A DNA stretch of 64,000 nucleotides from Dehalococcoidia bacterium. Lineage in GTDB: Bacteria; Chloroflexota; Dehalococcoidia; GIF9; UBA5629. This document shows, one piece after another, positions 1 through 64,000 of the stretch. The notes beneath the pieces are model-generated. The model was given only the letters and a program-made list of their open reading frames with translations. It ran no database searches and was not told the origin of the DNA. The translations under genes were made by a program, and so were the position numbers. The stretch covers positions 384,001 through 448,000 of the forward strand of contig JBEKIW010000002.1 of assembly GCA_050011565.1 (NCBI GenBank), in the 5' to 3' direction. Numbering within the stretch: the first letter of the stretch is position 1; each line of letters opens with the position of its first letter.

Positions 1-332
1 CCTCCGCTCCTTATATATAACGCCAGAACTCCCATAAGAAGTACGGCATCCGAAATCCTATCGAAAGTAGAGTCTAAAAGAGCGCCGAAGCGGGTTGCCT
101 GGTTAGTCAAACGAGCTAATGCCCCATCGAGTATATCGAACAACCCGGAGAAAAGAACTAGAAAGCCGCCGATGAGGAGGTGATTGGTGGCAATAGTGGC
201 AGCGGCGATTAAACTTATTGCCAGGGCACACCAGGTCAACATGTTAGGCTTAAGTCGACTTTTGACCAGAGCGGTATTTAATGGCTCGGTAATCCGTCGA
301 GCAGCGATTCTACGTAACTCAGCCAGGTTCAT
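1..332 (-). CDS. pgsA: CDP-alcohol phosphatidyltransferase (phosphatidylinositol-phosphate synthase-like); 3' end runs off the window
   Basis: Manual translation from ATG at 332 gives MNLAELRRIAARRITEPL...FDILDGALAR...RFGALLDSTFDRISD, the D-G-x2-AR-x8-G-x3-D-x3-D motif; downstream of ino1 and GT4. Confidence 0.85.
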   Translation of the reverse strand, partial: MNLAELRRIAARRITEPLNTALVKSRLKPNMLTWCALAISLIAAATIATNHLLIGGFLVLFSGLFDILDGALARLTNQATRFGALLDSTFDRISDAVLLMGVLALYIRSG

Positions 333-353
333 AAAGTATGTTCTTTTATCTGT

Positions 354-1472
354 CTAGCTGCTAAGCAACAGGTTATAGTAATTTATAACCTGTCGGGTAA
401 TGTTCAGCCAGCTATATTTCTCAGCTTTAATTAATCCCTTATTCCCCATACGCAAGCGCAAAGATTTGTTATGCAGGAGAGATAGTAAGGCATCAGATAA
501 GGATTCCTCGTCTCTTGGCCGGACGAGAAGCCCTTCCTCACCATCAGCTAATACGCTGGCGTAGCCTTGAATGTTGGTAGCAACTACCGGCTTTCCACAT
601 GCCATAGCTTCAAGCAAGACTATACCGAAGCTCTCGCCACCGGTAGCCGGGGCACAAAAAATATCGGCACTACGGTAATACGAGGGGAGCTCAGCACTGG
701 AAACAAATCCGGTAAAAACCACGTTGTTAGTCAGGCTCATATCCTCCACCAATTTTTCATATCTGAGGCGTAATACAGTGCCTGGCCCAACTACAATGAG
801 ACGGAAGTTTGGGAAACTGCGCTTAATATCGGCGCACGCATTAAGTAAGTAGGCTAAGCCCTTTCGCCTTTCCAGCCGACCGACGAAGAGGATGTTTATT
901 TTCCCGTCATTGAATTCTTCGCGCCCGGAGCCATTAAGGCAAAAGTGTTCAGTATCTATGCCATTTGGGATAATGCAATATTCACCTGGCAGGTGACGGC
1001 TCACATGTTCCAGCGCCGGTTTGGAAACAGCGATTTTGCCATGCAGTTTGGTAATCCATCTCCGGAAAATAGGCTTTCCCAGCCAGTATTCTCTTGGTTT
1101 AGTATGGAAAGCATGAAAAGTGCCAACATTTATAGAGTCTGACTTAAGCAAGGCACTCAAACAGACCATAGGTGCGAAGGGTTCGTGCAGATGTAGAATA
1201 TCGAATTTCTCTTTAGCCAGGATTTCACCTATTTGGGTTGGCAGCCAGGGTGATATGGGCACCCGCGCTATAGCGCCGGCGTATGGAATAGGCAAAGGCC
1301 TGCCCACGGGTGTAACTTCTTCTTCGAAGTAGCGGGCCCCAATTTTTGTGCATGGAGCTATAATTTTTACTTTATGCCCCGATTGAGTCAGATAATGAGC
1401 CAGGTAAGCACAGTGACTGACGACCCCGCCTGGGAAGGAATAATCGTAGGGGGAAACTAATCCGATTTTCAC
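354..1472 (-). CDS. GT4 glycosyltransferase, PimA-like phosphatidylinositol mannosyltransferase
   Basis: KIGLVSPY..PGGV N-terminus, LHLHEP, ATGGESFGIVLLEAMA; probable GTG start at 1472 (ORF track extends to 1562). Confidence 0.85.
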   Translation of the reverse strand: MKIGLVSPYDYSFPGGVVSHCAYLAHYLTQSGHKVKIIAPCTKIGARYFEEEVTPVGRPLPIPYAGAIARVPISPWLPTQIGEILAKEKFDILHLHEPFAPMVCLSALLKSDSINVGTFHAFHTKPREYWLGKPIFRRWITKLHGKIAVSKPALEHVSRHLPGEYCIIPNGIDTEHFCLNGSGREEFNDGKINILFVGRLERRKGLAYLLNACADIKRSFPNFRLIVVGPGTVLRLRYEKLVEDMSLTNNVVFTGFVSSAELPSYYRSADIFCAPATGGESFGIVLLEAMACGKPVVATNIQGYASVLADGEEGLLVRPRDEESLSDALLSLLHNKSLRLRMGNKGLIKAEKYSWLNITRQVINYYNLLLSS

Positions 1473-1519
1473 TACTCTTATCGCCCTATCTCTCCGGATG
1501 TGATAGCCTTTATACTTGT

Positions 1520-2647
1520 CTAACTTTCCTTTATTTTGTCGTTGGCTATCTCGGGGAGACAAATCGGAGTCTGTTGTTCTTTGCCGGTAATGTAATTCTC
1601 GACACGCCTATGGGCTTCGTCGTCTGAATATTGGATGGGCGGCGATTTCATAAAGTATGAACTGGGAGCAACTATGGTTCCACTTAAACCTCTATCCATA
1701 GCTAATTTGCAGCATCTTATGGCATCGATAACAACACCGGCGGAGTTGGGACTGTCCCATACCTCCATTTTAAGCTCTAAGTTTAGGGGGACATCGCCGA
1801 AAGTGCGCCCTTCCATTTTGATGTAGCAGAATTTACGGTCAGCCAGCCACGGCACGTAGTCACTGGGACCGATATAAATATTTTCTTTGTCGATTTCATA
1901 GTCTAGCTGAGAGGTAACAGCATTGGTTTTGGAAATTTTCTTAGACTCCAGGCGCTCCCGTTCCAGCATATTATAGAAATCAGTATTACCGCCGAAGTTA
2001 AGCTGATAAGTCCTCTCTAGCTTGACTCCACGGTCGCGAAATAGCCTGGTCAATACGCGATGGGTGATTGTAGCTCCGACCTGAGATTTTACATCGTCAC
2101 CTATAATCGGTAGCCCCGCATCGGCGAAGCGCTTATACCAATAGGGTTCCCGAGCGATAAAGACGGGTATGCAATTGACAAAGCCGCAACCGGCCGTCAA
2201 CACCTGTTCTATGTACCACTTGGTCGCCTCTTCGCTTCCCACCGGAAGAAAATTCACTACTATGTCTGTTTTTGTCTCCTTGAGTATGCCGACAATGTCA
2301 GCTGTAGCCCCGGATGATTTAGTTATTATTTGAGACAGGTATTTACCCAACCCGTCATGGGTCATACCCCGAGTTACTTTGACTCCGGTGCTGGGCACAT
2401 CGCAAAACTTGAAAGTGTTATTGGGTTTTGTATAAATAGCTTCGGCCAGGTCTTTACCCACTTTGTTTTTATCTATGTCAAAGGCAGCCACGAAGTTGAT
2501 GTGGTTAATATGGTAGCCGCCGAGAATATTATGCATTAGCCCGGGCACCGACTCACCTTCTTTTACTTTTCTGTAGTAATGGACGCCCTGAACAAGCGAG
2601 GAAGAACAATTGCCGACGCCTATTATAGCTACATTTATTTTTTCCAT
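1520..2647 (-). CDS. ino1: myo-inositol-1-phosphate synthase
   Basis: [37 protein letters not shown] motifs. Confidence 0.95.
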
Positions 2648-2704
2648 AACCTGTTTCCTCTCTTCCGTTTTACTTGGCTACTCAACTTCTGGAACTCTCA
2701 AATT

Positions 2705-3613
2705 TTAACCTCGCGGTTTGATGGCAACCATTTTGGGTGATCTGACTAATAAGATGGGTATTCTGGCTCCGTGTAATACTTTATCGGCCACGCTGCCTAA
2801 TACCCATCGAGCAACACCTGTCCGACCATGAGTTGACATGGCTATCATGGAGGCCCCCTTGTCTGTAGCATATTCTACTATTTTGTCGGCAGGGTCACCA
2901 GTGGCTACTTCGTACGTGACTTTAATATTCTTGCCGCCTAATCTTTCAGCTACGCCTTTTAGATAATCTTCGCCTGCGTCGTGCATAGCTTTGACAAACT
3001 TTCTCCAATCAGGGCCGCCAAGCAAGTTTGCCTCTACTGTTCCAGGTGGTGATATAACCTGCAGTAGGTTGACCGAAGCTCGCGAGTTTGCAGCTATTGT
3101 TTCGGCATAAGGTAGGGCTGATTCACCGATGTCTGAGCCGTCTAAAGGTGCCAGGATTTTATGAGGGAAATTTAGTTTGTCGGTGGTCCCGGTTGTACCA
3201 GGCCGTTTGCTTCGGACAAGTAGAACCGGCGCTGTAGCCTCACTTATGACCTTTTCAGCTACACTTCCCATCCACCAACGAGTGATACCACTTCGACCGT
3301 GTGTAGTCATTATAATCAAATCAATCTCTTTTTCGGCGGTGAAATCAAGGATTTTATCGGCTGCGACGCCGTAGCGAATTACGGGTTCAGCTTTAATATT
3401 ATCCCCGTGCAGCTTATTTGCGGTCCTGTTTATGTAATCCTCAATAAGGCGGTTTACACGGCGCGTCTTTCTGCCGATGCCAACACCCAAAATGTGCACG
3501 CGAGAGCCAAATTTTGGAGCTAAATCTCTAAGATAAGGAAATACACTCTCAGCTTCCGTAGAACCGTCCAAAGGAATTAGAATTTCTTGTATCTGTAACA
3601 TTCTCTTTGCCAT
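2705..3613 (-). CDS. universal stress protein with two USP domains
   Basis: Two PLDGS...HGR(S/T)G..RW..GSVA.KV modules. Confidence 0.93.
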   Translation of the reverse strand: MAKRMLQIQEILIPLDGSTEAESVFPYLRDLAPKFGSRVHILGVGIGRKTRRVNRLIEDYINRTANKLHGDNIKAEPVIRYGVAADKILDFTAEKEIDLIIMTTHGRSGITRWWMGSVAEKVISEATAPVLLVRSKRPGTTGTTDKLNFPHKILAPLDGSDIGESALPYAETIAANSRASVNLLQVISPPGTVEANLLGGPDWRKFVKAMHDAGEDYLKGVAERLGGKNIKVTYEVATGDPADKIVEYATDKGASMIAMSTHGRTGVARWVLGSVADKVLHGARIPILLVRSPKMVAIKPRG

Positions 3614-3625
3614 TTTATTTAGTTG

Positions 3626-3671
3626 ATTATAACCGACGCTCTTGTATAAGACAACACATTTATGGTATTTT
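3626..3671. promoter_or_regulatory. overlapping divergent sigma70-type promoters for the USP and PHP genes
   Basis: Minus strand TTGTCT-17-TATAAT (3654..3626); plus strand TTGTAT-18-TATTTT with TG extension, ending 6 nt before the GTG at 3678. Confidence 0.5.
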
Positions 3672-3677
3672 TGAGGC

Positions 3678-4343
3678 GTGCTTTATGATTTCCACACCCA
3701 TACTTTTCATAGCGATGGCGTTTTATCACCCATTGAGTTAATACGTCGTGCTCACGTTAAAGGCTATTCGGCTATTGCCATTACCGACCATGTGGCCATC
3801 GGTTCACTTGGCAGATTAATCAAAGAAATAAGCGACGATTGCGCTCTGGCAAGGGCTTATTGGGATATTCTGGCAATCCCGGGCGTGGAACTTACCCACC
3901 TTCCGCCGCAGGCTATCCCCGAAATGGCTAAGAAAGCTAAAGAAATGGGAGCCTGGTTGGTAATAGTACACGGCGAAACCACTGCAGAGCCGGTGGAAAA
4001 AGGTACTAACTTCGCCGCTGTCCAATCTCCCCACGTTGATATCTTAGCTCATCCTGGCTTATTGACTATTGAGGAAGCCTCTCTGGCAGCCAAAAATAAC
4101 ATCTTTATCGAACTTACAGCTCGGAAGGGCCATTCTACTACCAATTCTCATGTTGCTTCGGTTAGCCAAAAAGCAAAGGCGAGGCTCCTGGTTAATTCTG
4201 ATGCCCACCACGAAAAAGACCTATTAATGCCGAACTTAGTTGAGGCTATACTTCATCAATCAAACATAAACCAGCGGCAACGCCGACAAATTATCGACCG
4301 AAACCCCCTGCTTTTAATCGAGAAAGTCAAAAATCGCCTCTAA
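3678..4343 (+). CDS. PHP-domain phosphoesterase (histidinol-phosphatase-like)
   Basis: DFHTHT.HSDG, AITDH, GVELTH, LAHPG, NSDAH. Confidence 0.9.
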   Translation: MLYDFHTHTFHSDGVLSPIELIRRAHVKGYSAIAITDHVAIGSLGRLIKEISDDCALARAYWDILAIPGVELTHLPPQAIPEMAKKAKEMGAWLVIVHGETTAEPVEKGTNFAAVQSPHVDILAHPGLLTIEEASLAAKNNIFIELTARKGHSTTNSHVASVSQKAKARLLVNSDAHHEKDLLMPNLVEAILHQSNINQRQRRQIIDRNPLLLIEKVKNRL

Positions 4344-4368
4344 GCTCTGATTAAAGCGTGTAGTTGAA

Positions 4369-4512
4369 TTAGCCTTTGCCAATTCGAAAGACCTTCGTTC
4401 CACAGGATGGGCAAGTTCCGCGTGTCGCTGGCCTCTTGTTCTTCAGAGTGACGCTCTGCGGGTTTTTCATTTCCGTCTTCCTCCGGCATTTGAAGCAATA
4501 TGCCTGCGCCAT
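4369..4512 (-). CDS. small basic Zn-ribbon protein, DUF5679-like (47 aa); not in ORF track
   Basis: MAQAYCFKCRRKTEMKNPQSVTLKNKRPATRGTCPSCGTKVFRIGKG; SD AAGGAGG upstream. Confidence 0.85.
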   Translation of the reverse strand: MAQAYCFKCRRKTEMKNPQSVTLKNKRPATRGTCPSCGTKVFRIGKG

Positions 4513-4541
4513 GTATTTGACCTCCTTTCACCCAAAGCTAA

Positions 4542-4570
4542 ATCATATCTATTAAAATATGGACTGTCAA
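4542..4570 (-). promoter_or_regulatory. sigma70 promoter of the DUF5679-like gene
   Basis: TTGACA-17 nt-TATGAT on the minus strand. Confidence 0.7.
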
Positions 4571-4595
4571 GACCTTTGAGCGTTTCGCAGACAAC

Positions 4596-5492
4596 CTACG
4601 AGAGTGAGAAGACCTTTTCCGGATGCCATTGCTGTTTTTCAGGAATAAAGTGCAGCACCGCTAGAAAATTACCATCGAGGTCGTAGGCTCTGCAGTATTC
4701 CTCTGAAAACGGGTAAGCTTCGTCTAGAGGAAATGGACGGCCGTTTCTAATGTCCAGTTCGTTTTTCCTGCTAACGATGATTGCCTTCCAGTTCCCCAGC
4801 GGGCTGTCCACGGGGTGGATAAGCTTTTTCCAGGCATCTTTGTGAAAGGCATCTTCGACCTGGTCTAGAGATAACGCATCTCTGATGGAAAATGGACCAC
4901 AACGTAATCGAGTCAGATTTTTCAGATGAGCACCACAGCCCAGGTATTGTCCGAGGTCGTTGGCCAGGGAGCGTATATAGGTGCCCTTGCTGCAGTCTAT
5001 ATTGATTTCTATTAACGGTTGCTGGTAGCTGATAAGCTCCAGTTTTGTGATTTCGACCCGTCTTGATTTAAGCTTTATCGGGACACCAGCACGAGCCAGT
5101 TCATAACATCGACGGCCTCCCTGTTTCAAAGCGCTGAATGCCGGGGGTACCTGATTAATGACACCTCTAAAAGCGGTAAGAGCTTCTTCTATCAGGGTCA
5201 CGGTGATATCGCCTGGGTCTCTACGTTCGACTATCTTGCCTTGTCTGTCGAAGGTATCCGTGGTTACACCCAGTTCAATATGGGCTAAATAGGTTTTGCT
5301 GCTATTTGTTAGGAACTGTGTGATGCGGGTTGCCTGACCAAAGCAAATCGGCAGTACGCCTGTAGCTATTGGGTCTAGTGTACCGGCGTGTCCGACGTGT
5401 TTCTCTCCGGTGAGGCGCTTAAGCCGGGCAACTACACTAAAAGAAGTCTTGCCTTCGGGTTTGTTGACGTTGAGGATGCCGTCAATGCCCAT
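4596..5492 (-). CDS. truB: tRNA pseudouridine(55) synthase
   Basis: GHAGTLDPIATGVL, CSKGTYIRSLA; start placed at MGIDGILNVNKP. Confidence 0.96.
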   Translation of the reverse strand: MGIDGILNVNKPEGKTSFSVVARLKRLTGEKHVGHAGTLDPIATGVLPICFGQATRITQFLTNSSKTYLAHIELGVTTDTFDRQGKIVERRDPGDITVTLIEEALTAFRGVINQVPPAFSALKQGGRRCYELARAGVPIKLKSRRVEITKLELISYQQPLIEINIDCSKGTYIRSLANDLGQYLGCGAHLKNLTRLRCGPFSIRDALSLDQVEDAFHKDAWKKLIHPVDSPLGNWKAIIVSRKNELDIRNGRPFPLDEAYPFSEEYCRAYDLDGNFLAVLHFIPEKQQWHPEKVFSLS

Positions 5493-5850
5493 CTTCGTTT
5501 TCGGCGTCTTTTGAAGCGACCTCATCGATTAACCTGAGGAGATTAGCGGCACGCTCAATAGAGTCATCAAACTGAAAACTAAGCTCGGGCATGTGCTTCA
5601 GTTGCAGGCGGGTGGCCAATTGGCGGCGTAGAAATCCTGAAGCAGCAGTGAAACCCTGTAACATCTCTTTTTTATCGACATTGTCCCCAATACTGCTGAT
5701 AAAGACTTTGGTGTGCCTTAAGTCGGAAGACGTCGAAACCTTGGTAATCGAGATAAGGCTACTAAGCCTCGGGTCATTAACTTGCTCTCGGAGCAACTGG
5801 CTTATTTCTTGCTGAATTACGCTGTCTAGTCTTTCCGTGCGTCGTGTCAT
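5482..5850 (-). CDS. rbfA: ribosome-binding factor A
   Basis: RRTERL...DPRL...GFLR..L...L.LKHMPELSF.FD.S; synteny. Confidence 0.95.
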   Translation of the reverse strand: MTRRTERLDSVIQQEISQLLREQVNDPRLSSLISITKVSTSSDLRHTKVFISSIGDNVDKKEMLQGFTAASGFLRRQLATRLQLKHMPELSFQFDDSIERAANLLRLIDEVASKDAENEDGH

Positions 5851-5932
5851 ATTGTTTATTCCTTTTAGCTAAATGGTTGCGATTTGGGATAGAAAGTAGA
5901 ATATAACATGAGAAAAACAGAGACCAGGCGGT

Positions 5933-7750
5933 TTAGCTAACTATTTCCTTTCGGTAGGACTGAATTATATCTCCAATTTGGAAATCTGAAAAGCCTTCTA
6001 GTCTGAGCCCACACTCAAAACCGGTAGCTACTTCCTTAACATCTTCCTTGAAACGCCTCAAGCTATTTATACGGGATTCGTGTATTGGTTCGCCCCGACG
6101 TATTAACCGGGCTGGAGCATCCCGTCTCATCTTCCCTTCTTTAACTGAAACCCCGGCTATTCTGGCTTTTTTACCTGTTTCAAATATGGCTATCACTTCG
6201 GCCTGACCTTCAATGACCTCGGTGTAGGTGGGCTCCAGCATGCCTTTCAGTGCTTTTTCAACATCCTTCACCAGTTCATAAATCACGTTGTAATACCGAA
6301 TGCTTATTCCCTCTGTTTCGGCCAGTCGTTGTGCCCCTGGTTCAGGTCGGCTGTTAAAGCCGATGATTATACCTTTAGAAGCTAAGGCTAGTAGCACATC
6401 GCCTTCTGTAATACCGCCGCTGCCCGAGTGGATAATTCTGACCTTAATCCTCTCGTCCCCGAGATGCTCCAGAGAATCCTTGATGGGCTCTATGCTGCCC
6501 TGAACATCTGTCTTAAGAATTATATTGAGCTCCTTTATCTGTCCGGTGCTGATTTGAGTTGAAAGGTCGCTAAGTCCCAGGGGCCTGGCACGAGTTGAGA
6601 CCTTTTGTTGCGAGTCTTTCTGCTTTTCTAATAGCGTTCTGGCTTCACGCTCGGTGCTAAGAACCTTGAACGATTCTCCCGCTTGAGGGACAGCATTTAA
6701 TCCGAGAACTTCCACCGGGGCAGCAGGCTCAGCTTTCTTAAGATGCTTACCCAACTCATTGAACATTGCCTTGACCCTGCCCCAGGTATTACTAACTATG
6801 ATGTTATCGCCGAGCTTGAGTATACCTTTTTGGACCAGAAGGGTAGCTAACGGCCCCCTGGTTTTATCCAGTCGAGCTTCAATTACTACTCCTTCCGCCG
6901 CGCAATCGTGTTCAGCTTTTAGTTCCAGTATATCAGCGACAAGGAGAAGGTTTTCCAGAAGCACATCTATTCCCTGTTTCTTCTTGGCTGATATAGGCAC
7001 GCATACCGTATCTCCTCCCCATTCCTCAATAACCAAGCCTAAATCCGATAGTTGTTTTTTCACTTTCTCCGGATTGGCGTCAGACTTGTCAATTTTGTTT
7101 AGGGCGACCACTATAGGTACATTAGCCGCACGCGCGTGGTCTATAGCTTCTACAGTCTGGGGCATAACTCCGTCATCAGCAGCTACCACCAGGACAGCTA
7201 TATCGGTAACTTGAGTTCCTCTAGCTCTCATGGCGGTGAAAGCCTCGTGCCCCGGCGTATCCAGGAAAGTAATCTTTCTTGAGTCCACCTCGACCTGGTA
7301 AGCTCCTATATGCTGAGTAATAGCGCCAGCTTCGGTGGCGATCACATTGCTTTGGCGAATGGCATCCAGGAGGCTTGTCTTGCCGTGGTCGACATGCCCC
7401 ATAATAGTAATCACCGGCGGCCGCGGGTAAAGTTTACCGCCAGCTGTTGTCACAGGACGTTTTATTTGGGAGAGCACCGGCTGCCTTTTAGCCTCGTAGC
7501 CGAAATGAGCAACTACCACCGCCGCGGTATCATAATCTACAGCCTGATTGATATTAGCCATGATACCGTTTCTCATCAGCTGCTTGATGACCTCGACGGC
7601 ACTAACCTTCAAGAGGTCAGCCAACTGTTTGACGGTTAGAGTTTGTGGAAGGCTAATATGACGCAGCACCTTTAAGGAACTGCTAGCTTCTGGGTTGGTC
7701 ACCTCTTCGTCAGCAATTGATTCTTGTTTCTTATTACTCAACCCTGGCAC
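5933..7750 (-). CDS. infB: translation initiation factor IF-2
   Basis: MGHVDHGKTSLLD, DTPGHEAFTAMRARG, NKID. Confidence 0.98.
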   Translation of the reverse strand: MPGLSNKKQESIADEEVTNPEASSSLKVLRHISLPQTLTVKQLADLLKVSAVEVIKQLMRNGIMANINQAVDYDTAAVVVAHFGYEAKRQPVLSQIKRPVTTAGGKLYPRPPVITIMGHVDHGKTSLLDAIRQSNVIATEAGAITQHIGAYQVEVDSRKITFLDTPGHEAFTAMRARGTQVTDIAVLVVAADDGVMPQTVEAIDHARAANVPIVVALNKIDKSDANPEKVKKQLSDLGLVIEEWGGDTVCVPISAKKKQGIDVLLENLLLVADILELKAEHDCAAEGVVIEARLDKTRGPLATLLVQKGILKLGDNIIVSNTWGRVKAMFNELGKHLKKAEPAAPVEVLGLNAVPQAGESFKVLSTEREARTLLEKQKDSQQKVSTRARPLGLSDLSTQISTGQIKELNIILKTDVQGSIEPIKDSLEHLGDERIKVRIIHSGSGGITEGDVLLALASKGIIIGFNSRPEPGAQRLAETEGISIRYYNVIYELVKDVEKALKGMLEPTYTEVIEGQAEVIAIFETGKKARIAGVSVKEGKMRRDAPARLIRRGEPIHESRINSLRRFKEDVKEVATGFECGLRLEGFSDFQIGDIIQSYRKEIVS

Positions 7751-8049
7751 TCTCTTTCCGGTAGGCTCTTGCCATATTCTACCAGCACCTGCCGATTTTC
7801 CAAAGTGAGCTTAACCCGCAGGGCATGCTCGAGGCGGTTGCCTTTAAGTCCTGTCTCCCAGCATTCACGCATCGGGCATAAATAAGCCCCTCGACCTGCT
7901 TCTTTACCCTTAGGGTCTATTTGTACTGCGTCGGCGTTACCAACGAGTCGTATTAGCTCCCTTTTAGCCATTTTCCCCCGGCAAGCAACGCAACTGCGCT
8001 CAGGTACGTGCCTTTGGCGATGGCTTTGTTTCTTAGGACTATTCTTCAA
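7738..8049 (-). CDS. ylxR: YlxR (RnpM) family RNA-binding protein
   Basis: PERSCVACR...KRELIRLV...GRGAYLC; between nusA and infB. Confidence 0.92.
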   Translation of the reverse strand: MKNSPKKQSHRQRHVPERSCVACRGKMAKRELIRLVGNADAVQIDPKGKEAGRGAYLCPMRECWETGLKGNRLEHALRVKLTLENRQVLVEYGKSLPERECQG

Positions 8050-9484
8050 GTTCTTCTTCGTAGGCTAACCGTTTTTGACGAGCCTTCTTAGGCCTGCTTT
8101 TACTTGCCGGCACATCGGGCTCTTTCTTGCTGGCTTTTTTCTTCTTGGCCTTACTGGCTCTTCCCGGCAGTATGTCCTCGGCGAACCTGATTTTTCGGCC
8201 CTCCGCAGATTTTGCTGTTGAGGGTACACCGCCAGCCAAAACAAGGTCAAAATCACTTACAGCAGCGACTACCTCTTCGGTTTTCTCCTCAGTCACTGGC
8301 TCCGGTTCACCCAGTATTTCCTCTTCACCCTCTGTGGCTGGACCGGGAACTTCTTCTGAAGCAGCAAATTCGGGAATAAGCTCTTCAGCTTCGGTGACTG
8401 CCCCTCTGCCTGCCGCCGCAGCTTCTCTGTCCATACTCGCCCTTTCCGCTTCAACCGCTGAGTTGCTCTTGATATCGATTCGCCAACCGGTTAGTTTTGC
8501 CGCTAATCTGGCGTTCTGTCCTTCTTTGCCGATGGCCAGGGATAGCTGCTTATCGGGAACAGTTACTACACCAGTATTTTCTGCCTGATTGAGTTCCACA
8601 CTTGATACCTGAGCCGGGCTGAGGGCATTGGCAATGAAGGTCGCCGGGTCATCCGACCACTCAACCACGTCTATCTTTTCGCCACGTAGTTCATTTACTA
8701 TGTTTTGTATCCTGATTCCACGCAGTCCGACACAACAGCCGACGGGGTCCACACCCTCCTGGCGGGCTGCCACAGCTACCTTGCTCCGATAACCTGCCTC
8801 GCGTGCTATTGATTTTATATCTATAGTGCCGCCATATATTTCCGGGATTTCCAATTCGAAGAGCCTGCGCAGCAAGTTGCGATGCGAGCGCGATACCAAT
8901 ATCTGAGGCCCCCGGCTACTCTTGGTTACTTCTAAGACGTATAATTTGAGCCTTTGTCCGACTCGGTAGCGCTCGTTATGTACCTGTTCGATGCTAGGTA
9001 ATATTGCTTCGGCTTTGCCCAAATCAATATGAATTTGTTCCGGAGTAATGCGTTGCACTATTCCGGTAACGATGTCACCCTCTTTGCCGGTAAATTCCTC
9101 GAAAATTGCATGATGCTCTGCCTCATGCAACCGCTGCAATATGACCTGTCTTGCCGTCTGAGCAGCTATACGTCCGGCATTCGGCGGTGTGGATTCTATG
9201 CTTACAATGTCTCCGAGCTGGACATTTTTATCTTTCTTTTGAGCGTCGCCAAGGGATACCTCACGAAGCAAGTCGGTTGCTTTTTCAACTACTGTCTTCC
9301 TGACATAGACCTTGACCTCGCCGGTGTTAGGGTTGATTTTAGCCGAGATATCCTGGCCGGCGACAAAAGCGTCTTTTCTGTACGCGGAGACGAGTGCCGT
9401 CTCTATGGCAGACAGCACTACTTCCTTCGGCAGATGTTTCTCAGCCGATAGCTGGGTAAGGGCCACCATGAACTCTGTCTTCAT
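8039..9484 (-). CDS. nusA: transcription termination/antitermination factor NusA, with acidic/basic C-terminal tail
   Basis: [48 protein letters not shown]. Confidence 0.98.
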
Positions 9485-9516
9485 CGCATACCACTCCCCG
9501 ATTCTACTACATCAAC

Positions 9517-9544
9517 AAAAAAGTGGGAACTAGCCCCACTTTTT
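9517..9544 (-). terminator. leader terminator/attenuator hairpin upstream of nusA
   Basis: AAAAAGTGGG-GCTAGTT-CCCACTTTTTT on the minus strand, between promoter and nusA start. Confidence 0.65.
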
Positions 9545-9568
9545 AAGGTACTATGAAGTTACAGCGCC

Positions 9569-9597
9569 AGTATAACATAACTATAAGCAGAATGCAA
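9569..9597 (-). promoter_or_regulatory. sigma70 promoter of the nusA operon
   Basis: TTGCAT-17-TATACT with extended TG. Confidence 0.7.
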
Positions 9598-9766
9598 CTC
9601 AGTTTTTATTCATAATTTTTCATCTTTTGTCTGCTAAATACGCTGTCCGGTGACTGATGCCTCAAATCTCGCAGCAAGCAATAAAAATTAGGCCAATGAG
9701 TTTGTTGCCGAAATTTTGCGGTTTTGCTATTCGAGTAAGCTTGGTGCAGAAGTCCCAAAACCCTTA

Positions 9767-11101
9767 TTAACCATCTCCGGCTAATTTCTCGAGCTTTTCT
9801 TTCAGTTCTATTCTTTTTGCCTCGTCAAGCTTAATCGGGTTGGGTTGAGTTCGATAATGTGGCTCAGACTGTATCATTTTTTCCGGTCCGAGATCTTTCG
9901 TAAGGCAGACGTGAGAACCGACGATAGAATTAGGGCCAATTTTAATGCCGGGCATAACACTGGCGTTAATTCCAGTTTTGCAATTGTCGCCAATTATGGC
10001 TCCGAGCTTATCTCGTCCGCTGTCGATAGCCTCATCGCCAATAGCCACGGAGATATTCTGCTCGTCAAAGCGGAAGTTAGCCAGGACAGTGCCGGCGCCG
10101 AAGGAGCAACTTTTACCTATTATCGAGTCACCGATATAGCTGGAATGAACCCAGCAGCCGTCTCCGATATAAGAACCTTTTACCTCCGTGCCGTAACCTA
10201 TGACACAATCAGCACCGATATGGCTGTAGTCTCGCACCAAAACGTTATTACCTATCATAGAGCCGGCACCAATATAGGCCGGCCCTCTTATCACCGCGTT
10301 TTCCAGCACTCTGACGCCGTCTCCTATTATAACCTTACCTTCGATGGTGGCTTTACCTGAAATAACGGCTGACCGGGAAACCTTCGGCTGGCTTGTATCC
10401 AGTATATATTTGACTACATCAAAGATATGCCAGGGGTATTTTACGGGCGCCCAGAAATCATCGTAGGGAATAACCTTGATTTTATGCCCGTCTTTGGCCA
10501 GATTATCGAGTGCGCATTCGTAGACATCGTCCTTAGTTGTTTTGGCCTCGTCAATATACTCTAAAAGTTTCCTGGGATTAGAATGAAGATGGACCAGTAT
10601 GTTTACCAGGTTGCTCGGTTCTTTCCCGGGTTTCGGCTTTTCTACAACGTGTTCCAGCTCATCGGCTGCGTTTACGACCAAATAACCTCCGGGGAAATAG
10701 CTTTTAGTGTGATAGCCGAGCATATATGAATCCGCCGATTTCTTTTTAGCTTCTTGAAGAAGGCTAGTATATGCCGAGGAGGCAAAAACATCGTTAGGAT
10801 TTACTATCAGGATACCTTCATCCAGGAAAGAAGCGGCACTTTGTAAGGCATCAGCAATGCCCTTCGGTTGTTTTTGTAGGACCAGCTTAATTTCAGTATC
10901 GGAGACCGTGCTGGTTATTTTCTCAATTTGTTCTAGATTGTATTTATTGCAGACAATTACAAAATGATTTAGCCCTGCCTGCCTGGCTGTCTCCAATTGT
11001 ATCTGGAGTAGTGTTTTGCCCAGGAAATTTAGCAGGAATTTATCTTCAGTGATTGGAAACATCCTTTTACCAATGCCGCCACACAGAAAAACTACTTTCA
11101 T
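9767..11101 (-). CDS. bifunctional sugar-1-phosphate nucleotidylyltransferase/acetyltransferase (archaeal GlmU-like)
   Basis: GGIGKRMFP NTP-transferase N-terminus; hexapeptide C-terminus with ANFRFD..SGRDKLGAIIGD. Confidence 0.85.
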   Translation of the reverse strand: MKVVFLCGGIGKRMFPITEDKFLLNFLGKTLLQIQLETARQAGLNHFVIVCNKYNLEQIEKITSTVSDTEIKLVLQKQPKGIADALQSAASFLDEGILIVNPNDVFASSAYTSLLQEAKKKSADSYMLGYHTKSYFPGGYLVVNAADELEHVVEKPKPGKEPSNLVNILVHLHSNPRKLLEYIDEAKTTKDDVYECALDNLAKDGHKIKVIPYDDFWAPVKYPWHIFDVVKYILDTSQPKVSRSAVISGKATIEGKVIIGDGVRVLENAVIRGPAYIGAGSMIGNNVLVRDYSHIGADCVIGYGTEVKGSYIGDGCWVHSSYIGDSIIGKSCSFGAGTVLANFRFDEQNISVAIGDEAIDSGRDKLGAIIGDNCKTGINASVMPGIKIGPNSIVGSHVCLTKDLGPEKMIQSEPHYRTQPNPIKLDEAKRIELKEKLEKLAGDG

Positions 11102-11158
11102 CTTTCCATCCTATTGTTTTGTTAACTTTATATCCATTAACTGTGCCGGAGCACTAAG

Positions 11159-12367
11159 CTAATTTGTAGTTACTTTACGTTTTATCAGGGGCTTTATTGC
11201 CAGCGCGGGAATAGCGATAGCCAGGTGCTTCAACGTTTTCAAGATAAGCTCGCTGTGCCAATCGAACGGGAAATCGTCAAGCTCAGCTATAAACTGCGGC
11301 ATACCATTGTGGCTGATAAAATCATATAAGCCCTCAATCTGCCGGTTGCCAAGCATGCGGTAAATACGATGTGCCCAATAGCCAACTTTGAGCTCCTTAC
11401 CCAGCCGGGCTCGCCATATCTTCTCGTAAGAAGCCAGTCGGGATTCCGAAAATTCGCGGACTTGAAATGCTCGGTGCAGGGTATCGGCGGCTATGTTAGC
11501 ACATACGAATCCATAATATATGCCTCCGCCGGTAGTCGGCTTAACCTGTCCGGCGGCTTCACCGACCACCAATAGCCGGTCGCTGTAAGTTTTGGGTAAG
11601 GATTGTAGAGGTATTGCCCTGTAAGCCGGTATAACTTCGGTGGTAGCTATTTTGCCCTGAGCTTTAAGGGCTGATAGTAGCTTTTTGAAGTATCGTTTTG
11701 GCTGCCGGTTTGTTAATTGCCCGACCAGGCCTTTATTATCTCCGATAGGTACTAACCATGAAAAACCACCGGGATCCAGTCTCCGGTCAAAATAAATTTC
11801 TATCTCGTCGATGTCTGTTATGCTTACCTCCGCCTGAGCCCCGATGACGAAATTGCTTATTTCTCCTAAACCAAGCCTGGCGGGCAGCGGTGAGCCGAAT
11901 CCAGTGGTAATGACCGCTGTCTCGGCTTCAAATAAAGTTTTATGCCCTCCACAATTCGCTGTCACGTGTAAGCATCCCGTTGCTCTCTGAATGTCAATGA
12001 CGTTACTTCCGAAAAGATAACGAACGCCGGATGCCTGAGCATAGTCGACCAGTACTTGCTCAAGAGCCACCCGGTCAATTATATAGGCTACCTCATCGTT
12101 TCGCGAGATTTTAAGCGATTTACCAGAAGGCGCCACGAACCTGGCCGAGCAAACCGGCCTTTTAGCCAGATTTATCTCGGTAGGAAGCAAATTAAAACAA
12201 TCTTTGCTAATGATACCGGTGCAGCAGATGTCCTGCCCGGCAGCCGATTTTTTATCAAGGACAAGCACTTTGTATCCTAGCTGAGCTAGTTTCGCAGCCA
12301 GGTAGCTGCCAACTGGACCGGCGCCGATGATTATGGTGTTATACAACTGCATCTCCTGTCTTAACAA
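11159..12367 (-). CDS. geranylgeranyl-reductase family FAD oxidoreductase
   Basis: GAGPVGS, CTGIIS, DRVALE, VGEAAGQVKPTTGGGIY. Confidence 0.88.
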   Translation of the reverse strand: MLRQEMQLYNTIIIGAGPVGSYLAAKLAQLGYKVLVLDKKSAAGQDICCTGIISKDCFNLLPTEINLAKRPVCSARFVAPSGKSLKISRNDEVAYIIDRVALEQVLVDYAQASGVRYLFGSNVIDIQRATGCLHVTANCGGHKTLFEAETAVITTGFGSPLPARLGLGEISNFVIGAQAEVSITDIDEIEIYFDRRLDPGGFSWLVPIGDNKGLVGQLTNRQPKRYFKKLLSALKAQGKIATTEVIPAYRAIPLQSLPKTYSDRLLVVGEAAGQVKPTTGGGIYYGFVCANIAADTLHRAFQVREFSESRLASYEKIWRARLGKELKVGYWAHRIYRMLGNRQIEGLYDFISHNGMPQFIAELDDFPFDWHSELILKTLKHLAIAIPALAIKPLIKRKVTTN

Positions 12368-12370
12368 GTA

Positions 12371-12811
12371 CTACGGAGAAACGACATCAATATAAAGTCT
12401 GAGTGGCTCCTTTAGATAGGGTTCTGTCCCTCCGTTTTTGTACAGGATAAAGTCGACCCCCTGTCTTTCTCCAACTACCTGAGGAGTGAAACTGACCTTC
12501 TCCTCCCATTTTTGCTGATAAGTGAGCGTACCTATATTTACCTCCCCAACTTCAATGCCATCCATCTTTATGTATACCTGATAGGCGGCCGGCTGATATT
12601 CGTGGTTGACGACACCAATACGCATGTCAACAGGATGACCTACGGTTACCTGTTCCGGATAATCCTGAGCTTTACCTTCTGTGTTCAGGACATAGAATTC
12701 AGTGAATTTCTCTACTTCCTGTGGTGTAACCGCCATATAGATAATAAAGCCCGACGTAACGACAATGGCTACCACCAAGAAAATAAATAAGGCTCTGTTT
12801 AACTTGCTCAT
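12371..12811 (-). CDS. DUF1616-like membrane-anchored protein
   Basis: N-terminal TM then EKFTEFYVLN.EGKA.DYP...GVVNHE. Confidence 0.75.
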   Translation of the reverse strand: MSKLNRALFIFLVVAIVVTSGFIIYMAVTPQEVEKFTEFYVLNTEGKAQDYPEQVTVGHPVDMRIGVVNHEYQPAAYQVYIKMDGIEVGEVNIGTLTYQQKWEEKVSFTPQVVGERQGVDFILYKNGGTEPYLKEPLRLYIDVVSP

Positions 12812-12911
12812 GGTATCAAGTTAGGCAAGCCAATTAAAAGTTGGGTCACTGGTGCAATTATATATGTGGTGCCGTTAGACTTGCAATGGAGGGTTCGAGA
12901 TGTGGCAGTGG

Positions 12912-14387
12912 TTATTTGCTACTCTGATTAAGGTATTCGGCGTACTTTGCCAGGTTGGCGAAGGCTGCTGCTGCTTTGTGAGGCATGTCATAACATACAG
13001 AATTTCTGTCGGCCAGGGAGCGGATTGTCTTTTTGGCCAGACCGGCGCCAAATGCAATTGGCTCGGAGCCGACAACTATGGGCTTGTCGTACTTGGCGGT
13101 CAGTTCTTTAAGTGTGTCGAAGATTTTAATTATGGCGGAGAGAATAGCCTCCCGCGTTCGGTCCTTTTCCTCCGTTTTAACAGCGCGACGGAACTGCTCC
13201 ATGGGCAAGGCAGGCATTATCCCTAAAAAGATTACCCCATCGACCGCAGGGCTGCGCAGAACTACTTCGATGCATCTCATTACGCCTTCTCCGAAGATGC
13301 CGGCTACCATGTCAACCGGGTTGCCATGGCTCCACCATGCCGGCATGAAGCTATTTAGCTCGTCAATGGTCTCGGGAGGAAATTGAACGACATCGAGCCC
13401 CAATTTTGCGCAAGCATCGGCAGCCAGAACTCCCCAACCTCCTCCGGCGGTAACTATACCCACTCTACGGCCTCGGGGTAAAGGATGGCATAGAAAGGCG
13501 GTGCCGGCGTCAACAAGCTCGTCCAGATGTCTGACCCTTACAATTCCCGATTGCTGGCACATAGCGTCGACTATGGTGTCCAGTCCGGCTAGAGATGCCG
13601 TATGTGACTTGGCAGCGATAGCTCCGGCCGGCGTTTCACCGGTCTTAAGCATTACAATTGGTTTTTTCTTGGTTACCTCTTTGGCTGTTTCGAAGAACCG
13701 GCTGCCGTCCTTGAACCCTTCGACATAGCTAAGTATGACCTTGGTCTGCGGGTCATCCGCCAGGTATCGAATATAGTCCTCGGCGTGGAGGTCGGCCTCG
13801 TTGCCGCTGCTGATGCATTTAGCGCAACCGAAGCCGCTTTCTATCGCCAGCCGCATCATGGTTCCCACTATATTCCCGCTCTGGGAGACTATGGAGACAG
13901 GTCCTGCGTAGGGAAAAATTGGCGGCATCTCGGCATATAGCTTGTGATGCGGATTAACTATGCCGTCGGTATTAGGCCCTATAAATCTCAAGCCGGCACG
14001 GTGGGCTATTTCGGCCATCTCCGCCTGCAGGTTTTCGCCTTCTCTATCGACCTCGGCGAAGCCAGCGGTTATGACAACAACGGCTTTTATTCCCTTATCG
14101 GCACATTCCTTTAAGACTTTGGGTACGCCCGGCGGGGGTATCACAATGACAGCCAGGTCAGGTATCTCCGGAACTTCACCAACGGTCCTGTAGACTTTTA
14201 TCCCGAGTATCTCTTCCTTGGTCGGATTGATGGGGTATAATCGGCCTTGAAATCCACCAAATACAATGTTGGCAAATATGCGGAACCCCCATTTCATGGG
14301 GTTATTGGTGGCCCCCAGAAAGGCAATGGAGCGGGGTTCAAATATAAGCTTGAGCTTGGCTATCAGGTCAGATGTTTCGTTGTTCAA
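12912..14387 (-). CDS. acyl/acetate-CoA ligase (ADP-forming) alpha subunit, CoA-binding
   Basis: FEPRSIAFLGAT, ITAGFAE, SQSGN, SHTASLAG, GNPVD. Confidence 0.9.
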   Translation of the reverse strand: MNNETSDLIAKLKLIFEPRSIAFLGATNNPMKWGFRIFANIVFGGFQGRLYPINPTKEEILGIKVYRTVGEVPEIPDLAVIVIPPPGVPKVLKECADKGIKAVVVITAGFAEVDREGENLQAEMAEIAHRAGLRFIGPNTDGIVNPHHKLYAEMPPIFPYAGPVSIVSQSGNIVGTMMRLAIESGFGCAKCISSGNEADLHAEDYIRYLADDPQTKVILSYVEGFKDGSRFFETAKEVTKKKPIVMLKTGETPAGAIAAKSHTASLAGLDTIVDAMCQQSGIVRVRHLDELVDAGTAFLCHPLPRGRRVGIVTAGGGWGVLAADACAKLGLDVVQFPPETIDELNSFMPAWWSHGNPVDMVAGIFGEGVMRCIEVVLRSPAVDGVIFLGIMPALPMEQFRRAVKTEEKDRTREAILSAIIKIFDTLKELTAKYDKPIVVGSEPIAFGAGLAKKTIRSLADRNSVCYDMPHKAAAAFANLAKYAEYLNQSSK

Positions 14388-14524
14388 GATGAATTATTTG
14401 TCTTTTTGCTCTTGGGTCTGAGTTAGAAAACCGGCTTATATTGTAGCAACTACGCATGCCTGAGGCAAACTCGACAGTAGCTATTTTGACATTCTCAATG
14501 GCGGCTGGACCTAGTACTATATGG

Positions 14525-15505
14525 CTATTTTTTCGATGTGGCTAAGACCGAGCCCAGAAAACGGGTTATTTCCCGTGCGATGACGGGATACCACAGCCAG
14601 AAGGTGACGTGTGTGCCCGGCAGCCACCTGATGGCAGGTTTATGACAGGCTTCCCAGAAGTCGAGCGTAGCCTCTTTGGGGATGGTCTTGTCCCACTTTG
14701 CATTTAACATTAATACCGGGCGCTCTCGGAGATAGGAGGCGAATGTCAGGGCATCGGTTAAGAAGCAATGGTTAAAGGGGACAACATTGTCCAAACCCTT
14801 CTCGGCTACTTCAGCCAGATACTGGGGATAGCGACTGCGAATCTCGCGGCATTCGGCTTCGGTGCAACCGTGACCCTTTACTATAGCTTCGTTCTGGGTG
14901 TTCCAGGTTATTTTCTCCGAGTTGCCGCCGGACACCATGAATACCCCGGCCTTGATGCGTTTGTCCACTCCCATCGCTATCTCGGAGACGAATCCGCCCA
15001 GGCTTATCCCGAGAACGGCTATTTGCTCTTTGTCCAGCTCCGGCCGACTGCTTGCCCAGTCTATTATCTGACGAACTTCAATTATCGATGCCCGATAGCC
15101 TTCAAACCAGTCTTCAGTGGTAAGATATGGCATATGGCTTTTCATGGTTTCCGACATGCGGCTGGTATGGAATACCAGGTATAAGATAAAGGCAGCAATG
15201 CCCTTTTTCACCAGAGTTCGCGCCAGCAATCTGCATGGTATTGTGCTACGGTCGCCCCATCCGTGAATTACTATAGCCAACGGAGCGTGGCTGACATTCC
15301 GCGGCTGAAAATATTCACCCAGGACACTGTTGTTTTCGTTATAGAGGGCGTAGGCGGTAGGGAAATCGACCGCATAACGCAACCAGCGAGATGTCGTTTC
15401 TTTCAGCTTCAGGTTAGCCTTAATATCCTGCCTTTGATAATTGTACGGATTCATGTATTTATCCGGCGGATCCTTTAAATATCTGTTGGACCAGAATGAG
15501 TGCAT
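14525..15505 (-). CDS. alpha/beta-fold hydrolase
   Basis: IHGWG, nucleophile GISLGG, WDKTIP, GTH; start could be 15454. Confidence 0.8.
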   Translation of the reverse strand: MHSFWSNRYLKDPPDKYMNPYNYQRQDIKANLKLKETTSRWLRYAVDFPTAYALYNENNSVLGEYFQPRNVSHAPLAIVIHGWGDRSTIPCRLLARTLVKKGIAAFILYLVFHTSRMSETMKSHMPYLTTEDWFEGYRASIIEVRQIIDWASSRPELDKEQIAVLGISLGGFVSEIAMGVDKRIKAGVFMVSGGNSEKITWNTQNEAIVKGHGCTEAECREIRSRYPQYLAEVAEKGLDNVVPFNHCFLTDALTFASYLRERPVLMLNAKWDKTIPKEATLDFWEACHKPAIRWLPGTHVTFWLWYPVIAREITRFLGSVLATSKK

Positions 15506-15585
15506 CTTTACATATTAACTTCGGAGGAAATTTTTGGCAAACTCAGGGATTTTCGGTGGGGCGAACTGCCTCAGTGGGAGATACC

Positions 15586-15765
15586 TCAGCCAGGGCTGCT
15601 AATGCAGGATTTGCCAGAGGAAGCGGTGCCGAAGGTGGAGAAAATCCTTCGCGGCTGTTTCTTGCCGCATTTGGGACATTTTAATTCGCTGTCGCTGTCC
15701 GTTATTTTGCGATGCGCTTCAAACTTTTCGCCGCAGGATGGGCACTTATATTCATAGATTGGCAT
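15586..15765 (-). CDS. FmdB-family zinc-ribbon protein (59 aa to first TGA); not in ORF track
   Basis: MPIYEYKCPSCGEKFE...LKCPKCG...RRIFSTFG...SCISSPG. Confidence 0.9.
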   Translation of the reverse strand: MPIYEYKCPSCGEKFEAHRKITDSDSELKCPKCGKKQPRRIFSTFGTASSGKSCISSPG

Positions 15766-15780
15766 AATTCCATTCTCCCA

Positions 15781-17055
15781 TTAAGCTAAAGCTTTTACTG
15801 CCAGCTCTGAGACGCTACTGGCTTCGACATTCAAGCCGTAATGCTCGCTTAGATCTCCGATTTGCTGACGGCAGTTATCGCAGGAAGTGATAACGAGGCT
15901 GGCACCGGTGCGTTTAACCTGCTCAGCCTTAAGCTTCCCCGCCTGCATGCGGATATCTAACCATTCCGGCTCGGCCACCAGTCCGCTGCCGGCGCCACAA
16001 CAATAGCTCTCCAGCCGGTTTGGCGTCATCTCTCGAAAATCCTTAACCGCGGCTCGGATTACACGTCGGGGTTCGTCGAAAATACCGCCTTTACGGCCCA
16101 AATTACAGGAGTCGTGATATGTGGTCGGCTGTCCATTCTTGGAGGAATCCAAGTGTAGACGCCCTTCTCTAACGTATTCATCGAGTACTTCTAGGATGCT
16201 GCGGACCCGAAACGGAAGCTGTCCAAACCATTTGGGAGCCTCCCAGCGCATAGTGGTGTAACCATGGCCGCACTCGGTGACGATGATCTCCTCAGCTTTA
16301 AGTTTTTTGGCCTCATTGATAACACGCCCGGTGATGCGCTTGGACTTGATGCCATCGGCCAGAAAAACGGCGTAGTTGGATGACTCGAACATGCCCAGGG
16401 TCCATGATTCCTTAGCTGCATTGAACAGTATAGCCTGAGGGACAATGGTATGAGCCCCGGCCAGGGGTACGTAAAGCATGCGAGCGCCCTTCTCTTCCAC
16501 CGGTATCCGGGCTTTGGAGCTGCCCAGGCGGTCCTGGACTTCCTTTTCCAGTTCTTTAACCTGCTCCCGATATATATCGCGGAATAGTTCAGCGTTCTCT
16601 TCTTTGGCAATGGCAGCGTTAGCCAGCTCCACCAGCATTTCCGGGGCATTGCCGGTGGCGGTGGCTATCGCCCTCATTATGCGCATGATTTCGGCTGTCT
16701 CCACGCCAAAGGGGCAGGCGAAAGTGCAACGGTGGCACAGCGTACAACTGGCAAAAGCAATCTCCGCCAGCTTGGACAACATCTCGTCGGTCGTCTCTTT
16801 GACGCCCACCCACCGCGGGAATGCGCGTCCCATGGGGTCGAAAAAGCGACGGTACAATCGCCGCACCATTTCGGCACGGTAATAGGGAGTGTGCTCCGTC
16901 CGGGGATTGGACTGGTAATAGTGACAGCTTTCGGTGCATATGCCGCAGCGGACACATACCTCTAGCGCCGTCAGCACCCTGCGGTCAACCAGATTGCCCA
17001 GCATTTCCCGGGCTATGGTTAGCTTATCTTTTTTTGTTTCTACTGCGCTACTCAT
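15781..17055 (-). CDS. DsrK/HdrD-like Fe-S oxidoreductase (two [4Fe-4S] motifs plus CCG domain)
   Basis: CVRCGICTESC, CTLCHRCTFACP, TECGHG, YHDSC, YCCGAG, TSCDNC; start at MSSAVETK overlaps the upstream stop. Confidence 0.88.
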   Translation of the reverse strand: MSSAVETKKDKLTIAREMLGNLVDRRVLTALEVCVRCGICTESCHYYQSNPRTEHTPYYRAEMVRRLYRRFFDPMGRAFPRWVGVKETTDEMLSKLAEIAFASCTLCHRCTFACPFGVETAEIMRIMRAIATATGNAPEMLVELANAAIAKEENAELFRDIYREQVKELEKEVQDRLGSSKARIPVEEKGARMLYVPLAGAHTIVPQAILFNAAKESWTLGMFESSNYAVFLADGIKSKRITGRVINEAKKLKAEEIIVTECGHGYTTMRWEAPKWFGQLPFRVRSILEVLDEYVREGRLHLDSSKNGQPTTYHDSCNLGRKGGIFDEPRRVIRAAVKDFREMTPNRLESYCCGAGSGLVAEPEWLDIRMQAGKLKAEQVKRTGASLVITSCDNCRQQIGDLSEHYGLNVEASSVSELAVKALA

Positions 17056-17680
17056 GTGTCCACTCCAGTACGCCGCGGCGCCCGAAGAACAAACCGACAA
17101 AGACGCGTTCGTAAAAGAAATAAATAAAGTGTTTAATCTTGCCGAATGGCGCGTAAGCCAGCGTTATGCCGGAGATAGCCCAGAATAGGGGTAAAAAGTC
17201 CGGTTTGATAGCGGATGCGGCGCCTGCTGCCAGGAATAGTGTCACCAGCGCCAGAGAGAAATAATCATCCGGGGTGCTTAGCAGCCGCATGGTTGGGTCG
17301 CCCAATCTTATGCCGAAACCTGCCACACCCAATACAGCGCCGACGCCGAAAAGAGCCGCTAAAGAGATGCGTAGCGGCAATATCATCTGCGTCAGCCATG
17401 GGCTGGCAATAAGAAACGCTGCGGCCACGAATATGCCAACATGAATGATTATGCCGCGTATATAAGCTACCCAATGCCGTCGAGCGCTCTCCTTGGCCCA
17501 CGGAGCCATGCCCAGAGTGAAAGCATAAAGGACGCCTTGTGCTGGAGAACGTTTGACTGGCGCTTGTTCAGACTGGTAGGGCCGGCGCTGAGCAGCGACA
17601 AGAACGTATAATACGCCAATAATAAAGATGACGGCACCAACCAGTGCTATTCCGGCGGTCACCATCTGCAACATACTCAT
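17048..17680 (-). CDS. NarI/DsrM-like membrane subunit (putative cytochrome b)
   Basis: About five TM segments, H in IIHVGI, RLLSTPDDY, PFGKIKH. Confidence 0.7.
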   Translation of the reverse strand: MSMLQMVTAGIALVGAVIFIIGVLYVLVAAQRRPYQSEQAPVKRSPAQGVLYAFTLGMAPWAKESARRHWVAYIRGIIIHVGIFVAAAFLIASPWLTQMILPLRISLAALFGVGAVLGVAGFGIRLGDPTMRLLSTPDDYFSLALVTLFLAAGAASAIKPDFLPLFWAISGITLAYAPFGKIKHFIYFFYERVFVGLFFGRRGVLEWTHE

Positions 17681-17919
17681 TTCACTTTCTTGATATGGAA
17701 CCTGATTAGCTTGCCATCTCTTTCGATGGAGATAAGCTCGTTGCCGGTGCTCTTGGTCCAGGCAGGTATATCTGCCAGTACACCAGGGTCGGTGGCCGTG
17801 GCTTCTAGTACTTTGCCCACCTCCATGGTTTTAATTGCCTGGCTCACCTTAACTATCGGGATAGGGCAAAGTAGACCCTCAAGATTTAGTTTAACATCTG
17901 CATTTGTTTGTCCTGGCAT
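17677..17919 (-). CDS. TusA-family sulfur carrier
   Basis: GLLCPIPI (CPxP), ATDPG..ADIPAW; start at MPGQT after GAGGAG. Confidence 0.92.
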   Translation of the reverse strand: MPGQTNADVKLNLEGLLCPIPIVKVSQAIKTMEVGKVLEATATDPGVLADIPAWTKSTGNELISIERDGKLIRFHIKKVK

Positions 17920-17935
17920 TATTTTCTCCTCATGC

Positions 17936-18412
17936 CTATACAAATAATGTCATCTTGGAGTGGAAAGCTTTCTCCAGCATGGTAGCCACTCCGCAAGACT
18001 CTTCGGCCTCGTCAATCAGGTGTTCCGCCTTTATCTCCATGACCTGCATGCTCATCTCGCAGGGCAGGAGCTTAACTCCCAGGTCGATGGCGGTCTGCCG
18101 GAGTTCCTCCAGCGGTGTTATTTTATGTGACTTCATCATTTGTTTGAACATCCACCGGCCGATGCCCCAGAAATTGAAACGCGACGGGCCGATAGTATTG
18201 ATACCGCCCCGGTTGAGGAGGCCCATCATGCGGCCGAAGAAGCCCTGACCTGTTAGATTTCCTTTCTGTATGGCTTTTATACCCCAGAAGGTGAAAAACA
18301 TATTGGTTTCTTTGCCGGCTGCGGCAGCTCCGATGGCGATATTGAAGGCTGCCATGACCTTGTCCATGTCACCGCTAAATACGATTATGGTTACACCATC
18401 TTCTTTTGCCAT
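17936..18412 (-). CDS. DsrE/DsrF/DrsH-like (DsrE2-type) sulfurtransferase
   Basis: IIVFSGDMDK, MFFTFWG, PCEMSM; start at MAKED after AAGGAG. Confidence 0.9.
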   Translation of the reverse strand: MAKEDGVTIIVFSGDMDKVMAAFNIAIGAAAAGKETNMFFTFWGIKAIQKGNLTGQGFFGRMMGLLNRGGINTIGPSRFNFWGIGRWMFKQMMKSHKITPLEELRQTAIDLGVKLLPCEMSMQVMEIKAEHLIDEAEESCGVATMLEKAFHSKMTLFV

Positions 18413-18627
18413 TTCTGTCTCCTTCACAATTATTAATACACGTTAGATGCGGCACCCTGTACCATGGGGTGGGTGCCGTGCGCCCCCTTAACCAAACTGA
18501 CATGAATTTACCCTGCTTACACCTCCTTCATAGCGTAAACGCGCTGACCTGATATTTATCAAGGTAATTGATGACCTTTTGTTATTTCCAACTTGCGTGC
18601 GAGGCTTCCAGCCTCATCTGTCTAGCT

Positions 18628-18810
18628 TCAGCCGCCGCCGAAGGCGAACTGAGTAAAGAACCTTAACTTATCGGTAGGGCTGTCTAATTTTTCAACTTTG
18701 CCGCCACCGCAGCGGGGGCACTTCACGTTCTTATCGTCTTTCACATTATCCAGATTGGGTTTCTTAAATGTGACGCGACATTCATTACATCCGTATTCCT
18801 GGACTTGCAT
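18628..18810 (-). CDS. FmdB-like zinc-ribbon protein; possible Sec extension to 18622
   Basis: EYGCNEC...VKCPRCG; SD AAGGAG; ends GGG-TGA-AGC-TAG. Confidence 0.8.
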   Translation of the reverse strand: MQVQEYGCNECRVTFKKPNLDNVKDDKNVKCPRCGGGKVEKLDSPTDKLRFFTQFAFGGG

Positions 18811-18834
18811 TGTATATCTCCTTTAACTCTGAAA

Positions 18835-19167
18835 TTAAGCTACCAGCCTCTCGGCTAGCTGTTTGTTCTTCTCCATCCGGTCGAGCAGTATCTCATGCAC
18901 CATGTCACAGGCATCGCCGATTTTGGGGTCGCTGAGGCTGTAGTAGACACTGGTCCCTTCTCGCCGGAACTGCACCACCCCTTTGTCCCTGAGAATCGCC
19001 AGATTACGGGAGACAACCGCCTGAGGAAACTCGAGCACCCTTGCCAGCTCGCCCACAGTCGTCTCACCCTGTCGCAGCTCATCGATGATGATAAGCCGCT
19101 TGGCGTCAGCGAAGGTCTTGCATAGTTCCGCCTTTAGTGCGTAAAGTTCAAGATTGTGTCTGGCCAA
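18835..19167 (-). CDS. ArsR/SmtB-family transcriptional regulator
   Basis: AELCKTFAD.KRL.I..., VS.NLA.LR..G.V..RREG..VYY.L. Confidence 0.92.
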   Translation of the reverse strand: MARHNLELYALKAELCKTFADAKRLIIIDELRQGETTVGELARVLEFPQAVVSRNLAILRDKGVVQFRREGTSVYYSLSDPKIGDACDMVHEILLDRMEKNKQLAERLVA

Positions 19168-19194
19168 TGGGCACCTTCCTCATGGTTAATACAA

Positions 19195-19239
19195 ATATAT
19201 ATATAGACGTATATTATCATATTGTGTGGGCATTGTCAA
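19195..19239 (-). promoter_or_regulatory. ArsR operon promoter with overlapping AT-rich palindromic putative operator
   Basis: TTGACA-17-TAATAT followed by ATATA-cgtc-TATAT. Confidence 0.5.
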
Positions 19240-19266
19240 ACCACCTATCCCCGGTGGGGAAATCCC

Positions 19267-19398
19267 AAATCCTAAGCACCAAATCCTAAATAATATCAAA
19301 ATACTAATTCTCCAAATTCAGGATAGTTTATCTTTGTGCCGTTCGAATTTTGAGATTTGGATTTGTTTGATGCTTGGAATTTATTATTTATAATTTGG
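19267..19398. repeat. heptamer-based inverted repeat element, family D copy 1
   Basis: AAATCCTAAGCACCAAATCCTAAATAATATCAAAAT arm; near-identical reverse-complement arm at about 61226-61270. Confidence 0.8.
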
Positions 19399-19460
19399 GC
19401 TGCCGGGGGGATATGGTGGGCACACGAATGGTGGTATAATAGGCATCTTGGGGGAAATAG

Positions 19461-21005
19461 ATGGCCAGGTACATAATCGCCCATGATGTAGGCACCAGCG
19501 GCAATAAAGCGGTTCTGGTGGATACTAAGGGGCGCGTCCACGGTAAATGTATTGAGCCTTACAAAACGTATTTTCCGAAGCCAGGATGGGCGGAGCAGGA
19601 ACCGTCAGACTGGTGGAAGGCGGTAACGCGGACGACCAGGCTTCTCCTCGACCGGACAAATATATCTCCTAAAGACATTCTGTGCGTTACTTTCGGTACG
19701 CAGATGCTCGGCGTCATCCCCATTGACTCCAAAGGTGTGCCGCTGAGGCGTGCCATTATCTGGCTTGACAACCGCGCCGGTGAACAGGCGGAGCGGCTGA
19801 TGAGAAAATTCCTCGGACCTCGTGTCTTCGCCTTAATTGCCGGCACTGCCTTATGCGGCAAAGACGGCATGCCCAAGCTACTCTGGCTGAAAGGGGAAGA
19901 GCCTGATATTTACCACAAGATGTGTTGTTTTCTGGATACCTCGGGTTATCTTTTCTATCGCAGCACCGGCAACATGGCCATGGAGTGGACCGGCGCTTCA
20001 GTCTTCGGGCTCGACCTGAAAAAGAAAACATGGATGACCAGTATTTTCAGCTATGTCGGACTTGATACCGAGAAGCTGCCCCCGTTAGTACGATCGATCG
20101 ATAAGGTCGGTGAACTTACCAGAGAAGCTGCCAGGGAATACGGACTTTTGCCCGGCACACCGGTTATGGCTGGCGCCGGCGATGCTCCCTGCGCCGTAGT
20201 TGGCTCCGGCGCCGTCGGCGAAGGCGAAGGTCATGTTTATCTGGGAACCTCCGGCTGGGTGGGCGTGGTCACCAGGCGAATACTGCAGGGTAAATGCGGC
20301 GCCGCCACCATTCATTCGGCAGACCCCGACAAGACGTTTCTATTTGCCGAGACTGAAGCAGCCGGCGGCTGCATCCAGTGGATCGCCGACCAGTTTTACA
20401 AAGCGGAAAAAAAGGACCCGAATATACCCAATGTTTATGCTCTGATGGACGATGAGGTGGCTAAAATTCCACCGGGCTCCAATTATCTTCTTTTCACCCC
20501 CTGGATTTATGGAGAAAGAGCTCCCATTAACGATTGTTATGTCCGTGCCTCATTTCTCAACTTGAGCGCCGAGCATACCCGCGAGGATATGCTGCGTGCC
20601 GTATATGAAGGTGTGGCTTATAACATCAGGTGGATTGTGGAAATCGTAGAGAAAGAGTTCAAGTTGCCACTGCCGCAACTCAGGGTTATAGGTGGAGGCG
20701 CCAAGGGCAAACCCTGGATGCAGATAATGGCTGATGTTACCGGCAGAAAAATTGAGACCGTCTGCGACCCTCAGGAAGCTGGCGCCGTAGGTGCCGCACT
20801 GATAGCGGCGGTTGGCCTGGGAATATACCCGGACTTCGAGTCGCTGAAAAAGGTAATCAAAGTGGACAGGGTATTTGAGCCACAGCCCCGGAATTCGGAT
20901 ATTTATAATACGCTGTATGGTTCGTATCATGAAGTCTACAGTAGCTTACGTAATTTCTATAGAAGGCTGAATAAGGAGCGATTCGACAAGGCGGTGTGTG
21001 AGTAG
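19461..21005 (+). CDS. FGGY-family carbohydrate kinase (xylulokinase-like)
   Basis: AHDVGTSGNK, PGWAEQ.P.DWW, IIWLDNRA, GAGDA, YLGTSGW, GERAP, GGGAK; TG-N-TATAAT at 19432-19440. Confidence 0.93.
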   Translation: MARYIIAHDVGTSGNKAVLVDTKGRVHGKCIEPYKTYFPKPGWAEQEPSDWWKAVTRTTRLLLDRTNISPKDILCVTFGTQMLGVIPIDSKGVPLRRAIIWLDNRAGEQAERLMRKFLGPRVFALIAGTALCGKDGMPKLLWLKGEEPDIYHKMCCFLDTSGYLFYRSTGNMAMEWTGASVFGLDLKKKTWMTSIFSYVGLDTEKLPPLVRSIDKVGELTREAAREYGLLPGTPVMAGAGDAPCAVVGSGAVGEGEGHVYLGTSGWVGVVTRRILQGKCGAATIHSADPDKTFLFAETEAAGGCIQWIADQFYKAEKKDPNIPNVYALMDDEVAKIPPGSNYLLFTPWIYGERAPINDCYVRASFLNLSAEHTREDMLRAVYEGVAYNIRWIVEIVEKEFKLPLPQLRVIGGGAKGKPWMQIMADVTGRKIETVCDPQEAGAVGAALIAAVGLGIYPDFESLKKVIKVDRVFEPQPRNSDIYNTLYGSYHEVYSSLRNFYRRLNKERFDKAVCE

Positions 21006-21022
21006 ATATCCACTAATTCTTA

Positions 21023-21074
21023 TAGGGGCGAGGCTTTAGCCTCGCCCAGTGCGACCTTAAAAGGTCGCACCTAC
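21023..21074. repeat. REP-like double palindrome, family G
   Basis: GGGCGAGGCT-TT-AGCCTCGCCC and GTGCGACCTT-A-AAAGGTCGCAC; degenerate copy at about 30269-30308. Confidence 0.75.
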
Positions 21075-21144
21075 ATGAGACGATGATGAGTGATGCTAAA
21101 CAAGGGAAAGATTCGATAAGACAGTGTGTGAAGGAGGTGTTTAA

Positions 21145-22455
21145 ATGAATGGCGATGATATTTTGAGCCTGCCCATTGCCCTGCCCGACGGCGTGGATTA
21201 TGACGACTACGTTATCGGCACCTATCTGGTCTCTTATCCAGCCTCGCTGCCTCTCCCTATAATTGCGCCTTTCCTGGCTATCGAGCAGAGCACGGGGACG
21301 TGGGTGGCTGTGCCCGGCGAGACCGAGGAAGTCCGACGTCAGCATATCGCCAAGGTGGTGGGTGTTTATGAAATGCCCGACTACGAGTCCACCGTGCCGG
21401 CGAATCTACAGACCAGGCAGTGGTTCGTCCAGGTGGCTTATCCCGAGGTAAACATCGGTGAGCAGATACCCATGCTGCTGACCACAGTGGTGGGCAACAT
21501 CTCCATGGGCGGCGAAATAAAGCTGGTGGACATGCGTTTTCCGAAGAAATTCGCTGCCGGTTTCAAGGGCCCCAAATTCGGCGTCGACGGCATACGTAAG
21601 CTTCTGGGAATTCCGAAGCGACCACTGCTAAATAACATGATAAAGCCCTGCACCGGCTATACCTGCGAAGTCGGGGCTGAACTGTTTCGCAAAGCGGCCG
21701 CCGGCGGCTGCGACATCGTTAAGGACGACGAGCTTATTGCCGACGCCTCGTTCAACTCGGCGCTGGAGCGCGTCAAGCTTTATATGCAGGTTGAGAAGCA
21801 GGTCTTCGAGGAAACCGGTGAACATACGCTGTACACAGTGAATGTAACGGATAAAATACCAAAGGTCTTCGAGACTGCCAAACGCGCCGTGGAATTGGGC
21901 TGCAACGCGCTGATGATAAACTACCTGGCTGTCGGCTTTCCGGTGTTGCAGGCGCTGGCTGAAGACACCAGCCTGAATGTGCCCATACTGGCACATATGG
22001 ACGTGGCCGGCGCTCTGTACATGTCGCCTTATCACGGCATGAGCTCTCATCTGGTGCTGGGCAAATTGCCGCGGCTAGCAGGCGCCGACGTAGTTGTTAT
22101 CCCCGCCCCCTACGGCAAGGCGCCGGTAATTGACTATAAGTTCAAAAATGTTGCCCGAAACCTGTTATTCCCGCTATATAACCTGAAGCCCACGTTCCCC
22201 ATGGCATCGGGCGGCATCACCCCGTCCATGGTGCCGCAGGTGATGATGGCGCTGGGCAATGACATAGTCATAGGTTCCGGAGGCGGCATTCATGCGCATC
22301 CCCAGGGTGCCATCGCCGGAGGCAAAGCCTTCCGGCAGGCGATAGATGCTACCATGCAGGGCATTCCGCTGGCCGACTATGCCAAGGAGCATGAGGAGCT
22401 GGCGATTTCACTAAAGGAGTGGGTCGACCCGTTCAGCAGAGGAATCAGAATTTGA
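21145..22455 (+). CDS. RuBisCO-like protein (form IV)
   Basis: EQSTGTW, GPKFG, IKPCTG (K177 replaced by C), VKDDE, AHM (R295 replaced), YGK, ASGG, GGGIHAHP.G. Confidence 0.92.
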   Translation: MNGDDILSLPIALPDGVDYDDYVIGTYLVSYPASLPLPIIAPFLAIEQSTGTWVAVPGETEEVRRQHIAKVVGVYEMPDYESTVPANLQTRQWFVQVAYPEVNIGEQIPMLLTTVVGNISMGGEIKLVDMRFPKKFAAGFKGPKFGVDGIRKLLGIPKRPLLNNMIKPCTGYTCEVGAELFRKAAAGGCDIVKDDELIADASFNSALERVKLYMQVEKQVFEETGEHTLYTVNVTDKIPKVFETAKRAVELGCNALMINYLAVGFPVLQALAEDTSLNVPILAHMDVAGALYMSPYHGMSSHLVLGKLPRLAGADVVVIPAPYGKAPVIDYKFKNVARNLLFPLYNLKPTFPMASGGITPSMVPQVMMALGNDIVIGSGGGIHAHPQGAIAGGKAFRQAIDATMQGIPLADYAKEHEELAISLKEWVDPFSRGIRI

Positions 22456-22468
22456 AAGGAGCAGTAAG

Positions 22469-23686
22469 ATGTCTAAAGTTACGGTTTTAGGCGGCAGTGG
22501 TGCGGTTGGCAGCATAGCCTCGGAGACGCTGGCTTCGAGCGGTGTATTCTCCGAAGTAACGGTGGCTGATATAAATATTGCAGCCGCCAGAAAGGTAGCC
22601 GGCAAGCTAAAGGGGAGTAAGGTCTCTGCTGTCGAATTCGATGCCGATGGCCCCCAGAGCCTGAGAAAGGTAATCGGCGGCTCATCAGTGGTACTGAACT
22701 GCGTGGGTCCTTTCTACAAGTACGGGCCCACCATACTAAAAACGGTGATAGAAGCCAGAATAAACTATGTTGATATCTGTGATGATTTCGATGCTACCGA
22801 GAAGCTGCTGGCAATGGATGACAAGGCCAAGAAAGCCGGCGTTTCAGCGCTCATCGGCATGGGCAGCTCTCCCGGCGTAGCTAATATTCTGGTCAGGTTC
22901 TGCGCTGATTCCCTGCTCGACCAGGTGGAGGCGGTGGATATATACCACGCCCACGGCGGCGAAAAAATTGAAGGACCGGCGGTAGTGAAACACCGGATTC
23001 ATTCCATGCAGATAGGTATTCCGATGTTCCTCGACGGCAAATTTACTACCGTGAATCTATTTGACGACAGCGGCAAGGCATTGGAAGAGGAGGCCGAGTT
23101 TAAAGATGTCGGCACCTACAACGTCTACGGCTATCCGCATCCCGAGACAATAACCCTGCCTAAATATTTGAAGGGTTTGAAGAGGGTAACCAACCTGGGG
23201 CTGGTGCTGCCTCCGGCTTACGCCGAGCTGATAAAGGGTATGGTCAGGCTGGGCGTTACCGATGAGAAACCCATCGAAGTACAGGGCCATAAGATTGTGC
23301 CGCTGGAATTTGCCGTAGCCTATATACTTTCCCAGCGGGAGAGATTGCTGAAAGAGGCCGGGATTAACCAGCCTATGGGCTGCTTGAAGATCGTGGTTAA
23401 AGGGGTCAAGGACGGCGGCAAGAACACTTATATCTTCTCCATGTCTTCCCGGGGGCAGGGTATGGGCGAAGGCACGGGCATACCGGCCGCTATTGGCGCC
23501 ATAATTATGGGTACGGGAAAGATTACGCTGAAAGGCGTTTTGCCGCCCGAGGCCTGCGTCAACCCCATGGACCTGCTGGAGCTGGCTAAGACCAAAGTAA
23601 AGACGGTTGGCGGCAAGGGCTTCCCCATTTCCATCGAGCATATCGATAAGGACGGCAAGTCGCAGAAGTTGAACCTGTTTAGCTAG
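22469..23686 (+). CDS. saccharopine dehydrogenase-like NAD(P)-dependent oxidoreductase
   Basis: GGSGAVG, NCVGPFY, YVDICDD, GMGSSPG, HPETITLP, GVLPPEA. Confidence 0.88.
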   Translation: MSKVTVLGGSGAVGSIASETLASSGVFSEVTVADINIAAARKVAGKLKGSKVSAVEFDADGPQSLRKVIGGSSVVLNCVGPFYKYGPTILKTVIEARINYVDICDDFDATEKLLAMDDKAKKAGVSALIGMGSSPGVANILVRFCADSLLDQVEAVDIYHAHGGEKIEGPAVVKHRIHSMQIGIPMFLDGKFTTVNLFDDSGKALEEEAEFKDVGTYNVYGYPHPETITLPKYLKGLKRVTNLGLVLPPAYAELIKGMVRLGVTDEKPIEVQGHKIVPLEFAVAYILSQRERLLKEAGINQPMGCLKIVVKGVKDGGKNTYIFSMSSRGQGMGEGTGIPAAIGAIIMGTGKITLKGVLPPEACVNPMDLLELAKTKVKTVGGKGFPISIEHIDKDGKSQKLNLFS

Positions 23687-23688
23687 TG

Positions 23689-23823
23689 AAATCCCCCTTA
23701 ACCCCCCTTTTTCTAAGGGGGAGATGAATTTTTACCTTTTTCTAAGGGGGAGATAAGCTTTTACCTTTTCTAAAGGACGAAATAAACCTCTCCCTTTCGT
23801 AAAGGGAGATTGAGAGGGATTTT
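23689..23823. repeat. cluster of four CCC(C)TT...AAGGG(G) palindromic units (family A) directly upstream of the DUF559 gene
   Basis: AAATCCCCCTTAACCCCCCTTTTTCTAAGGGGGAGA ... CTCTCCCTTTCGTAAAGGGAGATTGAGAGGGATTTT. Confidence 0.85.
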
Positions 23824-23829
23824 ATTAAA

Positions 23830-24189
23830 ATGCTAACCTACAACAATAGACTGGCAAGCTATAGCCGTGAACTGAGAAAGAATATGACGGATGCCGAACG
23901 GTATCTCTGGTCTAAGGTAAGGATGCGACAAGTAGGAGGCTGCCAATTCTATAGGCAGAGAATTATAGGTGATTACATAGTGGACTTTTTTTGCCCCAGA
24001 GCAAAACTGGTAATTGAAGTCGATGGTGGCCAGCATAGTTCTGATGAGATTACCGCTGCAGATGAAGAGAGGGATGAATATTTGAAAAGCAAAGGTTTGA
24101 AAGTGATAAGATTTAATAATATTGAAGTTCTCAGGAATATTGAAGGGGTGGTGGAAAAAATACTTGAGAATATGAGGTATATCAGGTAG
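23830..24189 (+). CDS. DUF559 (Vsr-like) endonuclease
   Basis: SRELRKNMTDAE..LW..., FYRQ..IGDYIVDFFC...KLVIEVDG.QH...RD.YL...G.KVIRF.N. Confidence 0.92.
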   Translation: MLTYNNRLASYSRELRKNMTDAERYLWSKVRMRQVGGCQFYRQRIIGDYIVDFFCPRAKLVIEVDGGQHSSDEITAADEERDEYLKSKGLKVIRFNNIEVLRNIEGVVEKILENMRYIR

Positions 24190-24240
24190 CTCCCCATAAT
24201 CCTCCTCACCTTTGACTTTTGGCCTTTAAATTTTTACTTT

Positions 24241-25110
24241 ATGTCCATGACCATCCGTGAAACCATCCGCCGTCGGTTCAGCGTCCGGCATTACCAACCA
24301 AAACCGGTGCCGGAAGACATCTTAAAGGCTGTTGAAAAATCCGGTGAAACATCCCTGGCTCTGGCCGACGGCATTAAAGCCCGCTTCCACTTAATCAACG
24401 AGGGCAGGCTGGTGGCGGAGCAGATGACCTTTCAAACCGGCAGACGGTGGCTCTTCGGCTCAGCGCCGCACTTCATCATAGCCACCTCGGAGGAAAAGCC
24501 CCTGTTTATGTTGAACATGGGCTTCCGCATGGAGCAGGTGATGCTTTTTGCCACCACGCAGGGCCTGGGCACTTGCTGGATTGGCGGCCTGTTCACCGAG
24601 AAGCGAATCGGGACCTTTTTAGGATTGGATAAAGGCGAGCGCGTCATCGCCCTGACGCCGCTCGGCTATCCCGATGTCTCGTCCTACGGGCGGGCTATAC
24701 ACAGCATCGTTCACCTGGGCGGGCCGGATTCCAGGCGGAGGCAGCCTCTGGAGCAGATAGTCTTCGGCTCCCGGTGGGGTACGCCGCTTGAGACTAAGGG
24801 CAACGAGCTTCTGGAAGTTTTGGAATGCACCCGCCTGGCGCCGTCGTGGGCAAATACGCAGCCCTGGCGCTTTTTAGTGAATGGCAGGGAAATAATAGCT
24901 GTTGCCGACGCCAGCGGCAGAAACCTTTCCGTCCGCGATGGAAAGCATTATTATCGCCTCGACCTCGGCATCGCCATGGCGCATTTCTACCTGTCGGCTA
25001 AAGAGCTGGGCTGGAAAGGAAGCTGGCAGGTTACCGGCTTCGACCCGGCGCAGGTGGCTAAACAGCACGCCATTCCCGCCGGCTTTGAGGTGCTGGGGAT
25101 ATACAGGTGA
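24241..25110 (+). CDS. nitroreductase-family protein with tandem domains
   Basis: RRFSVRHY, GLGTCWIGG, RLAPSWANTQPWRF, DLGIAMAHF. Confidence 0.88.
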   Translation: MSMTIRETIRRRFSVRHYQPKPVPEDILKAVEKSGETSLALADGIKARFHLINEGRLVAEQMTFQTGRRWLFGSAPHFIIATSEEKPLFMLNMGFRMEQVMLFATTQGLGTCWIGGLFTEKRIGTFLGLDKGERVIALTPLGYPDVSSYGRAIHSIVHLGGPDSRRRQPLEQIVFGSRWGTPLETKGNELLEVLECTRLAPSWANTQPWRFLVNGREIIAVADASGRNLSVRDGKHYYRLDLGIAMAHFYLSAKELGWKGSWQVTGFDPAQVAKQHAIPAGFEVLGIYR

Positions 25111-25181
25111 TAGGCTATTCATTTTTGCAATAGCTTGCCCGTTAGGGTTATCATTGGTTACATCAAGAAGAAGAGTAAGAA

Positions 25182-25727
25182 ATGAAAAAGAAATCAATCA
25201 CCGTGGCGGTAAGCGGAGCCTTCGACCCCATACACGTAGGTCATATTGCCTACCTGCGTGAAGCGGCCAAACTGGGTGACAGGCTGGTGGTGATATTGAA
25301 CAACGACATTTTTCTGCTCAGGAAAAAAGGGTTTGTGTTCCGGCCGTTCGAGGACAGAAAAGAGATACTGGAGAACATTAAGGGTGTAGATGAGGTTATC
25401 GCGTCTATAGATGACGACCAGACAGTCTGTAAAACCCTGGAACTGCTCAAGCCCGATATATTCGCCAAAGGAGGCTATCGGACGGGCCCCGAAAATATTC
25501 CCGAAGCCGAGACCTGCCGCGCCATCGGCTGCAAGGTAGTCACCATGGTCGGCGGCGGCAAACTTCGCGCCGATGAGGAGTTGGACTCAAAGCTTAAGGG
25601 ATTTGGCAGGCACGAGGAAGGCACGGTTGAAATCGACTGCCCCTACTGTGACGACCATCCCATATTAAAAGAGAGATGTCTCCACTGCAAAGGCAAGGGC
25701 AAGGTGGATGTGGGGAAGGCGGACTAA
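25182..25727 (+). CDS. cytidylyltransferase-family (HIGH) protein with C-terminal Zn finger
   Basis: SGAFDPIHVGH, LRKKG, KPDIFAKGG; tail CPYC-x9-CLHCKGKG. Confidence 0.85.
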   Translation: MKKKSITVAVSGAFDPIHVGHIAYLREAAKLGDRLVVILNNDIFLLRKKGFVFRPFEDRKEILENIKGVDEVIASIDDDQTVCKTLELLKPDIFAKGGYRTGPENIPEAETCRAIGCKVVTMVGGGKLRADEELDSKLKGFGRHEEGTVEIDCPYCDDHPILKERCLHCKGKGKVDVGKAD

Positions 25728-25753
25728 GTTATAATCCCACGCCCGCAACGGCT

Positions 25754-26320
25754 TTACTTCTGAGTTTCTATTGGCACTCTTCGGCGATAGGCATAGCGTT
25801 TTTGCGTCCACAGGCCGGTGAAGAAGGCCCGGTTCATCAGATACCGGTTATCGGCCACACTCAGCAGGTCCTTGGAGACGCCGGTCTCGAAGTAAGCCAC
25901 CTCGACATGCTTACCCATGTTCTTTACCGCTTGAAGTGCATAGGCGAAGTCGGCGTCACCGCTCACCAGCACTGCCACGTCGTAGAAGTCGTTCCAGGCA
26001 AAATACAGCAGGTCCGTAGCCAGCATGATATCTATGCCCTTCTCCACCGGTATTCCCTGTGACACCTTCATGCCTCCCAGCCGAATCTCCAGATACGGTG
26101 TCTTGCGCAGTATATCGAGGAATTCCTGTTGGTCTCGATAGCCGTCGGGCTTTTGTGTCGGGTCCTGTAAGACGTTGTAATAATATGTCCGGAACAATCG
26201 CCTGGCGCCGCATAGCTTATTGGAAAATTCAGAGAAGTTGATGTTGTGATGCCCGAAGCTACCCCGCAGACCGTGATATAAATTGCTGCCGTCTATGAAA
26301 ATGGCTACTCTGTCGTCCAT
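25754..26320 (-). CDS. NYN/LabA (DUF88) domain protein
   Basis: FIDGSNLY, EKGIDI.LA.D, LVSGDADF. Confidence 0.92.
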   Translation of the reverse strand: MDDRVAIFIDGSNLYHGLRGSFGHHNINFSEFSNKLCGARRLFRTYYYNVLQDPTQKPDGYRDQQEFLDILRKTPYLEIRLGGMKVSQGIPVEKGIDIMLATDLLYFAWNDFYDVAVLVSGDADFAYALQAVKNMGKHVEVAYFETGVSKDLLSVADNRYLMNRAFFTGLWTQKRYAYRRRVPIETQK

Positions 26321-26397
26321 TACATCCTCCCTTAAGACCGGCTAAAAGCCTTTGATAATTGCATTATAACACCGAATATGGGGAGACGTATATGAGT

Positions 26398-26594
26398 GAA
26401 AGTCAAAGGTTAAAAGCAAAAAATAAAAGGTTCACGTCAAAATTTGATAGTTATTTTTGATTTTTTACATGTACCTTTGACTTTTGGCCTTTAACTTTTA
26501 ACTTGTTGACCCCCGCTCATTCTGAGCTTGTCGAAGAATGTACCTTTTTGACTTTCGACTTGTACCTTTGACTTTTGGCCTTTAACTTTTAACT
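26398..26594. repeat. heptameric TTT(G/A)AC(T/C) inverted array (family C) enclosing a family E unit
   Basis: TTTGACTTTTGGCCTTTAACTTTTAACTT repeated; related tracts at 24210-24240, 30416-30573, 32676-32757, 62451-62650. Confidence 0.8.
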
Positions 26595-28420
26595 TAACTC
26601 TCTCGGCTGGCGGTGTGGCGGGCTCTGGCGCGCTGGTTCTGTGTCAGCAACCGCTTGCGCAGCCTGATGTTGGCCGGCGTCACCTCGATAAGCTCGTCGT
26701 CGCTGATAATGCCCAGAGATTCTTCTAGGCTGAATTTCACCGCCGGCGTCAACTTGATGGCAATATCTGATGTGGAAGCCCGGATATTGGTCTGTTTTTT
26801 CTCCTTGGCCACGTTGACCGCCAGGTCGGTCCCACGGGCATGCATGCCCACTATCATACCCTCGTACACGGCGGTGCCCGGCTCGATGAATGTTATGCCT
26901 CTTCCCTGGGCATTGTTTAATCCGTAGGTAACGGCGGTACCGGCTTCGGAAGCCACCAGCATGCCGCTGCGGGTGGAAACGATATCTCCATACCAGGGCT
27001 CATATCCCAGGAACAAGGTGCTCATAATGCCCTCGCCCCGGGTGGCGGTCAAAAACATGCTGCGGAAGCCGATCAGGCCGCGCGTGGGGATGTGAAATTC
27101 CAGTCGCACATTGCCCTGCCCGTCGTTGCGCATATTGGCCAATCTCGCCTGGCGCGTGCTCAAAATTTCCATAAGCGCACCCACGTGTTCTTCGCGCGTA
27201 TCGATGGTCAGCTCTTCCACGGGTTCCATAAGCGTGCCGTTTATTTCTTTGGTTATAACTTCAGGCTTTGAAATTTCAAACTCGAAGTCCTGGCGGCGCA
27301 TAGTCTCGATAAGTATTGCCAGGTGCAGCTCGCCTCTGCCGGATACCAGGAAAATATCGGGAGTTTCGGTATCCTGCACCCTCAGGCTGAGATTTGTTTC
27401 CAGCTCCCGATAAAGCCTTTCCCGGAGCTGCCTCGAGGTGCCGTATTTGCCTTCTCTGCCGGCGAGCGGTGAACTATTCACGCCGAACATCATTTTTAAT
27501 GTAGGTTCGCCTATCTCTATACGGGGCAGTGCCTCCGGCTGGTCGGGACTGGCTATGGTATCGCCGATACTTACTATTTCCACGCCGGTTATGGCCACGA
27601 TATCGCCGGCGGTTGCCTCCTCAACTTCCGGTTGGTCGAGGCCCAAGAAGGTGAACACCTGGTTCACCTCGTAGTTCTGGGTGCTGCCGTCAGCGCCGAT
27701 AACGGCCACCTTATCGTGCGGCTTAACGCTGCCGCGGTAAATTTTGCCGATGGCTAGCTTGCCTTTGTAGCTGCTATAGTCCAGGTTGGATACCAGCATC
27801 TGGAAAGGTCCGGCCTCGATGCCGGGCGGCGGCACCTTATGGAGTATAGATTCGAACAATGGTATAAGGTCTTCGCCTTCTTTCTCCGGGTCGGTGCTAG
27901 CTGTGCCGTCCCTGGCGCTGGCGTACAGTACCGGAAAATCGAGCTGGTCGGCGTCGGTGACTAACTCCAGAAACAGGTCCTGAGTCAGCCGGACCACCTC
28001 GGGTATCCTGGAATTTACCCTGTCAATTTTATTAATGACCACAATCGGTTTCAGCTTCTTAGCCAGTGCCTGCTTCAGCACAAACCTGGTCTGGGGCATC
28101 GGTCCATCGATAGAATCGACCAGCAGCAGGCAGCCGTCTGCCATATTCATGACGCGCTCCACTTCGCCGCTGAAATCGGCGTGGCCCGGGGTATCTATGA
28201 TATTTATCTTTACGCCGAGGTAGATTACGGCGGTGTTCTTGGCCAGTATGGTAATGCCCTTCTCCCGTTCCAGCGCGTTCCGGTCGAGTATCAAATTGCC
28301 CACCTGCTGGTTATCACGGAAGATTTTGCTTTGTTTCAGCATCATATCCACCAGGCTCGTCTTGCCATGGTCGACATGGGCGATTATGACAATATTTCTT
28401 AAATCGTCTCGATAGTTCAT
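26594..28420 (-). CDS. typA: translational GTPase TypA/BipA
   Basis: AHVDHGKTS, LEREKGITILAK, DTPGHADF, SGRGELHL.ILIETMRR, EVTP..IRLRK. Confidence 0.97.
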   Translation of the reverse strand: MNYRDDLRNIVIIAHVDHGKTSLVDMMLKQSKIFRDNQQVGNLILDRNALEREKGITILAKNTAVIYLGVKINIIDTPGHADFSGEVERVMNMADGCLLLVDSIDGPMPQTRFVLKQALAKKLKPIVVINKIDRVNSRIPEVVRLTQDLFLELVTDADQLDFPVLYASARDGTASTDPEKEGEDLIPLFESILHKVPPPGIEAGPFQMLVSNLDYSSYKGKLAIGKIYRGSVKPHDKVAVIGADGSTQNYEVNQVFTFLGLDQPEVEEATAGDIVAITGVEIVSIGDTIASPDQPEALPRIEIGEPTLKMMFGVNSSPLAGREGKYGTSRQLRERLYRELETNLSLRVQDTETPDIFLVSGRGELHLAILIETMRRQDFEFEISKPEVITKEINGTLMEPVEELTIDTREEHVGALMEILSTRQARLANMRNDGQGNVRLEFHIPTRGLIGFRSMFLTATRGEGIMSTLFLGYEPWYGDIVSTRSGMLVASEAGTAVTYGLNNAQGRGITFIEPGTAVYEGMIVGMHARGTDLAVNVAKEKKQTNIRASTSDIAIKLTPAVKFSLEESLGIISDDELIEVTPANIRLRKRLLTQNQRARARHTASRES

Positions 28421-28490
28421 ACCGATACGTATTTTAAGCGATTTCACACCCCGATAGCCAATTTAATGAACCTCTCCTTCTATGTCATCG

Positions 28491-28661
28491 CGGGAAGTTT
28501 AAGCGGGGCGCAGCCCCTCTTAGAAAAAATGTATCCCCTCTCCCGTGGGAGGAAGGGTGGGCAGGCATCCAGCGAGGATTTATTCCCGCTGGGATAAGGG
28601 GAGAGGGATAGGGCAGGGTGAGGGTGAAAAGTAAAAGTAAAGGGAGATTGAGAGGGATTTT
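28491..28661. repeat. composite palindromic repeat element (family B plus family A)
   Basis: A ~49 bp core is the reverse complement of 62521-62569 (1 mismatch); GGGGCGCAGCCCCTCTTAGAAAA is shared with 38195-38218. Confidence 0.8.
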
Positions 28662-28748
28662 CTCGAAGGAGTCATTAACTGTAGCCGGGATTTCCCCGTG
28701 AACCCGGATTGGAGCGATGGCGAACATCATACTTGATGCATTCTGGCT

Positions 28749-30029
28749 CTATCTAAGGGTGCATCTCTCCAGGGTCTTCGGCAAGTATTGCATGGTGCTA
28801 AAAAGTTCGTCACCGGAAAGTTTGGCGATTCGACCGGGGCTGGAATCCTTGACAATTGATGATTTACGAACATCTACTACCAGGGCGACCTGCTCCGCAA
28901 ATGCTTGACCGATCTCACCGGCGACACTTTGCCCACGGGATAAAGATTCGGATAACCCGTTAACGGTGGCCGTCAGGATTTCCGGATTGAGTTTTTTAAT
29001 TGCATCTTTGGCGGCTACTATCGCGGTATACAGTAGCCCTACCTGAGCGCCCGCCTCGCGTTCGGACAGCACGCCGTCACTGTAAATTATAGAGCGCAGC
29101 CTGAAAAATTCGTCCAGAATCGTTTTGTCGCCGGTTCCGCTGGGTTTAAGTTGAGCCAGTCCATCGTCTTTAGTTATCAAACTAGCTTTAACATCATCGA
29201 CCAGGCTCTTAACTCGATTCCTCAACTTGGCGGCATCCGTAAACCAGCTCCGGATGCCGGAATATTCGTCGCTACGCCTTATCCTGAGCATTAACCAGGC
29301 TCCATCTTCGAGCGGTGTATTCTCATAATAGGGCATTAGTATTTCACTCTGGCGTTTAACTGATAACCCGGGCTTATCCAGGTCCACTCCGTATTTAACT
29401 GACAACCCGGGCTCATTCAGTACGGCTCCGCGATGGAAAAGTATAAAAATTTCCGGTCCTACCATGGCTTCGGGGCGTAAATAATAGTCCATACCGGAGA
29501 AATCAAAGAATGCATCTCGTTTCAGGATGGGGTCAGCCAGTATCTTAAGTACGGCGCCGGTGATGTCCCGACCTGCGGCAGCGAGTATTCCGGCAGGTCC
29601 GGTTATGCCGGCCGTTTCCACCATTCCGGTAACTATCCCCAAACTGGCACTGGCGGCGCTTTTGAACGTATCGCTGGTGGCAGTATCTTTCCTGACTGAA
29701 GAAAATACGGCAGAAAGAGATATCGGCCCGCCCCTATAATTGCGGTCAACCAGTACGGGTTTCTCGAAAACCCGGGCGATGCGTGCTCCGGCGTGCAGGT
29801 TAAAAGCGCCTAAAGCCACCGGGTAGTTCTCTGCTCCTCCCGACATTTTGATATCCAATATACCGGAAGCTGTACGCTCCGCAAACCACAAAGGCTGTCT
29901 ATTGATGAACCAGGAAACTGCATCAACACTCAAATAATGATTGCCCGCTGTCAACTTCGCCTGGTCGCTGCTGCCCTGCGGTACGATCTTATAGATATGC
30001 TGTTCCCCGTGTCCTGCTTCGGTAGCCAT
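28749..30029 (-). CDS. hypothetical protein (426 aa)
   Basis: Long ORF with SD AAAGGAGG; no recognised motif. Confidence 0.75.
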   Translation of the reverse strand: MATEAGHGEQHIYKIVPQGSSDQAKLTAGNHYLSVDAVSWFINRQPLWFAERTASGILDIKMSGGAENYPVALGAFNLHAGARIARVFEKPVLVDRNYRGGPISLSAVFSSVRKDTATSDTFKSAASASLGIVTGMVETAGITGPAGILAAAGRDITGAVLKILADPILKRDAFFDFSGMDYYLRPEAMVGPEIFILFHRGAVLNEPGLSVKYGVDLDKPGLSVKRQSEILMPYYENTPLEDGAWLMLRIRRSDEYSGIRSWFTDAAKLRNRVKSLVDDVKASLITKDDGLAQLKPSGTGDKTILDEFFRLRSIIYSDGVLSEREAGAQVGLLYTAIVAAKDAIKKLNPEILTATVNGLSESLSRGQSVAGEIGQAFAEQVALVVDVRKSSIVKDSSPGRIAKLSGDELFSTMQYLPKTLERCTLR

Positions 30030-30117
30030 ACTATGCCTCCTTTGTCCCGGTTAAAAAACAGTGTTCCAAGGTAGTTCTTTCAGAAGTTCGTTACTGAATA
30101 GATTACTGCCTGCTGGT

Positions 30118-30265
30118 CAATAGCTAATTAGTCCCCCAGTCCAATAGCCAATTAGTACGCCCCTGCTTAATCATATGCGGGTATGTTAGCTTTATCAATA
30201 GCCAATTAGTACCCCCTGGTTAATAGCCAATTAGTACCCCCTGGTCGATAGCCAATTAGTACCCC
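30118..30265. repeat. five direct copies of an (A/G)ATAGC(C/T)AATTAGT motif, 24-25 bp period
   Basis: Units start at 30118, 30142, 30196, 30221, 30246. Confidence 0.88.
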
Positions 30266-30320
30266 ATTGCTTTAGCCCCGCCCGTGCCACCTTAAAAGGT
30301 TGCACCTGCGTGATGTGGCT

Positions 30321-30399
30321 GTCATTCTGAGCGCAGCGAGGAATCTACCCCTTTCCCACCGCCGAGATTCTTCGGTCGCGTCATTCCCTCAGAAAGACA
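30321..30399. repeat. GTCATTCTGAG...CTCAGAA(T/A)GAC palindromic element (family E)
   Basis: Related copies at 26516-26539, 38279-38303, 57602-57690. Confidence 0.8.
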
Positions 30400-30415
30400 C
30401 ATAGTGGTATACTCA

Positions 30416-30573
30416 TTTTTGACCTTTGACTTGAACTTTTGACTTTTAACTTATTAAAAATCCCCTTTAATCCCCCTTTTCCTAAGGGGGAAACAAAAGT
30501 AAAAGGTTAAAGGTTAAAAATTAAAGGTTCACGTCAAAAAGTTAAAAGTATTTTTGGCCTTTAGCTTTTAACT
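30416..30573. repeat. family C heptamer arms flanking a family A palindrome
   Basis: AAAAATCCCCTTTAATCCCCCTTTTCCTAAGGGGGA at 30456-30491 between heptamer tracts. Confidence 0.8.
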
Positions 30574-30576
30574 TGG

Positions 30577-32484
30577 CTAAAGCGTGATAACGAAATTGGT
30601 GATGCCGTGTTCGGTCTTTTCCCAGTAAGAAGGCTTGACTATCAGTTGCCATAGTGCCTTATATGCCCCCACGGATTGCAGCAGCCAGTAAACCGGGCTG
30701 AGCAGCGCGTAGGGAATGAGATGATAATATTTTCTGGGCACCACCGCGAACAAGTTCAGGCAAATAACTACCGCGTTGCCCACAAACAGGTTTATTGCCG
30801 ATACATAAAACAACACTATAGGCGTCGAATGTGGAGACAGTATAGGTGCTCCGATAGTGAGAAAATATATAAACAGGCACCACATGATCGGATTCAATAA
30901 AAATAGTGCCGGCGTTCCACCTATGAGAAGATTATACCCAAGCCACTTTTTTAATCCCATCACCTTCATTCCCTGCAATGGGTGTCTATTGTGTATCAAA
31001 AACGTTTGCATATATCCCTTAACCCAGCGGGAGCGCTGCCTCAGCCAATTCCCCAACTTGGAGTTTGCTTCCTCGTAAGTTGTCGATTTAATGATACCAA
31101 CTTTGTAGCCTTTCGCGGCGGCTCGTATGCCTAGATCGGCGTCCTCGGTCACATTGAACGGGTCCCAGGCTCCTATTTTCTTCAACTTCTGCACATGGAA
31201 ATGATTACTGGTGCCACCGAGAGGTATAGGTAGACCCATAGCATCGAGTCCGGGCAGCAGGCAATCGAACCAGTAAGTATATTCCAGGGTGAACATCTTA
31301 GTCAGAAAATTCTCATTGCGATTGAAATAATTAAGCGAGGCTTGAAAGCAAATATAGTCATCCGGATGTGTTCGAAAGGCAACGACCGCTTTTTTCAACT
31401 GGTCAGGTTCGGGAATATCTTCGGCATCATAAATAGTCAGGTACTCGCCTCTGGCGAACTGAATTCCGTAGTTTAAAGCTTTAGGTTTTGTTTTTGGCTC
31501 GCTGTTCGGCAAAGTTAGAATCCTCCAGCTTACCGGAGGGTGCGCTTTTTTAGTAGCCTCCAATGTCTCCTTGTCGTTTTCTTCCAGCAGCAGGATTATA
31601 TCCAGCTTATCGGCGGGGTAATCTAACCTTTGAACAGCTTTTATCAGGGTAGGAATGACCTTCATTTCCTTGTAAGCCGCAATGAGAACCGTATAAACAG
31701 GCAATCTCTTCGGGTCCAGATAAAGATAATTATCCTCAGTGTATTGCCTATGCTGGGTACGCTTCAGCCCCCAGGCTGTAACAATGAACTTATATAGGAA
31801 TGAAATCAGGTAAAAAAACTGAACAGCGAATAAAAAGATGATAAAAACAACTTGCGCATTGACAGCAATGGCAATAAATGTCGTGAGGAGAAGCAGACAT
31901 AAAATGCTGATCTGCGATTTATTAAAGACCTTTTGGGCGGACTCATCAGGATTCCGGTAGAAAAGCCCGTGAACAGACTTATCAAGCATCGTGTCCCGGT
32001 AGACGGCGTCAGTTAATTTCATAATGTCCAGGTCGCTGACCACGATCTGACTGATAATCTCATGTCCGAAACGTCTTTGTAAGAAGGCAAGCGTTTCTGG
32101 ATTTTCAGGTTCGGAAGTAAGCACATCGAGCGTTCCATTCGGCTTTCGAAACGGGATTGCCTGGTAGCGTGCTACCTCTTCAGGAGTAACCAGCGCCGCT
32201 AGGTCCTTATTTATATTGTTAACCATATAAGATACATCGGTGGCACAAGGAAGATGGAAATGAGAAGCCAGAGCTCGGCTCAGGTCCAGGCGATTAATAT
32301 ATCCCAGTGTCGCTAGAATCCAACCCAGCCTGCCGCCGAACTGCTGTTGATACTGCAGGGCACGGTTGAGCTGAATGGGTGAAATGTAGCCGGCATCGAG
32401 CAGGATATCTCCGATTCTTCTGGAGTTTCCGTCACTCCGTTCCGGCGGTTCAATTGACAGTCTATCTTTTTCAAGAATTACCAT
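30577..32484 (-). CDS. membrane GT2 glycosyltransferase with N-terminal MshEN (c-di-GMP-binding) domain
   Basis: RIGDILLDAGYI...QL..AL..Q and RLGWIL...G..; KTKPKALN, YDAED, TEDADLG, RQRSRW, WEKTEHG. Confidence 0.9.
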   Translation of the reverse strand: MVILEKDRLSIEPPERSDGNSRRIGDILLDAGYISPIQLNRALQYQQQFGGRLGWILATLGYINRLDLSRALASHFHLPCATDVSYMVNNINKDLAALVTPEEVARYQAIPFRKPNGTLDVLTSEPENPETLAFLQRRFGHEIISQIVVSDLDIMKLTDAVYRDTMLDKSVHGLFYRNPDESAQKVFNKSQISILCLLLLTTFIAIAVNAQVVFIIFLFAVQFFYLISFLYKFIVTAWGLKRTQHRQYTEDNYLYLDPKRLPVYTVLIAAYKEMKVIPTLIKAVQRLDYPADKLDIILLLEENDKETLEATKKAHPPVSWRILTLPNSEPKTKPKALNYGIQFARGEYLTIYDAEDIPEPDQLKKAVVAFRTHPDDYICFQASLNYFNRNENFLTKMFTLEYTYWFDCLLPGLDAMGLPIPLGGTSNHFHVQKLKKIGAWDPFNVTEDADLGIRAAAKGYKVGIIKSTTYEEANSKLGNWLRQRSRWVKGYMQTFLIHNRHPLQGMKVMGLKKWLGYNLLIGGTPALFLLNPIMWCLFIYFLTIGAPILSPHSTPIVLFYVSAINLFVGNAVVICLNLFAVVPRKYYHLIPYALLSPVYWLLQSVGAYKALWQLIVKPSYWEKTEHGITNFVITL

Positions 32485-32635
32485 GATTTTCCGACCCTAT
32501 CCGCATGAGTTCCATATATGATATGTGTACAGTAGTATAGTAACGTCAGGTACAGTTACGAACAATGCCCTATTAGTCCTTTTCACTGTAGGATTATGGT
32601 AACCACAAAGAAGTAGTACTTCCGGTTTAAAATTT

Positions 32636-32796
32636 CTCCCTCCCCTGGTGGGAGGGAGTTAGAGGGAGGGGGGAAACAAAAGTCAAATATTAAAGGTTAA
32701 AAATAAAAGGTTCATGTTAAAATTTTAAAATCATCTTTGGCTTTTAACTTTTAACTTATTAAAAATCCCCCTTAATCCCCCTTTTCCAAAGGGGGA
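32636..32796. repeat. composite of family F, C and A repeat units
   Basis: CTCCCTCCCCTGGTGGGAGGGAGTTAGAGGGAGGGGG (reverse complement at 56588-56626; tail also at 62574-62597), heptamer arms, family A unit at 32761-32796. Confidence 0.8.
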
Positions 32797-32861
32797 TAAC
32801 TTTTCCACCATAAGTGGTAAAATATACGCAAACTTCCACACCACCAACGGGAGACCAAACC

Positions 32862-34619
32862 TTGTTACTCGAAATAAGAGTCAGGAACCTGGGAATCATC
32901 GAAAGCATAGACTGGAACCTGGGCCGCGGGCTGAACGTCATCACCGGCGAGACAGGTGCCGGCAAATCACTGCTCATCGACGCTGTGGAGGCGCTGCTGG
33001 AAGGGAAAGTAGGCGAGGAGGTTATCCGCCATGGCAGCGACGAAGCCCAAATCGAAGGTATTTTCGCCTTGCCCGATAATGAACACCTGGCGCAGCTCAG
33101 GGAACTCCTGGACGAAAATGGCTTGAAATCAGATGAGGATAATCTGGTTATCAGTTGCGAATCCAAAAGGCATGGGCGCGGCATTGTCAGGGTCAACGGA
33201 CGTGCGACCACCAGAGGCATTCTGCGCCAGATCGGACGCTTGCTAATCGATATTCACGGCCAGAGCGAGCACCTGTCTCTACTCGATACGAAGTATCACC
33301 TGGATTTCCTCGATGCCTATGGCCATACCATGGAGCTGCGGCACAGCTTCACCGCTAAAGTGGCAGAGCTTCATAAACTGGAGCAGGAGCTCAAGGCGCT
33401 GGTTGAAGCCGAGAAAGATGCCGCTCGCCGCCAGGAATTCCTGCGCTTCCAGCTCGATGAGATAAGAAAAGCTGAGTTGCGTCCCGGGGAGGAGGAAGAG
33501 CTGGAAAAAGAACGAACTCTCCTGTCTTCGGCTGAGCAGCTGAAGGCAATGTCTTATGAAGCCTACCAGGCTCTAGGCAAGGAAGATGCCTCACGTGGTT
33601 CAGCACCGGCTCTGGACAAATTGAATGAAGCACTGGCAGTTATGAAGAAGCTCGTCGAGCTGGACCCCACGCTTAGCCAGCAATTGAGTTCTCTCGAAGA
33701 TGCCGTGTACCGGGTCGAGGAGGCAGCGCGGGAAATTAGCGCTTACAGCGGAAGGTTGGAGCAGAATCCGGAGCGGCTGGAAGAGGTGGAGTCGCGTTTT
33801 GAGGTCATAAAAGGTCTAAAACGGAAATACGGACAGACCATCGCTGACATACTGCTCTATTTGGAGAAGACTGAAAAAGAGCTGGAGTCAATCTCGCGTT
33901 CTTCAGAGAGGCAGGCTGAGCTGGAGAAGATGCGCTCTGAGCTCAAGGTGGAGATGGGCAGGATAGCCTCCGAGCTCTCCACAGCGCGCTCAGCGACGGC
34001 GGAGAAGTTAGTCGCCGAGGTGAAGAAGGAACTCCATGATTTGAGCATGTCGCAGGTTGAATTCGAGGTGTCCCTAACCCGGGAGGAAGCTGAAGACGGT
34101 ATTCCTCTACCTGACGGCAAAACTTACGCCTTTAACAGCGAGGGAGTTGATGTGGTTGAGTTCATGGCTTCGACCAATCCCGGAGAGCCTGTAAAGCCCA
34201 TAACCAGGATTGCTTCTACAGGTGAAATCTCCCGTTTTACGCTGGCGCTGAAATGCGCTCTGTCGGAGGTTGATAGTATCCCCATTCTCATTTTCGACGA
34301 GATAGACATCGGTGTGGGGGGACGGAGCGGCGAAATAATAGGCAAGAAGCTCTGGACACTAGCTCAGAATCGCCAGGTGATTTGCGTAACTCATCTTCCC
34401 CAGATCGCTGCCTATGCCGATGCCCATTACCAAGTTCACAAAGAAGAGTCAGGCGCTCGGACTGTCAGCCTGCTTCAGCCGCTTGAAGGCGAGGAACGTA
34501 CCAGGGAGATTGCCGTCATGCTCGCCGGCCCGCAGTACACTGAAGTTTCCCTGACCGACGCCCGCGGCGTGATGCACAGGGCACAGTCCTGGAAACAAGA
34601 CCACGGCAAGATATCCTAA
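32862..34619 (+). CDS. recN: DNA repair protein RecN
   Basis: TGETGAGKSLL, IDIHGQ.EH, NPGEP...ASTGE.SR..LA, FDEID.GVGG, VTHLPQIA; TTG start after GGGAG. Confidence 0.97.
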   Translation: MLLEIRVRNLGIIESIDWNLGRGLNVITGETGAGKSLLIDAVEALLEGKVGEEVIRHGSDEAQIEGIFALPDNEHLAQLRELLDENGLKSDEDNLVISCESKRHGRGIVRVNGRATTRGILRQIGRLLIDIHGQSEHLSLLDTKYHLDFLDAYGHTMELRHSFTAKVAELHKLEQELKALVEAEKDAARRQEFLRFQLDEIRKAELRPGEEEELEKERTLLSSAEQLKAMSYEAYQALGKEDASRGSAPALDKLNEALAVMKKLVELDPTLSQQLSSLEDAVYRVEEAAREISAYSGRLEQNPERLEEVESRFEVIKGLKRKYGQTIADILLYLEKTEKELESISRSSERQAELEKMRSELKVEMGRIASELSTARSATAEKLVAEVKKELHDLSMSQVEFEVSLTREEAEDGIPLPDGKTYAFNSEGVDVVEFMASTNPGEPVKPITRIASTGEISRFTLALKCALSEVDSIPILIFDEIDIGVGGRSGEIIGKKLWTLAQNRQVICVTHLPQIAAYADAHYQVHKEESGARTVSLLQPLEGEERTREIAVMLAGPQYTEVSLTDARGVMHRAQSWKQDHGKIS

Positions 34620-34743
34620 TATAAGAATATATTATTAATAGTTTAGGGATACACAAAATATATCTAAATAATACTGGATATATAGCTATATATATCGTAT
34701 AAGATAGACAGCAACTATATTCTGGCTATCTCGAGTATTTATT

Positions 34744-37700
34744 TCATATCTTTCCGAGCTTTCGATCAGGTAGTAATAACCTGGGGTCACTTTGTTCAAT
34801 TGCCATCATTTGGCAGCAGCGTTGTCTTTCTACACGATCCGATTCATATAACATAAGCCTATGGAAGACAAGGCGCCTTAATATGGCTCTTGCCACGTTA
34901 TTTTTCTCGATGTCTTTGAGCAATTCGGATAAATTATCTAAAGGTAAGCTCGATTGGCAATCCAACTTAATACTTACATCAATAAGGCGAACAGATATTA
35001 GATGACCATATTTGTCAAAAATACTCTTATAAGTGGGGTATAGTTTCTCGGTTCCAACATATTTTGCGACGCCATAAACCCCAGCAAGTGAAACTTGCAT
35101 CGTCATAATAAAAGCAACAGCTTTTGCGGCTATCTCTAATTGAGAATCTGTTGGCCAGCGGCGTCTATCCGGAGGCAACTTAAGCAATTCCTTATCCAAT
35201 CTGTATCTCATATTATCTTTAACTTCACTAACAAATTCCTTAATAGTATTGGCATAGAACGTTAGAGTTTCCTTGAGGACCCTTAAACCTAATAAATAAC
35301 TTTCCTGAACTAAAGAATATTTATCCTGCCCTTCCCAAGAAGTCGCGAAATTCTTGACAATCTGTCCCATTATCCGGATCATTTTGAAGGCTATCGTAAT
35401 AGATTTAAACTGTTCGTCAATATTTTCATTATCTCTAGTATATTGAATATCTATTTTGCGTTCTCTTCTTTTGTTATCTTCCCGTTTTTGTATTTCCTCT
35501 CGAATTTCTCTTGGTTTTCCTTTAGGTAATTTAAGGGTCAGGTCGAAGCCCTCTTTATTTATAAAATATAGATCCGTATCTAGATCAGTGGGTTCATTAT
35601 TGGAAAACATTTGTTTCGCCGTATACAATAAAATTTCTCGAATGTAAGGATTCTCGGACAGGTAACTTAGAAAAAGCAAAATACTCTCGTTTTCTTCGAT
35701 ATCTATATTATTAACCAAATCAGATATTATATTTTTAACCTGCTTCTCTTCCGAAGGTCTCTGCAATCGTATATTTAATGCCCTGGCAACAAAATAATAA
35801 TGGATGCAAGGATACCTATACTCGATATAATCATTTGATGGTATAAGAATATTTGCTGATGTAAGATCCACAATCAAATCATCGTAAGGCAAATCTTTAT
35901 ATCTAAGTGAGAACTTTTCTAGATATGATTTATGAAATATATAAAATTCTTGAGGAGTTATTCTATTTATTCTATTTTGAAACATCTCAAAGGAAAGTTC
36001 GGATAGGTATCTATATTTTGCATTTAGGTCAGATATTTTCCTTGGTGATTTATGTAAGGAAGTTGTTATAAGCCACTCATAAAAAAAGCCGAAGGAGCCT
36101 CTATCTTCGCCAAATGGTGTAGGTATCCCGCCAACATCACTTTCGGTGGATTGTGCGATAGTGAGTATATAAAAGGGATAAGACGGGGCGAGGCTAGGTC
36201 TCAATATCGCTTCGGCTTTTTCCTCTACCTGCTTGACCTCATGTTCTAGTTGAATCTCATCGATAACATCTTCCCGTCCTAACAAAAGCCATTTCTCAAT
36301 AAGATTACTTCTGGCAGCGCTACCGAGCTCAGATAACCCTAGTCGCCTGCAGGAGAGTAAAAAGTCATTCCGTTCCGTCTCGATAATATCTTGCACGGAA
36401 ATAATATTGGATGACGAAATAAGGGTAGTTCCAAATTGCCGGTCAATATAATCGAAAAGATTCAGTTTCGCTTTTCTACTTAGGATTGCTTCTTGGAGAT
36501 CATCGAGAATGAGTGCCCTTTTACTACTTTCTAACATCCAAAAATCGTCACGATATTCAGGACCATATTCTTTTTCAAAAGCTTCGCCAAAAAGGCGCAT
36601 GAGTTTTTCAGGGTTTCCTGTATTAATACTTTTACCATCAATCCACAATGGCACTACGTTTTTATCCTTATATTTTTTGAACATAATCTTTAGAAGAGAA
36701 GTCTTACCAGCGGATTCCGGCCCGAATAATAATATTCTATTGTTAGCCAACAAATATTCTAAAGCTCTATCGGAACTAATTAAATCGGTTTCTAATTTTT
36801 CAGATATATCCTCAAGATCTGGAAATAAGTATATGTCTTCAATATTTAGGTCCTTTTTTCTAGGATGGCTAAAAGGAACGCCAGGTGCGCTAATAAAATC
36901 TGAAAAAGACTTTTTAAGTGTAAATATATCTTGTCTAAGCACCCTACTTCGCGGAATATCTACCCATTCGAATTCCTCCGCTTTATATATAGTATTATTC
37001 CAAACATGCATAGTGTATTTCATCTTACGATCAGAAACATCAAGTAATATGGTATTAAAGGTGCTCTCCTCGCCACCTTGCAATTCACCACCTTCAATAT
37101 ATTGACGAGTTTCTCCACGTAAATATTTTGTCTCATGATACGAAGCAGCATGTTCATGACCTGTAATTATTATATTGGAGTTAAATTCAATCATTTGGCG
37201 AAATGCCTTCGAAGCCTCGGCTTGAATCCAATTATATGGATGATGCATAACTGAGAACACCAAATCAAACGAACTATCCCTGAGATTGTGTTGAACAAAT
37301 TGTAATGGAAATAGGATATAATCTACTCGTTTATCAGGTAATGACATCCAAGCAGTGTTGTAACATTCGAACTTGAGCCTAATATTGTCGCTAATGGAAA
37401 AATTCCGCTCCAAGACAAACCTTTCACGTCCGTGTTTGATTTCTATGGACTGAATTTTTGCTGACCATCGGAAAAAGTTTTGCTGAGGTTCAACGCAGCG
37501 TAATAAAAGCGCCTCTTCATTCATCAGTTGGTGATTTAATTTGATTTCTTCAACGAGTCGTTCTCGTTCTTTATCATGTTCTTTTACATCGAAGCAACAA
37601 TCATGATTACCGGGAACTATAATATAGTAAATATGTGCGGATTCTTTCGCTAACCTGATCTTCTTTTCCAGCTCAGTGAAAAACAATTGCGCTATTTTAT

Positions 37701-37872
37701 ATTCTTCTTGTTTCCCCGAGTTTGCAATATCTCCCGTAACAATTATCCATATGTTCTCAATACTGGCCAATTGACTCTTCACTGCATTACCGATGGCTGC
37801 GACTCTATCCAGTATCTCATCTTCCTTATTCTTCAAATGAAAATCGCTTAGATGAATCAATAATATATTCAT
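34744..37872 (-). CDS. metallophosphoesterase-STAND/NACHT-type NTPase fusion (1042 aa), candidate defence protein
   Basis: HLSDFH, TGDIA, PGNHD, MHHP, GHEH; Walker A GPESAGKT, Walker B LILDD; AT-rich. Confidence 0.82.
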   Translation of the reverse strand: MNILLIHLSDFHLKNKEDEILDRVAAIGNAVKSQLASIENIWIIVTGDIANSGKQEEYKIAQLFFTELEKKIRLAKESAHIYYIIVPGNHDCCFDVKEHDKERERLVEEIKLNHQLMNEEALLLRCVEPQQNFFRWSAKIQSIEIKHGRERFVLERNFSISDNIRLKFECYNTAWMSLPDKRVDYILFPLQFVQHNLRDSSFDLVFSVMHHPYNWIQAEASKAFRQMIEFNSNIIITGHEHAASYHETKYLRGETRQYIEGGELQGGEESTFNTILLDVSDRKMKYTMHVWNNTIYKAEEFEWVDIPRSRVLRQDIFTLKKSFSDFISAPGVPFSHPRKKDLNIEDIYLFPDLEDISEKLETDLISSDRALEYLLANNRILLFGPESAGKTSLLKIMFKKYKDKNVVPLWIDGKSINTGNPEKLMRLFGEAFEKEYGPEYRDDFWMLESSKRALILDDLQEAILSRKAKLNLFDYIDRQFGTTLISSSNIISVQDIIETERNDFLLSCRRLGLSELGSAARSNLIEKWLLLGREDVIDEIQLEHEVKQVEEKAEAILRPSLAPSYPFYILTIAQSTESDVGGIPTPFGEDRGSFGFFYEWLITTSLHKSPRKISDLNAKYRYLSELSFEMFQNRINRITPQEFYIFHKSYLEKFSLRYKDLPYDDLIVDLTSANILIPSNDYIEYRYPCIHYYFVARALNIRLQRPSEEKQVKNIISDLVNNIDIEENESILLFLSYLSENPYIREILLYTAKQMFSNNEPTDLDTDLYFINKEGFDLTLKLPKGKPREIREEIQKREDNKRRERKIDIQYTRDNENIDEQFKSITIAFKMIRIMGQIVKNFATSWEGQDKYSLVQESYLLGLRVLKETLTFYANTIKEFVSEVKDNMRYRLDKELLKLPPDRRRWPTDSQLEIAAKAVAFIMTMQVSLAGVYGVAKYVGTEKLYPTYKSIFDKYGHLISVRLIDVSIKLDCQSSLPLDNLSELLKDIEKNNVARAILRRLVFHRLMLYESDRVERQRCCQMMAIEQSDPRLLLPDRKLGKI

Positions 37873-38044
37873 GTTTTGCCCCCGATCTTATTCTATTGCG
37901 ATGTGTGAGGGCTGTCAATCCATATAATTACATTAATGATTATGAGGTATGTGTCGGATAATGGTTTGGGGTTTTGAAGAACTCGTACTTGAGATTTTCG
38001 GATTTGTAGGTTTTTTGATGACTGTATTTACTTTTTCCGGAACA

Positions 38045-38147
38045 TCGTTGTAATCGGTGCGGAGCGACGCTGTATTTGTTATCTGGCGGCAGCGGGCGCC
38101 GTGTAATCAAAGCCTTGTAGTTTCCGGCGCTCCAGTTTTGACTGGAG
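38045..38147 (-). pseudogene. orphan 3' fragment of a DEAD-box helicase gene
   Basis: Aligns by eye at about 85% to 45307-45406; translates LQSKLERRKLQGFDYTAPAAAR*. Confidence 0.8.
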
Positions 38148-38303
38148 TTTCACCCTCACCTTAATCCTCTCCCTCAAGGGAGAGGAAATAAAGGTTTTCT
38201 AAGAGGGGCTGCGCCCCTCTTAAACTCCCCGACTGCATCGCTGGGTGTCTGCCCACCCTGCCACCCAAGGGAGAGGAAATTCTTCGACGGGTGCAGAATG
38301 AGC
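38148..38303. repeat. family B palindromic element plus family E unit
   Basis: CACCCTCACCTTAATCCTCTCCCTCAAGGGAGAGG, AGGGGCTGCGCCCCT. Confidence 0.78.
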
Positions 38304-38356
38304 GAATGTAATATTAGGGCGGTTTGTGCAATAATATAAAGGGAGGTGATTAATTC

Positions 38357-38710
38357 ATGAGCAAAATTTGGGGAATGATCAGTTTCATATTGTTTTGTAT
38401 AGGCCTGTTACTATCTATTATTGGAGGTCTAGCATTTCCCGCGAATGTTATCGTTTTGATGGTACTAGCAATCTTCGGCCTTGTAATCGGGATTATCCAT
38501 GTTGTCTATGCCAAAGAAATTAATACCTTGCATACCTTGCTTCTTGCTACTATAGCCCTGTTGGCAATGACAGCTGCCTTCACTTCAATTACGTCCCTGG
38601 GCATAGGTAAATTAGTTACCGGCATACTCGTGAACTTTGCTGTTCTGATGGCACCAGTGGCCCTTATCGCTGCAATAATAGCACTGCTAAAAATAGGTCT
38701 CGTGGAGTGA
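38357..38710 (+). CDS. small four-TM membrane protein, function unknown
   Basis: Hydrophobic throughout; SD GGAGGTG; TATAAA and CAATAAT upstream. Confidence 0.75.
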   Translation: MSKIWGMISFILFCIGLLLSIIGGLAFPANVIVLMVLAIFGLVIGIIHVVYAKEINTLHTLLLATIALLAMTAAFTSITSLGIGKLVTGILVNFAVLMAPVALIAAIIALLKIGLVE

Positions 38711-38794
38711 GCCTTTAAGGAGTCTTAATTCAAATACAATGTGATTTGAAACCCGGGTCGTGCGTCACAATACTAAATACGGAGGTCAAAGAAG

Positions 38795-38944
38795 GTGCCT
38801 AGAAAAGTGAGGAGTGATACAAGGGTCGGGAAAATGGAAAAAGACCTCGGTCTACCACCGGGAACCGTCAGAAATCCAAGTGGAAGAGATACAAGATCTG
38901 ACAAGAAAATCGGAACGATTAGAAAAGGGCGAGGCAAAAAATAG
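38795..38944 (+). CDS. small basic protein with two RSD motifs (49 aa); not in ORF track
   Basis: GTG start after GGAGG: MPRKVRSDTRVGKMEKDLGLPPGTVRNPSGRDTRSDKKIGTIRKGRGKK. Confidence 0.7.
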   Translation: MPRKVRSDTRVGKMEKDLGLPPGTVRNPSGRDTRSDKKIGTIRKGRGKK

Positions 38945-38964
38945 ATATAACGCAGAGCGTTATA

Positions 38965-39008
38965 AAGGGGATTTAAATCCCTCTCAATCTCCCTTTATGA
39001 AAGGGAGA
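38965..39008. repeat. family A palindrome
   Basis: AAATCCCTCTCAATCTCCCTTTATGAAAGGGAGA. Confidence 0.8.
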
Positions 39009-39041
39009 AGTTTAAAACGGCGGGAATACGTAATATTGGCC

Positions 39042-42000
39042 TTAAGTAGGGATAAGGTCGGAAATTGTAGCGGTAGCGACACCAATCGCCGTATCAGCAG
39101 CACCATAGTAAACCAGTAGTTCATTTCCTGAATAGAATATCTCTTTATTATCTTCCCGCGTCACTGCCCCACAGGTAAAAACCACGTTGGGCACCCAGTA
39201 CTTGTCCGTTCCGCCTATTTCAAACTTTTCTGTAGGCTCGAGTATGGGATTGGGTGAACGATAAAGCAGGATTGTTGGATCTGCTACATCAAGCAGCATG
39301 GCTCCTAGCCGGTAGATATGAGCATGGTCAACACCGTGGGTGATGAGCAACCAACCGTACTTAGTCTTTATCGGCTGGGCACCACCGCCAATTTTTGCCC
39401 CGTCCCATGCCATCCCGGAACGCGCCCCGGTCAGTATCTTGTGTTCTCCCCTGGGCCAGGGGCAGCGCAAATGGCGGGAAAAGGTTATCCATATATGTGG
39501 GTCCACCCGGTGAAGCATGGCAAATTTCCCGTTAAAACATTCCGGAAATAGGCTGCCGTCTTTGTCAGCGAACCCGGGGAAGACCAGCCCGTGTCTTCGC
39601 CAGCCTCCCCAGCGATAATTCAAAAAATCACTGACGCTGATAGAAGCCAAAGCAATTTGTGCCAACAGGCCATCATAGGCAGTATAAACCATGTAAATAT
39701 TGTCGCCAATCAGGGTCAACCGGGCGTCTTCACACCCTTTCTCTTCGCTTTTGTCCTTTGGCTCAAATATTGGCTTGTCCAGCCTTTCGGTAAATTTAAA
39801 CCCGTCTTCACTTACCGCCAGCCCAAAACGGGAGATACCCTCATCTCCTACCGCCCGATAGATAAGATAAATCTTGTTCCTCAGGTTTATAGCACCCGGA
39901 TTCAATACATATTTTGATTCCCAGGGGTGCTCCTTGATGGGCTCAAGTATAGGATTACCGGCAAAACGGACTAAGGCTCCTGCTCGGGGGTATTCCGGGG
40001 CGATAATCTGTTCCGGCACTATCTCAACGGCTTCTTCCACTCCACCAAGCAGAATCTTAGCCAGGTCCTCCCATTCCCTGCCCTCCCCCATAAGCTCCAC
40101 AATTTTTTCCTCTATTGCTTCCTCACTGCCTCCCACTGCTTTGAAATACTCGGTGAGGAATTCTCGTGAAACCCAATCCCGCTCCACATGCAGGGAAAGG
40201 GGAGTGGGTACTCTCGTCCCTCCATTAAAGCTGTAACTAGCCCAAGTCCAGGCAGAGCAGGGAATAAAAGTGCCATCAGGGAGTGTCTGGGCAAGGTGGT
40301 AAGAATCAGCCATATCTTTAAGAGTCTCAGCGAGTCTTAAGCGAGAGGCATCTCCACCCGCCTCCTGGGTGATTCGTTGGGCCATCTCCCTCACTCTCTC
40401 AACCAGTACCCGCTGATGCCCATTCTCGAAGATATTGTGGGCGGATAGAGGGTCCCGCCCCCAGTGGCCCCTTAGCGAATTTATCACCTTTTCCCCGAGG
40501 CCTTTCCTTTCCTCAGCAAACCGGTGCCACAGCTTGCCAAACCTCTCGAACTCGACAATGTTCTTGGCAATGGTGGTAAAGTAACGCAACTTGGGGAATT
40601 CTCCACCCATACCCTTGTGCAGGTTGCTAATCACTATTCTTCCGGCAATTTTGCAAAGAGCACTGCTTTCTTTCATATCCATCAGTGAGGGGAATTCTTC
40701 ATTGCTCACCACCAGTGGTCTAAAAGCAGAATATCTGAAGTGTTCAGGGCGGGCGCTCTTTTCTAGCAGCCACCATAACGATTCTATATAATCCTCTTCT
40801 TCAGACCAGGTGGCTAAGACCAGGACAGCGTTAGGCTCATATTCATTAAGCAGTGCCTCGACGTGGCTATAGCCTAGTTTGGTAAGCAGGTTGATAGGAG
40901 GCTGACGTCTTAAAAGCCATGCCGCCATCTCCGGGGTGAGGGCAAAGGTATCATTATGTGGGAAGTAACGGAAGATAGCCTCTACCATCTCCCGCGTTCC
41001 TTCTACAGTGGAGCAGTCCCCGGGCAAGAGAATCTGGTTTAACTGCTCCTCCAACTGGTGCATAAAATTCCTTATTCGCTCCGCAATTTCCGAAGGGCTG
41101 GCATCCCGTGGGGTTTTCAGCTTTTCATAAATAAATTGCTCAAACTCCTCCTTGTGCCTGGAGAAGATGGAGTCATAAATGCCGTTGGCTGTAGCTAATA
41201 TCTTCCCGTCCGGGGCAGTGAGTTCCAGGGGAACCACTAGCGATACGCCGGGAATGAACTCGCGGTAGGTCACCTTAGGCACCGGTGGTTTGATGGCTTC
41301 CTCTCTCATTTTCCAGGCTGCCAGAAAATCCGGCTTCTGGCGGAGGAACTCATCCACCATTTCCCCAATCTCTCGCTCGGCGGCTAATGACGTCAAACTT
41401 TCTGCTTCCGCGGCGGGAAGAGGTGCCAGCTTAGATTTCACAGCTTGCATCTTCAGGGCAAAACTGGCGAGGCAACCCTGATAAAGAGGAATAAGTGAAT
41501 TAAGCAGGTCACCCCTGGCGAATCCTTTACCAAAAGCAAAGGCTAGTAAAAAACGATAGACAATTTGTCCCCACAACCGGGCAGGAAAATCAAAAACTGT
41601 AGTCTCAGTCCGGGACAGTTTGTCCAGTTGTCGGTAGGCTTCTTGAGAGAGAACATTCTCATAAAGTGAATGGAATATATTAAAACCATCTTTATATCTG
41701 GATACCGACATCTGGGGGGTTATTTGCACTTCTCTTGGACGGTGCGTCTTTTTTATACCGAAAGCAGCTAACGGTTCTATTAATGGTGGTTCACCAATGG
41801 CCTTTGTTTCTCTCCACCACTCTCTATCAGATACAATTTGGTCGAATAGCACTCCGGCCAGCCTCCGCAGCACCAGCTCTTCCTTTCCTGGCGTTGAGAC
41901 GTGAATTTTTACACCCAGGTTAGCCTCACAAATCCTAGCCTCGTTGGTGATAGCGGTGGTGGCCAACCAGCTATCTATGCCATAGCCACTAATATCGGTC

Positions 42001-42743
42001 CGCCATAGTTTGTGAGTATCCTTTAAATAGGTTCGTATCAGGCGGTGAGAAATGCCCCACTGTCCCCCTACCATATCGTTAATACGACACTTGTAGATAG
42101 CGGTAAGAATCGGGTAAAAAACGTGACTGGAAATAGGGGACTCAAAGTAATGGCGATTAAATCGAGAGATAACCAGGTCCATCTTCTGCCGCTTAATGGG
42201 TTCAAGGAGCAGTTGAACCCAGTCCGGGGCTAATCCCTCAATCTCTCCGTTTATACTTCGGCTTCTCAGGTCCGCTTCCAGGATAGCCAGATTAGCACCA
42301 AGGCTACGAGCGATTTCGGCAATGGCTCGCAGGCTCCAACCCTTCCCGTTGATCCTTTCATCATTCAGTAAGAAAGCTATCCGGTTGATACCGTCGACAT
42401 GAGGTAAGTTATTTACTACCTCGAGAGCTGCCCCACCGGCTGGAGAGCCAGCTGCCACGATGACACACTTTTCGTCGGGGTAAAATTCCTTCAGCCCTTT
42501 GGTCGCTATCTTTATTACTGAACCGATAGTGTCCGCTTCATTATAGAAGGGAATACCGACCACAATGTCAGCCTCTGCTATTTCTTCCGCTCGGCTTAGC
42601 GGTTCTCGCAGAGCCTCTCTGAAAAGCTCCTCACCCTCCTTAATGGATACCGTTTCCGAAGCGTCTCTACCTGCCTCAGTCTTTAGGCCGGAATCATCTT
42701 CCTTAAAACGATTGGCAACGTTATCCTCAAGGTAATCTGTCAT
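39042..42743 (-). CDS. fusion of a GT-A (glucosylglycerate/mannosylglycerate-synthase-like) domain, an unknown middle region and a GH130 glycoside phosphorylase/hydrolase
   Basis: N-term VVGIPFYNEADTI, GKG, LEADL, YGID.WL; C-term NPILEP, NPGA, GCEDARL, KIGGG, PNVVF.CG, YYGAADT. Confidence 0.85.
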   Translation of the reverse strand: MTDYLEDNVANRFKEDDSGLKTEAGRDASETVSIKEGEELFREALREPLSRAEEIAEADIVVGIPFYNEADTIGSVIKIATKGLKEFYPDEKCVIVAAGSPAGGAALEVVNNLPHVDGINRIAFLLNDERINGKGWSLRAIAEIARSLGANLAILEADLRSRSINGEIEGLAPDWVQLLLEPIKRQKMDLVISRFNRHYFESPISSHVFYPILTAIYKCRINDMVGGQWGISHRLIRTYLKDTHKLWRTDISGYGIDSWLATTAITNEARICEANLGVKIHVSTPGKEELVLRRLAGVLFDQIVSDREWWRETKAIGEPPLIEPLAAFGIKKTHRPREVQITPQMSVSRYKDGFNIFHSLYENVLSQEAYRQLDKLSRTETTVFDFPARLWGQIVYRFLLAFAFGKGFARGDLLNSLIPLYQGCLASFALKMQAVKSKLAPLPAAEAESLTSLAAEREIGEMVDEFLRQKPDFLAAWKMREEAIKPPVPKVTYREFIPGVSLVVPLELTAPDGKILATANGIYDSIFSRHKEEFEQFIYEKLKTPRDASPSEIAERIRNFMHQLEEQLNQILLPGDCSTVEGTREMVEAIFRYFPHNDTFALTPEMAAWLLRRQPPINLLTKLGYSHVEALLNEYEPNAVLVLATWSEEEDYIESLWWLLEKSARPEHFRYSAFRPLVVSNEEFPSLMDMKESSALCKIAGRIVISNLHKGMGGEFPKLRYFTTIAKNIVEFERFGKLWHRFAEERKGLGEKVINSLRGHWGRDPLSAHNIFENGHQRVLVERVREMAQRITQEAGGDASRLRLAETLKDMADSYHLAQTLPDGTFIPCSAWTWASYSFNGGTRVPTPLSLHVERDWVSREFLTEYFKAVGGSEEAIEEKIVELMGEGREWEDLAKILLGGVEEAVEIVPEQIIAPEYPRAGALVRFAGNPILEPIKEHPWESKYVLNPGAINLRNKIYLIYRAVGDEGISRFGLAVSEDGFKFTERLDKPIFEPKDKSEEKGCEDARLTLIGDNIYMVYTAYDGLLAQIALASISVSDFLNYRWGGWRRHGLVFPGFADKDGSLFPECFNGKFAMLHRVDPHIWITFSRHLRCPWPRGEHKILTGARSGMAWDGAKIGGGAQPIKTKYGWLLITHGVDHAHIYRLGAMLLDVADPTILLYRSPNPILEPTEKFEIGGTDKYWVPNVVFTCGAVTREDNKEIFYSGNELLVYYGAADTAIGVATATISDLIPT

Positions 42744-42807
42744 TGCCTACCTCCTGCAAACAGGCGGTTAAAATCGGCTGCTGCTCCAATGGAAGCCGGA
42801 TACACCA

Positions 42808-45072
42808 TCAAAAGTTGAGCCGCGCCAGCAGATATGAAACTGTCGACTCCGCTCCCTGGTTCAAATTGATATACTGCCTCCCGACACCATCATAACACCC
42901 ACCTGTGGTCCGGTCATACATGATGGCCTCTATACTATTGCCCCCCAGAAACCAGTTAAAGGCCCGGTACAACAGTCTTCCGTAATGCTCATCCTTGGTG
43001 ATTGAGTAGCAGGCCTTAAGTGCGTACACCGTGGTCATTACCTCCTCCGGCTGCTGGTCAAAATGATTACGTTTCCCATCCCTGTAATACCAGCCATCCT
43101 GCCCTATCGGTATGTATATCCCTTCACGGAAAGTCTTTTCTACCAGGAAATCAAGAGTAGTTTTCCCAACATCAAGGTATCTGTCTTTCCCTGTGACCCG
43201 ATAAGCCTGGAGCAAAGCCTCCGACAGAAGCGCATTGGAGTAGGTAATATAGCTCTCAAACCATTGCCACTGGGGAGAGCTGGCACTTTCATACAATGAC
43301 AGGAGCTTATCACAATGCTCCCCTAATGCCCCTGTCAAATCGATTCCCTGAATCTCAATATTCTTCTCTAACAAAACGCATAGAGCTTTTATATACCAGG
43401 AGATTGCCCTGGGCGATTGAAACGGGGTGTTCCTCTTAACCTTTTCTTGCAAGATAGTGAGCGCCTTCTCCCTGATCTTTCTCGATATCGAACCGATTGC
43501 CGAAGTCAAAGCCAGGGCATAGAGCGCTCGACTGGTCGCCTCTTCGAGGTTAACCTGACTGTTGAATTTGTCATCCGGAGTCCTATCAAGATTGAAATAG
43601 TTATTGAAGTATCCATCGGCCCTTGAGGCAAGCGAAATAAAGTCAAGATAGATATTTGTCAGCCTCAGTAATTTCTCCCTGTTGGCGATAGACCGGCTGA
43701 GCAGCCCGTGCCGAAGTCTGTCGTAGCAAAGAGTCACTACCATCAGAGCCCGGGCGTTATCATCCACGGTATATCCTGATGTTAAATCAGGCTTTGAAAG
43801 GTCAGCAAATTGAACAATACCAAATCTGTCAGTAAGGCGTACCAGATGGCTAAGTTTGACCCGTGGAAAACTCTTGCGCTCTACTACCTCGACAAGGTCC
43901 GGAGCACATTCAGAGAAGTACTTCGCATACTTGATAGCCACATTCGGCCACGTCCAGCCGCGGGTCTTGAAATAAGCATTCTTGCCGAGGTTAATCTGCC
44001 TGTTTTTATCCCCCAAAAAACTGATGATGGCATCGGTAAAGGCCTGTGGATTCCGGAAATCAACCAGAATGCCAACATCAGGGGTCACATCTTCCTTGGC
44101 CTGGGCAAAGGCAGTCGATATGACAGGCCGCCCCATGCCAAGCGCGTATGAGAGGGTTCCAGAGACTGCCTGGTTCGGGTCGAGCGAGGTAGATATATAT
44201 ATATCCGTTGCCTTTAACATCTGCAATAGCTTCGGCAGCGGGAAGTATTGGTTATACATCTTTACGTGGTCGGCAAGGCCTAGACTGTAGATTTTCTCAA
44301 TGATGGAATTACGATAGGTCTCACCCTCCGTTTTGAGTATATTCGGGTGTGTGGCTCCAAAGATGATGTAGACGAGGTCTTTATATCTTTCGACCACCGC
44401 CGGTAGCGCCTCGATGACATACTCCAGCCCTTTATCCCGGTTCAACATCCCGAATGTCGAGAGAACGGTCTTATCTGAAAAGCCCAGGGCAGCCTTGGCT
44501 CGCTGGCTAGAAGTATAAGCGCCGTCATGGATGCCGTGGGGAATGACCCGAATGCTCTGTTCAGGTATTCCGTAATCCTCAATCAGGATACGTCTGGAAC
44601 GATGTGTCATCGCGGTGATACCATTGACATTGTCCGCCAATAAACGTACCGCATGGCGCAGGTCCTGGGTAGGCTGAGGAATGACAGTGTGAAAGGTAAT
44701 TACCTTGCATTTCGTCAGCGTACTCAGAAAATGAATGATGTTTAGGCCCCAGTCGCCGCCAAAGATACCGAACTCGTGCTGGATATTCACCAGCTTAACA
44801 GCGTCATTCTGGTTCAGTGCCTCGGCAACCCTAACATATTCATCGGGGTTATTCTGGTCTATCTGAAAGATAACCTCCCGACTATAGATATCAGTAACGA
44901 CCTTTTCGACATTCATGGCCACGACCATCGACTTTACCCTCGTTCTAAGCAGATCGTCCATAGCCCGGGTGAGATCCTGAGTAAAGGTGGCAATCCCACA
45001 CTTTCTGGGTGGGAAAGTACCAATGTAGACTATCCGGCAATCGTCCCGCGTCCCCTTATCTAACCGACGCAT
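42808..45072 (-). CDS. GT4 glycosyltransferase with C-terminal glycoside-hydrolase-like helical domain
   Basis: TFPPRKCGIATFT, IQHEFGIFGG, G.THP, QAVSGTLSYA; C-term GYTVDDNARAL, FDQQP, GGCYDG, NQGAEST. Confidence 0.88.
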   Translation of the reverse strand: MRRLDKGTRDDCRIVYIGTFPPRKCGIATFTQDLTRAMDDLLRTRVKSMVVAMNVEKVVTDIYSREVIFQIDQNNPDEYVRVAEALNQNDAVKLVNIQHEFGIFGGDWGLNIIHFLSTLTKCKVITFHTVIPQPTQDLRHAVRLLADNVNGITAMTHRSRRILIEDYGIPEQSIRVIPHGIHDGAYTSSQRAKAALGFSDKTVLSTFGMLNRDKGLEYVIEALPAVVERYKDLVYIIFGATHPNILKTEGETYRNSIIEKIYSLGLADHVKMYNQYFPLPKLLQMLKATDIYISTSLDPNQAVSGTLSYALGMGRPVISTAFAQAKEDVTPDVGILVDFRNPQAFTDAIISFLGDKNRQINLGKNAYFKTRGWTWPNVAIKYAKYFSECAPDLVEVVERKSFPRVKLSHLVRLTDRFGIVQFADLSKPDLTSGYTVDDNARALMVVTLCYDRLRHGLLSRSIANREKLLRLTNIYLDFISLASRADGYFNNYFNLDRTPDDKFNSQVNLEEATSRALYALALTSAIGSISRKIREKALTILQEKVKRNTPFQSPRAISWYIKALCVLLEKNIEIQGIDLTGALGEHCDKLLSLYESASSPQWQWFESYITYSNALLSEALLQAYRVTGKDRYLDVGKTTLDFLVEKTFREGIYIPIGQDGWYYRDGKRNHFDQQPEEVMTTVYALKACYSITKDEHYGRLLYRAFNWFLGGNSIEAIMYDRTTGGCYDGVGRQYINLNQGAESTVSYLLARLNF

Positions 45073-45340
45073 GTTTTCCTTATCATTACCGCCTATTGGA
45101 GGGCCTCCTCTCGCCAATTTATTAAACAATATTTTTTAAATAGCATTTTACCATAAGTTAGCCGATATCCACCGCCAGAGCTACTGAAAGAATATATGGC
45201 TAAGGAGATTGGGGGGTATACGGAACATAGCCTGCACAATACGATGTATTGTTTAGCTTTTATGGTTCAGACGCTTGGTACCGGTCTGCTCGTTTCACAC
45301 TGTACCTCGTTGTAATCGCTGCGGATCGATGCTGAATTTG

Positions 45341-46477
45341 TTATCGCGCAGCAGGCACCGTGTAATCAAAGCCTTTAAGCTTCCGGCGCTCCAGCTTTGC
45401 CTGGAGAATAAGCTCAAGAGCTCGTACCATGGCTGTGTCCGCACTGGTCACAAATGATAACGCATCACCGTTTTTTTCAACCCGTCCGGTGCGGCCGATG
45501 CGGTGAGTGTAGGCATCCGTGGTCTCCGGCATGTCGTAATTGATGACGTGCGAAATACTCAAAACATCAATGCCACGGGCGGCAATGTCGGTCGCCACCA
45601 GGATTTTAACCGAGCCATCGCGAAAGCCATCGATGGCAGCCTGACGCCTGCCCTGAGACAGATCGCCCTGCAACGAGGTGGCTCTGAACCCAGCTCTTTT
45701 CAGTTGCTGCATTACGCGCTCAGTACGATGTTTGGTACGCGTAAAGATAAGTACCGACTCCGTTTCAATGCGCCGTAAGAGTTCTATCAGCAGCGCAGTC
45801 TTGCGATGTTGCTCAACCGGGTACAGCGCGTGTGATACCGTGAGTGCCGGTATTGTCCGGCCGATTTGAACTGTGACCGGATTATGCAGGACATCTTGCA
45901 CCAGACGCCTGATGTCATCAGGCATAGTGGCCGAGAAAAGGAGTGTCTGGCGCTGCGTTAGCAGACACTTCAAAATACTCCGTATGTCCGGCAGAAAGCC
46001 CATGTCAAACATCCGGTCCGCCTCGTCGATTACCAGAACTTCTACATGTGATAAATCGATGGTGCCCCTCCAGATGTGGTCGAGCAGGCGGCCGGGACAG
46101 GCAACAGCTATTTCGACCCCGCGGCGTAGCCCCTGTATTTGCTGCACCATGCTCACCCCGCCATAAATGGCAAGGCTCCGCAGGCCGGTTTGCTGTCCCA
46201 GTTCACCAATAGCCTCGCATGTTTGCTCAGCCAATTCACGCGTGGGTGAGATTATGAGAGCACGGACCTGACCCCTCGGACCCTGCAGCAGACGCTGCAA
46301 GATGGGCAGCACGAAGGCGGCAGTCTTGCCGGTCCCGGTCTGTGCCAGACCAATGACATCGCGTCCCTGCATTATGGGAGGGATGGCTCGAACCTGGATA
46401 GGTGTGGGCGTAGTATAACCGAGCGCTCGCACACCGGACATAACGCTCGGATGAAAATTAAATGCTTCGAAATTCAC
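45341..46477 (-). CDS. DEAD-box RNA helicase (RhlE-like)
   Basis: AQTGTGKT, PTRELA, DEAD, SAT, HRIGRTGR. Confidence 0.96.
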   Translation of the reverse strand: MNFEAFNFHPSVMSGVRALGYTTPTPIQVRAIPPIMQGRDVIGLAQTGTGKTAAFVLPILQRLLQGPRGQVRALIISPTRELAEQTCEAIGELGQQTGLRSLAIYGGVSMVQQIQGLRRGVEIAVACPGRLLDHIWRGTIDLSHVEVLVIDEADRMFDMGFLPDIRSILKCLLTQRQTLLFSATMPDDIRRLVQDVLHNPVTVQIGRTIPALTVSHALYPVEQHRKTALLIELLRRIETESVLIFTRTKHRTERVMQQLKRAGFRATSLQGDLSQGRRQAAIDGFRDGSVKILVATDIAARGIDVLSISHVINYDMPETTDAYTHRIGRTGRVEKNGDALSFVTSADTAMVRALELILQAKLERRKLKGFDYTVPAAR

Positions 46478-46540
46478 TAAAACTCCTTAGAATGTTTATT
46501 TTTAATTGATTTGTGTCCAATTTGAGGCAGGCGATTCAAC

Positions 46541-46870
46541 TTATGCCTGGTATCCCGGCTGTCTTTTTGTATTAAAACGGCGAACTCTCTTTTTATTGAA
46601 GGGCTTCTTGTCTTTCTCGTCGGAAAGGGGAAGAGCCGCGATAACTTCAATTAACCGGCCCCTTATTACTTTACCTTTGAGGCTGAAAACCGCGGCTTCG
46701 CCTTCAGACCTCGAGTCCATTTCAACAAAGCCGTATAGCCGGGGTTGCCTGCTGCCGGCGTACCTGTCAGTTATGAGACTTACAGATTTCACCTGCCCGA
46801 AAACCGAGAATTCTTGCCGAAGCTCATCCTCGGTCAACTCAAGCGGTAAGTTACCTACGTAGATATTCAT
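46541..46870 (-). CDS. RRM-domain RNA-binding protein
   Basis: MNIYVGNL (RNP2), YGFVEM (RNP1). Confidence 0.92.
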   Translation of the reverse strand: MNIYVGNLPLELTEDELRQEFSVFGQVKSVSLITDRYAGSRQPRLYGFVEMDSRSEGEAAVFSLKGKVIRGRLIEVIAALPLSDEKDKKPFNKKRVRRFNTKRQPGYQA

Positions 46871-46922
46871 GTCGTGACCCATTTAAATTACTCTTACTGT
46901 TTGTCCGTCGACGGCATACTTT

Positions 46923-47123
46923 CTAGCGCCCTCCCGGAGGACCCTGCCGCTTTCTCCGCCTGGCGCTGTTTCTGGCTTTTAGTCGGGCAGCGTCTCTCTT
47001 CGACACGAAGTGGAGCTTGGCTTTCGCCTCACGTATGATGCCACTTATCTGAACCTGCTTTTGAAAGCGACGCAGCAGAGCATCCTGGGATTCACCTTGA
47101 TGTATCTTTACTTCTAACGACAT
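46923..47123 (-). CDS. rpsU: 30S ribosomal protein S21 (bS21)
   Basis: V....GES.D.LLRRF.K.V..SGI.RE.K...HF.SK...R.K. Confidence 0.88.
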   Translation of the reverse strand: MSLEVKIHQGESQDALLRRFQKQVQISGIIREAKAKLHFVSKRDAARLKARNSARRRKRQGPPGGR

Positions 47124-47188
47124 AACATATTACCAAATTCCAGCCATAGCATGGTAAACCGGACGTGCACTATGGATTTGAGATGGCA

Positions 47189-47494
47189 CTATCTACTCAG
47201 TCTGACTTTACGGTAGCAATCGCTACAGTACACCGGACTATCGCCACGAGGTTCAAAGGGTAATTCAGTATCCTTGCCGCACTCGGCGCAGGTGGCGGCA
47301 AACATCTGGCGTGGAGCTGTGTAGCTGCTGTTTCCGTTTCCGTTACGCTCTGACTTCCTTGCCTGGCGGCACGGGGGGCAGCGTTTGGGCTCATTAGTAT
47401 AGCCTCTAGATGCGTAAAACTCTTGCTCCCCGGCGCTGAAAGTGAAGCTAGCGGCACAATCGGAACACTGGATGGACTTGTCCTCATAATTCAT
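47189..47494 (-). CDS. double zinc-ribbon protein (zf-trcl plus CxxC-x17-CxxC)
   Basis: CSDC..FTF..GEQEFY..RG..NEPKRC..CR; CAECG...LPFEP....PVYCSDC. Confidence 0.92.
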   Translation of the reverse strand: MNYEDKSIQCSDCAASFTFSAGEQEFYASRGYTNEPKRCPPCRQARKSERNGNGNSSYTAPRQMFAATCAECGKDTELPFEPRGDSPVYCSDCYRKVRLSR

Positions 47495-47495
47495 A

Positions 47496-47637
47496 GGATG
47501 ACTCCTCTCTTCTTAATAGTTGGTTAGAGTTGGGGTCATCCGAGGCTTGAGTAAATCTAATGTAATTTAACTAAGTACGCGGTAACCTAAACTGAAACCA
47601 CTGCTTCTATTGTACGCTAAAGGGGGTGGAATTGCAA
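47496..47637 (-). promoter_or_regulatory. promoter and structured 5' leader of the Zn-ribbon-rpsU-RRM-helicase operon
   Basis: TTGCAA-17-TACAAT (47637..47609); GGATGACCCC pairs with GGAGTCATCC over the SD. Confidence 0.6.
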
Positions 47638-47699
47638 AAGGCGGTACCGGCTTACCGGCAAGAAACATTGCCTGGCTGTCAATTGGGGGCCATCTTAGA

Positions 47700-48950
47700 T
47701 TATCCTATATCCATCCCTCTGGGAATGACTACTATACCGTTATCTGAGATTGTGCAGCCTCTCCTCTTATCTGCCTCAGCGTCATAGCCGATGGATGCTC
47801 CCTTCTGGATTCTAGCTTCCTTGTCGATAATGGCGCGCCTTACTTTGACATCAGGTTCGATAATGACATCATCAAATATAATCGATTCCTCTACCAGAGC
47901 ATTTTTCTCCACGACTACCCCTGGTGATAGTATAGAGCGCTGCACTGCGGCGCCGCTAATGATACAGCCATCGCACACCATAGAGTCCTGCATTGTTCCG
48001 CCGATAACACACTTGCTCGGAGGTAGCGGCCTTTGGAACGTCCTGATTACCCACTTCTCTCCATAGAGGTTAAAGATAGGGTCTACACTCAAGAGGTCCA
48101 TGCTTGCTTCATAGTACGAATCTATGGAGCCAACATCTTTCCAGTAGGACGAATCCCGAGTTCTATCAACCCGAACTTTACTTCTTTTACCGTCCACTAC
48201 TTTGGCTATGAAATCCTCTATCTTGTTCATCTCAGTGAAGTCATAGACGAAGATGTTAGAACCCCTGTCAATCATTCTCGGAATAATGTCTTTGCCGAAG
48301 TCATCACCCCCTCCTTGCACAGCTTTCAACAGGACATCGGTTTTGAAGACATAGATACCCATTGAAGCCAGGGTATAATCCGAAGCATTCGGAATTGCCT
48401 TCGGCTGCGCCGGCTTTTCTTCGAATCCAAACAACTTAAGGTCTTCATCTACTTCGAGGATTCCGAGACTGCCCGCAGCCTGCTCCCTCCTTAATCTGAT
48501 AGCGGATATCGTTAAATCAGCATTCTGTGCTTTGTGATAGGCCAACATTTGAAGATAGTTCATTTTGTAGATTTGGTCACCGGAAAGAATAAAGACGTGC
48601 TCAGCGCCCTTACCCCGCACCAGGTCCAGGTTTTGACGTATGGCGTCGGCGGTACCACGGTACCAATCCTTCCCTATCTTTTGCTGAGCCGGCACACAGT
48701 ATATGTAGTCTCCCAACCCTGAGCTCGAAATGCCCCAACCCTCCTGGATATGCCTCTGTAGCGACGTGGACCTATACTGGATGAGAACAGAAATCTGACG
48801 GATACCTGAGTTAATACAATTGCTCAGCGTGAAATCAATAAGTCGGAATTTGCCACCAAAAGGAACTGCCGGCTTGGACCTCACCCTGGTTAAAGGTTGT
48901 AGCCTCTCCCCTGTGCCTCCAGCCATAATTATCACCGACACATTGTCCAT
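47700..48950 (-). CDS. glgC: glucose-1-phosphate adenylyltransferase
   Basis: [61 protein letters not shown]. Confidence 0.93.
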
Positions 48951-49051
48951 TTGATAACCTGCCCCAAATATTTATATCACTTCTTAAGTTAGTCCACAAG
49001 CATCTTCTGATCTTGTAACCGAAAGCAACCACGTTTATTTATATCTTTTGA

Positions 49052-49753
49052 CTACCAAATAAAGGGAATAAGCCTGTATTTTACTTTCTTTCTGTAATCG
49101 GCGTATCTCTCTAATTCTTTGACTAACATCCTTTCTTCTCCGATTATCCTTGCTACCACAAGAAAGGAAATCAGTACACCGCTTACAACGCCATATATAG
49201 AACCGAGTAATAATGGTGTTCCGATGAACAGCAATATACCTCCAAGATACATGGGATGCCTTACAAATCCATAAACTCCTGTGGAGACTACCTGTTGCTT
49301 TCGCTCCGCCTGTATCCTGACTAAAGGCGATGCGAAGGTATTTTCGGCATACGACCGATAAAAGAGAAAGGAAGATAGCAATAATCCAATTCCTCCGATA
49401 ATTTTTAACCACAATGGAAAGTTAGCACTCCATCCATACCTTTTTGCATCAAGCGGCATTATGACAATCCAGAGTATAAATCCCAGGACTAGCCCATATA
49501 CAACATATTTATCCCATCCTCTTTGATTGGCAGTTCCCGGTTGTTTATACCTTTCGGCAAGCAATGCAGGGTCATTACGATACAAGTAGATAATGACCGT
49601 TGCACACAATGCAATAAACCAGATATTAAAAATCCAGCCTTCAATCCAGAGCCAATCTCCCGAGAGAAAAAGAATTAATGTTGGGAATATCAGAATGTAA
49701 ATCGCTGTAAGTATCATCCTGCCTGCCGTCAATTTGTTCTTTTCAGTTGCCAT
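49052..49753 (-). CDS. isoprenylcysteine carboxyl methyltransferase/PEMT-family membrane protein
   Basis: EN.FAS..VRIQ, TGVY..VRHPMY.G, EER.L..EL..Y.DY. Confidence 0.88.
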   Translation of the reverse strand: MATEKNKLTAGRMILTAIYILIFPTLILFLSGDWLWIEGWIFNIWFIALCATVIIYLYRNDPALLAERYKQPGTANQRGWDKYVVYGLVLGFILWIVIMPLDAKRYGWSANFPLWLKIIGGIGLLLSSFLFYRSYAENTFASPLVRIQAERKQQVVSTGVYGFVRHPMYLGGILLFIGTPLLLGSIYGVVSGVLISFLVVARIIGEERMLVKELERYADYRKKVKYRLIPFIW

Positions 49754-49864
49754 TATGAAATCCTGCTATTTACTGGAGTGTCACGTCGGAGTGAACTTTT
49801 TTAAGCCTACCCAATTAGTTTGACTGCGCTGGACTGATTTTCGGGGGGCAGGTCATTGAGGTAT

Positions 49865-52276
49865 TTATTTTAACAGTTGTTTTTCTATCTCTATCACCTT
49901 GAGAGTATTTGCCATGACCGAGTCGGGATTGAGAGATATTGAATTTATTCCTTCCTTCACCAGAAATTCGGCAAACTCAGGATAATCGCTCGGCGCCTGA
50001 CCGCACAGCCCAATATGACGCTTGTTTTTTCTGGCTCCTCGAATAGCCATGGAAATCATCTTCATTACTCCGGGGTCCCGCTCGTCAAAATCATGGGCCA
50101 ACAGTGCTGAGTCACGGTCAACCCCTAAAACGAGTTGAGTCAGGTCGTTGGAGCCGATGGAAAATCCATCAAATAGATTGCTGAATTCATCAACCAGGAT
50201 GACATTATTTGGAATTTCGCACATAACATAGACCTGAAGTCCGTTTTTTCCACGCTTCAAGCCATTTTTTGCCATCTCCGCCAGAACTTTTTCAGCCTCA
50301 TCCACCCGCCGGCAAAAGGGTATCATAATGATAAGATTGGTCAGTCCCATCTCCTCTCGAACCCGTTTCATAGCCTTGCATTCCAGTGCAAAGCCTTCCC
50401 TGTATCGTTCATCATAGTAACGAGAGGCACCACGAAAACCCAGCATGGGATTCTCTTCCACCGGTTCGAAGTAGTGTCCCCCTACCAGATGGGCGTATTC
50501 ATTAGTTTTGAAGTCGCTCATGCGTACGATAACAGGTTTGGGATAGAAGGCGGCTGCGATAGTCCCGACACCCTGAGCCAGTTTTTCCACAAAATATTCC
50601 TGTTTATCTTCATAGCCGAAAGTAAGGTCGTCTAATTGTTTCCGTTCTGCCTCATCAGTTATCTTTTCCGGATGGACGAGAGCCATAGGATGAACCTTTA
50701 TGTAACTGTTGATAATAAACTCCATACGTGCCAGACCCACACCGTTATTGGGTATCTTGGAGAGGGAAAAGGCTTCTTCGGGATTGCCAAGGTTCATCAT
50801 AATCTTTGTTTTTGGTCGCTGGAGGTCCTTGAGGCTGAGCCTTTCAACATGAAACGGCAGAATTCCCTCATATACTGTACCCGCATCGCCCTCCGAGCAA
50901 CTCACCGTAACTTTCTGTCCGGTATGGATTTTTTCCGTAGCATCGCCGGCGCCGACCACCGCCGGGATACCAAGCTCGCGGCTGACAATGGCTGCATGGC
51001 AGGTCCTACCGCCCCGGTTGGTTACAATAGCAGCAGCAGTTTTCATTACAGGTTCCCAGTCAGGGTTGGTACTGTCTGACACGAGTATCTCTCCAGGTTT
51101 AAACGAAGAAAGATAAGCTACATCGGAGATTATATGGCTTTTGCCACTGGCAATCTTTTCACCCACACGTTTTCCTATGGCCAGTATTGAGCCTTTCTTA
51201 TCCAGGCGATATGTTTCCAGGACATCCATGGCTTTCTGTGACTCAACCGTTTCCGGTCGGGCCTGAACTATGAACAGGTCGCCGCTTATCCCGTCTTTTG
51301 CCCATTCGATATCCATTGGTCGGGACTCTCCAGTTTTTCCTGAATAGTGGTCTTCTATCTTAAGCGCAGAGCTGGCCAGGGTCATGATATCATCGTCTGT
51401 AATACAAAACCGTCTGCGGTCGGCATCCGGCACTGCCACGTTTCGCGTTAGAATTTTTGAGTCACTTATACCGTAAATCATTTTAATGGACTTATCCCCA
51501 AGATATTTTCCGATTATGGCCTTGCAGCCTTTTCTCAATGTCGGCTTGAATACATAGTACTCATCGGGGTTAACAGCTCCCTGGACAATGTTTTCTCCGA
51601 GCCCGTAGGCTGCCGTGATAAAAACGACGTCACTGAAGCCCGTCTCCGTATCAATAGTAAAAATCACGCCGCTGGTGGCCAGGTCAGAGCGTATCATCTT
51701 CATAATACCTATGGAAAGGGCTACCTCGAAATGGTCGAAGTTATTATCAATACGATAGGATATTGCCCGGTTGGTAAAGAGCGATGCCAGGCACTTGCTG
51801 CAGGACTCCCTCAGTGCGGGATATCCGCGTATATTTAAATAAGTCTCCTGCTGGCCGGCAAATGAGGCGGTGGGGAGGTCTTCTGCCGTGGCTGAACTGC
51901 GCACCGCAACGTCTGTGTCCGGGCCGTATTCCTGGCAGAGCCTGTCATAGGCAGTCGTTATTTCAGCCCAGAGGTCATCGGGGATACCAGCACTCAAAAT
52001 TAAATCGCGTGCTCTTTTCCCTCGTTTGACAAGGTCGTCCAGGTTAGTTTTATCCAGACCCGTCATGGCATCCTTGAGTTCGTCAAGAATTCCGGCTGAT
52101 TGTATTACGTACCAGTATGCATCGGCAGTTATGGCAAACCCGTTTGGAATTTTGAGTCCCTGGCTGGTAAGTTCACGGTACATCTCTCCTAGCGAGGCAT
52201 TCTTACCGCCAACAATGGGAATATCTTCAATCTTGATCTCTTTGAACCAGCGGATATATTTAGCATCTGGCTTCAT
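49865..52276 (-). CDS. ppsA: phosphoenolpyruvate synthase
   Basis: GGKNASLGEM, VRSSATAED, GGRTCHAAIV, NPMLGFRG, SIGSNDLTQ. Confidence 0.97.
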   Translation of the reverse strand: MKPDAKYIRWFKEIKIEDIPIVGGKNASLGEMYRELTSQGLKIPNGFAITADAYWYVIQSAGILDELKDAMTGLDKTNLDDLVKRGKRARDLILSAGIPDDLWAEITTAYDRLCQEYGPDTDVAVRSSATAEDLPTASFAGQQETYLNIRGYPALRESCSKCLASLFTNRAISYRIDNNFDHFEVALSIGIMKMIRSDLATSGVIFTIDTETGFSDVVFITAAYGLGENIVQGAVNPDEYYVFKPTLRKGCKAIIGKYLGDKSIKMIYGISDSKILTRNVAVPDADRRRFCITDDDIMTLASSALKIEDHYSGKTGESRPMDIEWAKDGISGDLFIVQARPETVESQKAMDVLETYRLDKKGSILAIGKRVGEKIASGKSHIISDVAYLSSFKPGEILVSDSTNPDWEPVMKTAAAIVTNRGGRTCHAAIVSRELGIPAVVGAGDATEKIHTGQKVTVSCSEGDAGTVYEGILPFHVERLSLKDLQRPKTKIMMNLGNPEEAFSLSKIPNNGVGLARMEFIINSYIKVHPMALVHPEKITDEAERKQLDDLTFGYEDKQEYFVEKLAQGVGTIAAAFYPKPVIVRMSDFKTNEYAHLVGGHYFEPVEENPMLGFRGASRYYDERYREGFALECKAMKRVREEMGLTNLIIMIPFCRRVDEAEKVLAEMAKNGLKRGKNGLQVYVMCEIPNNVILVDEFSNLFDGFSIGSNDLTQLVLGVDRDSALLAHDFDERDPGVMKMISMAIRGARKNKRHIGLCGQAPSDYPEFAEFLVKEGINSISLNPDSVMANTLKVIEIEKQLLK

Positions 52277-52485
52277 GGCATTTTCCTCCTCCTTAAATAA
52301 CGGTAACCGCTTAAATATCCACGTCTTCTTGCACTCTGTCTTTTCGCTAAATCATATCACTCCGTTTACTCCACGTAAATACTGCTTGCCATAGCCTGAT
52401 GGCTGAATGACGTACCCCCGTTTTGCTCCTAAGGTTTATTCCATAGCTAGACAGATTCATTACAACACCTATATAATGCATTCTA

Positions 52486-53214
52486 ATGACTCCAACGTTA
52501 TTAGTACTGGCTTTCATAACATTCATATCTACCGCAGCGGGTGGACTGGTAGCAGTGAGATTCAGACGGATTCTGCAGTACTTTTTTGCATTCTCGTCAG
52601 GGGCCTTGATTGCCATTACTTTCTTTGACGTGTTGCCCGAAAGCCTGTCAATTGCCGAATCTGTAAACCTGCCTACACGATATCTGTGGATCACGCTGGT
52701 AGCCACTTTTATATTTTTTAGTTTCCTGCAGAGATTCTTTTTGACCCATCACCACCATGAAGATGAAGAGCATGGCCATATAATGGGACCTATTGGAGCC
52801 GCCGGCCTGATCATACATAGTTTTCTTGATGGGGCTGCCATAGGCATAGCTTTTCACGTCAGTTCATCTATGGGCATCATTGTAGCCTTGGCGGTGATAT
52901 CCCACGACTTCACGGATGGAATCAATACTGTTGTAATAATGCTAAAGAATCAACAAAACGTCAGGAACGCCAGGATATTCCTGTTAATCGATGCTGCAGC
53001 CCCCGTGTTCGGGATCTTAGCCACATCGTTCTTTATGATAAATGAAACGGTTCTGTCACTGATATTAGCCGCATTCGCCGGCGAGTTTCTATATTTAGGA
53101 GCGGCAAATCTTTTGCCGGAAACCTATCTGCATAATGTCTGGAAAATGGGCGCGGCGATGATATTCGGCGTTGTCTTAATATTCGTGCTGACTACTATAA
53201 TTTTAAGTTTATAA
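52486..53214 (+). CDS. ZIP-family divalent metal transporter
   Basis: HHHH loop, HSFLDG, HDFTDG, LLPE; TATAAT 8 nt before ATG. Confidence 0.9.
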   Translation: MTPTLLVLAFITFISTAAGGLVAVRFRRILQYFFAFSSGALIAITFFDVLPESLSIAESVNLPTRYLWITLVATFIFFSFLQRFFLTHHHHEDEEHGHIMGPIGAAGLIIHSFLDGAAIGIAFHVSSSMGIIVALAVISHDFTDGINTVVIMLKNQQNVRNARIFLLIDAAAPVFGILATSFFMINETVLSLILAAFAGEFLYLGAANLLPETYLHNVWKMGAAMIFGVVLIFVLTTIILSL

Positions 53215-53239
53215 ATCAAAAAGAAGTGGATAACAGGTC

Positions 53240-54268
53240 ATGGTGAAAAAACTGTTGGTTGTAATTGGAATTACGGCTTTCTTTCTGTCCGGTTGTCTTT
53301 CGGGGTCTACCGGAGTGCCACAGGGAGCACCATCAGGGCAAGCACCAGGCGGCGGCACGACTCCACCGGTGGCTACAGCAGACCAGTGGAGCGGCTGGGC
53401 ACAGGTACCCGGTGGAGCCACAACTGATGTCGCTTTAGCCGCAGCTGCCTTCAATAATAAACTTTATGTCTTCGCCAAGGGCATCGACGACAAGCGTATC
53501 TACTTCGACACATATGACACTTCAGACAACTGGAGCGGCTGGACAGAAGTGCCGGGAGGTGCCATCACTGATGTTGCTTTAGCCCCGGTTGTCTTCAACA
53601 ATAAACTTTATGTCTTCGCCAAGGGCATCGACGACAAGCGTATCTATCTCAGCACATATGACGGCTCCAACTGGAGCGGTTGGGGGCAAGTGCCAGGTGG
53701 CGGCACAACTGACGTGGCATTAGCCCCGGTTGTTTTCAATAACAAACTCTATGTATTCGCCAAGGGAATCAACGACAAGCGTATCTACCTCGATACATAT
53801 GACGCCTCCAACTGGAGCGGTTGGGCACAATTACCGGGTGGCGGCACCACTGATGTCGCTTTAGCCCCGGTTGTCTTCAATAACAAACTCTATATATTCG
53901 CCAAGGGAATCAACGACAAGCGTATCTACTTCGACACATATGACACGACAGGCAACTGGAGCGGCTGGGGAGCAATCCCGGGTAACTCCATGACTGATGT
54001 CGCTATAGCCACAGCTGCCTTCAATAACAAACTCTTTCTCTTCAGTAAGGGTATCAACTACAAACGCATGTATGTCAACATATTTGACAGCACGGACAGC
54101 TGGAACAGCTGGAGCGCCCGGACCCACTGGGCGGAAGTGAGGAGTGGAGGCACAACTGACGTGGCGTTAGCTGCAGCCGCCTTCAACAACCAGCTCTATC
54201 TCTTCGGCAAGGGTATTAACAACAACAACCTTATCTACGTTAACACGTTTGGCCCCGCGGGTAACTAG
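53240..54268 (+). CDS. lipoprotein with six ~46-aa repeats (probable lectin-like beta-propeller)
   Basis: Lipobox FLSG-C, P/G/T-rich linker, six WSGW..(V/L/I)PG...TDVA.A...FNN.LY.F.KGI repeats (the last more diverged). Confidence 0.8.
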   Translation: MVKKLLVVIGITAFFLSGCLSGSTGVPQGAPSGQAPGGGTTPPVATADQWSGWAQVPGGATTDVALAAAAFNNKLYVFAKGIDDKRIYFDTYDTSDNWSGWTEVPGGAITDVALAPVVFNNKLYVFAKGIDDKRIYLSTYDGSNWSGWGQVPGGGTTDVALAPVVFNNKLYVFAKGINDKRIYLDTYDASNWSGWAQLPGGGTTDVALAPVVFNNKLYIFAKGINDKRIYFDTYDTTGNWSGWGAIPGNSMTDVAIATAAFNNKLFLFSKGINYKRMYVNIFDSTDSWNSWSARTHWAEVRSGGTTDVALAAAAFNNQLYLFGKGINNNNLIYVNTFGPAGN

Positions 54269-54362
54269 AGAGTTTCAGTATCGCTTTGGCGTGGGATTGC
54301 ACCACTTGGCGGTTTGTGTCCTTAAGTGTCACTAGAAGCGCACGAGCATCAGGATTTCTTAT

Positions 54363-54908
54363 TCACGACTGAGAAAATTGACGTTCCTTCAACTTCTCAA
54401 CAATGTTGTCTTCTCTGACCAGTGCATTGCCTATGCCATATTTTTTAAGAAGCCTCAGCGGCACGCAGCAGCATGAGCAGCAGTTACATATCGCATAGAA
54501 GTCATGCTGCCATTTGACGATGGTGTGTATGAGGCCATTTTGGTGGCACTGCTTTAAGATATCCTTAGCCTCCTGCTTTGTTATCTCTCGATAGTCGTGA
54601 GGTCTTCCTTCCATGAATATGTTTCGGCTAAGTCCGACAATTATTTCCGCGTTTAGCGGATTGTCGCAATTTTTGAACACAGCCCGACAAGTGCATGGGC
54701 CCAAAGCCAACCCATCTGAACTGTCCACAATTTCATTAGCCTCACGTAGGTTGAGCAGATAGGCTGAACTGACGTTTTTGCCGTATGAATTGGCTACCTT
54801 TCTGACCAGGCTCCCTATCACAGGTATTCTAGTCCACTTTGCCTGGAAGATGTAGTATCTAAGCGCCAACTCACGATACCTACTGTATAGCTTCAGCGAA
54901 TGGTGCAT
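54363..54908 (-). CDS. Cys-rich Fe-S (ferredoxin-like) protein
   Basis: CTCR....NC, GLIHT, AICNCCSCCC. Confidence 0.75.
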   Translation of the reverse strand: MHHSLKLYSRYRELALRYYIFQAKWTRIPVIGSLVRKVANSYGKNVSSAYLLNLREANEIVDSSDGLALGPCTCRAVFKNCDNPLNAEIIVGLSRNIFMEGRPHDYREITKQEAKDILKQCHQNGLIHTIVKWQHDFYAICNCCSCCCVPLRLLKKYGIGNALVREDNIVEKLKERQFSQS

Positions 54909-55136
54909 AGGAACCTTTCAAACATCCTATTATACAACATCCTATTCAAGCATAACTTACCCTCTGTAACAATAGGGCGAAATGTGCAGGGAATGGTGTA
55001 GCTCTGCCACGGGGACTGTTGAAATTCTCACGGGCAAACTTATTAAGGTAAGATTCCTCCACATGTTTGTTTACCGCCACTGCCTTTGAGATAATTACCT
55101 GCTGAAGATGATACATACTTTTATGAGCAGACAATT

Positions 55137-56180
55137 TTGAAAACACTATTGGGATTGAATACAGACGAACTGTGTGCTCTGGTACAAGAGCATGGCGAAC
55201 CGGCGTACCGCGGCAACCAACTGGCAGAGTGGATTTATCAGCACGGGGTGCGCACGTTTGAGGAGATGTCCAGCCTGCCCGATAAACTGCGCGCACATTT
55301 GAAAAAGGAATACGAGGTTGGCCGCTCTCGAACCGTCGCTATCCAGCACAGCCGGGACGGGACGATAAAGTTGTTGCTGGCATTGCCTGACGGCTCGACA
55401 GTGGAGACTGTGGGCCTGCCATACGCAGACCGTTTCAGCTGCTGCCTGTCTACGCAAGTAGGCTGCCCGGTGGGCTGCGTTTTTTGTGCCACGGGGCTGG
55501 GTGGCTATACACGTAACCTTACAGCGGGAGAAATTGTGGACCAGGTGCTGGCAGTGCAGGAAGCGGCGCGAAATCAACAATTACAAACTGATGGCCGGAC
55601 TCGCCGCATTGACCATGTTGTCTTCATGGGCATGGGAGAGCCGCTGCTTAACTATGAAGCGACTGTAAGAGCGATGCGGCTGCTGAACAGCGAGTTGGGT
55701 ATTGCCATGAGGCATCTGACAGTGAGCACAGTCGGTTTTGTTCCCGGCATCCGTAAGTTAGCGCAGGAGAAGATGCAAGTTACCCTGGCAGTCTCCCTCC
55801 ACGCTCCAACCGATGACCTTCGCCGGCAACTCATTCCCGGGATGACCGGGTGGAGTCTTGCTGAAATCATAGACGCCTGCAAGGAATACTTGCAGCAGAC
55901 GGGACGCCGGGTAACATTCGAGTATTGCTTGATTGATGGAGTCAATGACGGGATTGCAGAAGCGCACGAACTGGCGAGGCTGCTGCATGGAATGAACTGC
56001 CACGTGAATTTGATTCCGTATAACCCGGTCTCCGGGCTCACTTTCCATGGGCAACCGCGGAAACGCATCCGGGCTTTCCGCGAAATCCTGGAAGGTGCAG
56101 GCATCCGCGTTACGCAGCGGGTTCAGCGCGGTTCAGACATTGATGCTGCCTGCGGGCAGCTGCAGCAGCGGACAACATGA
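55137..56180 (+). CDS. rlmN: 23S rRNA A2503 C2-methyltransferase (radical SAM)
   Basis: STQVGC.VGC.FCATG, VFMGMGEP, SLHAP, NLIPYN, DIDAACGQL. Confidence 0.96.
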   Translation: MKTLLGLNTDELCALVQEHGEPAYRGNQLAEWIYQHGVRTFEEMSSLPDKLRAHLKKEYEVGRSRTVAIQHSRDGTIKLLLALPDGSTVETVGLPYADRFSCCLSTQVGCPVGCVFCATGLGGYTRNLTAGEIVDQVLAVQEAARNQQLQTDGRTRRIDHVVFMGMGEPLLNYEATVRAMRLLNSELGIAMRHLTVSTVGFVPGIRKLAQEKMQVTLAVSLHAPTDDLRRQLIPGMTGWSLAEIIDACKEYLQQTGRRVTFEYCLIDGVNDGIAEAHELARLLHGMNCHVNLIPYNPVSGLTFHGQPRKRIRAFREILEGAGIRVTQRVQRGSDIDAACGQLQQRTT

Positions 56181-56191
56181 GCAGTACCGCC

Positions 56192-56452
56192 TCAATTACG
56201 TCCATATTTCACCTTGGCATACAGCATTAAGCACATAAGAGCCAATGATATTGAATTCCACAGGATCACCGGAAACAAGCTCAAGGAAACGCCGTATGCC
56301 AGCCAGCAGGCAGAGCCCAGTAGAAAAAGCAGGGTGAAAGAGAGGCTTATCTCACGAGCACTCTTGAGCGCAAACAGACGCCACACCTGTGGAATGATCC
56401 CCAGAGTTATTGATAACCCGCCTCCAAATCCCAGAAGTTCTTGCCAGGTCAA
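56192..56452 (-). CDS. SemiSWEET/PQ-loop transporter
   Basis: IPQV.R....KSAREIS, W..YG, PVILWN; TTG start after AGGAGG. Confidence 0.88.
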   Translation of the reverse strand: MTWQELLGFGGGLSITLGIIPQVWRLFALKSAREISLSFTLLFLLGSACWLAYGVSLSLFPVILWNSISLALMCLMLYAKVKYGRN

Positions 56453-56646
56453 AGTACACCTCCTGCCTAAATTATATCTGCTTTACTGCCAGGTTAGAAG
56501 CTCATATATTCAGCTACTATTGAAAAGAATGTGGGCCTGTCGGCAGCCCTTGACATAGTAAGCCGAGGCATGTAGACTGCTGGGAATTCCCCCTCCCTCT
56601 AACTCCCTCCCGCCAGGGGAGGGAGAATGGGTTTACGGGCAAATAA

Positions 56647-57156
56647 ATGGGAATTAGTCGGAAAATTTACTGGCTACCTCTGCTGGTGGTGGGACTGACG
56701 GCAATTCTATCGCCCTGTTCCATACTGGCCCAAGCGGGGGATACAGGCCTGATTTTGAGAATTGCCTCCGATAACTACTACGCTAGCTTAACTGCGGGGC
56801 AGGAAAAAACCATATTTCTGGAGATCCAGAATAACAGTAAGACAGAGCTGACAAATATCAGGCTTTCGGCAGATTCGCCGAAAGCCTGGACAGTCGAGTT
56901 CAATCCGGGGTTTATAGATAAGCTGGAGCCGGGCGGTTTTCAAACGGTCGACGTCATATTGAGGCCGGCCAAGGATGCCACCAAGGGAGGATATAACGTC
57001 ACACTGATTGCCGACTCCAACGAAACGCGCCGAGTGCTGGCATACTTTGTGAATGTAGAATCGGCATCATTGTTATGGGTGTGGATAGGAATCGGGCTGG
57101 GTGTTCTGGTCATTGGCGGATTTGCTTTTATCTTTATACGCTTCGGCAGGCAATAA
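56647..57156 (+). CDS. NEW3-like Ig-fold surface protein with C-terminal TM anchor
   Basis: Signal peptide, N.S..ELTNI.L....P..W.V.F.P, C-terminal WIG.G......F..FGR. Confidence 0.75.
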   Translation: MGISRKIYWLPLLVVGLTAILSPCSILAQAGDTGLILRIASDNYYASLTAGQEKTIFLEIQNNSKTELTNIRLSADSPKAWTVEFNPGFIDKLEPGGFQTVDVILRPAKDATKGGYNVTLIADSNETRRVLAYFVNVESASLLWVWIGIGLGVLVIGGFAFIFIRFGRQ

Positions 57157-57201
57157 GCCGGCGTCATAATCAAAGACAATAATCGTCTAAAGGGAGGAAA
57201 T

Positions 57202-57603
57202 ATGATTGAGCGGGTACATGAGCATATTATCAGCGAACTTGGCGCCAATACACGTACCGATACCATTTTTGTTCTCACTGCAATTATCCTGAACCTTATA
57301 ACCCTGGGCATAAATTCCGGGATTGCCTCTTCAGAGGCAACCGCGACCAACACGATTGTGATGTTTACCTTCGTGGCACTCATAATAGTAATTAACTTTG
57401 TGGCAGAAATTGGATTGATTAGAGGCAGGCTGATGAGGAAGAAGCTGCTGACCGGTCTGCTGAAGATGTATAAAGACCAGGGCGTGGAGGGTTACTATGA
57501 CCCGTCCCTGTTGAGCGATTACAGGACCAGGTACAACCTTTTCATGCTTACCGTCCTGTTTACAGGCCTGGTAGCCATTGTCATACCTTTTGTGATCAGG
57601 TAG
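57202..57603 (+). CDS. hypothetical membrane protein
   Basis: SD GGAGG; three hydrophobic segments. Confidence 0.75.
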   Translation: MIERVHEHIISELGANTRTDTIFVLTAIILNLITLGINSGIASSEATATNTIVMFTFVALIIVINFVAEIGLIRGRLMRKKLLTGLLKMYKDQGVEGYYDPSLLSDYRTRYNLFMLTVLFTGLVAIVIPFVIR

Positions 57604-57690
57604 ATTCTTCGACAAGCTCAGAATGACATGAAGCAAAGCTTAGAATGAGCGGAGATTCTTCGGTCGCTTCGCTCCCTCAGAATGACAAAG
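57602..57690. repeat. family E repeat units
   Basis: AGATTCTTCGACAAGCTCAGAATGAC and AGATTCTTCGGTCGCTTCGCTCCCTCAGAATGAC. Confidence 0.8.
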
Positions 57691-57722
57691 AGCGAAGTGC
57701 TCGCAGATATTAGAAAATAAAA

Positions 57723-58736
57723 ATGACAACAGTGGTTACCGGCGCCAGTGGGCATATCGGCGCTAATTTAATACGTGCACTGCTGGCTCGGGGCCGGAAA
57801 GTGCGGGCTTTGCACCACGTTAACCGCCGGGCCATCGAAAACCTGGACGTTGAGATAGTGCCGGGCGATGTCTGCGACCTATCCTCATTGCGCACAGCAT
57901 TCAAAGGCGCAGACGTGGTCTATCACCTGGCAGCCCGCATTTCGCTGTCCATGAACGACTACCCCGTGCTGGAGCCCATTAACGTCACCGGCACTAGGAA
58001 CGTGGTCCAGGCATGCCTCGATTGCGGAGTACGTCGCCTGGTGCACTTCAGCTCGATTCATGCCTTTATACAGGAGACTATAGGCAAGCCCATCGACGAA
58101 TCATGTCCGCTGGTGGAACCGCGGAATTGCCCGCCCTACGACCGTTCCAAGGCAGCCGGCGAAAAAGAAGTCCGCAGTGGAATAAAACGCGGACTGGATG
58201 CCGTCATAATCAGCCCGACGGCGGTCATCGGTCCTCATGACTATGAGCCATCGTTTTTGGGCGAAGCGCTGCTGAACCTGGCACGTGGGAAAATGCCGGC
58301 CCTGGTTGCCGGCGGGTTCGACTGGGTGGACGTGCGCGACGTCGTCCAGGGGGCGCTTAGAGCCGAAGAGCAAGCGCCGACCGGTGCCAAGTACCTGCTA
58401 TCGGGGCACTTTGCGTCTGTAAGCGACCTGGCGGTTATGGTAGAGGAGATAATCGGCACTCCGGCGCCGAAGCTGGTTATGCCCAGGTGGCTGGCTTTTG
58501 TCGGCGCACCGTTTTTGGCAGGCTTTGCCCAATTGACCGGGAAGCGGCCGTTGTATACCAGCGCTTCCGTTAGAGCGCTCCGCACCGGACAGGATGTTAG
58601 CCATGAAAAAGCGGCGAGTGAGCTGGGATATCAGCCTCGACCGCTGCGGCAAACAATCGTCGATACGTTCGAGTGGTTCCGGGAGAGCGGCTACCTCGAC
58701 CGCGCTGAGACGCCACAATCTACCGGGCAGTTATGA
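57723..58736 (+). CDS. extended SDR NAD-dependent epimerase/dehydrogenase (3-beta-HSD/HpnA-like)
   Basis: TGASGHIG, YHLAA, FSSIHA, YDRSK, VDVRDV. Confidence 0.88.
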   Translation: MTTVVTGASGHIGANLIRALLARGRKVRALHHVNRRAIENLDVEIVPGDVCDLSSLRTAFKGADVVYHLAARISLSMNDYPVLEPINVTGTRNVVQACLDCGVRRLVHFSSIHAFIQETIGKPIDESCPLVEPRNCPPYDRSKAAGEKEVRSGIKRGLDAVIISPTAVIGPHDYEPSFLGEALLNLARGKMPALVAGGFDWVDVRDVVQGALRAEEQAPTGAKYLLSGHFASVSDLAVMVEEIIGTPAPKLVMPRWLAFVGAPFLAGFAQLTGKRPLYTSASVRALRTGQDVSHEKAASELGYQPRPLRQTIVDTFEWFRESGYLDRAETPQSTGQL

Positions 58737-59494
58737 GCGAGCAATCGTTTTTCAATATTCTACTGGTTAGCTGGTTTGTGCTGGCAGCGGTCATCTTTGT
58801 GGCGCTGTTCTTCATCGTGGCGCCGTACGGCAGGCATACCCGTCGCCGATGGGGGCCGGCAATCGGTGATAAGCTGGGCTGGATTATTATGGAAGCGCCG
58901 TCGCCAATCCTTTTTGCCACGTTCTTTGCACTCGGTATTAAATCAATCTCCATAACGGCGGTTGCCTTCCTGCTCTTGTGGGAGGCACATTACATACACC
59001 GCGCTTTTATCTATCCTTTCAGTCGACGTGCCGGAGCCAGCGGCATGGCGGTGGCAGTGGTTAGTATGGGCTTTCTGTTCAATATCGGGAACGCTTATCT
59101 TAACGGCCGCTACCTTTTTACGCTGTCCGGCGGCTACGACAACGGCTGGCTGATGGCACCGCAGTTTATTATCGGTGCCGGACTTTTCATCGCCGGTTTT
59201 GTTATCAACCGCTGGGCAGACGACAGCCTGCGCAGTCTGCGTCAACCGGGTGAGAGCGGTTACAAAATACCCGATGGAGGATTGTACCGCTGGATATCCT
59301 GCCCCAATTATTTCGGTGAGATGCTCACCTGGATTGGTTGGGCGGTGGCTACCTGGTCGCTGCCGGGGCTGGCATTCGCTTTGTTTACTGTGGCCAACCT
59401 GGCGCCGCGGGCGAGAGCACATCATCTGTGGTATAAGAGGCAGTTCGCCGATTATCCCCCCCGGCGGAAAGCGCTCGTCCCCGCGATATGGTAG
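58733..59494 (+). CDS. 3-oxo-5-alpha-steroid 4-dehydrogenase (steroid 5-alpha-reductase family)
   Basis: APYGRH, GWIIMEAPS, HYIHRAFIYP, YKIP.GGLY.WISCPNYFGE..W, NLAPRARAHH.WY. Confidence 0.9.
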   Translation: MSEQSFFNILLVSWFVLAAVIFVALFFIVAPYGRHTRRRWGPAIGDKLGWIIMEAPSPILFATFFALGIKSISITAVAFLLLWEAHYIHRAFIYPFSRRAGASGMAVAVVSMGFLFNIGNAYLNGRYLFTLSGGYDNGWLMAPQFIIGAGLFIAGFVINRWADDSLRSLRQPGESGYKIPDGGLYRWISCPNYFGEMLTWIGWAVATWSLPGLAFALFTVANLAPRARAHHLWYKRQFADYPPRRKALVPAIW

Positions 59495-59521
59495 TTTGGG
59501 CGCTTCCACAGTAGAACTGCC

Positions 59522-59598
59522 AAAATCCCTCTCAATCTCCCTTTACGAAAGGGATAAGTTGTTTCCCCCTTTGAAAAAGGGGGATTAAGGGGGATTTA
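59522..59598. repeat. inverted doublet of family A palindromes
   Basis: AAATCCCTCTCAATCTCCCTTTACGAAAGGGA ... CCCCCTTTGAAAAAGGGGGATTAAGGGGGATTT. Confidence 0.82.
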
Positions 59599-59665
59599 AT
59601 CCTCGAATGTGAAATATCGTGGAACGTATGGTATCCTTAATGCCGCCCGGACTTGAGGCATTATC

Positions 59666-61141
59666 ATGTCGATGAGCAGGATGGTAAAGTGGTTGTCAGT
59701 GGCGCTGGCTGTGGCGCTGTGCCTTCAGCTGGGCTTTTCCGGCTCGACTGTCTCGGCGGTAAACGGCCCCGCCGTTAAGGAGCTGAATTTCGTTTTCCTT
59801 CACGGCGCCGGCGGCGATCCCTGCGGTCCGCAACTTCTGGATGATTCTATTATGGAGCAGATACCGGATTACATACTTAAATATCAGCAGGCCAATCCCG
59901 GCGTCGAGATCAAGGTTAATACTATGAACAGATGCTGTCCCAGCGATGTGGACGTGGAGACCTGGGCCAAAAACATTGCTGACAGCGTTGATAAGTATCT
60001 GCCCGGCAAGGGGAAGATAATATTTATCGGGCATAGTATGGGCGGCAAGTCAGCGCTTTATGCCGTAGCCCATAATGTCGGCAATCTGGCTGATAGGGTG
60101 GCGGCGGTGGTGACCATCAATAGTCCTATTAAGAGCCTCAATAATTATCAGCTCGTCGGAAACAGCTCATTTTTCGACTTTTGCCGCGCTGGATGGCTGA
60201 TACGGCCTGACCGCGGGGTTTGTGCTTCGGTGGGAAGCTACGATAGCTCCGAAGACGGTAAGTGGGTTGGGCAGAACAGGCACTGGCTGGCTTTTATATC
60301 GGGTGAAAACGCACCGCTCAGTACGCAGTTCGATTATGGCGGCTTAGACCCTTACCCGCGGGATATGGACGACGGCGCTCTGCCGATATCCGCTCAATAT
60401 GCTGACGGCGCGGACGTAGTTTACTACGGTGAATATGGCCACAGCGACTTCACCCAGATAAAAGAACTGGCGGCTTCAATGGCCGGCGAGATACTGAATT
60501 ACATCTTCGGCGGTACCATAGAATGCTCGGTCCTGGCCAGGGATGGCGGCTGGCAGCATAAGGCCGGCATGCTGCTGGGAACTGATTACTTTCAGGATAC
60601 CATCGGCGATGTTCTGGGCGACAGCAGTTTTATATGGCATACGAACTCGTCGTATATGGGGTGGCAGGAGTGGGAGGATACGGTGGATTACCAACCGCCG
60701 ACTTATGAGAATCAACTGAGAAGCCGCTTTGAGTTCAGTCGAGAGTGGTCAGCGCCGTTTTTAACCAGAGTCGATGAAGTACGCTGGCTGAGCCCTGATG
60801 ACCCGGCGGATTGCCGCCTCTACCTGCGGACCAGCGCTGCTCCGAGAAACACCGTACAGGTTGACTATAACATTTATGTGCAGGGCTTACTGGCTGAAGG
60901 GACGAAGCGCGACCACTATGAAATCGAGATAACCGCCGGCACACCTATGGCTGAGATAAACCAGGCATTGTGGATGAACGATAACCCGCGCGATATGAGG
61001 GTGCAGGTGGCTTCGCGGGTGGAAAGGCCGTTCCGGTGGTACGATGCCAAGTGGAGGGTGTATTACCGGGAAAGCCGGCAGAGAAACGTAATTGATGAAA
61101 TACCAGTCCTGCAGGAAGCAAGCTCTGCAGGGAAATCCTAG
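59666..61141 (+). CDS. secreted alpha/beta hydrolase with unknown C-terminal domain
   Basis: Signal peptide, FLHG, GHSMGG, DDG, GHSD. Confidence 0.75.
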   Translation: MSMSRMVKWLSVALAVALCLQLGFSGSTVSAVNGPAVKELNFVFLHGAGGDPCGPQLLDDSIMEQIPDYILKYQQANPGVEIKVNTMNRCCPSDVDVETWAKNIADSVDKYLPGKGKIIFIGHSMGGKSALYAVAHNVGNLADRVAAVVTINSPIKSLNNYQLVGNSSFFDFCRAGWLIRPDRGVCASVGSYDSSEDGKWVGQNRHWLAFISGENAPLSTQFDYGGLDPYPRDMDDGALPISAQYADGADVVYYGEYGHSDFTQIKELAASMAGEILNYIFGGTIECSVLARDGGWQHKAGMLLGTDYFQDTIGDVLGDSSFIWHTNSSYMGWQEWEDTVDYQPPTYENQLRSRFEFSREWSAPFLTRVDEVRWLSPDDPADCRLYLRTSAAPRNTVQVDYNIYVQGLLAEGTKRDHYEIEITAGTPMAEINQALWMNDNPRDMRVQVASRVERPFRWYDAKWRVYYRESRQRNVIDEIPVLQEASSAGKS

Positions 61142-61276
61142 ATCCTAAATTCTAAGCTCTAAATAATTTCCAAATTCAAAATCCTAATCAGAAGAATCAC
61201 GAAGTTTTATTTGTTTTGAATTTTATTATTCAGATTTTGATATTGTTTAGGATTTGGTGCTTAGGGTTTATTATTT
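61132..61276. repeat. heptamer-based inverted repeat element, family D copy 2
   Basis: TTTAGGATTTGGTGCTTAGG arm is the reverse complement of 19271-19290. Confidence 0.8.
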
Positions 61277-61286
61277 CCGTGCCTAG

Positions 61287-62393
61287 CTAGGCTCGCAGCA
61301 CGGCTCTGGCCTTAAGGAAGCGGAAAAAGCGTTCCCGTGTAACCATGCCGACCAGCTTATCATTCTGAGTTACCGGTATCTGGTCTATGTCGTAGTCATC
61401 CATCTGCTCCAGCAGGTCTACGGCGGGTTGGTTGGGTGGAGCCGTCTTGAGCAGGCCGGCGGGGGTCATTATGTTGCTGATAAGAGTCGACTCCCAGAGC
61501 TTCGGCGAAATCTGAGTATCCCCCAGAGTGACGATTCCCTGCAGCTTGCCGTCCTCGATGACCACAAAACAGTGCTGGCCCGAGTTGATGATATATTCGC
61601 GGACCAGTGCGAAGGTGAGCTGCTGTTTTATGGGCGTATAGTCATCGGTCATTAAATCATGCGCCGTCATGCCGCGCAGGGCGTCGCGTATCAGCGCTTG
61701 ACGCTGGCTTACGGTGGCGGCATCTTCCAGGAACAAACCAAACACCACGGTGGCGACACCGGCAAACCAATCGCGAGATAGTATAACTGCCAGACCACCG
61801 GCAGCAATTAGCACGAAACCTATGACTTGTCCGACCAGTGCAGCAGTTCGTGTTGCCCGGCTGTAGTCCTTCATAGTCAGTTGCAGTATGGCTTTTAGTA
61901 TCCAGCCTGCATCCAGGGGGAAAGCCGGAGTAATATTGAACAGGGCTATCATTATGTTGAAATAAAAAAGCCACTGTATTAGTTCGGCAAATTGAAAGCC
62001 GCCGAGGCTGGTCAGTACATAGAAGATTGTGTAAAACAGGCCGGCGATGACTAAGTTGGACAGCGGGCCGGCTATAGCCATCAGTATCTCGGGAGCCGGG
62101 TGGGCGTCCTGTTCCGTTATCCGGGGGATGCCGCCAAAAACGTACAGTGTAACGCTTCTGACCGGCATATGTCTGTTGGTGGCTACGGCATACTGGGCCA
62201 GAGCGCGGGCACACATGGAACCGAAGAAAAGCAGGCTGGCGACGATGCCCAGGATTACATTTTGCCACCAGGGATAAAGCCCGCGAAGTGTAATAGCCAG
62301 GGTTATAACTATTAATGCCGCAGCGATGAACCAGGTATTGTGTACCCGGACCGGTATGCCGAAAAACTCTCCCAGTTTTGTAGAACGCGTCAT
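61287..62393 (-). CDS. M50 site-2-protease homologue with CBS pair; HExxH motif lost
   Basis: GIPV.VH.TW, ITL/VTLYVFGG, AIAGP..N, N..PAFPLD.G, two CBS domains; RALAQ where HELAH is expected. Confidence 0.85.
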   Translation of the reverse strand: MTRSTKLGEFFGIPVRVHNTWFIAAALIVITLAITLRGLYPWWQNVILGIVASLLFFGSMCARALAQYAVATNRHMPVRSVTLYVFGGIPRITEQDAHPAPEILMAIAGPLSNLVIAGLFYTIFYVLTSLGGFQFAELIQWLFYFNIMIALFNITPAFPLDAGWILKAILQLTMKDYSRATRTAALVGQVIGFVLIAAGGLAVILSRDWFAGVATVVFGLFLEDAATVSQRQALIRDALRGMTAHDLMTDDYTPIKQQLTFALVREYIINSGQHCFVVIEDGKLQGIVTLGDTQISPKLWESTLISNIMTPAGLLKTAPPNQPAVDLLEQMDDYDIDQIPVTQNDKLVGMVTRERFFRFLKARAVLRA

Positions 62394-62450
62394 GCTACTC
62401 TCTTAAGACATAGTATAAACGCTACGGACAAAGGAGACAAGGCGCTAACA

Positions 62451-62650
62451 AAATCAAAGGTAAAAGTTAAAGGTCGAAATGGTAAATTCCACCCTCACCT
62501 TAATCTTATCCCGTTCCCCATATCCCAGCGGGAGTAAATCCTCGCTGGATGCCTGCCCACCCTTCCTCCCAGAGGGAGGGAGTTAGAGGGAGGGGGAAAC
62601 AAATCAAAGATAAAAAGTTCCAAGTCAAAATGACAGGTCAAAATGTAAAA
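62451..62650. repeat. composite of family C, B and F repeat units
   Basis: See matches to 28546-28594 and 32650-32673. Confidence 0.78.
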
Positions 62651-62755
62651 TCGGGAATTCATGGATTGACTTTTTAGGTAGATGGTAGCAGAATGAACCT
62701 CCAATTCAATACGCAGGTAAAAAGTCTGGTTTGTGGACCTGGAAAGGCGGGCATC

Positions 62756-63403
62756 ATGCTAACGGTTCGAGAGGCAATTCAACAACGTAGAAGTACACGC
62801 AAATTTCTGGATAAGCCGGTGCCCACTGAAATGATTAATGAGATTCTTGAAGCAGCGCGCCTGGCTCCTTCGGCCAGCAACCGGCAGCCGTGGCGGTTCA
62901 TTGTGGTTACCGACCTGAAGGAAAGGGCAAAGCTGCGACAGATATGCTGGGACCAGGCTTTCATCGAGCAGGCGCCGGTGGTGTTTGTTTGCTGTGCCGA
63001 TTTGACCGCCTATGCCCAACCATCAAGACTGAAACGCTCCCAGGAATTTATTGACTACGGGGTCACCGAGACCTTATCCGGCCGTTTCGCCGACCCGGAG
63101 CTCCGGGCTGCTCTATTAAATATGCCTGACCCCGACCTGGGAATATTCGTGGCGGCAGCGGTGGCCAACAGTTATATTGCTATCGAGCACATGGTCTTGA
63201 CTGCCACGGCTCTGGGATTGGGTTCCTGCTGGGTGGGAGCGACGGGCGGAGAAGGAGAAATAAATGCCATGTTTGGCCTGCCAAAGACTACCGTAGTCAC
63301 CGCCGTGTTACCCGTCGGTTATTCTGCGACGACCCCGCCACCGCGGCCACGTATTTCGTTTTCCGAGATTCTGCTGCGTCCGCTGGAAGCAGCCGTAAAG
63401 TAG
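62756..63403 (+). CDS. nitroreductase-family protein
   Basis: RRSTRKF, ARLAPSASNRQPWRF, GLGSCWVG; start at MLTVREA. Confidence 0.92.
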   Translation: MLTVREAIQQRRSTRKFLDKPVPTEMINEILEAARLAPSASNRQPWRFIVVTDLKERAKLRQICWDQAFIEQAPVVFVCCADLTAYAQPSRLKRSQEFIDYGVTETLSGRFADPELRAALLNMPDPDLGIFVAAAVANSYIAIEHMVLTATALGLGSCWVGATGGEGEINAMFGLPKTTVVTAVLPVGYSATTPPPRPRISFSEILLRPLEAAVK

Positions 63404-63408
63404 GAGCT

Positions 63409-64000
63409 ATGAAAAATATGGTACAGGACAGTGACGTCAAAATAATCAGAATGGAGCTGGGGCCTTGGGGCACCAATGCCTATATAGTCGTTTGCCAGGC
63501 TACCAACGAAAGCCTGCTGGTGGATGCGCCCGGTGAAGCCGATAAGATATTGAAGCAACTGGCCGGCACCAGGCCGAAGTATATCGTGCTCACACATAAC
63601 CACATCGACCACATCGGAGCGCTGGAAGAGTTAAAAGCAAAGTTAAAAATACTGGTGGCGCTTCATCCTGGGGACGCTTCGAGGTTGGCGCTCAAACCGG
63701 ATATGGAGCTTAAGGACGGCGATGCCATAGAAGTCGGCAAATTGAAGCTGAAAGTGTCACATACGCCGGGGCATACGCCGGGAAGCCTGAGTTTTTTGGT
63801 CGGCAAATATTTGATATCGGGAGACACCATTTTTCCGGGCGGCCCGGGAAAGACGGGGACGCCTGCCGACTTCAAACAGATAGTGAAGTCCATAGAAAGC
63901 AAGCTTTTCGTCCTGCCTGATGACACACAGGTATATCCCGGGCACGGCGAGGGGACGGTAATGGGCAAGGAAAAGAAGGAATTCGCTGTCTTCGCTTCCA
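63409..64000 (+). CDS. MBL-fold metallo-hydrolase (glyoxalase II-like); runs off the window
   Basis: Manual translation gives TNAYIV...LTHNHIDH...HTPGHT...SGDT.F.GG.G...YPGHG. Confidence 0.9.
   Translation, partial: MKNMVQDSDVKIIRMELGPWGTNAYIVVCQATNESLLVDAPGEADKILKQLAGTRPKYIVLTHNHIDHIGALEELKAKLKILVALHPGDASRLALKPDMELKDGDAIEVGKLKLKVSHTPGHTPGSLSFLVGKYLISGDTIFPGGPGKTGTPADFKQIVKSIESKLFVLPDDTQVYPGHGEGTVMGKEKKEFAVFAS

Follow-up and report, generated by a model that had tools for sequence, protein, structure and literature searches.

What does an operon do that places two sulfur carriers beside a membrane redox pair reminiscent of DsrMK, with neither dsrAB nor dsrC at hand: does it reduce carrier-bound sulfur, does it run in the opposite direction, or does it serve something else altogether? 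The locus raising this question belongs to a Dehalococcoidia bacterium (GTDB lineage Bacteria; Chloroflexota; Dehalococcoidia; GIF9; UBA5629) and lies within a 64,000-nt stretch (positions 384,001-448,000 of the forward strand of contig JBEKIW010000002.1, assembly GCA_050011565.1), which is the window referred to hereafter and to which all coordinates apply. Seven open reading frames fill 15586-19239, all on the minus strand and at the positions given by an earlier, sequence-only reading, in the order ArsR, small zinc ribbon, DsrE2-type carrier, TusA, NarI-like membrane protein, DsrK/TmcB/HmcF-like Fe-S protein and FmdB. The cysteines which that reading had quoted were all found (C18 of TusA, C118 of DsrE2, all 14 of the Fe-S protein, C16 and C87 of ArsR), and its "several" overlapping stop and start codons do exist, but are two in number: the TusA/membrane gene junction (ATGA) and the membrane/DsrK-like gene junction (ATGAGTAG), both representing translational coupling, the other junctions measuring 15, 16, 24 and 215 nt. 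That dsrAB and dsrC are missing is true of the 64-kb window, which has no dsrJOP either, and neither dsrAB nor dsrC recurs within approximately 4 kb of the cluster at 70 related loci.

At these 70 loci, which come from other species (59 of them Chloroflexota, with Thermoflexia, Anaerolineae and Caldilineae also represented) and contain a near-full relative at no less than 35% identity, the core DsrE2-TusA-membrane-DsrK-like order recurs, and the arrangement is therefore not due to chance; as the loci were sought via two family-specific peptide patterns, the sample is biased towards the clade of the Fe-S subunit. TusA is directly upstream in 61 of the 63 evaluable loci, the membrane subunit is present in 63/64 (60 by tblastn, three by Pfam PF02665), and a DsrE2-type gene in 54/60 (52 upstream, two directly downstream), while no other gene family is found in more than nine of the 70. 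The self-contained module foreseen from the sequence is thus a conserved one, and a literature search returned no description of such an operon.

The Fe-S subunit (424 aa, 15781-17055, minus strand) carries two four-cysteine ferredoxin motifs, a first CCG half lacking Cys, a second CCG motif that is the single complete one, and TECGH; its 14 cysteines and His264 are all kept in 69/69 sequences, and xECGH is seen in 18 of the 20 rows of its clade. Although DsrK is its top-scoring NCBIfam model, the score is below the cut-off (245.6 bits versus 400), as are those of TmcB (230.5 versus 735) and HmcF (209.6 versus 750), and a quick tree gives the family its own clade (SH-aLRT 99), whose sister group (97) is HmcF/TmcB and which stands apart from a clade (100) holding six proteins that exceed the DsrK cut-off. 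On account of this score and this separate clade the subunit is not a canonical DsrK, as had been anticipated, and its DsrK-type catalytic signature is complete. According to PMC10861901, one CCG motif and the cysteine of T/GECGH are common to DsrK, TmcB and HmcF, the TECGH form found here being shared with TmcB/HmcF, and many DsrK proteins have Asp in place of the last CCG cysteine that the operon's protein keeps. For DsrK itself, a preprint (bioRxiv 10.64898/2026.08.25.746951) describes this cysteine as seen persulfidated, proposes that it relays sulfur to the one non-cubane cluster with the adjoining His as the proton donor, and has menaquinol, a mild donor, capable of reducing DsrC-trisulfide at that site.

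The membrane subunit (210 aa, 17048-17680, minus strand) has no match in Pfam, and its sole NCBIfam matches, TmcC (9e-13) and HmcE (6e-10), are both far under the cut-offs; its NarI-superfamily membership emerges from hhalign against Pfam-positive NarI-like homologues (96%), from Atlas neighbours auto-named nitrate reductase gamma, and from an AlphaFold2 model (pLDDT 91.8) whose top eight Foldseek hits are all NarI, with E values of only 0.04-0.09 and TM scores of 0.35-0.50. In two sequence alignments only one of the two haem histidine pairs of NarI is kept (His80 and His184, alongside a conserved His69), as in mycobacterial EtfD, and the protein is probably a one-haem cytochrome b. The "DsrM-like" label is weakened: a NarI-type membrane protein is shared, but not the number of histidine pairs, of which DsrM-type subunits have two.

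As for the carriers, the DsrE2-type protein (158 aa, 17936-18412, minus strand; ATG behind AAGGAG; PF13686 1.9e-40) has its active-site Cys118 in LLPCEMS, kept in 53/53 sequences and aligned with the cysteine of its best solved relatives, 2qs7 (7.5e-18) and 3pnx (3.1e-15), and TusA (80 aa, 17677-17919, minus strand; ATG behind GAGGAG; PF01206 5.3e-20; solved relatives 1pav, 1dcj and 3lvj) has Cys18 in CPIP, kept in 62/62. Co-folding of the DsrK-like subunit with TusA, suggested by the sequence-only reading, scored 0.52 (runs 0.36, 0.52 and 0.72; best of three controls 0.01), with at least 97% contact agreement among runs and a partner pLDDT of at least 82. The calibration counts hold roughly, as own alignments were used: the mark is attained by 116 of the 157 solved complexes and by 2 of the 215 mismatched pairs, only 18 of those complexes, plus both mismatches, doing so with scores of 0.60 or lower, which makes the support of the model for this pairing weak.

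The gene at the head of the operon encodes a 110-aa winged-helix repressor of the ArsR/SmtB family (18835-19167, minus strand; TTG start; PF01022 1.4e-10; NF033788 78 bits, cut-off 55). Ahead of it is a sigma-70-type promoter-like site, TTGACA-17-TAATAT (19211-19239, minus strand; 10/12 matches, TG ahead of the -10), and most Dehalococcoidia loci have TTGACA and a -10 box in the same relative place; its -10 and start region are overlapped by an AT-rich imperfect palindrome (19187-19216; 18-nt arms, 78% complementary), a candidate ArsR operator, with AT-rich palindromes at the corresponding place in related loci and a different one, CCGGTTATCC..GGATAACCGG, in those of Thermoflexus. A regulator gene precedes the core genes at all loci, in keeping with the claim of a regulated module, and the type of the regulator varies, an HTH_17-PocR protein replacing ArsR in seven. 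The nearest solved relatives (SqrR, 1.5e-13; HlyU, PagR, Rv0081, BigR) would place the ArsR near the thiol-sensing, non-metal branch, represented by SqrR, HlyU and BigR; CmtR and other metal sensors are among its weaker NCBIfam matches. The idea of a two-Cys persulfide sensor fared only in part: both cysteines are there, but among the 41 orthologues Cys16 is found in 39 and Cys87 in 21 (missing in 20; His91 in 19), and neither aligns with the SqrR cysteine.

Taken together, we favor, at a probability of roughly 50%, an inducible, self-contained, membrane-bound reductase that draws on quinol and acts on sulfane sulfur carried by TusA or DsrE2. Sulfur from persulfide or polysulfide would be received as cysteine persulfide on DsrE2 Cys118 and TusA Cys18; TusA, the presumable direct substrate carrier, would dock to the cytoplasmic DsrK-like subunit and hand the sulfur to Cys262 of TECGH; electrons would flow from the quinol pool, the likely donor, through the small NarI-like cytochrome b, probably with one haem close to the cytoplasmic face, and on through the two cubane clusters; and the SqrR/BigR/HlyU-branch ArsR would keep the promoter closed until a thiol-reactive signal modifies Cys16. 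Since the distal haem pair is missing, disposal of sulfane sulfur, and not a NarI-type redox loop, would be the expected role, and the operon, mostly in Chloroflexota, would probably turn protein-bound reactive sulfur into sulfide without a classical sulfite reductase. A DsrK-type site can by itself reduce S-S bonds, and no route to sulfite is known for it unless DsrAB or an sHdr/lipoate system takes part, neither of which is adjacent to the cluster; the reductive direction is accordingly the one we infer.

Known systems share parts of this design. DsrMK, the minimal version of DsrMKJOP (the menaquinol:DsrC-trisulfide reductase of sulfate/sulfite reducers), likewise pairs a NarI-type membrane protein with a cytoplasmic Fe-S protein that has two ferredoxin clusters, a single CCG motif and the Cys and His of xECGH, and a small carrier holds the substrate sulfur, as proposed here; its carrier, however, is DsrC, whereas TusA and DsrE2 are the adjacent ones in the operon. 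TmcBC and HmcEF, which form the cytoplasmic plus membrane portions of the Tmc and Hmc complexes in Desulfovibrio, are the closest by tree and by membrane subunit matches, but the Fe-S protein scores about a third of their cut-offs, has the family-specific C[DE]NC where HmcF/TmcB mostly have CHNC, and is accompanied by no periplasmic multihaem cytochrome c, TmcD or HmcB-D in the operon. HdrDE, the methanophenazine:CoM-S-S-CoB heterodisulfide reductase of Methanosarcina, has the same two-subunit layout of membrane cytochrome b and HdrD-type Fe-S protein, but acts on a small-molecule disulfide, and in HdrD both CCG motifs are complete and there are two non-cubane clusters, against one complete CCG here. 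The YTD cluster (YeeE/YedE-TusA-DsrE) also encodes TusA and a DsrE-type carrier with a membrane protein, which there is the YeeE transporter and here a redox subunit, and sulfane-sulfur operons under the persulfide-responsive SqrR, BigR or CstR combine carriers and a membrane protein under a repressor, with a persulfide dioxygenase, rhodanese or CoA-persulfide reductase instead of a DsrK-type Fe-S partner.

The preferred reductase has to contend with standard potentials, by which menaquinol is thermodynamically ill suited to driving S-S reduction, and menaquinone, towards the S-S/thiol couple, serves better as an acceptor than as a donor. A less likely alternative is the opposite direction: sulfide or carrier thiols would be converted to TusA/DsrE2 persulfide or a carrier-carrier polysulfide, with electrons going to quinone, so that the operon would be a protein-linked sulfide:quinone oxidoreductase feeding energy metabolism or sulfur-dependent biosynthesis (TusA does supply biosynthetic sulfur relays). 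EtfD, the nearest solved fold and an electron-transfer protein rather than a disulfide reductase, reduces menaquinone via one haem b, and the only histidine pair kept in the membrane subunit is the one matching EtfD's. Conversely, a repressor of the persulfide-sensing branch would in that case be switching on a system that produces more persulfide, the host lineages are mainly anaerobic fermenters, and DsrAB, sHdr, persulfide dioxygenase and Soe do not recur beside the cluster at the 70 loci. The DsrMK(JOP) of sulfur oxidisers is assumed to run in the oxidative direction (PMC13293266), which counts for this direction and against the reductive one, as does, against the latter, the misalignment of the ArsR cysteines with that of SqrR.

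Quite improbable is a role in selenium, tellurium or metalloid detoxification or trafficking, with a metal-sensing ArsR and a TusA homologue acting like YedF: the best NCBIfam model of the latter is indeed YedF (48.9 bits, marginally above TusA at 47.9), C16, C87 and H91 of ArsR could form a metal site and CmtR and other metal sensors are among its weaker matches, but the YedF score is far under its cut-off of 79, YedE/YeeE, SelD and metal-efflux genes do not recur at the 70 loci, about half of the regulators lack C87 and H91, some loci use the unrelated PocR type, and the nearest solved regulators are of the non-metal branch. Nothing specific points to the selenium substrate entertained in the sequence-only reading, of whose interpretation the conserved module with TusA is supported, whereas the FmdB, ArsR C87 and selenium points are unsupported or weakened.

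No better placed is pure electron transfer in the manner of EtfD/EMO or TmcBC, between a soluble donor or acceptor and quinone, TusA and DsrE2 having a separate role. No solved protein matches the Fe-S subunit (AlphaFold2 pLDDT 85.5) better than mycobacterial EtfD (PDB 9ojn), the ETF:menaquinone oxidoreductase, whether in sequence (2.2e-16) or in fold (E 9.9e-10, TM 0.66, with LutA and HdrB next); as predicted here, EtfD holds one haem b between two histidines and has a His close to its non-cubane cluster, and natural membrane/Fe-S fusions occur near the operon family (P0123; 70% probability); its aligned His makes the cluster's coordination complete at a site termed non-catalytic, and one locus (L006, 75% identity) has membrane, Fe-S and FmdB genes without adjacent TusA or DsrE2, which also speaks against the reductase. 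Yet EtfD joins both parts in one fused chain, the ligands of its linear [3Fe-4S] cluster are absent from the operon's subunit, it has C-P-H-C where the latter has C-G-H-G (within an xECGH motif as in DsrK, TmcB and HmcF), the first CCG half here is devoid of Cys, the ETF that EtfD partners is not encoded in the operon, genes for ETF, cytochrome c or other donors do not recur at the 70 loci, and TusA is both a near-constant neighbor and, in the window, translationally coupled. An ordinary DsrMK of a sulfite/sulfate reducer with dsrAB and dsrC elsewhere in the genome is very unlikely, for all that DsrK is the top model and some Dehalococcoidia have dsrAB, given the sub-threshold score, the clade closer to HmcF/TmcB, the missing dsrAB, dsrC and dsrJOP (none in the window, none recurring at the 70 loci) and the presence of the cluster in Thermoflexia, Anaerolineae and Caldilineae, which to our knowledge are not known as sulfite reducers.

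The zinc ribbons are accessory. Zinc ribbon 1 (60 aa, four-Cys, 18628-18810, minus strand) scores exactly the TIGR02605 cut-off of 31.3 bits, and the downstream FmdB-family one (59 aa, 15586-15765, minus strand) scores 71 bits; they are found in 6/57 and 8/64 evaluable loci, respectively, and, being confined to close relatives, cannot be a general substitute for DsrC. Of the proposal that TusA or FmdB replaces DsrC, the TusA half is the likelier, TusA being the most constant partner, with its gene overlapping that of the membrane subunit. Rfam gave no match over 15300-19600; within the 215-nt gap, after the zinc ribbon 1 stop, there is a stem-loop (18601-18615, minus strand) with no T-run behind it, whose GAGGC..GCCTC is kept in 7/7 aligned intergenic regions. 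In C-terminal alignment zinc ribbon 1 ends in Gly-Gly-Gly, and the Ser-rich tail of FmdB holds a fifth conserved cysteine, C54, present in 9/9 sequences.

The claim that seven co-oriented ORFs make up the operon is borne out: all of them lie on the minus strand of 15586-19239, in an order that runs from an ArsR/SmtB repressor (18835-19167; PF01022, and NF033788 at 78 bits vs a cut-off of 55) through a four-Cys zinc ribbon (18628-18810), a DsrE2-type carrier (17936-18412; PF13686, 1.9e-40), TusA (17677-17919; PF01206, 5.3e-20), a 210-aa membrane protein (17048-17680) and a 424-aa Fe-S protein (15781-17055) to an FmdB zinc ribbon (15586-15765). The start of the membrane gene is overlapped by the TusA stop (ATGA), and that of the Fe-S gene by the membrane gene stop (ATGAGTAG), the non-overlapping junctions being 15, 16, 24 and 215 nt long. 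In the 215-nt gap no internal promoter or shared operator was found, just one conserved hairpin, and a 42-aa ORF considered there (18375-18503) was rejected, as the region is absent from three of the seven aligned loci; an Rfam scan of 15300-19600 gave no match. Upstream of the operon stands a promoter-like TTGACA-17-TAATAT site (19239-19211), overlapped by an AT-rich palindrome (19187-19216), and the same succession of -35 and -10 boxes followed by a palindrome, the sequence of which varies between lineages, is seen upstream of many of the loci found in other species (L-numbers below).

How far this arrangement extends was assessed by scanning species-representative genomes with a 21-sequence alignment, which resulted in 74 loci, 4 of which were dropped as partial or very weak matches, leaving 70 with a near-full Fe-S relative of at least 35% identity (the scan samples the window's clade and not all relatives, because two family-specific peptide patterns were used). 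Chloroflexota is the label of 59 of these 70 (18 Dehalococcoidia, 10 Thermoflexia, 8 Anaerolineae, 6 “Chloroflexia”, 2 Caldilineae and 15 unclassified), the others being labelled Acidobacteriota, Aminicenantes, Gamma- or Deltaproteobacteria, among others; close homologues of the Fe-S protein itself are metagenomic, showing 55-97% identity among the 120 matches listed, with Chloroflexi, Dehalococcoidia, Anaerolineae and Thermoflexus MAGs as the named sources. When neighbours are counted only in loci with sufficient upstream DNA, TusA is present in 61/63 (missing in L006 and L069), the membrane subunit in 63/64 (60 via tblastn, and 3 more in the same slot via Pfam PF02665 at 3e-20 to 7e-18) and the DsrE2-type gene in 54/60 (52 upstream and 2 directly downstream of the Fe-S gene). 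An ArsR gene adjoins the cluster in 37/57, while the downstream FmdB (8/64) and the upstream zinc ribbon (6/57) are restricted to close relatives, and no other family of clustered ORFs within ~4 kb exceeds 9/70 loci (those that recur are universal stress proteins, two-component regulators and lineage synteny). The neighbourhood is thus conserved as a four-gene core recurring in the 70 loci, and the counts define the conserved unit as DsrE2-TusA-membrane-Fe-S behind a changeable regulator. The only locus without a membrane subunit, L069, has an MvhD/ferredoxin protein in its stead, and its Fe-S protein falls with the HmcF/TmcB clade. In L006, a 75% identity relative on a complete 1.76-Mb chromosome, an HTH_3 regulator is followed by membrane, Fe-S and FmdB genes (6032-9502), and neither TusA nor DsrE2 adjoins them. 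In L066 (whose Fe-S gene is 97% identical to the window's), L023, L024, L040 and L057, single-gene tblastn matches are split into 2-4 pieces in different frames, which may reflect indel errors rather than pseudogenes, because the isolate names suggest long-read assemblies.

The sequence-only reading had described the operon as lacking dsrAB and dsrC, and this holds for the whole 64-kb window (41 + 15 ORFs, small ones included), from which dsrJOP are absent as well; none of dsrAB, dsrC and dsrJOP recurs within ~4 kb of the cluster in the 70 loci. The Fe-S subunit shows two CxxCxxCxxxC ferredoxin motifs (C34, C37, C40, C44 and C104, C107, C110, C114; Pfam Fer4_8, 3.6e-11), one complete CCG motif (C317, C352-C353-G354, C392-x-x-C395) and an isolated C262 within T260-E-C262-G-H264, the first CCG half having kept only this Cys (its remaining positions read GAH and E-x-x-N-Y), and all 14 Cys plus His264 are kept in 69/69 relatives. 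One CCG motif, a lone Cys in T/GECGH and two ferredoxin motifs are what a protein of the DsrK/TmcB/HmcF type has, and the two complete CCG motifs of HdrD are not seen in it; PMC10861901 gives one CCG motif and a non-ligating Cys in T/GECGH for DsrK, HmcF and TmcB. In the DsrMKJOP cryo-EM study (10.64898/2026.08.25.746951), a persulfide sits on the equivalent Cys329, which is proposed to pass sulfur on to a single non-cubane cluster, with His331 as the likely proton donor.

None of the named families, however, claims the protein at its own cut-off: the Fe-S subunit scores 245.6 bits vs 400 for DsrK (NCBIfam NF045796), 230.5 vs 735 for TmcB (NF045724) and 209.6 vs 750 for HmcF (NF045711), and the periplasmic multihaem cytochrome c partner that goes with TmcB/HmcF is missing from the operon, none of its seven genes being a cytochrome c. 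A search of 1.84 billion representatives with the Fe-S subunit as the query gave 5265 matches at E<=1e-3, 2029 at <=1e-10 and 157 at <=1e-30, and an NCBIfam scan of the 93 matches of at least 380 aa among the best 150 listed placed 7 above the DsrK cut-off, 1 above that of HmcF and 1 near that of TmcB (723.6 vs 735). These matches supplied 64 rows of an 82-row tree (quick search, LG+G4, SH-aLRT support, midpoint-rooted), the rest being the window and 17 loci; paralogous matches in L022 and L062 (~1000-aa proteins) were unsuitable as DsrK references. The tree bears out a protein that is DsrK-like without being a DsrK: the window's family is a 20-row clade (SH-aLRT 99), its sister is an 11-row HmcF/TmcB clade (support 97), and the 29-row DsrK clade (SH-aLRT 100), in which all six of the included rows above the DsrK cut-off fall, leaves the window outside. 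The xECGH motif is found in 18/20, 8/11 and ~18/29 rows of the three clades, respectively, and in the tree alignment the family reads C[DE]NC at the last motif, a form of its own, and conserves His202.

The best fold match of the AF2 model of the Fe-S subunit (pLDDT 85.5) is mycobacterial EtfD (E 9.9e-10, TM 0.66), followed by LutA and HdrB, and EtfD is also its sole strong PDB sequence match (2.2e-16), with EtfD C581 and H583 opposite C262 and H264. Though this fold likeness is real, the features that define EtfD/EMO membership are not found: EtfD reads C-P-H-C where the window protein reads C-G-H-G, so that EtfD C584 stands opposite a Gly, the remaining ligands of the linear [3Fe-4S] cluster of EtfD have no counterpart, EtfD is fused to its membrane domain whereas the window genes are separate, and no ETF partner genes occur in the flanks. 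The Fe-S subunit is a catalytic protein of the DsrK/TmcB/HmcF type, in a clade of its own, and not an EtfD. Two Fe-S relatives, P0123 (661 aa) and P0127 (670 aa), carry ~250 extra N-terminal residues, and in P0123, which lies inside the family clade, this region can be aligned to the membrane subunit (70% probability); both may be natural membrane/Fe-S fusions, like EtfD.

The membrane subunit is without any Pfam match (PF02665 being the one for NarI/DsrM) and has weak matches to TmcC and HmcE; searching the PDB by sequence gave nothing useful with the protein alone and 0 matches at E up to 10 with a 61-sequence profile. An AF2 model from the 61-sequence alignment (pLDDT 91.8) has NarI as all of its eight best Foldseek matches, yet at E 0.04-0.09 and TM 0.35-0.50, and its Atlas neighbours carry the automatic name nitrate reductase gamma subunit. 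The 61-homologue profile also aligns, at 96% probability, with the PF02665-positive membrane subunit of L062, which typifies a divergent subclade whose membrane proteins have four His at spacings of 10 and 18. In cytochromes b of the NarI/DsrM kind, two haems are bound by four His on helices 2 and 5. Conserved His residues in the window's family are His69 (61/62), His80 (62/62) and His184 (62/62), and both hhalign and MAFFT place His80 opposite the first and His184 opposite the last of those four, the two middle positions being Leu/Ile and Phe and adjoining 11- and 28-residue deletions; a reading with H184 as the first helix-5 His and R202 replacing the second was ruled out by the same alignments. 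By NarI numbering, the retained His80/His184 pair presumably corresponds to the haem lying closest to the cytoplasmic Fe-S subunit, and we infer that the membrane subunit holds a single haem b with two His ligands, on the pattern of EtfD, whose haem ligands are His78 and His241 and whose quinone site lies beside the haem.

Both candidate sulfur carriers have their expected Cys. TusA scores 71.5 bits vs 28.6 for Pfam PF01206, with the CPxP Cys intact and C18, P19 and P21 invariant in 62 sequences, and stays below the equivalog cut-offs of E. coli TusA (47.9 vs 78) and YedF (48.9 vs 79). The DsrE2-type protein scores 138.8 bits vs 25 for Pfam PF13686 and matches the solved 2qs7 (7.5e-18; a DsrE2B-type protein according to PMC11094781) and 3pnx, its C118 aligning with the Cys of both and being kept in 53/53 relatives; as it scores 61.6 vs 210 for NF047629, we call it DsrE2-type rather than orthologous to the Allochromatium protein. 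The earlier proposal that TusA or FmdB takes the place of DsrC as a substrate draws weak support, for TusA, from co-folding with the Fe-S subunit, which scored 0.52 (runs 0.36, 0.52 and 0.72; best of three controls 0.01), with at least 97% of contacts shared between runs and a partner pLDDT of at least 82. The benchmark mark was attained by 116/157 solved complexes and 2/215 mismatched pairs, and at values of 0.60 or less by just 18 of those 157 plus both passing mismatches, these counts being only approximate here because custom alignments were supplied as input; the prior for this pair had already been raised by its adjacency in 61/63 loci and by the overlapping genes.

As for the regulator, the closest solved relatives of the ArsR are SqrR (1.5e-13), HlyU, PagR, Rv0081 and BigR, a branch not known to have classical metal sites. 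The proposed persulfide sensor holds as to fold, family and SqrR being the best solved match, but not as to the conserved Cys pair of SqrR/BigR, which forms the di- or tetrasulfide: the SqrR Cys in the aligned segment stands opposite Asp29, C16 and C87 stand opposite SqrR Leu and Val, and the BigR model scores 55.1 bits vs 155. Cys16 is kept in 39/41 orthologues (Cys87 in 21/41, His91 in 19/41). The window ArsR may still work like the SqrR/BigR sensors via C16, and we take it as an autoregulated repressor probably sensing through this residue, with persulfide as a plausible signal. Seven ArsR-less loci (L021, L022, L023, L048, L050, L051 and L071) have a co-oriented HTH_17 + PocR regulator 25-128 bp upstream (two representatives were domain-scanned), and a LuxR-type response regulator and a HisKA_3 kinase are encoded close by in Thermoflexus and some further loci. 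A strict CRP/FNR-type site is found upstream of the clusters in just 2/56 loci; exact TGTGA-N6-TCACA occurs twice in 947 kb of locus DNA, in L040 and L041, in each case 95 nt 5' of the ArsR start and just upstream of the -35 box, where a CRP/FNR-type activator may act, and near-matches are seen upstream in Thermoflexus, L036 and L037. Against the FmdB model TIGR02605 (cut-off 31.3 bits), the downstream zinc ribbon scores 71 and the upstream one exactly 31.3; the latter ends in F-x-[FW]-x-G-G in the window and six orthologues (L002, L003, L005, L019, L024 and L066) and in ...SFG in L009 and L073, a terminal Gly-Gly reminiscent of thiocarboxylate sulfur carriers, the fold, however, being that of a zinc ribbon.

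Taken as one system, the operon would use electrons from quinol to turn sulfane sulfur on the carriers into sulfide, which is the simplest chemistry for two sulfur carriers and a DsrK-type enzyme that form a self-contained set. We give a probability of about 0.4 to its being a new respiratory-type class, a quinol:TusA-persulfide reductase, in which TusA loaded by DsrE2 would replace DsrC at the DsrK-type non-cubane cluster. The main rival is the opposite direction, i.e., carrier persulfide formation with quinone reduction, which would use the same carriers, catalytic subunit and haem; for the reductive direction there is the precedent, reported in 10.64898/2026.08.25.746951 (citing PMC10861901), of menaquinol, a mild donor, serving DsrMKJOP to reduce DsrC-trisulfide. 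A lone haem close to the cytoplasm would be expected to give hardly any charge separation, if any, which speaks for disposal or homeostasis rather than for a redox loop. Less likely are a selenium or metalloid role, which would sit with an ArsR-type regulator but less readily with its SqrR-like branch, and a pure electron-transfer role, for which the EtfD match speaks but which would leave the conserved TusA neighbour (61/63 loci) aside. An ordinary DsrMK, with DsrK as the best-scoring NCBIfam model in its favour and the cut-off and the tree against it, is likewise less likely.

The component families are known, and it is their combination, the separate catalytic clade and the reduced membrane subunit that are new within the DsrMK/HdrDE/TmcBC kind; open-access papers and bioRxiv yielded no description of a DsrE2-TusA-cytochrome b-DsrK-like cluster and no paper for the NCBIfam name TsoR. 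To our knowledge, DsrK-type enzymes are at present understood only with DsrC as a substrate, and if this one is wired to TusA/DsrE2, single non-cubane cluster chemistry would serve a wider range of protein-bound sulfur carriers, and the poorly understood DsrE2 proteins would gain a function. Should the quinol:TusA-persulfide reductase be real, it would provide Chloroflexota and some Acidobacteriota with an oxygen-independent route that turns intracellular sulfane sulfur into sulfide and needs no sulfite reductase, would mark an evolutionary branch between the DsrMK and Tmc/Hmc complexes, and would point to a hidden sulfide source, or a defence against sulfane sulfur, among abundant uncultured Chloroflexota that live in sediments, groundwater and hot springs and do not have the usual marker genes dsrAB. 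A small four-protein system would, moreover, make it possible to study DsrK-type catalysis apart from the large DsrMKJOP complex.

The remainder of the window holds housekeeping genes (IF-2, NusA, TruB, RecN, PEP synthase and others). Divergent from the operon (19461-22455, plus strand) are an FGGY-family sugar kinase and a RuBisCO-like protein (382.5 bits vs a cut-off of 409 for 2,3-diketo-5-methylthiopentyl-1-phosphate enolase), a pair also found beside the cluster in L002, L003, L008 and L019, which could reflect either a link to sulfur salvage or simply synteny. Within 34001-38000, a 1042-aa protein (34744-37872, minus strand) scores above the NCBIfam anti-phage DS8 cut-off (831.6 vs 790 bits) and lies in a stretch with a G+C of 0.38-0.40 vs ~0.50 elsewhere, which suggests a defence island acquired from outside. 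At 30577-32484 (minus strand), an MshE-type cyclic-di-GMP-binding domain (58.5 bits vs 38) forms the N-terminal part of a family-2 glycosyltransferase of the cellulose/PNAG synthase type.

Follow-up and report, generated by a model that had tools for sequence, protein, structure and literature searches.

The FmdB-A gene and its cluster

The 64,000-nt stretch of DNA analysed here (the window) carries on its minus strand a gene cluster in the order ArsR, FmdB-A, DsrE2-like, TusA, TmcC/HmcE-like membrane subunit, DsrK/TmcB-like Fe-S subunit and FmdB-B. A genome scan returned six related loci (L001-L006), all in Dehalococcoidia or Chloroflexota MAGs, a group from which the window probably comes too, and five with a complete FmdB-A gene; in L006 the gene is cut by a contig end, and the six genes compared below are those of the window and the five complete loci. 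The features from ArsR to the Fe-S subunit are:

18835..19167, minus strand: ArsR/SmtB-family repressor, first gene of the cluster (NF033788, 78 bits, cut-off 55)
18818..18823, minus strand: FmdB-A ribosome-binding site AAGGAG, with an AGGAG/GGAG core upstream in all six loci
18622..18810, minus strand: FmdB-A, a CxxC-x19-CxxC zinc ribbon with its ATG at 18810; 62 amino acids ending FGGG-U-S if TGA is read as selenocysteine (Sec, U)
18628..18630, minus strand: predicted Sec codon TGA, residue 61; TGA in all six complete genes, aligned with a Cys of the homologue P0073
18622..18624, minus strand: second in-frame stop, two codons past the TGA; TAG in five of six genes, TAA in one
18601..18615, minus strand: predicted bacterial SECIS element GAGGCT-GGA-AGCCTC, loop G 19 nt past the TGA, of the geometry of the published model
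17936..18412, minus strand: DsrE2-like sulfur carrier (Pfam DrsE_2, 138.8 bits; NCBIfam DsrE2, 61.6 of 210, below cut-off)
17677..17919, minus strand: TusA/SirA-like sulfurtransferase with a CPIP motif (Pfam TusA, 71.5 bits)
17048..17680, minus strand: TmcC/HmcE/DsrM-like membrane subunit (TmcC 48.2 of 240 bits, HmcE 39 of 275, both below cut-off)
15781..17055, minus strand: DsrK/TmcB/HmcF-like Fe-S subunit with two 4Fe-4S motifs, a TECGH Cys and one CCG motif (DsrK 245.6 of 400, TmcB 230.5 of 735)

The DsrE2-like gene is linked to FmdB-A in 6/6 loci, and the gene immediately upstream is ArsR in the window and in L002-L006, as it is in L001, where just its last codons are present. L005 had been considered as an ArsR and FmdB-A pair without sulfur genes, a candidate that was dropped as the start of a DsrE2-like gene precedes an assembly gap there. 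Both cysteines of the conserved ArsR pair (ELCK, ACD/E) are present in all six orthologues. Neither the TusA-like nor the DsrE2-like gene reaches the NCBIfam cut-off for TusA, YedF or DsrE2. Since the DsrK score is likewise below its NCBIfam cut-off while the TECGH and CCG motifs are present, the Fe-S subunit is described as DsrK/TmcB-like rather than as DsrK; its motifs are invariant in the four loci compared (4/4). Neither dsrAB nor dsrC was found among the window ORFs scanned. In the membrane subunit, three His near predicted membrane segments (at about 69, 80 and 184) are kept in 4/4 loci, and a Trp stands where we assume the fourth haem ligand of NarI/DsrM to be expected, so that it may bind only one haem b.

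Upstream of arsR, at 19186-19240, there is a good sigma-70-like promoter, TTGACA-17-TAATAT with TG, and a divergent one towards an FGGY kinase gene. The gap at 18430-18600 (minus strand) contains a GGCACCC...GGGTGCC repeat and ATCAA-N5-TTGAT, which we take to resemble an ArsR-type operator, and an internal promoter is possible; the same gap in L002-L004 holds a different conserved block, with CATAAT.

The protein and the 3' hairpin

Under standard annotation FmdB-A is a protein of 60 amino acids that ends at the first TGA. The sequence-only reading of this DNA had called it FmdB-like, and this label is right, although the TIGR02605 score is borderline (31.3 and 31.1 bits at a cut-off of 31.3) and the Pfam Zn_ribbon_8 score of 30.1 bits is below the cut-off of 34.4. 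Three orthologues reach 23.5-27.7 bits with TIGR02605, and the A-type proteins, scoring around or below this cut-off, are therefore regarded as a divergent subfamily. The structure model consists of a three-stranded ribbon, a helix at 45-56, amphipathic with a hydrophobic moment of 0.48 over 46-56, and a tail (59-62) at pLDDT <50, which by this model is probably mobile. The four cysteines are presumably zinc ligands, which would leave Sec as the only free chalcogen in FmdB-A. A fold search gave no match at E 0.001 or better and listed generic zinc ribbons, HypA and rubredoxins.

The 3' end encodes FAFGGG with the glycine codons GGC GGC GGC, followed by TGA, AGC and TAG. The hairpin, in the roughly 200-nt gap separating FmdB-A from the DsrE2-like gene, is made up of a 5' arm GAGGCT (18615-18610), a loop GGA (18609-18607) and a 3' arm AGCCTC (18606-18601). 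Its 5' arm starts 12 nt past the TGA, with six bases between the TAG and the arm, and the earlier description of this codon order and hairpin was confirmed on the minus strand, as were the G-led loop and the lack of a U-tract. An intrinsic terminator was rejected on this account, and no terminator-like site was called at the hairpin. Rfam at the gathering threshold gave no match across the window.

The hairpin is part of the minimum-energy fold in all five stretches folded, and the z-scores of the hairpin alone against shuffles, from -0.47 to -1.84, are not significant. Our SECIS-like filter required a stem of at least 4 pairs, G among the first two loop bases and a loop start 16-22 nt past the codon; among the 2003 TGA triplets of the window, 49 pass it at -5 kcal/mol and 13 at -8, with FmdB-A itself at -8.3. 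What lifts this hairpin above chance is its conservation in relatives.

Conservation of the TGA codon and the hairpin

In all six complete A genes, whose proteins are 55-83% identical, the order is Gly-TGA-Gly/Ser-TAG/TAA, a variable spacer and a hairpin with a G in its loop. The codons are GGC-TGA throughout, then GGT (five genes) or AGC (one), then the second stop; the residue after U is Gly in 5/6, the Ser being peculiar to the window, and the consensus tail reads G-G-U-G-stop. Pairwise identity amounts to 34% in the 6-nt spacer, 38% in the six nucleotides past the stem, and 80% and 86% in the hairpin arms, and the loop G lies 18-19 nt from the TGA in all six loci. Five core pairs are kept in 6/6, with A-U replaced by G-U in two and G-C by C-G in one once the L004 gap is placed by hand in the spacer. 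As to covariation, 88.6% of cells are paired, but 332 of 500 shuffles of the six sequences score as high, which is not significant.

The published bacterial SECIS (bSECIS) model, as set out in the consulted part of PMC13188914, has a loop of 3-9 nt, a stem of 4-16 bp, a G at loop position 1 or 2, a distance of 16-37 nt past the UGA and an MFE of at most -7.5. Applied through our own implementation rather than bSECISearch, it accommodates FmdB-A of the window (a 3-nt loop led by G, a 7-bp stem, a distance of 18 nt and an MFE of -10.9). The geometry fits 6/6 A genes and the 48-nt MFE limit 5/6, L004 reaching -7.2; in L001 the hairpin is absent from the 48-nt MFE fold, and the isolated hairpins of L001, L004 and L005 are weak (-5.5 to -6.5 kcal/mol). 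Our filter passes nine of ten FmdB genes, against 3/208 other TGA-ending, 8/238 TAA-ending and 11/251 TAG-ending ORFs, counting shadow ORFs and all lengths from 50 aa upwards. When the window and L001-L006 were scanned for hidden selenoproteins with this filter, 13 ORF ends came up besides the FmdB genes; these 13 were rejected, being either shadow frames or ordinary stops whose read-through is not conserved. A covariance model built from the six A loci recovers its own six and otherwise gives short matches only, which fall on the Gly-TGA portion of FmdB-B in L004 (best E 0.02); it does not find the hairpins of the FmdB-B genes or of Thermomicrobium roseum (see below) at full length.

A conserved TGA is by itself not decisive for Sec. 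It is also kept by two of 18 other orthologous genes, the RuBisCO-like gene (6/6) and TusA (5/5), in TusA because of an ATGA overlap and in the RuBisCO-like gene because of an adjacent ribosome-binding site; neither has a hairpin at a fixed position. TAA or TAG at this column with no conserved hairpin had been named beforehand as evidence against a hidden selenoprotein, and what is found instead is TGA plus hairpin in 6/6, together with a Cys homologue at the column, so that the proposal is well supported. The expected alternation of TGA with Cys is seen in part: TGA is constant in the six genes, and Cys occurs once, in the distant and weak match P0073.

Protein homologues

A first protein search gave 22 matches; leaving aside the window's protein itself, 19 of them are full-length, and these all end at this GG column. 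From 74 matches, a set of 41 single-ribbon A-like proteins was drawn, with the window entry in it and three fragments, double-ribbon proteins and canonical FmdB left out. GG is the end of 36 of these, FG or YG of three, GGS of one and GG-C-SSKGGFS of one; the last is P0073 (29%, E 7e-4), in which the Cys of GG-C-S is aligned with the predicted Sec. Among the 14 double-ribbon or related matches listed, four end in C-G, one in C-G-A and five in GG, which fits a penultimate Cys/Sec alternation as far as protein sequence can suggest it. Within the tandem double zinc-ribbon group (P0027-P0057), ends of C-G or C-P-P-G-G suggest the same alternation. FmdB-A gave no tblastn match against plasmids.

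A second gene, FmdB-B

At the far end of the cluster lies a further FmdB gene, probably recoded, that the sequence-only reading missed:

15571..15765, minus strand: FmdB-B, a canonical FmdB zinc ribbon (TIGR02605, 71 bits, cut-off reached)
15558..15572, minus strand: weak SECIS-like hairpin GAGGC-AGTTC-GCCCC with one mismatch; the filter is passed in three orthologues and not in the window

With the TGA at 15588-15586 recoded, the protein would end SC-ISSPG-U-GISH-stop. The tail G-TGA-GIS[HR]-stop is found in 4/4 genes, namely in the window, L002 (13100-13303), L003 (8935-9138) and L004 (13197-13406); all four share the first TGA, whereas their final stops differ (TGA/TAA/TAG/TAA). The Sec contexts are SSPG-U or TSHG-U, with one Cys 6-10 residues ahead of Sec. 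From these sequences FmdB-B is probably the second selenoprotein of the cluster, and the window copy, with its shorter tail and weaker hairpin, is perhaps decaying.

Among the 120 B-like proteins listed of 145 (P0076-P0195), the last residue is T in 57 and G in 37. Those with T mostly end PT or ST, a few residues past a conserved Cys, and may be cut at a Sec codon. One protein, P0102, reads SHG-W-GISH at the B column, with Trp in place of the predicted Sec, and has also lost a zinc ligand (KYPSC).

Other genomes and the Sec machinery

Outside these loci, the T. roseum gene TRD_RS12930 (L007 2992-3230, on the megaplasmid NC_011961.1) ends SCSTGGG-TGA-AIRW-TGA, and RefSeq stops it at the first TGA. 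Its hairpin, GCGGGCC-GTG-GGCTCGC, has 8 bp, a GTG loop and -12.3 kcal/mol and is close to that of L002, in a genome rich in G+C, where such a hairpin is cheaper. The gene order is ArsR and the zinc ribbon, then DUF302, an MBL-fold hydrolase and a rhodanese, and no DsrMK-like gene is annotated in the 40 kb read around it. This context suggests a role tied to sulfane sulfur generally rather than to DsrMK. As T. roseum DSM 5159 carries the pattern, recoding could be tested in a named strain. An FmdB gene on a Chlorohelix plasmid (L008 3001-3246) ends NFGG-TGA with no hairpin; GG-TGA alone thus does not imply a SECIS element, and this end may be a true GG end or a relic. Four further plasmid FmdB genes, from Proteobacteria, differ in tails and contexts.

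By tblastn, SelA and SelB are absent from the window and L001-L007, with only IF2 and TypA GTPase matches, and ARAGORN found no tRNA genes in the window or L001-L006. SelA compared with plasmids gave 151 records, and T. roseum is not among the 60 listed. Table S1 of BSepDB does include T. roseum, but by the available text this table comprises all genomes examined and not Sec users (PMC13326102). The same source places two Dehalococcoidia among its ten selenoprotein-richest genomes, with 49 and 46 selenoprotein genes, and Dehalogenimonas alkenigignens is recorded in the part consulted of PMC4918011 as having selC, Sec-synthesis genes and a Sec elongation factor. Sec use in the class is not universal, with none in one Dehalococcoidales single-cell genome according to the portion consulted of PMC4959059.

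Is the TGA recoded?

Taken together, the sequence evidence makes it very probable that the FmdB-A TGA is read as Sec and that the product is a 62-residue selenoprotein. SelB, acting on the hairpin in the 3' untranslated gap, would have the TGA read as Sec, and translation would end two codons later. The counts stand on six A genes, four B genes and T. roseum, with one residue past U in A; the criteria for a Sec family in the consulted text of bioRxiv 10.1101/2022.07.06.499078 are at least 10 examples, 100% TGA and similarity through U.

That the TGA is a true stop, leaving a Gly-Gly-COOH end, perhaps a ThiS/MoaD-like thiocarboxylate or conjugation tail, and that the hairpin serves RNA stability or is a palindrome of the DNA, is improbable. 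This reading draws on the terminal GG of most single-ribbon matches (36/41) in a sulfur-carrier cluster, on the other genes in which TGA is kept for different reasons, on the Chlorohelix gene and on the covariation result. Against it, the modelled FmdB-A fold is a zinc ribbon and not a beta-grasp, and no ThiF/MoeB-type activating enzyme was found among the window ORFs scanned. It also leaves unexplained the TGA in 10/10 Dehalococcoidia A and B genes, the in-frame second stop, the fixed hairpin distance, the Cys homologue and the B ends, which are HG or PG instead of GG. Far less probable again is a reading of TGA as Trp or Cys, through a changed code or suppression. P0102 shows that the tail can be coding, but with one zinc ligand lost this protein may be decayed or misread; ordinary genes stop at TGA (11/53 non-overlapping ORFs of at least 100 aa), the TusA TGA overlaps the next ATG with unconserved read-through, and 'UGA' is absent from the main text of PMC5424206, on Chloroflexi cysteine coding.

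Relation to known selenoproteins

FmdB selenoproteins as such are on record. The GOS survey, in the text available, reported one with a CxxU motif on the basis of two marine sequences (PMC2398784); a 2026 table covering 119 families enters the family as UxxU (PMC13188914), and the section consulted of PMC9312934 enters it as U/CxxU. These share with the present genes the zinc-ribbon family, an in-frame UGA and a predicted bacterial SECIS element. They differ in that, going by texts and tables, their Sec belongs to a CxxU or UxxU motif, whereas here the four ribbon cysteines are intact and Sec would lie in a C-terminal Gly tail, as FGGG-U in A and as SSPG-U or TSHG-U in B, and the residue three places ahead of it is not a Cys. 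The review PMC13188914, in the part consulted, treats Sec at another position of one domain as defining a separate subfamily. The 'FmdB' of PMC11227280 was rejected as a relative, being by the text consulted an unrelated formylmethanofuran dehydrogenase.

For a terminal Sec, SaoC, which ends CU-stop, and KCU-star come closest as precedents, with Sec at the extreme C-terminus and the SECIS element in the 3' non-coding region; in the text consulted, the SaoC hairpin has a 7-bp stem and a GGU loop at a distance similar to that of FmdB-A (bioRxiv 10.1101/2022.07.06.499078). Their domains are unrelated, however, and they carry a CU dipeptide and UGA-UAG in place of GG-U-G/S. Human SELENOS ends, when mature, in -Gly-Gly-Sec-Gly, and failed decoding leaves -Gly-Gly, according to the portion consulted of PMC7090344, while five of the six A genes predict G-G-U-G-stop. 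This is a likeness of four residues to a eukaryotic membrane protein with a eukaryotic -Gly-Gly degron pathway; no homology is claimed, and the likeness is presumably convergence.

What emerges is probably a selenoprotein of FmdB type whose C-terminal tail is Gly-Sec; one sulfur-handling cluster has it twice, and it seemingly occurs in another Chloroflexota class as well. In the literature searched, with most subscription journals and the BSepDB family table outside its scope, we found no report of a GG-U-G tail in FmdB and no description of a TusA/DsrE2 relay cluster with zinc-ribbon selenoproteins, and none of the NCBIfam (June 2026) selenoprotein models reached its cut-off for the recoded proteins. 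It would be a new subfamily that pipelines miss because Sec is one to four residues from the end; C-terminal Sec is not predictable by PGAP, as stated in the part consulted of bioRxiv 10.1101/2022.07.06.499078. It would also offer a first clue to the function of the FmdB zinc-ribbon family, which is poorly understood, and a candidate substrate for DsrMK-like complexes in Chloroflexota without DsrAB.

Proposed function

TusA and DsrE2 carry persulfide, and some ArsR proteins sense persulfide via two cysteines. The best overall explanation of the selenoprotein, for which we see about an even chance, is that it links TusA/DsrE2 to the membrane complex as a shuttle, working with sulfane sulfur or through Se-S bonds, and that ArsR controls it. 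An exposed selenol would be a fast chalcogen acceptor and donor; Sec would take sulfane sulfur from the active Cys of TusA or DsrE2, or form a mixed Se-S bond with it, and the non-cubane centre of the DsrK-like subunit would re-reduce Sec with quinol electrons supplied via the membrane subunit, so that sulfide is released. What is observed is the gene order and the motifs, and every chemical step is our inference; given recoding, these steps have an even to slightly better prospect of being right. A complex prediction of the DsrK-like subunit with 60-residue FmdB-A, with a score of 0.02 and a mark of 0.32, gives no verdict.

The sequence-only reading proposed a C-terminal arm like that of DsrC for a DsrMK-like enzyme. 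In its favour are the link to the DsrE2-like gene in every locus, the low-confidence tail and the TECGH Cys and CCG motif, which the part consulted of PMC10861901 ties to DsrC trisulfide reduction. FmdB-A further resembles DsrC in being small and soluble, in having a chalcogen as its penultimate residue behind a Gly (the DsrC end being ...TGCV) and in being encoded beside a DsrK-like TECGH/CCG subunit. But DsrC needs two Cys for the trisulfide made by DsrAB (PMC10861901, as far as consulted), whereas FmdB-A has one free chalcogen, and the T. roseum unit has no DsrMK-like gene annotated in the 40 kb read; moreover, FmdB-A matches no DsrC domain in NCBIfam or Pfam. Two redox Cys in a C-terminal arm are not present, A having no non-ligand Cys and B one. 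A strictly DsrC-like role of FmdB-A is thus the weaker claim, because its tail has no partner Cys. By analogy, the comparison suits FmdB-B better, where the Cys 6-10 residues before Sec would make it the better candidate for an intramolecular Cys-S-Sec bridge like the DsrC trisulfide. DsrM proteins are known from Chloroflexi without DsrAB, according to the available part of PMC10504309.

Two other roles for a selenoprotein deserve consideration. It could be a sensor or co-regulator for ArsR, with Sec detecting sulfane sulfur or oxidants and signalling to the two Cys of the repressor. ArsR stands directly upstream in all the loci and in T. roseum, whose downstream genes differ, its two Cys are kept in 6/6, and the family is named 'putative regulatory protein', which is a source label only. 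However, a position next to the operon's first gene is no evidence of contact, and FmdB-B, with the same tail, is encoded at the opposite end of the cluster, after the DsrK-like gene; such a sensor is unlikely. Quite unlikely, too, is a Sec that binds a soft metal or an Fe-S cluster in a chaperone or detoxifier, for example one maturing the DsrK-like clusters. C-terminal CU or CC is read as metal-binding in SAO and HgcB systems (bioRxiv 10.1101/2022.07.06.499078, in the text consulted), one gene of the FmdB family has nif and Fe-S genes (grxD, BolA, 2Fe-2S) around it, and the fold search listed HypA and rubredoxins, none significant. Yet the cluster has no metal exporter or reductase, FmdB-A has a lone Sec and not CU, and its neighbours are sulfur carriers.

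Beyond the shuttle proposed for this cluster, many of the small FmdB zinc ribbons of Chloroflexota whose database entries end in GG, G or PT/ST might be truncated selenoproteins, forming an unrecognised selenium-tipped class that replaces DsrC and carries sulfane sulfur as Sec-S-SH to DsrMK-like complexes in organisms without DsrAB, with selenium supply switching the C-terminus between GG and GG-U-G, the tail also found in human SELENOS; this conjecture is a long way from likely, at perhaps one chance among several.

Other features of the window and related loci

At 54363-54908 (minus strand), a 181-aa protein has no Pfam match, CNCCSCCC and other Cys, and a TGA end with no SECIS-like hairpin by the filter. 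L002 carries a second sulfur-related cluster at 7-1156, with CsoR/RcnR-like, TusA-like and MvhD-like genes, the last with an altered N-terminal Cys motif (labels from reading translations). Divergent from arsR, 19461-23686 (plus strand) encodes an FGGY-family kinase, a RuBisCO-like protein that reaches no NCBIfam equivalog cut-off and a saccharopine dehydrogenase-like protein; these genes are conserved in all five loci extending that far and belong to an uncharacterised sugar-phosphate pathway. Finally, 34744-37872 (minus strand) encodes a 1042-aa calcineurin-like phosphoesterase fused to an nSTAND NTPase, which with its low GC of 38-40% looks like a horizontally acquired defence gene.

What the first reader, a model, noticed from the sequence alone, without database searches (positions are those of the whole stretch)
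19461..23686. Form IV RuBisCO-like protein in an operon with an FGGY kinase and a saccharopine-dehydrogenase-like reductase
Seen: the RLP keeps KDDE, K175, H294, loop-6 K and SGG/GGG, but has Cys at K177 and lacks R295 and H327, so it is not a CO2-fixing RuBisCO. No methionine-salvage genes are adjacent. Established: RLPs act as enolases or isomerases in methylthio-sugar salvage, and as decarboxylases or transcarboxylases in tetronate and apionate catabolism, often beside kinases. Inference: an uncharacterised pathway in which an amine-linked sugar or polyol is oxidatively cleaved, phosphorylated and then processed by the RLP. I do not know of this three-gene combination being described.
Basis: partly seen in the sequence, partly recalled or inferred. 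Interest (0 to 1): 0.75.

Follow-up and report, generated by a model that had tools for sequence, protein, structure and literature searches.

The report
Uncharacterised RuBisCO-like protein, kinase, amine-enzyme module
A peat or sediment Dehalococcoidia genome carries a three-gene operon (sugar kinase, RuBisCO-like protein, saccharopine-dehydrogenase-like enzyme) that recurs from Chloroflexota to Asgard archaea and probably encodes an undescribed route for an amine-bearing sugar or polyol.

Summary
Three co-directional genes encode an FGGY kinase (19461-21005), a form IV RuBisCO-like protein (RLP, 21145-22455) and a saccharopine-dehydrogenase-like protein (22469-23686).

The RLP is not MtnW, a DeepYkr-type RLP, OiaX or a true RuBisCO. 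It falls below every NCBIfam cut-off. It has Asn where the MtnW clade has Lys. It sits in a separate 27-row clade (SH-aLRT 100) spanning Chloroflexota, Actinomycetota, Syntrophia, Asgard archaea, Bathyarchaeia and Desulfurococcaceae.

That clade keeps the equivalents of E60, T65, N123, K175, K201, D203, E204, H294 and K334. It has lost the distal-phosphate site (R295, H298 and H327 become M, A and V).

The kinase lies directly upstream in 77 of 80 close loci. The dehydrogenase-like gene is present in 49 of 80. Where it is missing, 19 of 31 loci carry a class III aminotransferase instead, and never both.

Best reading (about 0.45): an accessory pathway in which an amine is converted to a carbonyl, phosphorylated, and then enolised or isomerised by the RLP. 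The substrate and the order of steps are unknown.

Main rival: a variant salvage route for S-adenosylmethionine by-products.

No description of this gene combination was found in the searchable literature.

The parts
19367..19394 (+). Promoter-like site upstream of the kinase gene (weak evidence)
   Evidence: Consensus scan gave 10 of 12 matches, TTGATG-16-TATAAT. That call found 12 such sites in the region against 5.5 expected, so this is only a candidate.
19461..21005 (+). FGGY-family carbohydrate kinase, XylB-like, 514 aa (P0002)
   Evidence: Pfam FGGY_N and FGGY_C. Best NCBIfam match is XylB, 337 bits, below its cut-off of 380.25. Best solved relative is E. coli xylulose kinase 2itm, 188.2 bits. 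It lies upstream of the RLP on the same strand in 70 of 70 full-length matches.
21145..22455 (+). Form IV RuBisCO-like protein, 436 aa (P0001)
   Evidence: Pfam RuBisCO_large and RuBisCO_large_N. Below all NCBIfam equivalog cut-offs. Clade placement.
21283..21303 (+). N-domain motif E47-Q-S-T-G-T52-W53 (equivalents of RuBisCO E60, T65, W66)
   Evidence: Translation. E and T are invariant in 26 of 26 clade members and W in 24 of 26. The MtnW-type group has G at the E60 column in 8 of 8.
21496..21498 (+). Asn118 (equivalent of RuBisCO N123; the column that holds Lys98 in G. kaustophilus MtnW)
   Evidence: Pairwise alignment to 2oek. N in 26 of 26 clade members against K in 8 of 8 MtnW-type sequences.
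21643..21651 (+). K167-P-C169 (K175 kept; K177 replaced by Cys)
   Evidence: C in 26 of 26 clade members.
21721..21732 (+). K193-D-D195-E196 (carbamylation Lys and Mg2+ ligands; equivalents of K201, D203, E204)
   Evidence: invariant in the clade.
21994..21999 (+). H284-M285 (H294 kept; R295 replaced by Met)
   Evidence: M in 24 of 26.
22096..22119 (+). V318 to K325 (H327 replaced by Val; loop-6 Lys, equivalent of K334, kept)
   Evidence: V in 24 of 26 and K in 26 of 26. The MtnW-type group has S in 7 of 8 at the K334 column.
22207..22287 (+). S355-G-G357 and G380-G381 (proximal phosphate-binding glycines; equivalents of S379, G380, G381, G403, G404)
22469..23686 (+). Saccharopine-dehydrogenase-like NAD(P) oxidoreductase, 405 aa (P0003)
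   Evidence: Pfam N- and C-terminal domains. The closest NCBIfam match, carboxynorspermidine synthase, scores only 51.4 bits against a cut-off of 800. Best solved relatives are 4ina (85.1 bits) and carboxyspermidine dehydrogenase 8deb (75.4 bits). It starts 13 bp after the RLP stop codon.

Best explanation
The three genes form one operon that encodes an accessory, horizontally mobile pathway module of anaerobes. It acts on a small, hydroxylated, amine-bearing compound such as an amino-sugar, an amino-polyol or a ketosamine.

Proposed steps:
1. The saccharopine-dehydrogenase-like enzyme uses NAD(P)+ to turn a C-N group into a carbonyl through an imine. In other lineages a class III aminotransferase does the same job by transamination.
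2. The XylB-like FGGY kinase phosphorylates a terminal primary hydroxyl with ATP.
3. The RLP binds the single phosphate in the conserved proximal site. With Mg2+ held by the carbamylated Lys193, Asp195 and Glu196, it removes the proton next to the carbonyl, as RuBisCO does in its first step rather than as MtnW does with Lys98. The enediolate is then reprotonated to give an isomer or epimer that central metabolism can use. That could be a ketose 1-phosphate for a class II aldolase, which is encoded beside the module in some lineages and elsewhere in this genome.

Shown here: gene identities, operon-like layout, the active-site pattern, clade placement and the co-conservation pattern.

Inferred: the substrate class, the direction (catabolic), the order of steps 1 and 2, and the exact RLP reaction.
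For: 1. Linkage of kinase and RLP.
- The kinase is directly upstream in 77 of 80 loci at 72-97% RLP identity. The 3 misses have at most 318 bp of upstream sequence.
- The pair recurs with shuffled order in Desulfurococcaceae (RLP 47%, kinase 35% identical), and in Bathyarchaeia, Baldrarchaeota, Thorarchaeota, Actinomycetota, Syntrophia and Clostridia.

2. The third gene is interchangeable among amine-handling enzymes.
- The dehydrogenase-like gene is present in 49 of 80 loci.
- Of the 31 loci without it, 19 carry a class III aminotransferase: 14 are glutamate-1-semialdehyde-aminomutase-like and 5 are acetylornithine-aminotransferase-family-like.
- None of the 49 loci with the dehydrogenase-like gene carries such an aminotransferase. 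In the 72 further loci the two types never co-occur.
- The window's genome has no orthologue of either aminotransferase type; the best matches are 40% and 35% identical.
- The switches are scattered over the RLP tree.

3. Seen from the dehydrogenase-like gene, the kinase is in 48 of 58 archaeal loci, within 300 bp in 40, and the RLP is in 24 of 58.

4. Active site.
- In 26 of 26 clade members the equivalents of E60, T65, N123, K175, K201, D203, E204, H294, K334, G380 and G381 are kept.
- The distal-phosphate residues are replaced by apolar ones: M295 in 24 of 26, A298 in 20 of 26, V327 in 24 of 26.
- This fits a monophosphate substrate with a neutral far end.

5. Uptake and exit genes in some loci.
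- MFS transporters in L056, L107 and L141.
- A Liv-type ABC transporter in L087.
- Class II aldolases in L087, L088, L107, L138, L141 and L078.

6. Patchy occurrence, which suggests an accessory function. Only 4 of 101 sampled genomes of the class, including the window's own, have an orthologue at E <= 1e-100.
Against: - No biochemical or expression evidence exists.
- The substrate is not identified, and no transporter lies in the window's own locus.
- Membership of the third protein in the saccharopine-dehydrogenase family rests on modest Pfam scores. It could be a plain alcohol or polyol dehydrogenase.
- Among more distant relatives at 50% or more RLP identity, only 13 of 34 loci show the kinase and 16 of 34 show an amine enzyme within about 7 kb. 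Several Promethearchaeota loci with full flanks have neither.
- 12 of the 31 close loci without the dehydrogenase-like gene have no aminotransferase either. 3 of those 12 are cut within 150 bp of the RLP.
- The set of partner families (kinase, class II aldolase family, MtnX-like HAD phosphatase in Clostridia, aminotransferase) mirrors the Bacillus methionine-salvage gene set.
- MtnA and MtnP are present in the window's genome and score over their cut-offs in 4 of 5 other module-bearing genomes.
- Related genomes are not independent, so the counts overstate the number of events.
Confidence: 0.45

Rival explanations
1. The module is a variant, oxygen-independent salvage route for S-adenosylmethionine by-products (5'-methylthioadenosine or 5'-deoxyadenosine). 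The RLP acts on a 5-substituted ribulose 1-phosphate or its diketone, as MtnW or the R. rubrum RLP does. The aminotransferase or dehydrogenase-like enzyme makes the final amino acid from its keto acid. The FGGY kinase feeds in a free ketose.
For: - The closest characterised relatives of the RLP are MtnW enolases: 2oek 299.6 bits and NF007095 382.5 bits, just under its cut-off of 409.
- The genome has bona fide MtnA and MtnP but no MtnK or MtnN.
- MtnA and MtnP score over their cut-offs in 4 of 5 other module genomes.
- Partner families recall the Bacillus mtn genes: class II aldolase family, an MtnX-like HAD phosphatase after the RLP in Clostridial loci (94-100 bits, below the MtnX cut-offs), and aminotransferases.
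- The apolar pocket at the distal site resembles that of MtnW.
- The pathway roles come from passages of PMC5893883 and PMC6302742.
Against: - MtnP plus MtnA yield the 1-phosphate directly, so the tightly linked kinase has no obvious role.
- The mtn genes lie 76-82 kb away, not in the locus.
- The Lys of the MtnW clade is Asn in 26 of 26 clade members. E60, K334 and G380 also differ from MtnW.
- The RLP lies outside the MtnW and DeepYkr-like clades.
- No SAM riboswitch or any other Rfam match was found in 17500-26500.
- Class III aminotransferases of the types seen are not the usual keto-methylthiobutyrate transaminases (established knowledge, recalled).
- Patchy occurrence, 4 of 101 genomes of the class, is odd for a housekeeping salvage route.
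Confidence: 0.2
2. The RLP step involves C-C bond chemistry: carboxylation, decarboxylation or hydrolytic cleavage of a monophosphorylated keto sugar or keto acid. This would be by analogy with RuBisCO itself and with the apionate-pathway RLPs, rather than a simple isomerisation.
For: - The clade keeps, in 26 of 26 members, the equivalents of E60, N123 and loop-6 K334 together with the metal and carbamate residues.
- K334 is S in the MtnW-type group (7 of 8), R in the DeepYkr-like pair and R or S in the other form IV representatives sampled.
- The role of these residues in CO2 addition is recalled knowledge.
- RLP decarboxylase and transcarboxylase activities in apiose catabolism are cited in passages of PMC6302742.
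Against: - K177, T173, H298 and L335 are changed.
- The rubisco_III model scores 258.3 bits against a cut-off of 497.45, and OiaX 193.7 against 700.
- No carbonic anhydrase or carboxylate-handling gene was seen in the loci annotated.
- Residue retention can be structural, for loop closure, rather than catalytic.
Confidence: 0.1
3. The module runs in the biosynthetic direction. A sugar is phosphorylated and rearranged by the RLP, and the resulting carbonyl is aminated by the dehydrogenase-like enzyme or the aminotransferase. The product would be an amino-polyol or amino-sugar phosphate for a lipid head group, cofactor or cell-wall component.
For: - Characterised relatives of all three alternative third enzymes interconvert aldehyde and amine groups and often run reductively. 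The family names are carboxynorspermidine synthase, glutamate-1-semialdehyde aminomutase and the acetylornithine aminotransferase family.
- A histidinol-phosphate-aminotransferase-type gene (345.2 bits, cut-off 276.55) sits inside the Baldrarchaeota operon L108. Enzymes of that type aminate a keto-phosphate (established knowledge).
Against: - Transporter genes (MFS, ABC) and class II aldolases beside the module in several lineages point to uptake and breakdown.
- Patchy distribution within the class.
- No glycosyl- or lipid-transfer gene is conserved with the module.
Confidence: 0.1
4. The third gene is unrelated to the kinase-RLP pair. It would be, for example, a polyamine-synthesis gene that merely sits next to it.
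For: - The nearest named relatives are carboxy(nor)spermidine dehydrogenases.
- The gene is absent from 31 of 80 close loci.
Against: - It starts 13 bp after the RLP gene.
- It is kept next to the kinase in 40 of 58 archaeal loci, within 300 bp.
- It is 53-59% identical between Dehalococcoidia and Asgard archaea, more conserved than the kinase at 33-40%.
- It is replaced only by other amine enzymes.
- Its carboxynorspermidine synthase score is 51.4 bits against a cut-off of 800.
Confidence: 0.05

Closest known systems
MtnW (YkrW-clade RLP), the 2,3-diketo-5-methylthiopentyl-1-phosphate enolase of Bacillus and Geobacillus
   Same: - Best solved and best profile matches: 2oek 299.6 bits, NF007095 382.5 bits.
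- Same superclade (68 rows, SH-aLRT 100).
- Shares K175, K201, D203, E204 and H294, and an apolar distal pocket.
- Acts on a monophosphate.
   Different: - Below both MtnW cut-offs.
- Separate clade.
- Asn instead of the clade's Lys at the N123 column, E not G at E60, K not S at K334, G not A at G380.
- No mtnX, mtnB or mtnD beside it.
- Partnered with an FGGY kinase and an amine enzyme.
DeepYkr-clade RLP1 of Rhodospirillum rubrum and Rhodopseudomonas palustris (5-methylthioribulose-1-phosphate 1,3-isomerase)
   Same: - An RLP that isomerises a ketose monophosphate by proton transfer (passages of PMC5893883). This is the kind of reaction proposed here.
- Asn is kept at the N123 column in the DeepYkr-like representatives.
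   Different: - The representatives anchored to structure 3qfw (260.2 bits) form their own clade (SH-aLRT 100). That 3qfw is RLP1 is recalled.
- They are shorter (372-383 aa) and have R at K334 and H at E204.
- 3qfw scores only 94 bits against the window RLP.
- No cupin gene lies beside the window RLP.
OiaX and OiaC RLPs of D-apiose/apionate catabolism, and acid-sugar kinase-linked RLP contexts
   Same: An RLP working directly after a dedicated kinase in a catabolic pathway for an unusual sugar (passages citing Carter et al. 2018).
   Different: - The OiaX model scores 193.7 bits against a cut-off of 700.
- The kinase there belongs to the DUF1537 family, not FGGY (recalled).
- That pathway has no amine enzyme.
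Form III RuBisCO
   Same: 15 of 21 canonical active-site positions are kept, including E60, N123 and K334.
   Different: - K177, R295, H298, H327, T173 and L335 are changed.
- rubisco_III scores 258.3 bits against a cut-off of 497.45.
- This is the only RuBisCO-family gene in a genome that is 99.2% complete.
Xylulokinase XylB (FGGY family)
   Same: Best profile match (337 bits) and best structure match (2itm, 188.2 bits) for the kinase.
   Different: - Below the XylB cut-off of 380.25.
- Always paired with an RLP here, not with xylose isomerase.
Carboxy(nor)spermidine dehydrogenase and saccharopine dehydrogenase
   Same: Both Pfam domains of the family are present. The best solved relatives are 4ina and 8deb.
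   Different: - Very distant: 51.4 bits against a cut-off of 800.
- The genomic partners are a sugar kinase and an RLP, not polyamine or lysine genes.

Membership tests
RuBisCO large-chain superfamily | Both Pfam domains above their cut-offs, and the Lys-Asp-Glu metal/carbamate triad | tested here: met
   RuBisCO_large 154.3 bits (cut-off 30.1) and RuBisCO_large_N 36.9 bits (cut-off 20.7). K193, D195 and E196 are present.
Bona fide RuBisCO (form III) | Full set of catalytic and bisphosphate-binding residues, and a score above the equivalog cut-off | tested here: not met
   K177 is C, R295 is M, H298 is A, H327 is V. TIGR03326 scores 258.3 bits against 497.45.
MtnW (YkrW clade) | Score above the NCBIfam equivalog cut-offs | tested here: not met
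   NF007095 scores 382.5 bits against 409; TIGR03332 scores 349.1 against 513.6.
MtnW (YkrW clade) | Lys at the general-base position (Lys98 of the G. kaustophilus enzyme; its role is recalled from Imker et al. 2007, a paper I could not see) | tested here: not met
   Asn118 aligns with K98 of 2oek. K in 8 of 8 MtnW-type sequences against N in 26 of 26 clade members.
MtnW (YkrW clade) | Placement inside the clade that holds the solved enolases | tested here: not met
   The MtnW clade is anchored by P0153 (634.1 bits to 2oek). It is a separate 8-row clade (SH-aLRT 99). The window RLP is in a 27-row clade (SH-aLRT 100).
MtnW (YkrW clade) | Neighbouring mtnX, mtnB, mtnD or mtnK genes | tested here: not met
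   None among the annotated window ORFs. MtnK and MtnN were not found in the genome.
MtnW (YkrW clade) | Enolase activity on the diketo-methylthiopentyl phosphate | not testable with these tools
   Needs an enzyme assay.
DeepYkr RLP (MTRu-1-P isomerase) | Clade placement and an adjacent cupin methylsulfurylase gene | tested here: not met
   The DeepYkr-like pair, anchored to 3qfw, is a separate clade. There is no cupin among the ten ORFs around the RLP.
OiaX/OiaC apionate-pathway RLPs | Score above the equivalog cut-off | tested here: not met
   NF042437 scores 193.7 bits against 700.
FGGY carbohydrate kinases | Both FGGY domains above their cut-offs | tested here: met
   176.8 and 111.6 bits.
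Xylulokinase XylB | Score above the equivalog cut-off | tested here: not met
   TIGR01312 scores 337 bits against 380.25; NF011601 scores 203.9 against 912.
Saccharopine dehydrogenase-like family | N-terminal NADP-binding and C-terminal domains above their cut-offs | tested here: met
   66.9 bits (cut-off 25.1) and 45.5 bits (cut-off 31).
Carboxynorspermidine synthase/dehydrogenase | Score above the equivalog cut-off | tested here: not met
   NF043000 scores 51.4 bits against 800.

The most novel reading that the evidence does not exclude
The RLP clade found here occurs in Asgard archaea, Bathyarchaeia, Chloroflexota and other anaerobes. It keeps RuBisCO's CO2-addition residues (the equivalents of E60, N123 and K334) but has lost the second phosphate site. 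It could therefore be a true C-C bond enzyme, a carboxylase or decarboxylase acting on a monophosphorylated keto sugar made by its partner kinase. That would place it inside a previously unrecognised pathway for amine-bearing sugars, and would make it a living intermediate between isomerase-type RLPs and CO2-fixing RuBisCO.
Probability: 0.1. Interest if true: 0.9.

Novelty: new variant of a known kind. Interest (0 to 1): 0.65.

Why it matters
Only a few RLP clades have a known reaction: the MtnW enolase, the R. rubrum-type isomerase and the apionate-pathway enzymes.

This clade is widespread in uncultured anaerobes of peat, sediments and the subsurface, including Asgard archaea. It has a distinctive active site that is closer to RuBisCO than MtnW is. 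It also comes with a recurring, informative partner set: a kinase plus one of three interchangeable amine enzymes.

That partner set turns an 'RLP of unknown function', currently auto-annotated as methionine-salvage enolase or as RuBisCO, into a directly testable three-enzyme pathway. It bears on how RuBisCO chemistry evolved. It also corrects metabolic reconstructions that read these genes as carbon fixation or methionine salvage.

Tried and rejected
Readings tested and rejected:
- MtnW membership: rejected on cut-offs, the Lys/Asn column and the tree.
- DeepYkr and OiaX membership: rejected.
- True RuBisCO: rejected.

Searches that found nothing:
- Riboswitch or other RNA element in 17500-26500: none at E <= 1.
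- Expression: no RNA holder was listed for the stretch.
- A function name for the dehydrogenase-like protein from the ESM Atlas: only generic 'saccharopine dehydrogenase family' clusters.

Conserved neighbours beyond the three genes in close relatives reflect local synteny, not the pathway. They include thiolase, MaoC, PlsY-like and others.

Literature searches:
- 'RuBisCO-like' with 'FGGY': no paper.
- 'RuBisCO-like protein' with 'xylulokinase': no paper.
- 'RuBisCO-like' with 'saccharopine dehydrogenase': no paper.
- 'saccharopine dehydrogenase' with 'FGGY': two unrelated papers.
- 'RuBisCO-like protein' from 2019 on: 137 papers, of which 40 were listed. By its title or abstract start, none of those describes this module.
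- The search was badly framed and uninformative.
- The search for Lys98 of MtnW found nothing relevant.

Papers of which I saw passages only, through 'find': PMC11650866, PMC5893883, PMC6389311, PMC6302742, PMC7325909 and PMC13454268.

Papers not held, so what I say about them is recalled: Tabita 2007, Imker 2007 and 2008, Warlick 2012, Erb and Zarzycki 2018, Saito 2009, Carter 2018 and Zhang 2016.

Supplementary figures were closed. The RuBisCO trees in the supplements of PMC11650866 and PMC7325909 might already show relatives of this clade.

No structure prediction, fold search or complex prediction was run. The sequence evidence seemed sufficient, and no binding claim is made.

Full report
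WHAT IS THERE

Three co-directional ORFs lie at 19461-21005, 21145-22455 and 22469-23686. The gaps between them are 139 bp and 13 bp. Each start codon follows a Shine-Dalgarno-like run.

Pfam assigns them, all above cut-off, as follows:
- an FGGY carbohydrate kinase;
- a RuBisCO large-chain homologue with both domains;
- a protein with both saccharopine-dehydrogenase domains.

The flanking genes have no evident link to the operon:
- Upstream and divergent: an ArsR-type regulator, a DsrE2-like protein and TmcC/HmcE-like plus CCG/ferredoxin proteins.
- Downstream: a DUF559 protein, a nitroreductase and a cytidylyltransferase-like protein.

No Rfam family matches 17500-26500. A promoter-like site lies at 19367-19394, which is weak evidence.

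The window is contig 2, positions 384001-448000, of a 2.0-Mb genome that is 99.2% complete. This is its only RuBisCO-family gene. The nearest public relatives are Dehalococcoidia/Chloroflexota metagenome-assembled genomes. Near-identical DNA occurs in peat, freshwater-sediment and wetland metagenomes.

THE RLP IS NOT ONE OF THE CHARACTERISED KINDS

NCBIfam places it nearest the MtnW enolase but below both cut-offs (382.5 against 409; 349.1 against 513.6). It is far below form III RuBisCO (258.3 against 497.45) and OiaX (193.7 against 700). The best solved relatives are the MtnW structures: 2oek 299.6 bits, 2zvi 288.9, 3fk4 288.0. The Photo-type RLPs (1ykw 199.4, 2qyg 191.0) and 3qfw (94.0) are far behind.

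In the pairwise alignment with 2oek, Lys98 of the Geobacillus enzyme aligns with Asn118 of the window protein. From memory of Imker et al. 2007, which I could not read, Lys98 is the enolase's general base.

An exhaustive representative search found 2115 relatives at E <= 0.001. I aligned 102 of the 150 listed, namely those of 370-480 residues plus the window protein. A FastTree and then an IQ-TREE of 81 rows gave the same picture.

- MtnW-type sequences form one clade (8 rows, SH-aLRT 99). It is anchored by P0153, which scores 634.1 bits to 2oek.
- A DeepYkr-like pair forms another clade (SH-aLRT 100). It is anchored by P0234, which scores 260.2 bits to 3qfw.
- The window RLP lies in a third clade of 27 rows (SH-aLRT 100).
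- All three sit inside a 68-row superclade (SH-aLRT 100).

The 81 rows were 61 locus RLPs thinned to under 82% mutual identity, 19 representatives and the window protein. Seven loci that duplicated earlier contigs and RLP ORFs under 380 aa were left out.

ACTIVE SITE

Positions use spinach numbering, which is recalled. The columns were defined by 8 form-III-like representatives that carry all 21 canonical residues.

The window's clade (26 locus proteins plus the window) shows this pattern:
- E60, T65, N123, K175, K201, D203, E204, H294, K334, G380 and G381 are invariant.
- W66, S379 and G403 are kept in 24 of 26, and G404 in 21 of 26.
- T173 is replaced by M (26 of 26) and K177 by C (26 of 26).
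- R295 is replaced by M (24 of 26), H298 by A (20 of 26), H327 by V (24 of 26) and L335 by A (23 of 26).

The MtnW-type group (8 sequences) instead has G at E60, K at N123, P at R295, L at H327, S at K334 (7 of 8) and A at G380.

So the clade has the RuBisCO-type enolisation apparatus and an intact proximal phosphate site, but an apolar pocket where RuBisCO binds the second phosphate. From established RuBisCO enzymology (recalled), this points to a monophosphorylated 2-keto compound with a neutral far end. It also points to proton abstraction by the carbamate rather than by an MtnW-type lysine. Retention of the E60-K334 pair is unusual among the RLP groups sampled.

CO-CONSERVATION AROUND THE RLP

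A scan of one genome per species found 445 of 481 pattern-matching stretches that encode a relative. The best 80 (72-97% identity) were kept. L036 and L037 are two views of one contig.

In these 80 loci:
- The kinase is present in 77. The 3 misses have at most 318 bp of upstream sequence.
- In all 70 full-length matches it is upstream on the same strand. The gap is 61 bp or less in 50 of the 70.
- The dehydrogenase-like gene follows the RLP in 49.
- Of the 31 loci without it, 3 end within 150 bp of the RLP. 19 carry a class III aminotransferase, of two unrelated types (27-29% identical to each other). 14 are most like glutamate-1-semialdehyde aminomutase (296.4 bits, cut-off 398). 5 are most like the archaeal acetylornithine/aspartate aminotransferase family.
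- None of the 49 loci with the dehydrogenase-like gene has either aminotransferase.

The window's genome has no orthologue of either aminotransferase type. The best matches are 40% and 35% identical and are probably housekeeping aminotransferases.

One Anaerolineales operon (L056) reads MFS transporter, aminotransferase, kinase, zinc alcohol dehydrogenase, RLP.

ACROSS PHYLA AND DOMAINS

A representative at 47% identity comes from a Desulfurococcaceae archaeon. There the order is RLP, kinase (35% identical), class II aldolase, an unknown gene, then a class III aminotransferase. That aminotransferase is 50% identical to the Anaerolineales one. A Liv-type ABC transporter lies upstream. A second archaeon keeps the block.

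A profile scan returned 79 new loci, 72 of them on new contigs. Of the 34 with at least 50% RLP identity:
- 13 have the kinase;
- 6 have the dehydrogenase-like gene;
- 10 have an aminotransferase;
- 16 have one or the other, and none has both;
- 12 have the kinase plus an amine enzyme.

The combinations by lineage are:
- Dehydrogenase-like gene, kinase and RLP: Bathyarchaeia (L107, together with an MFS transporter and a class II aldolase), Thorarchaeota (L116, L135), an unnamed archaeon (L147) and Actinomycetota (L118, L124).
- Archaeal-type aminotransferase, kinase and RLP: Baldrarchaeota (L108, with a HisC-type aminotransferase in between), Thermoflexales and Anaerolineales.
- Kinase, aminomutase-like aminotransferase and RLP: Syntrophaceae, Smithellaceae and Desulfomonilia.
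- The same in a separate Clostridial RLP clade (RLP under 50% identical), where a TetR regulator precedes the genes and an MtnX-like HAD phosphatase follows (94-100 bits, below the MtnX cut-offs).

Against the pattern, several Promethearchaeota loci with full flanks have neither the kinase nor the three amine enzymes near the RLP. Of the 38 loci under 50% RLP identity, 14 have an FGGY kinase and only 3 an aminotransferase.

In the 27-row clade of the tree, the kinase is in the locus for 19 rows and an amine enzyme for 18. The three enzyme types are interleaved.

SEEN FROM THE DEHYDROGENASE-LIKE GENE

A scan with an alignment of six of these proteins kept 80 loci, 77 of them new. Results:
- Of the 58 with archaeal titles (mostly Thor-, Hermod-, Heimdall-, Hel- and Promethearchaeota), 48 have the kinase, within 300 bp in 40. 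24 have the RLP within 6 kb. 4 of the 10 without the kinase have about 1 kb or less of downstream sequence.
- Of the 19 others, 16 have both the kinase and the RLP.
- The protein is 53-59% identical between the window and the Asgard loci. The kinase is only 33-40% identical.

Within the window's own class, an even sample of 101 genomes at least 80% complete holds an orthologue at E <= 1e-100 in 4. These are the window's genome, 2 of 2 others in its family and 1 of 2 in the neighbouring family.

The module is thus patchy within lineages and spread across domains, as expected of a mobile accessory function.

HOW IT MOST LIKELY WORKS

Shown: a kinase and an RLP that are almost always encoded together, and a third position filled by one of three non-homologous enzymes. 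The characterised relatives of all three interconvert C-N and C=O groups.

Inferred:
1. An amine-bearing hydroxylated compound is deaminated or cleaved to a carbonyl compound.
2. It is phosphorylated on a primary hydroxyl. The order of these first two steps is open.
3. It is enolised by the RLP to an isomer or epimer that enters central metabolism. Entry may be through a class II aldolase, encoded beside the module in some lineages and twice elsewhere in this genome.

I put this at about 0.45.

The chief rival (about 0.2) is a salvage route related to methionine salvage.
- For it: the MtnW-like ancestry, MtnA and MtnP in this genome and over cut-off in 4 of 5 other module genomes, and the aldolase-family, HAD and aminotransferase partners.
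- Against it: MtnP plus MtnA make the kinase redundant, there is no linkage to the mtn genes, the catalytic residues differ, no riboswitch was found, and the distribution is patchy.

A C-C bond reaction by the RLP (about 0.1) is suggested only by the retained E60, N123 and K334. A biosynthetic direction (about 0.1) and an unrelated third gene (about 0.05) are less likely.

COMPARISON AND NOVELTY

The module works like the known kinase-then-RLP catabolic pathways and like the R. rubrum isomerase. It fails every membership test for MtnW, DeepYkr, OiaX, form III RuBisCO, XylB and carboxynorspermidine synthase.

Public annotations call these proteins '2,3-diketo-5-methylthiopentyl-1-phosphate enolase' or 'ribulose 1,5-bisphosphate carboxylase'. 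Both names are probably wrong.

My ten literature searches found no description of an RLP with an FGGY kinase or a saccharopine-dehydrogenase-like partner. Key reviews and all supplements could not be read, so prior mention in a tree or a neighbourhood network cannot be excluded.

VERDICT

This is a real, conserved and uncharacterised module: a new variant of a known kind. Interest 0.65.

Noticed in passing
window 32814-37872: The low-GC stretch (0.40 and 0.376 in 34-38 kb, against about 0.50 elsewhere) holds a 1042-aa protein on the minus strand at 34744-37872. It has a calcineurin-like phosphoesterase domain and an nSTAND NTPase domain and matches the candidate defence family PDC-S60 at 249.1 bits. 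Beside it, at 32814-34619, is an SMC_N/AAA ATPase (mad3, 94.4 bits). This is probably a small defence island.
   Followed up: partly
window 15781-19167: Upstream of the operon and divergent from it lie an ArsR/SmtB-type regulator (18835-19167), a DsrE2-like protein (17936-18427), a TmcC/HmcE-like membrane protein (17048-17680) and a CCG/4Fe-4S protein (15781-17100). This looks like a sulfur- or heterodisulfide-related electron-transfer cluster. The regulator is kept only in the closest relatives (cluster 28; 6 of 80 loci).
   Followed up: partly
L241:2690-7215: In a locus titled Deltaproteobacteria, the dehydrogenase-like gene is 85% identical to the window's, but the RLP is only 56% and the kinase 37% identical. 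This suggests recent exchange of the third gene alone, or a chimeric bin.
   Followed up: no
L108:2466-7891: A Baldrarchaeota operon has overlapping gene ends: class III aminotransferase, a HisC-type class I/II aminotransferase (345.2 bits, cut-off 276.55), kinase, RLP. A related class I/II aminotransferase also lies near the RLP in Promethearchaeota loci that lack the kinase (cluster 19).
   Followed up: partly
L158:3077-8949 and L165:3367-8993: Clostridial loci read TetR regulator, FGGY kinase, aminomutase-like aminotransferase, RLP (43-45% identical to the window's), MtnX-like HAD-IB phosphatase. This is a second RLP clade with a similar module.
   Followed up: partly
L122:4057-10554: In Clostridium thailandense a more distant RLP (44% identical) sits with a SorC-type sugar-binding regulator, an FGGY kinase (30% identical) and a short-chain dehydrogenase. 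This is a polyol-style variant of the same kinase-RLP logic, in a cultured organism.
   Followed up: no
L036 and L037: Two loci from one 21.6-kb contig give identical coordinates in opposite orientation. The contig appears to be an inverted duplication or a palindromic assembly artefact.
   Followed up: no
G016:C6:7670-8962 and G016:C12:13706-15004; G071:C44:43792-45093: One genome of the same family carries two RLP copies (76% and 75% identical to the window's). Another has an in-frame TAA inside its copy.
   Followed up: no
window 23830-24189: A DUF559 (restriction-endonuclease-like) gene lies directly after the operon. It has weak PADLOC matches to DpdF and to a type II methyl-directed restriction enzyme.
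   Followed up: partly
window 39042-42743: A 1233-aa protein on the minus strand has a GH130 (mannooligosaccharide phosphorylase) domain only at its C-terminal end (residues 940-1230). The first 900 residues have no Pfam match.
   Followed up: no
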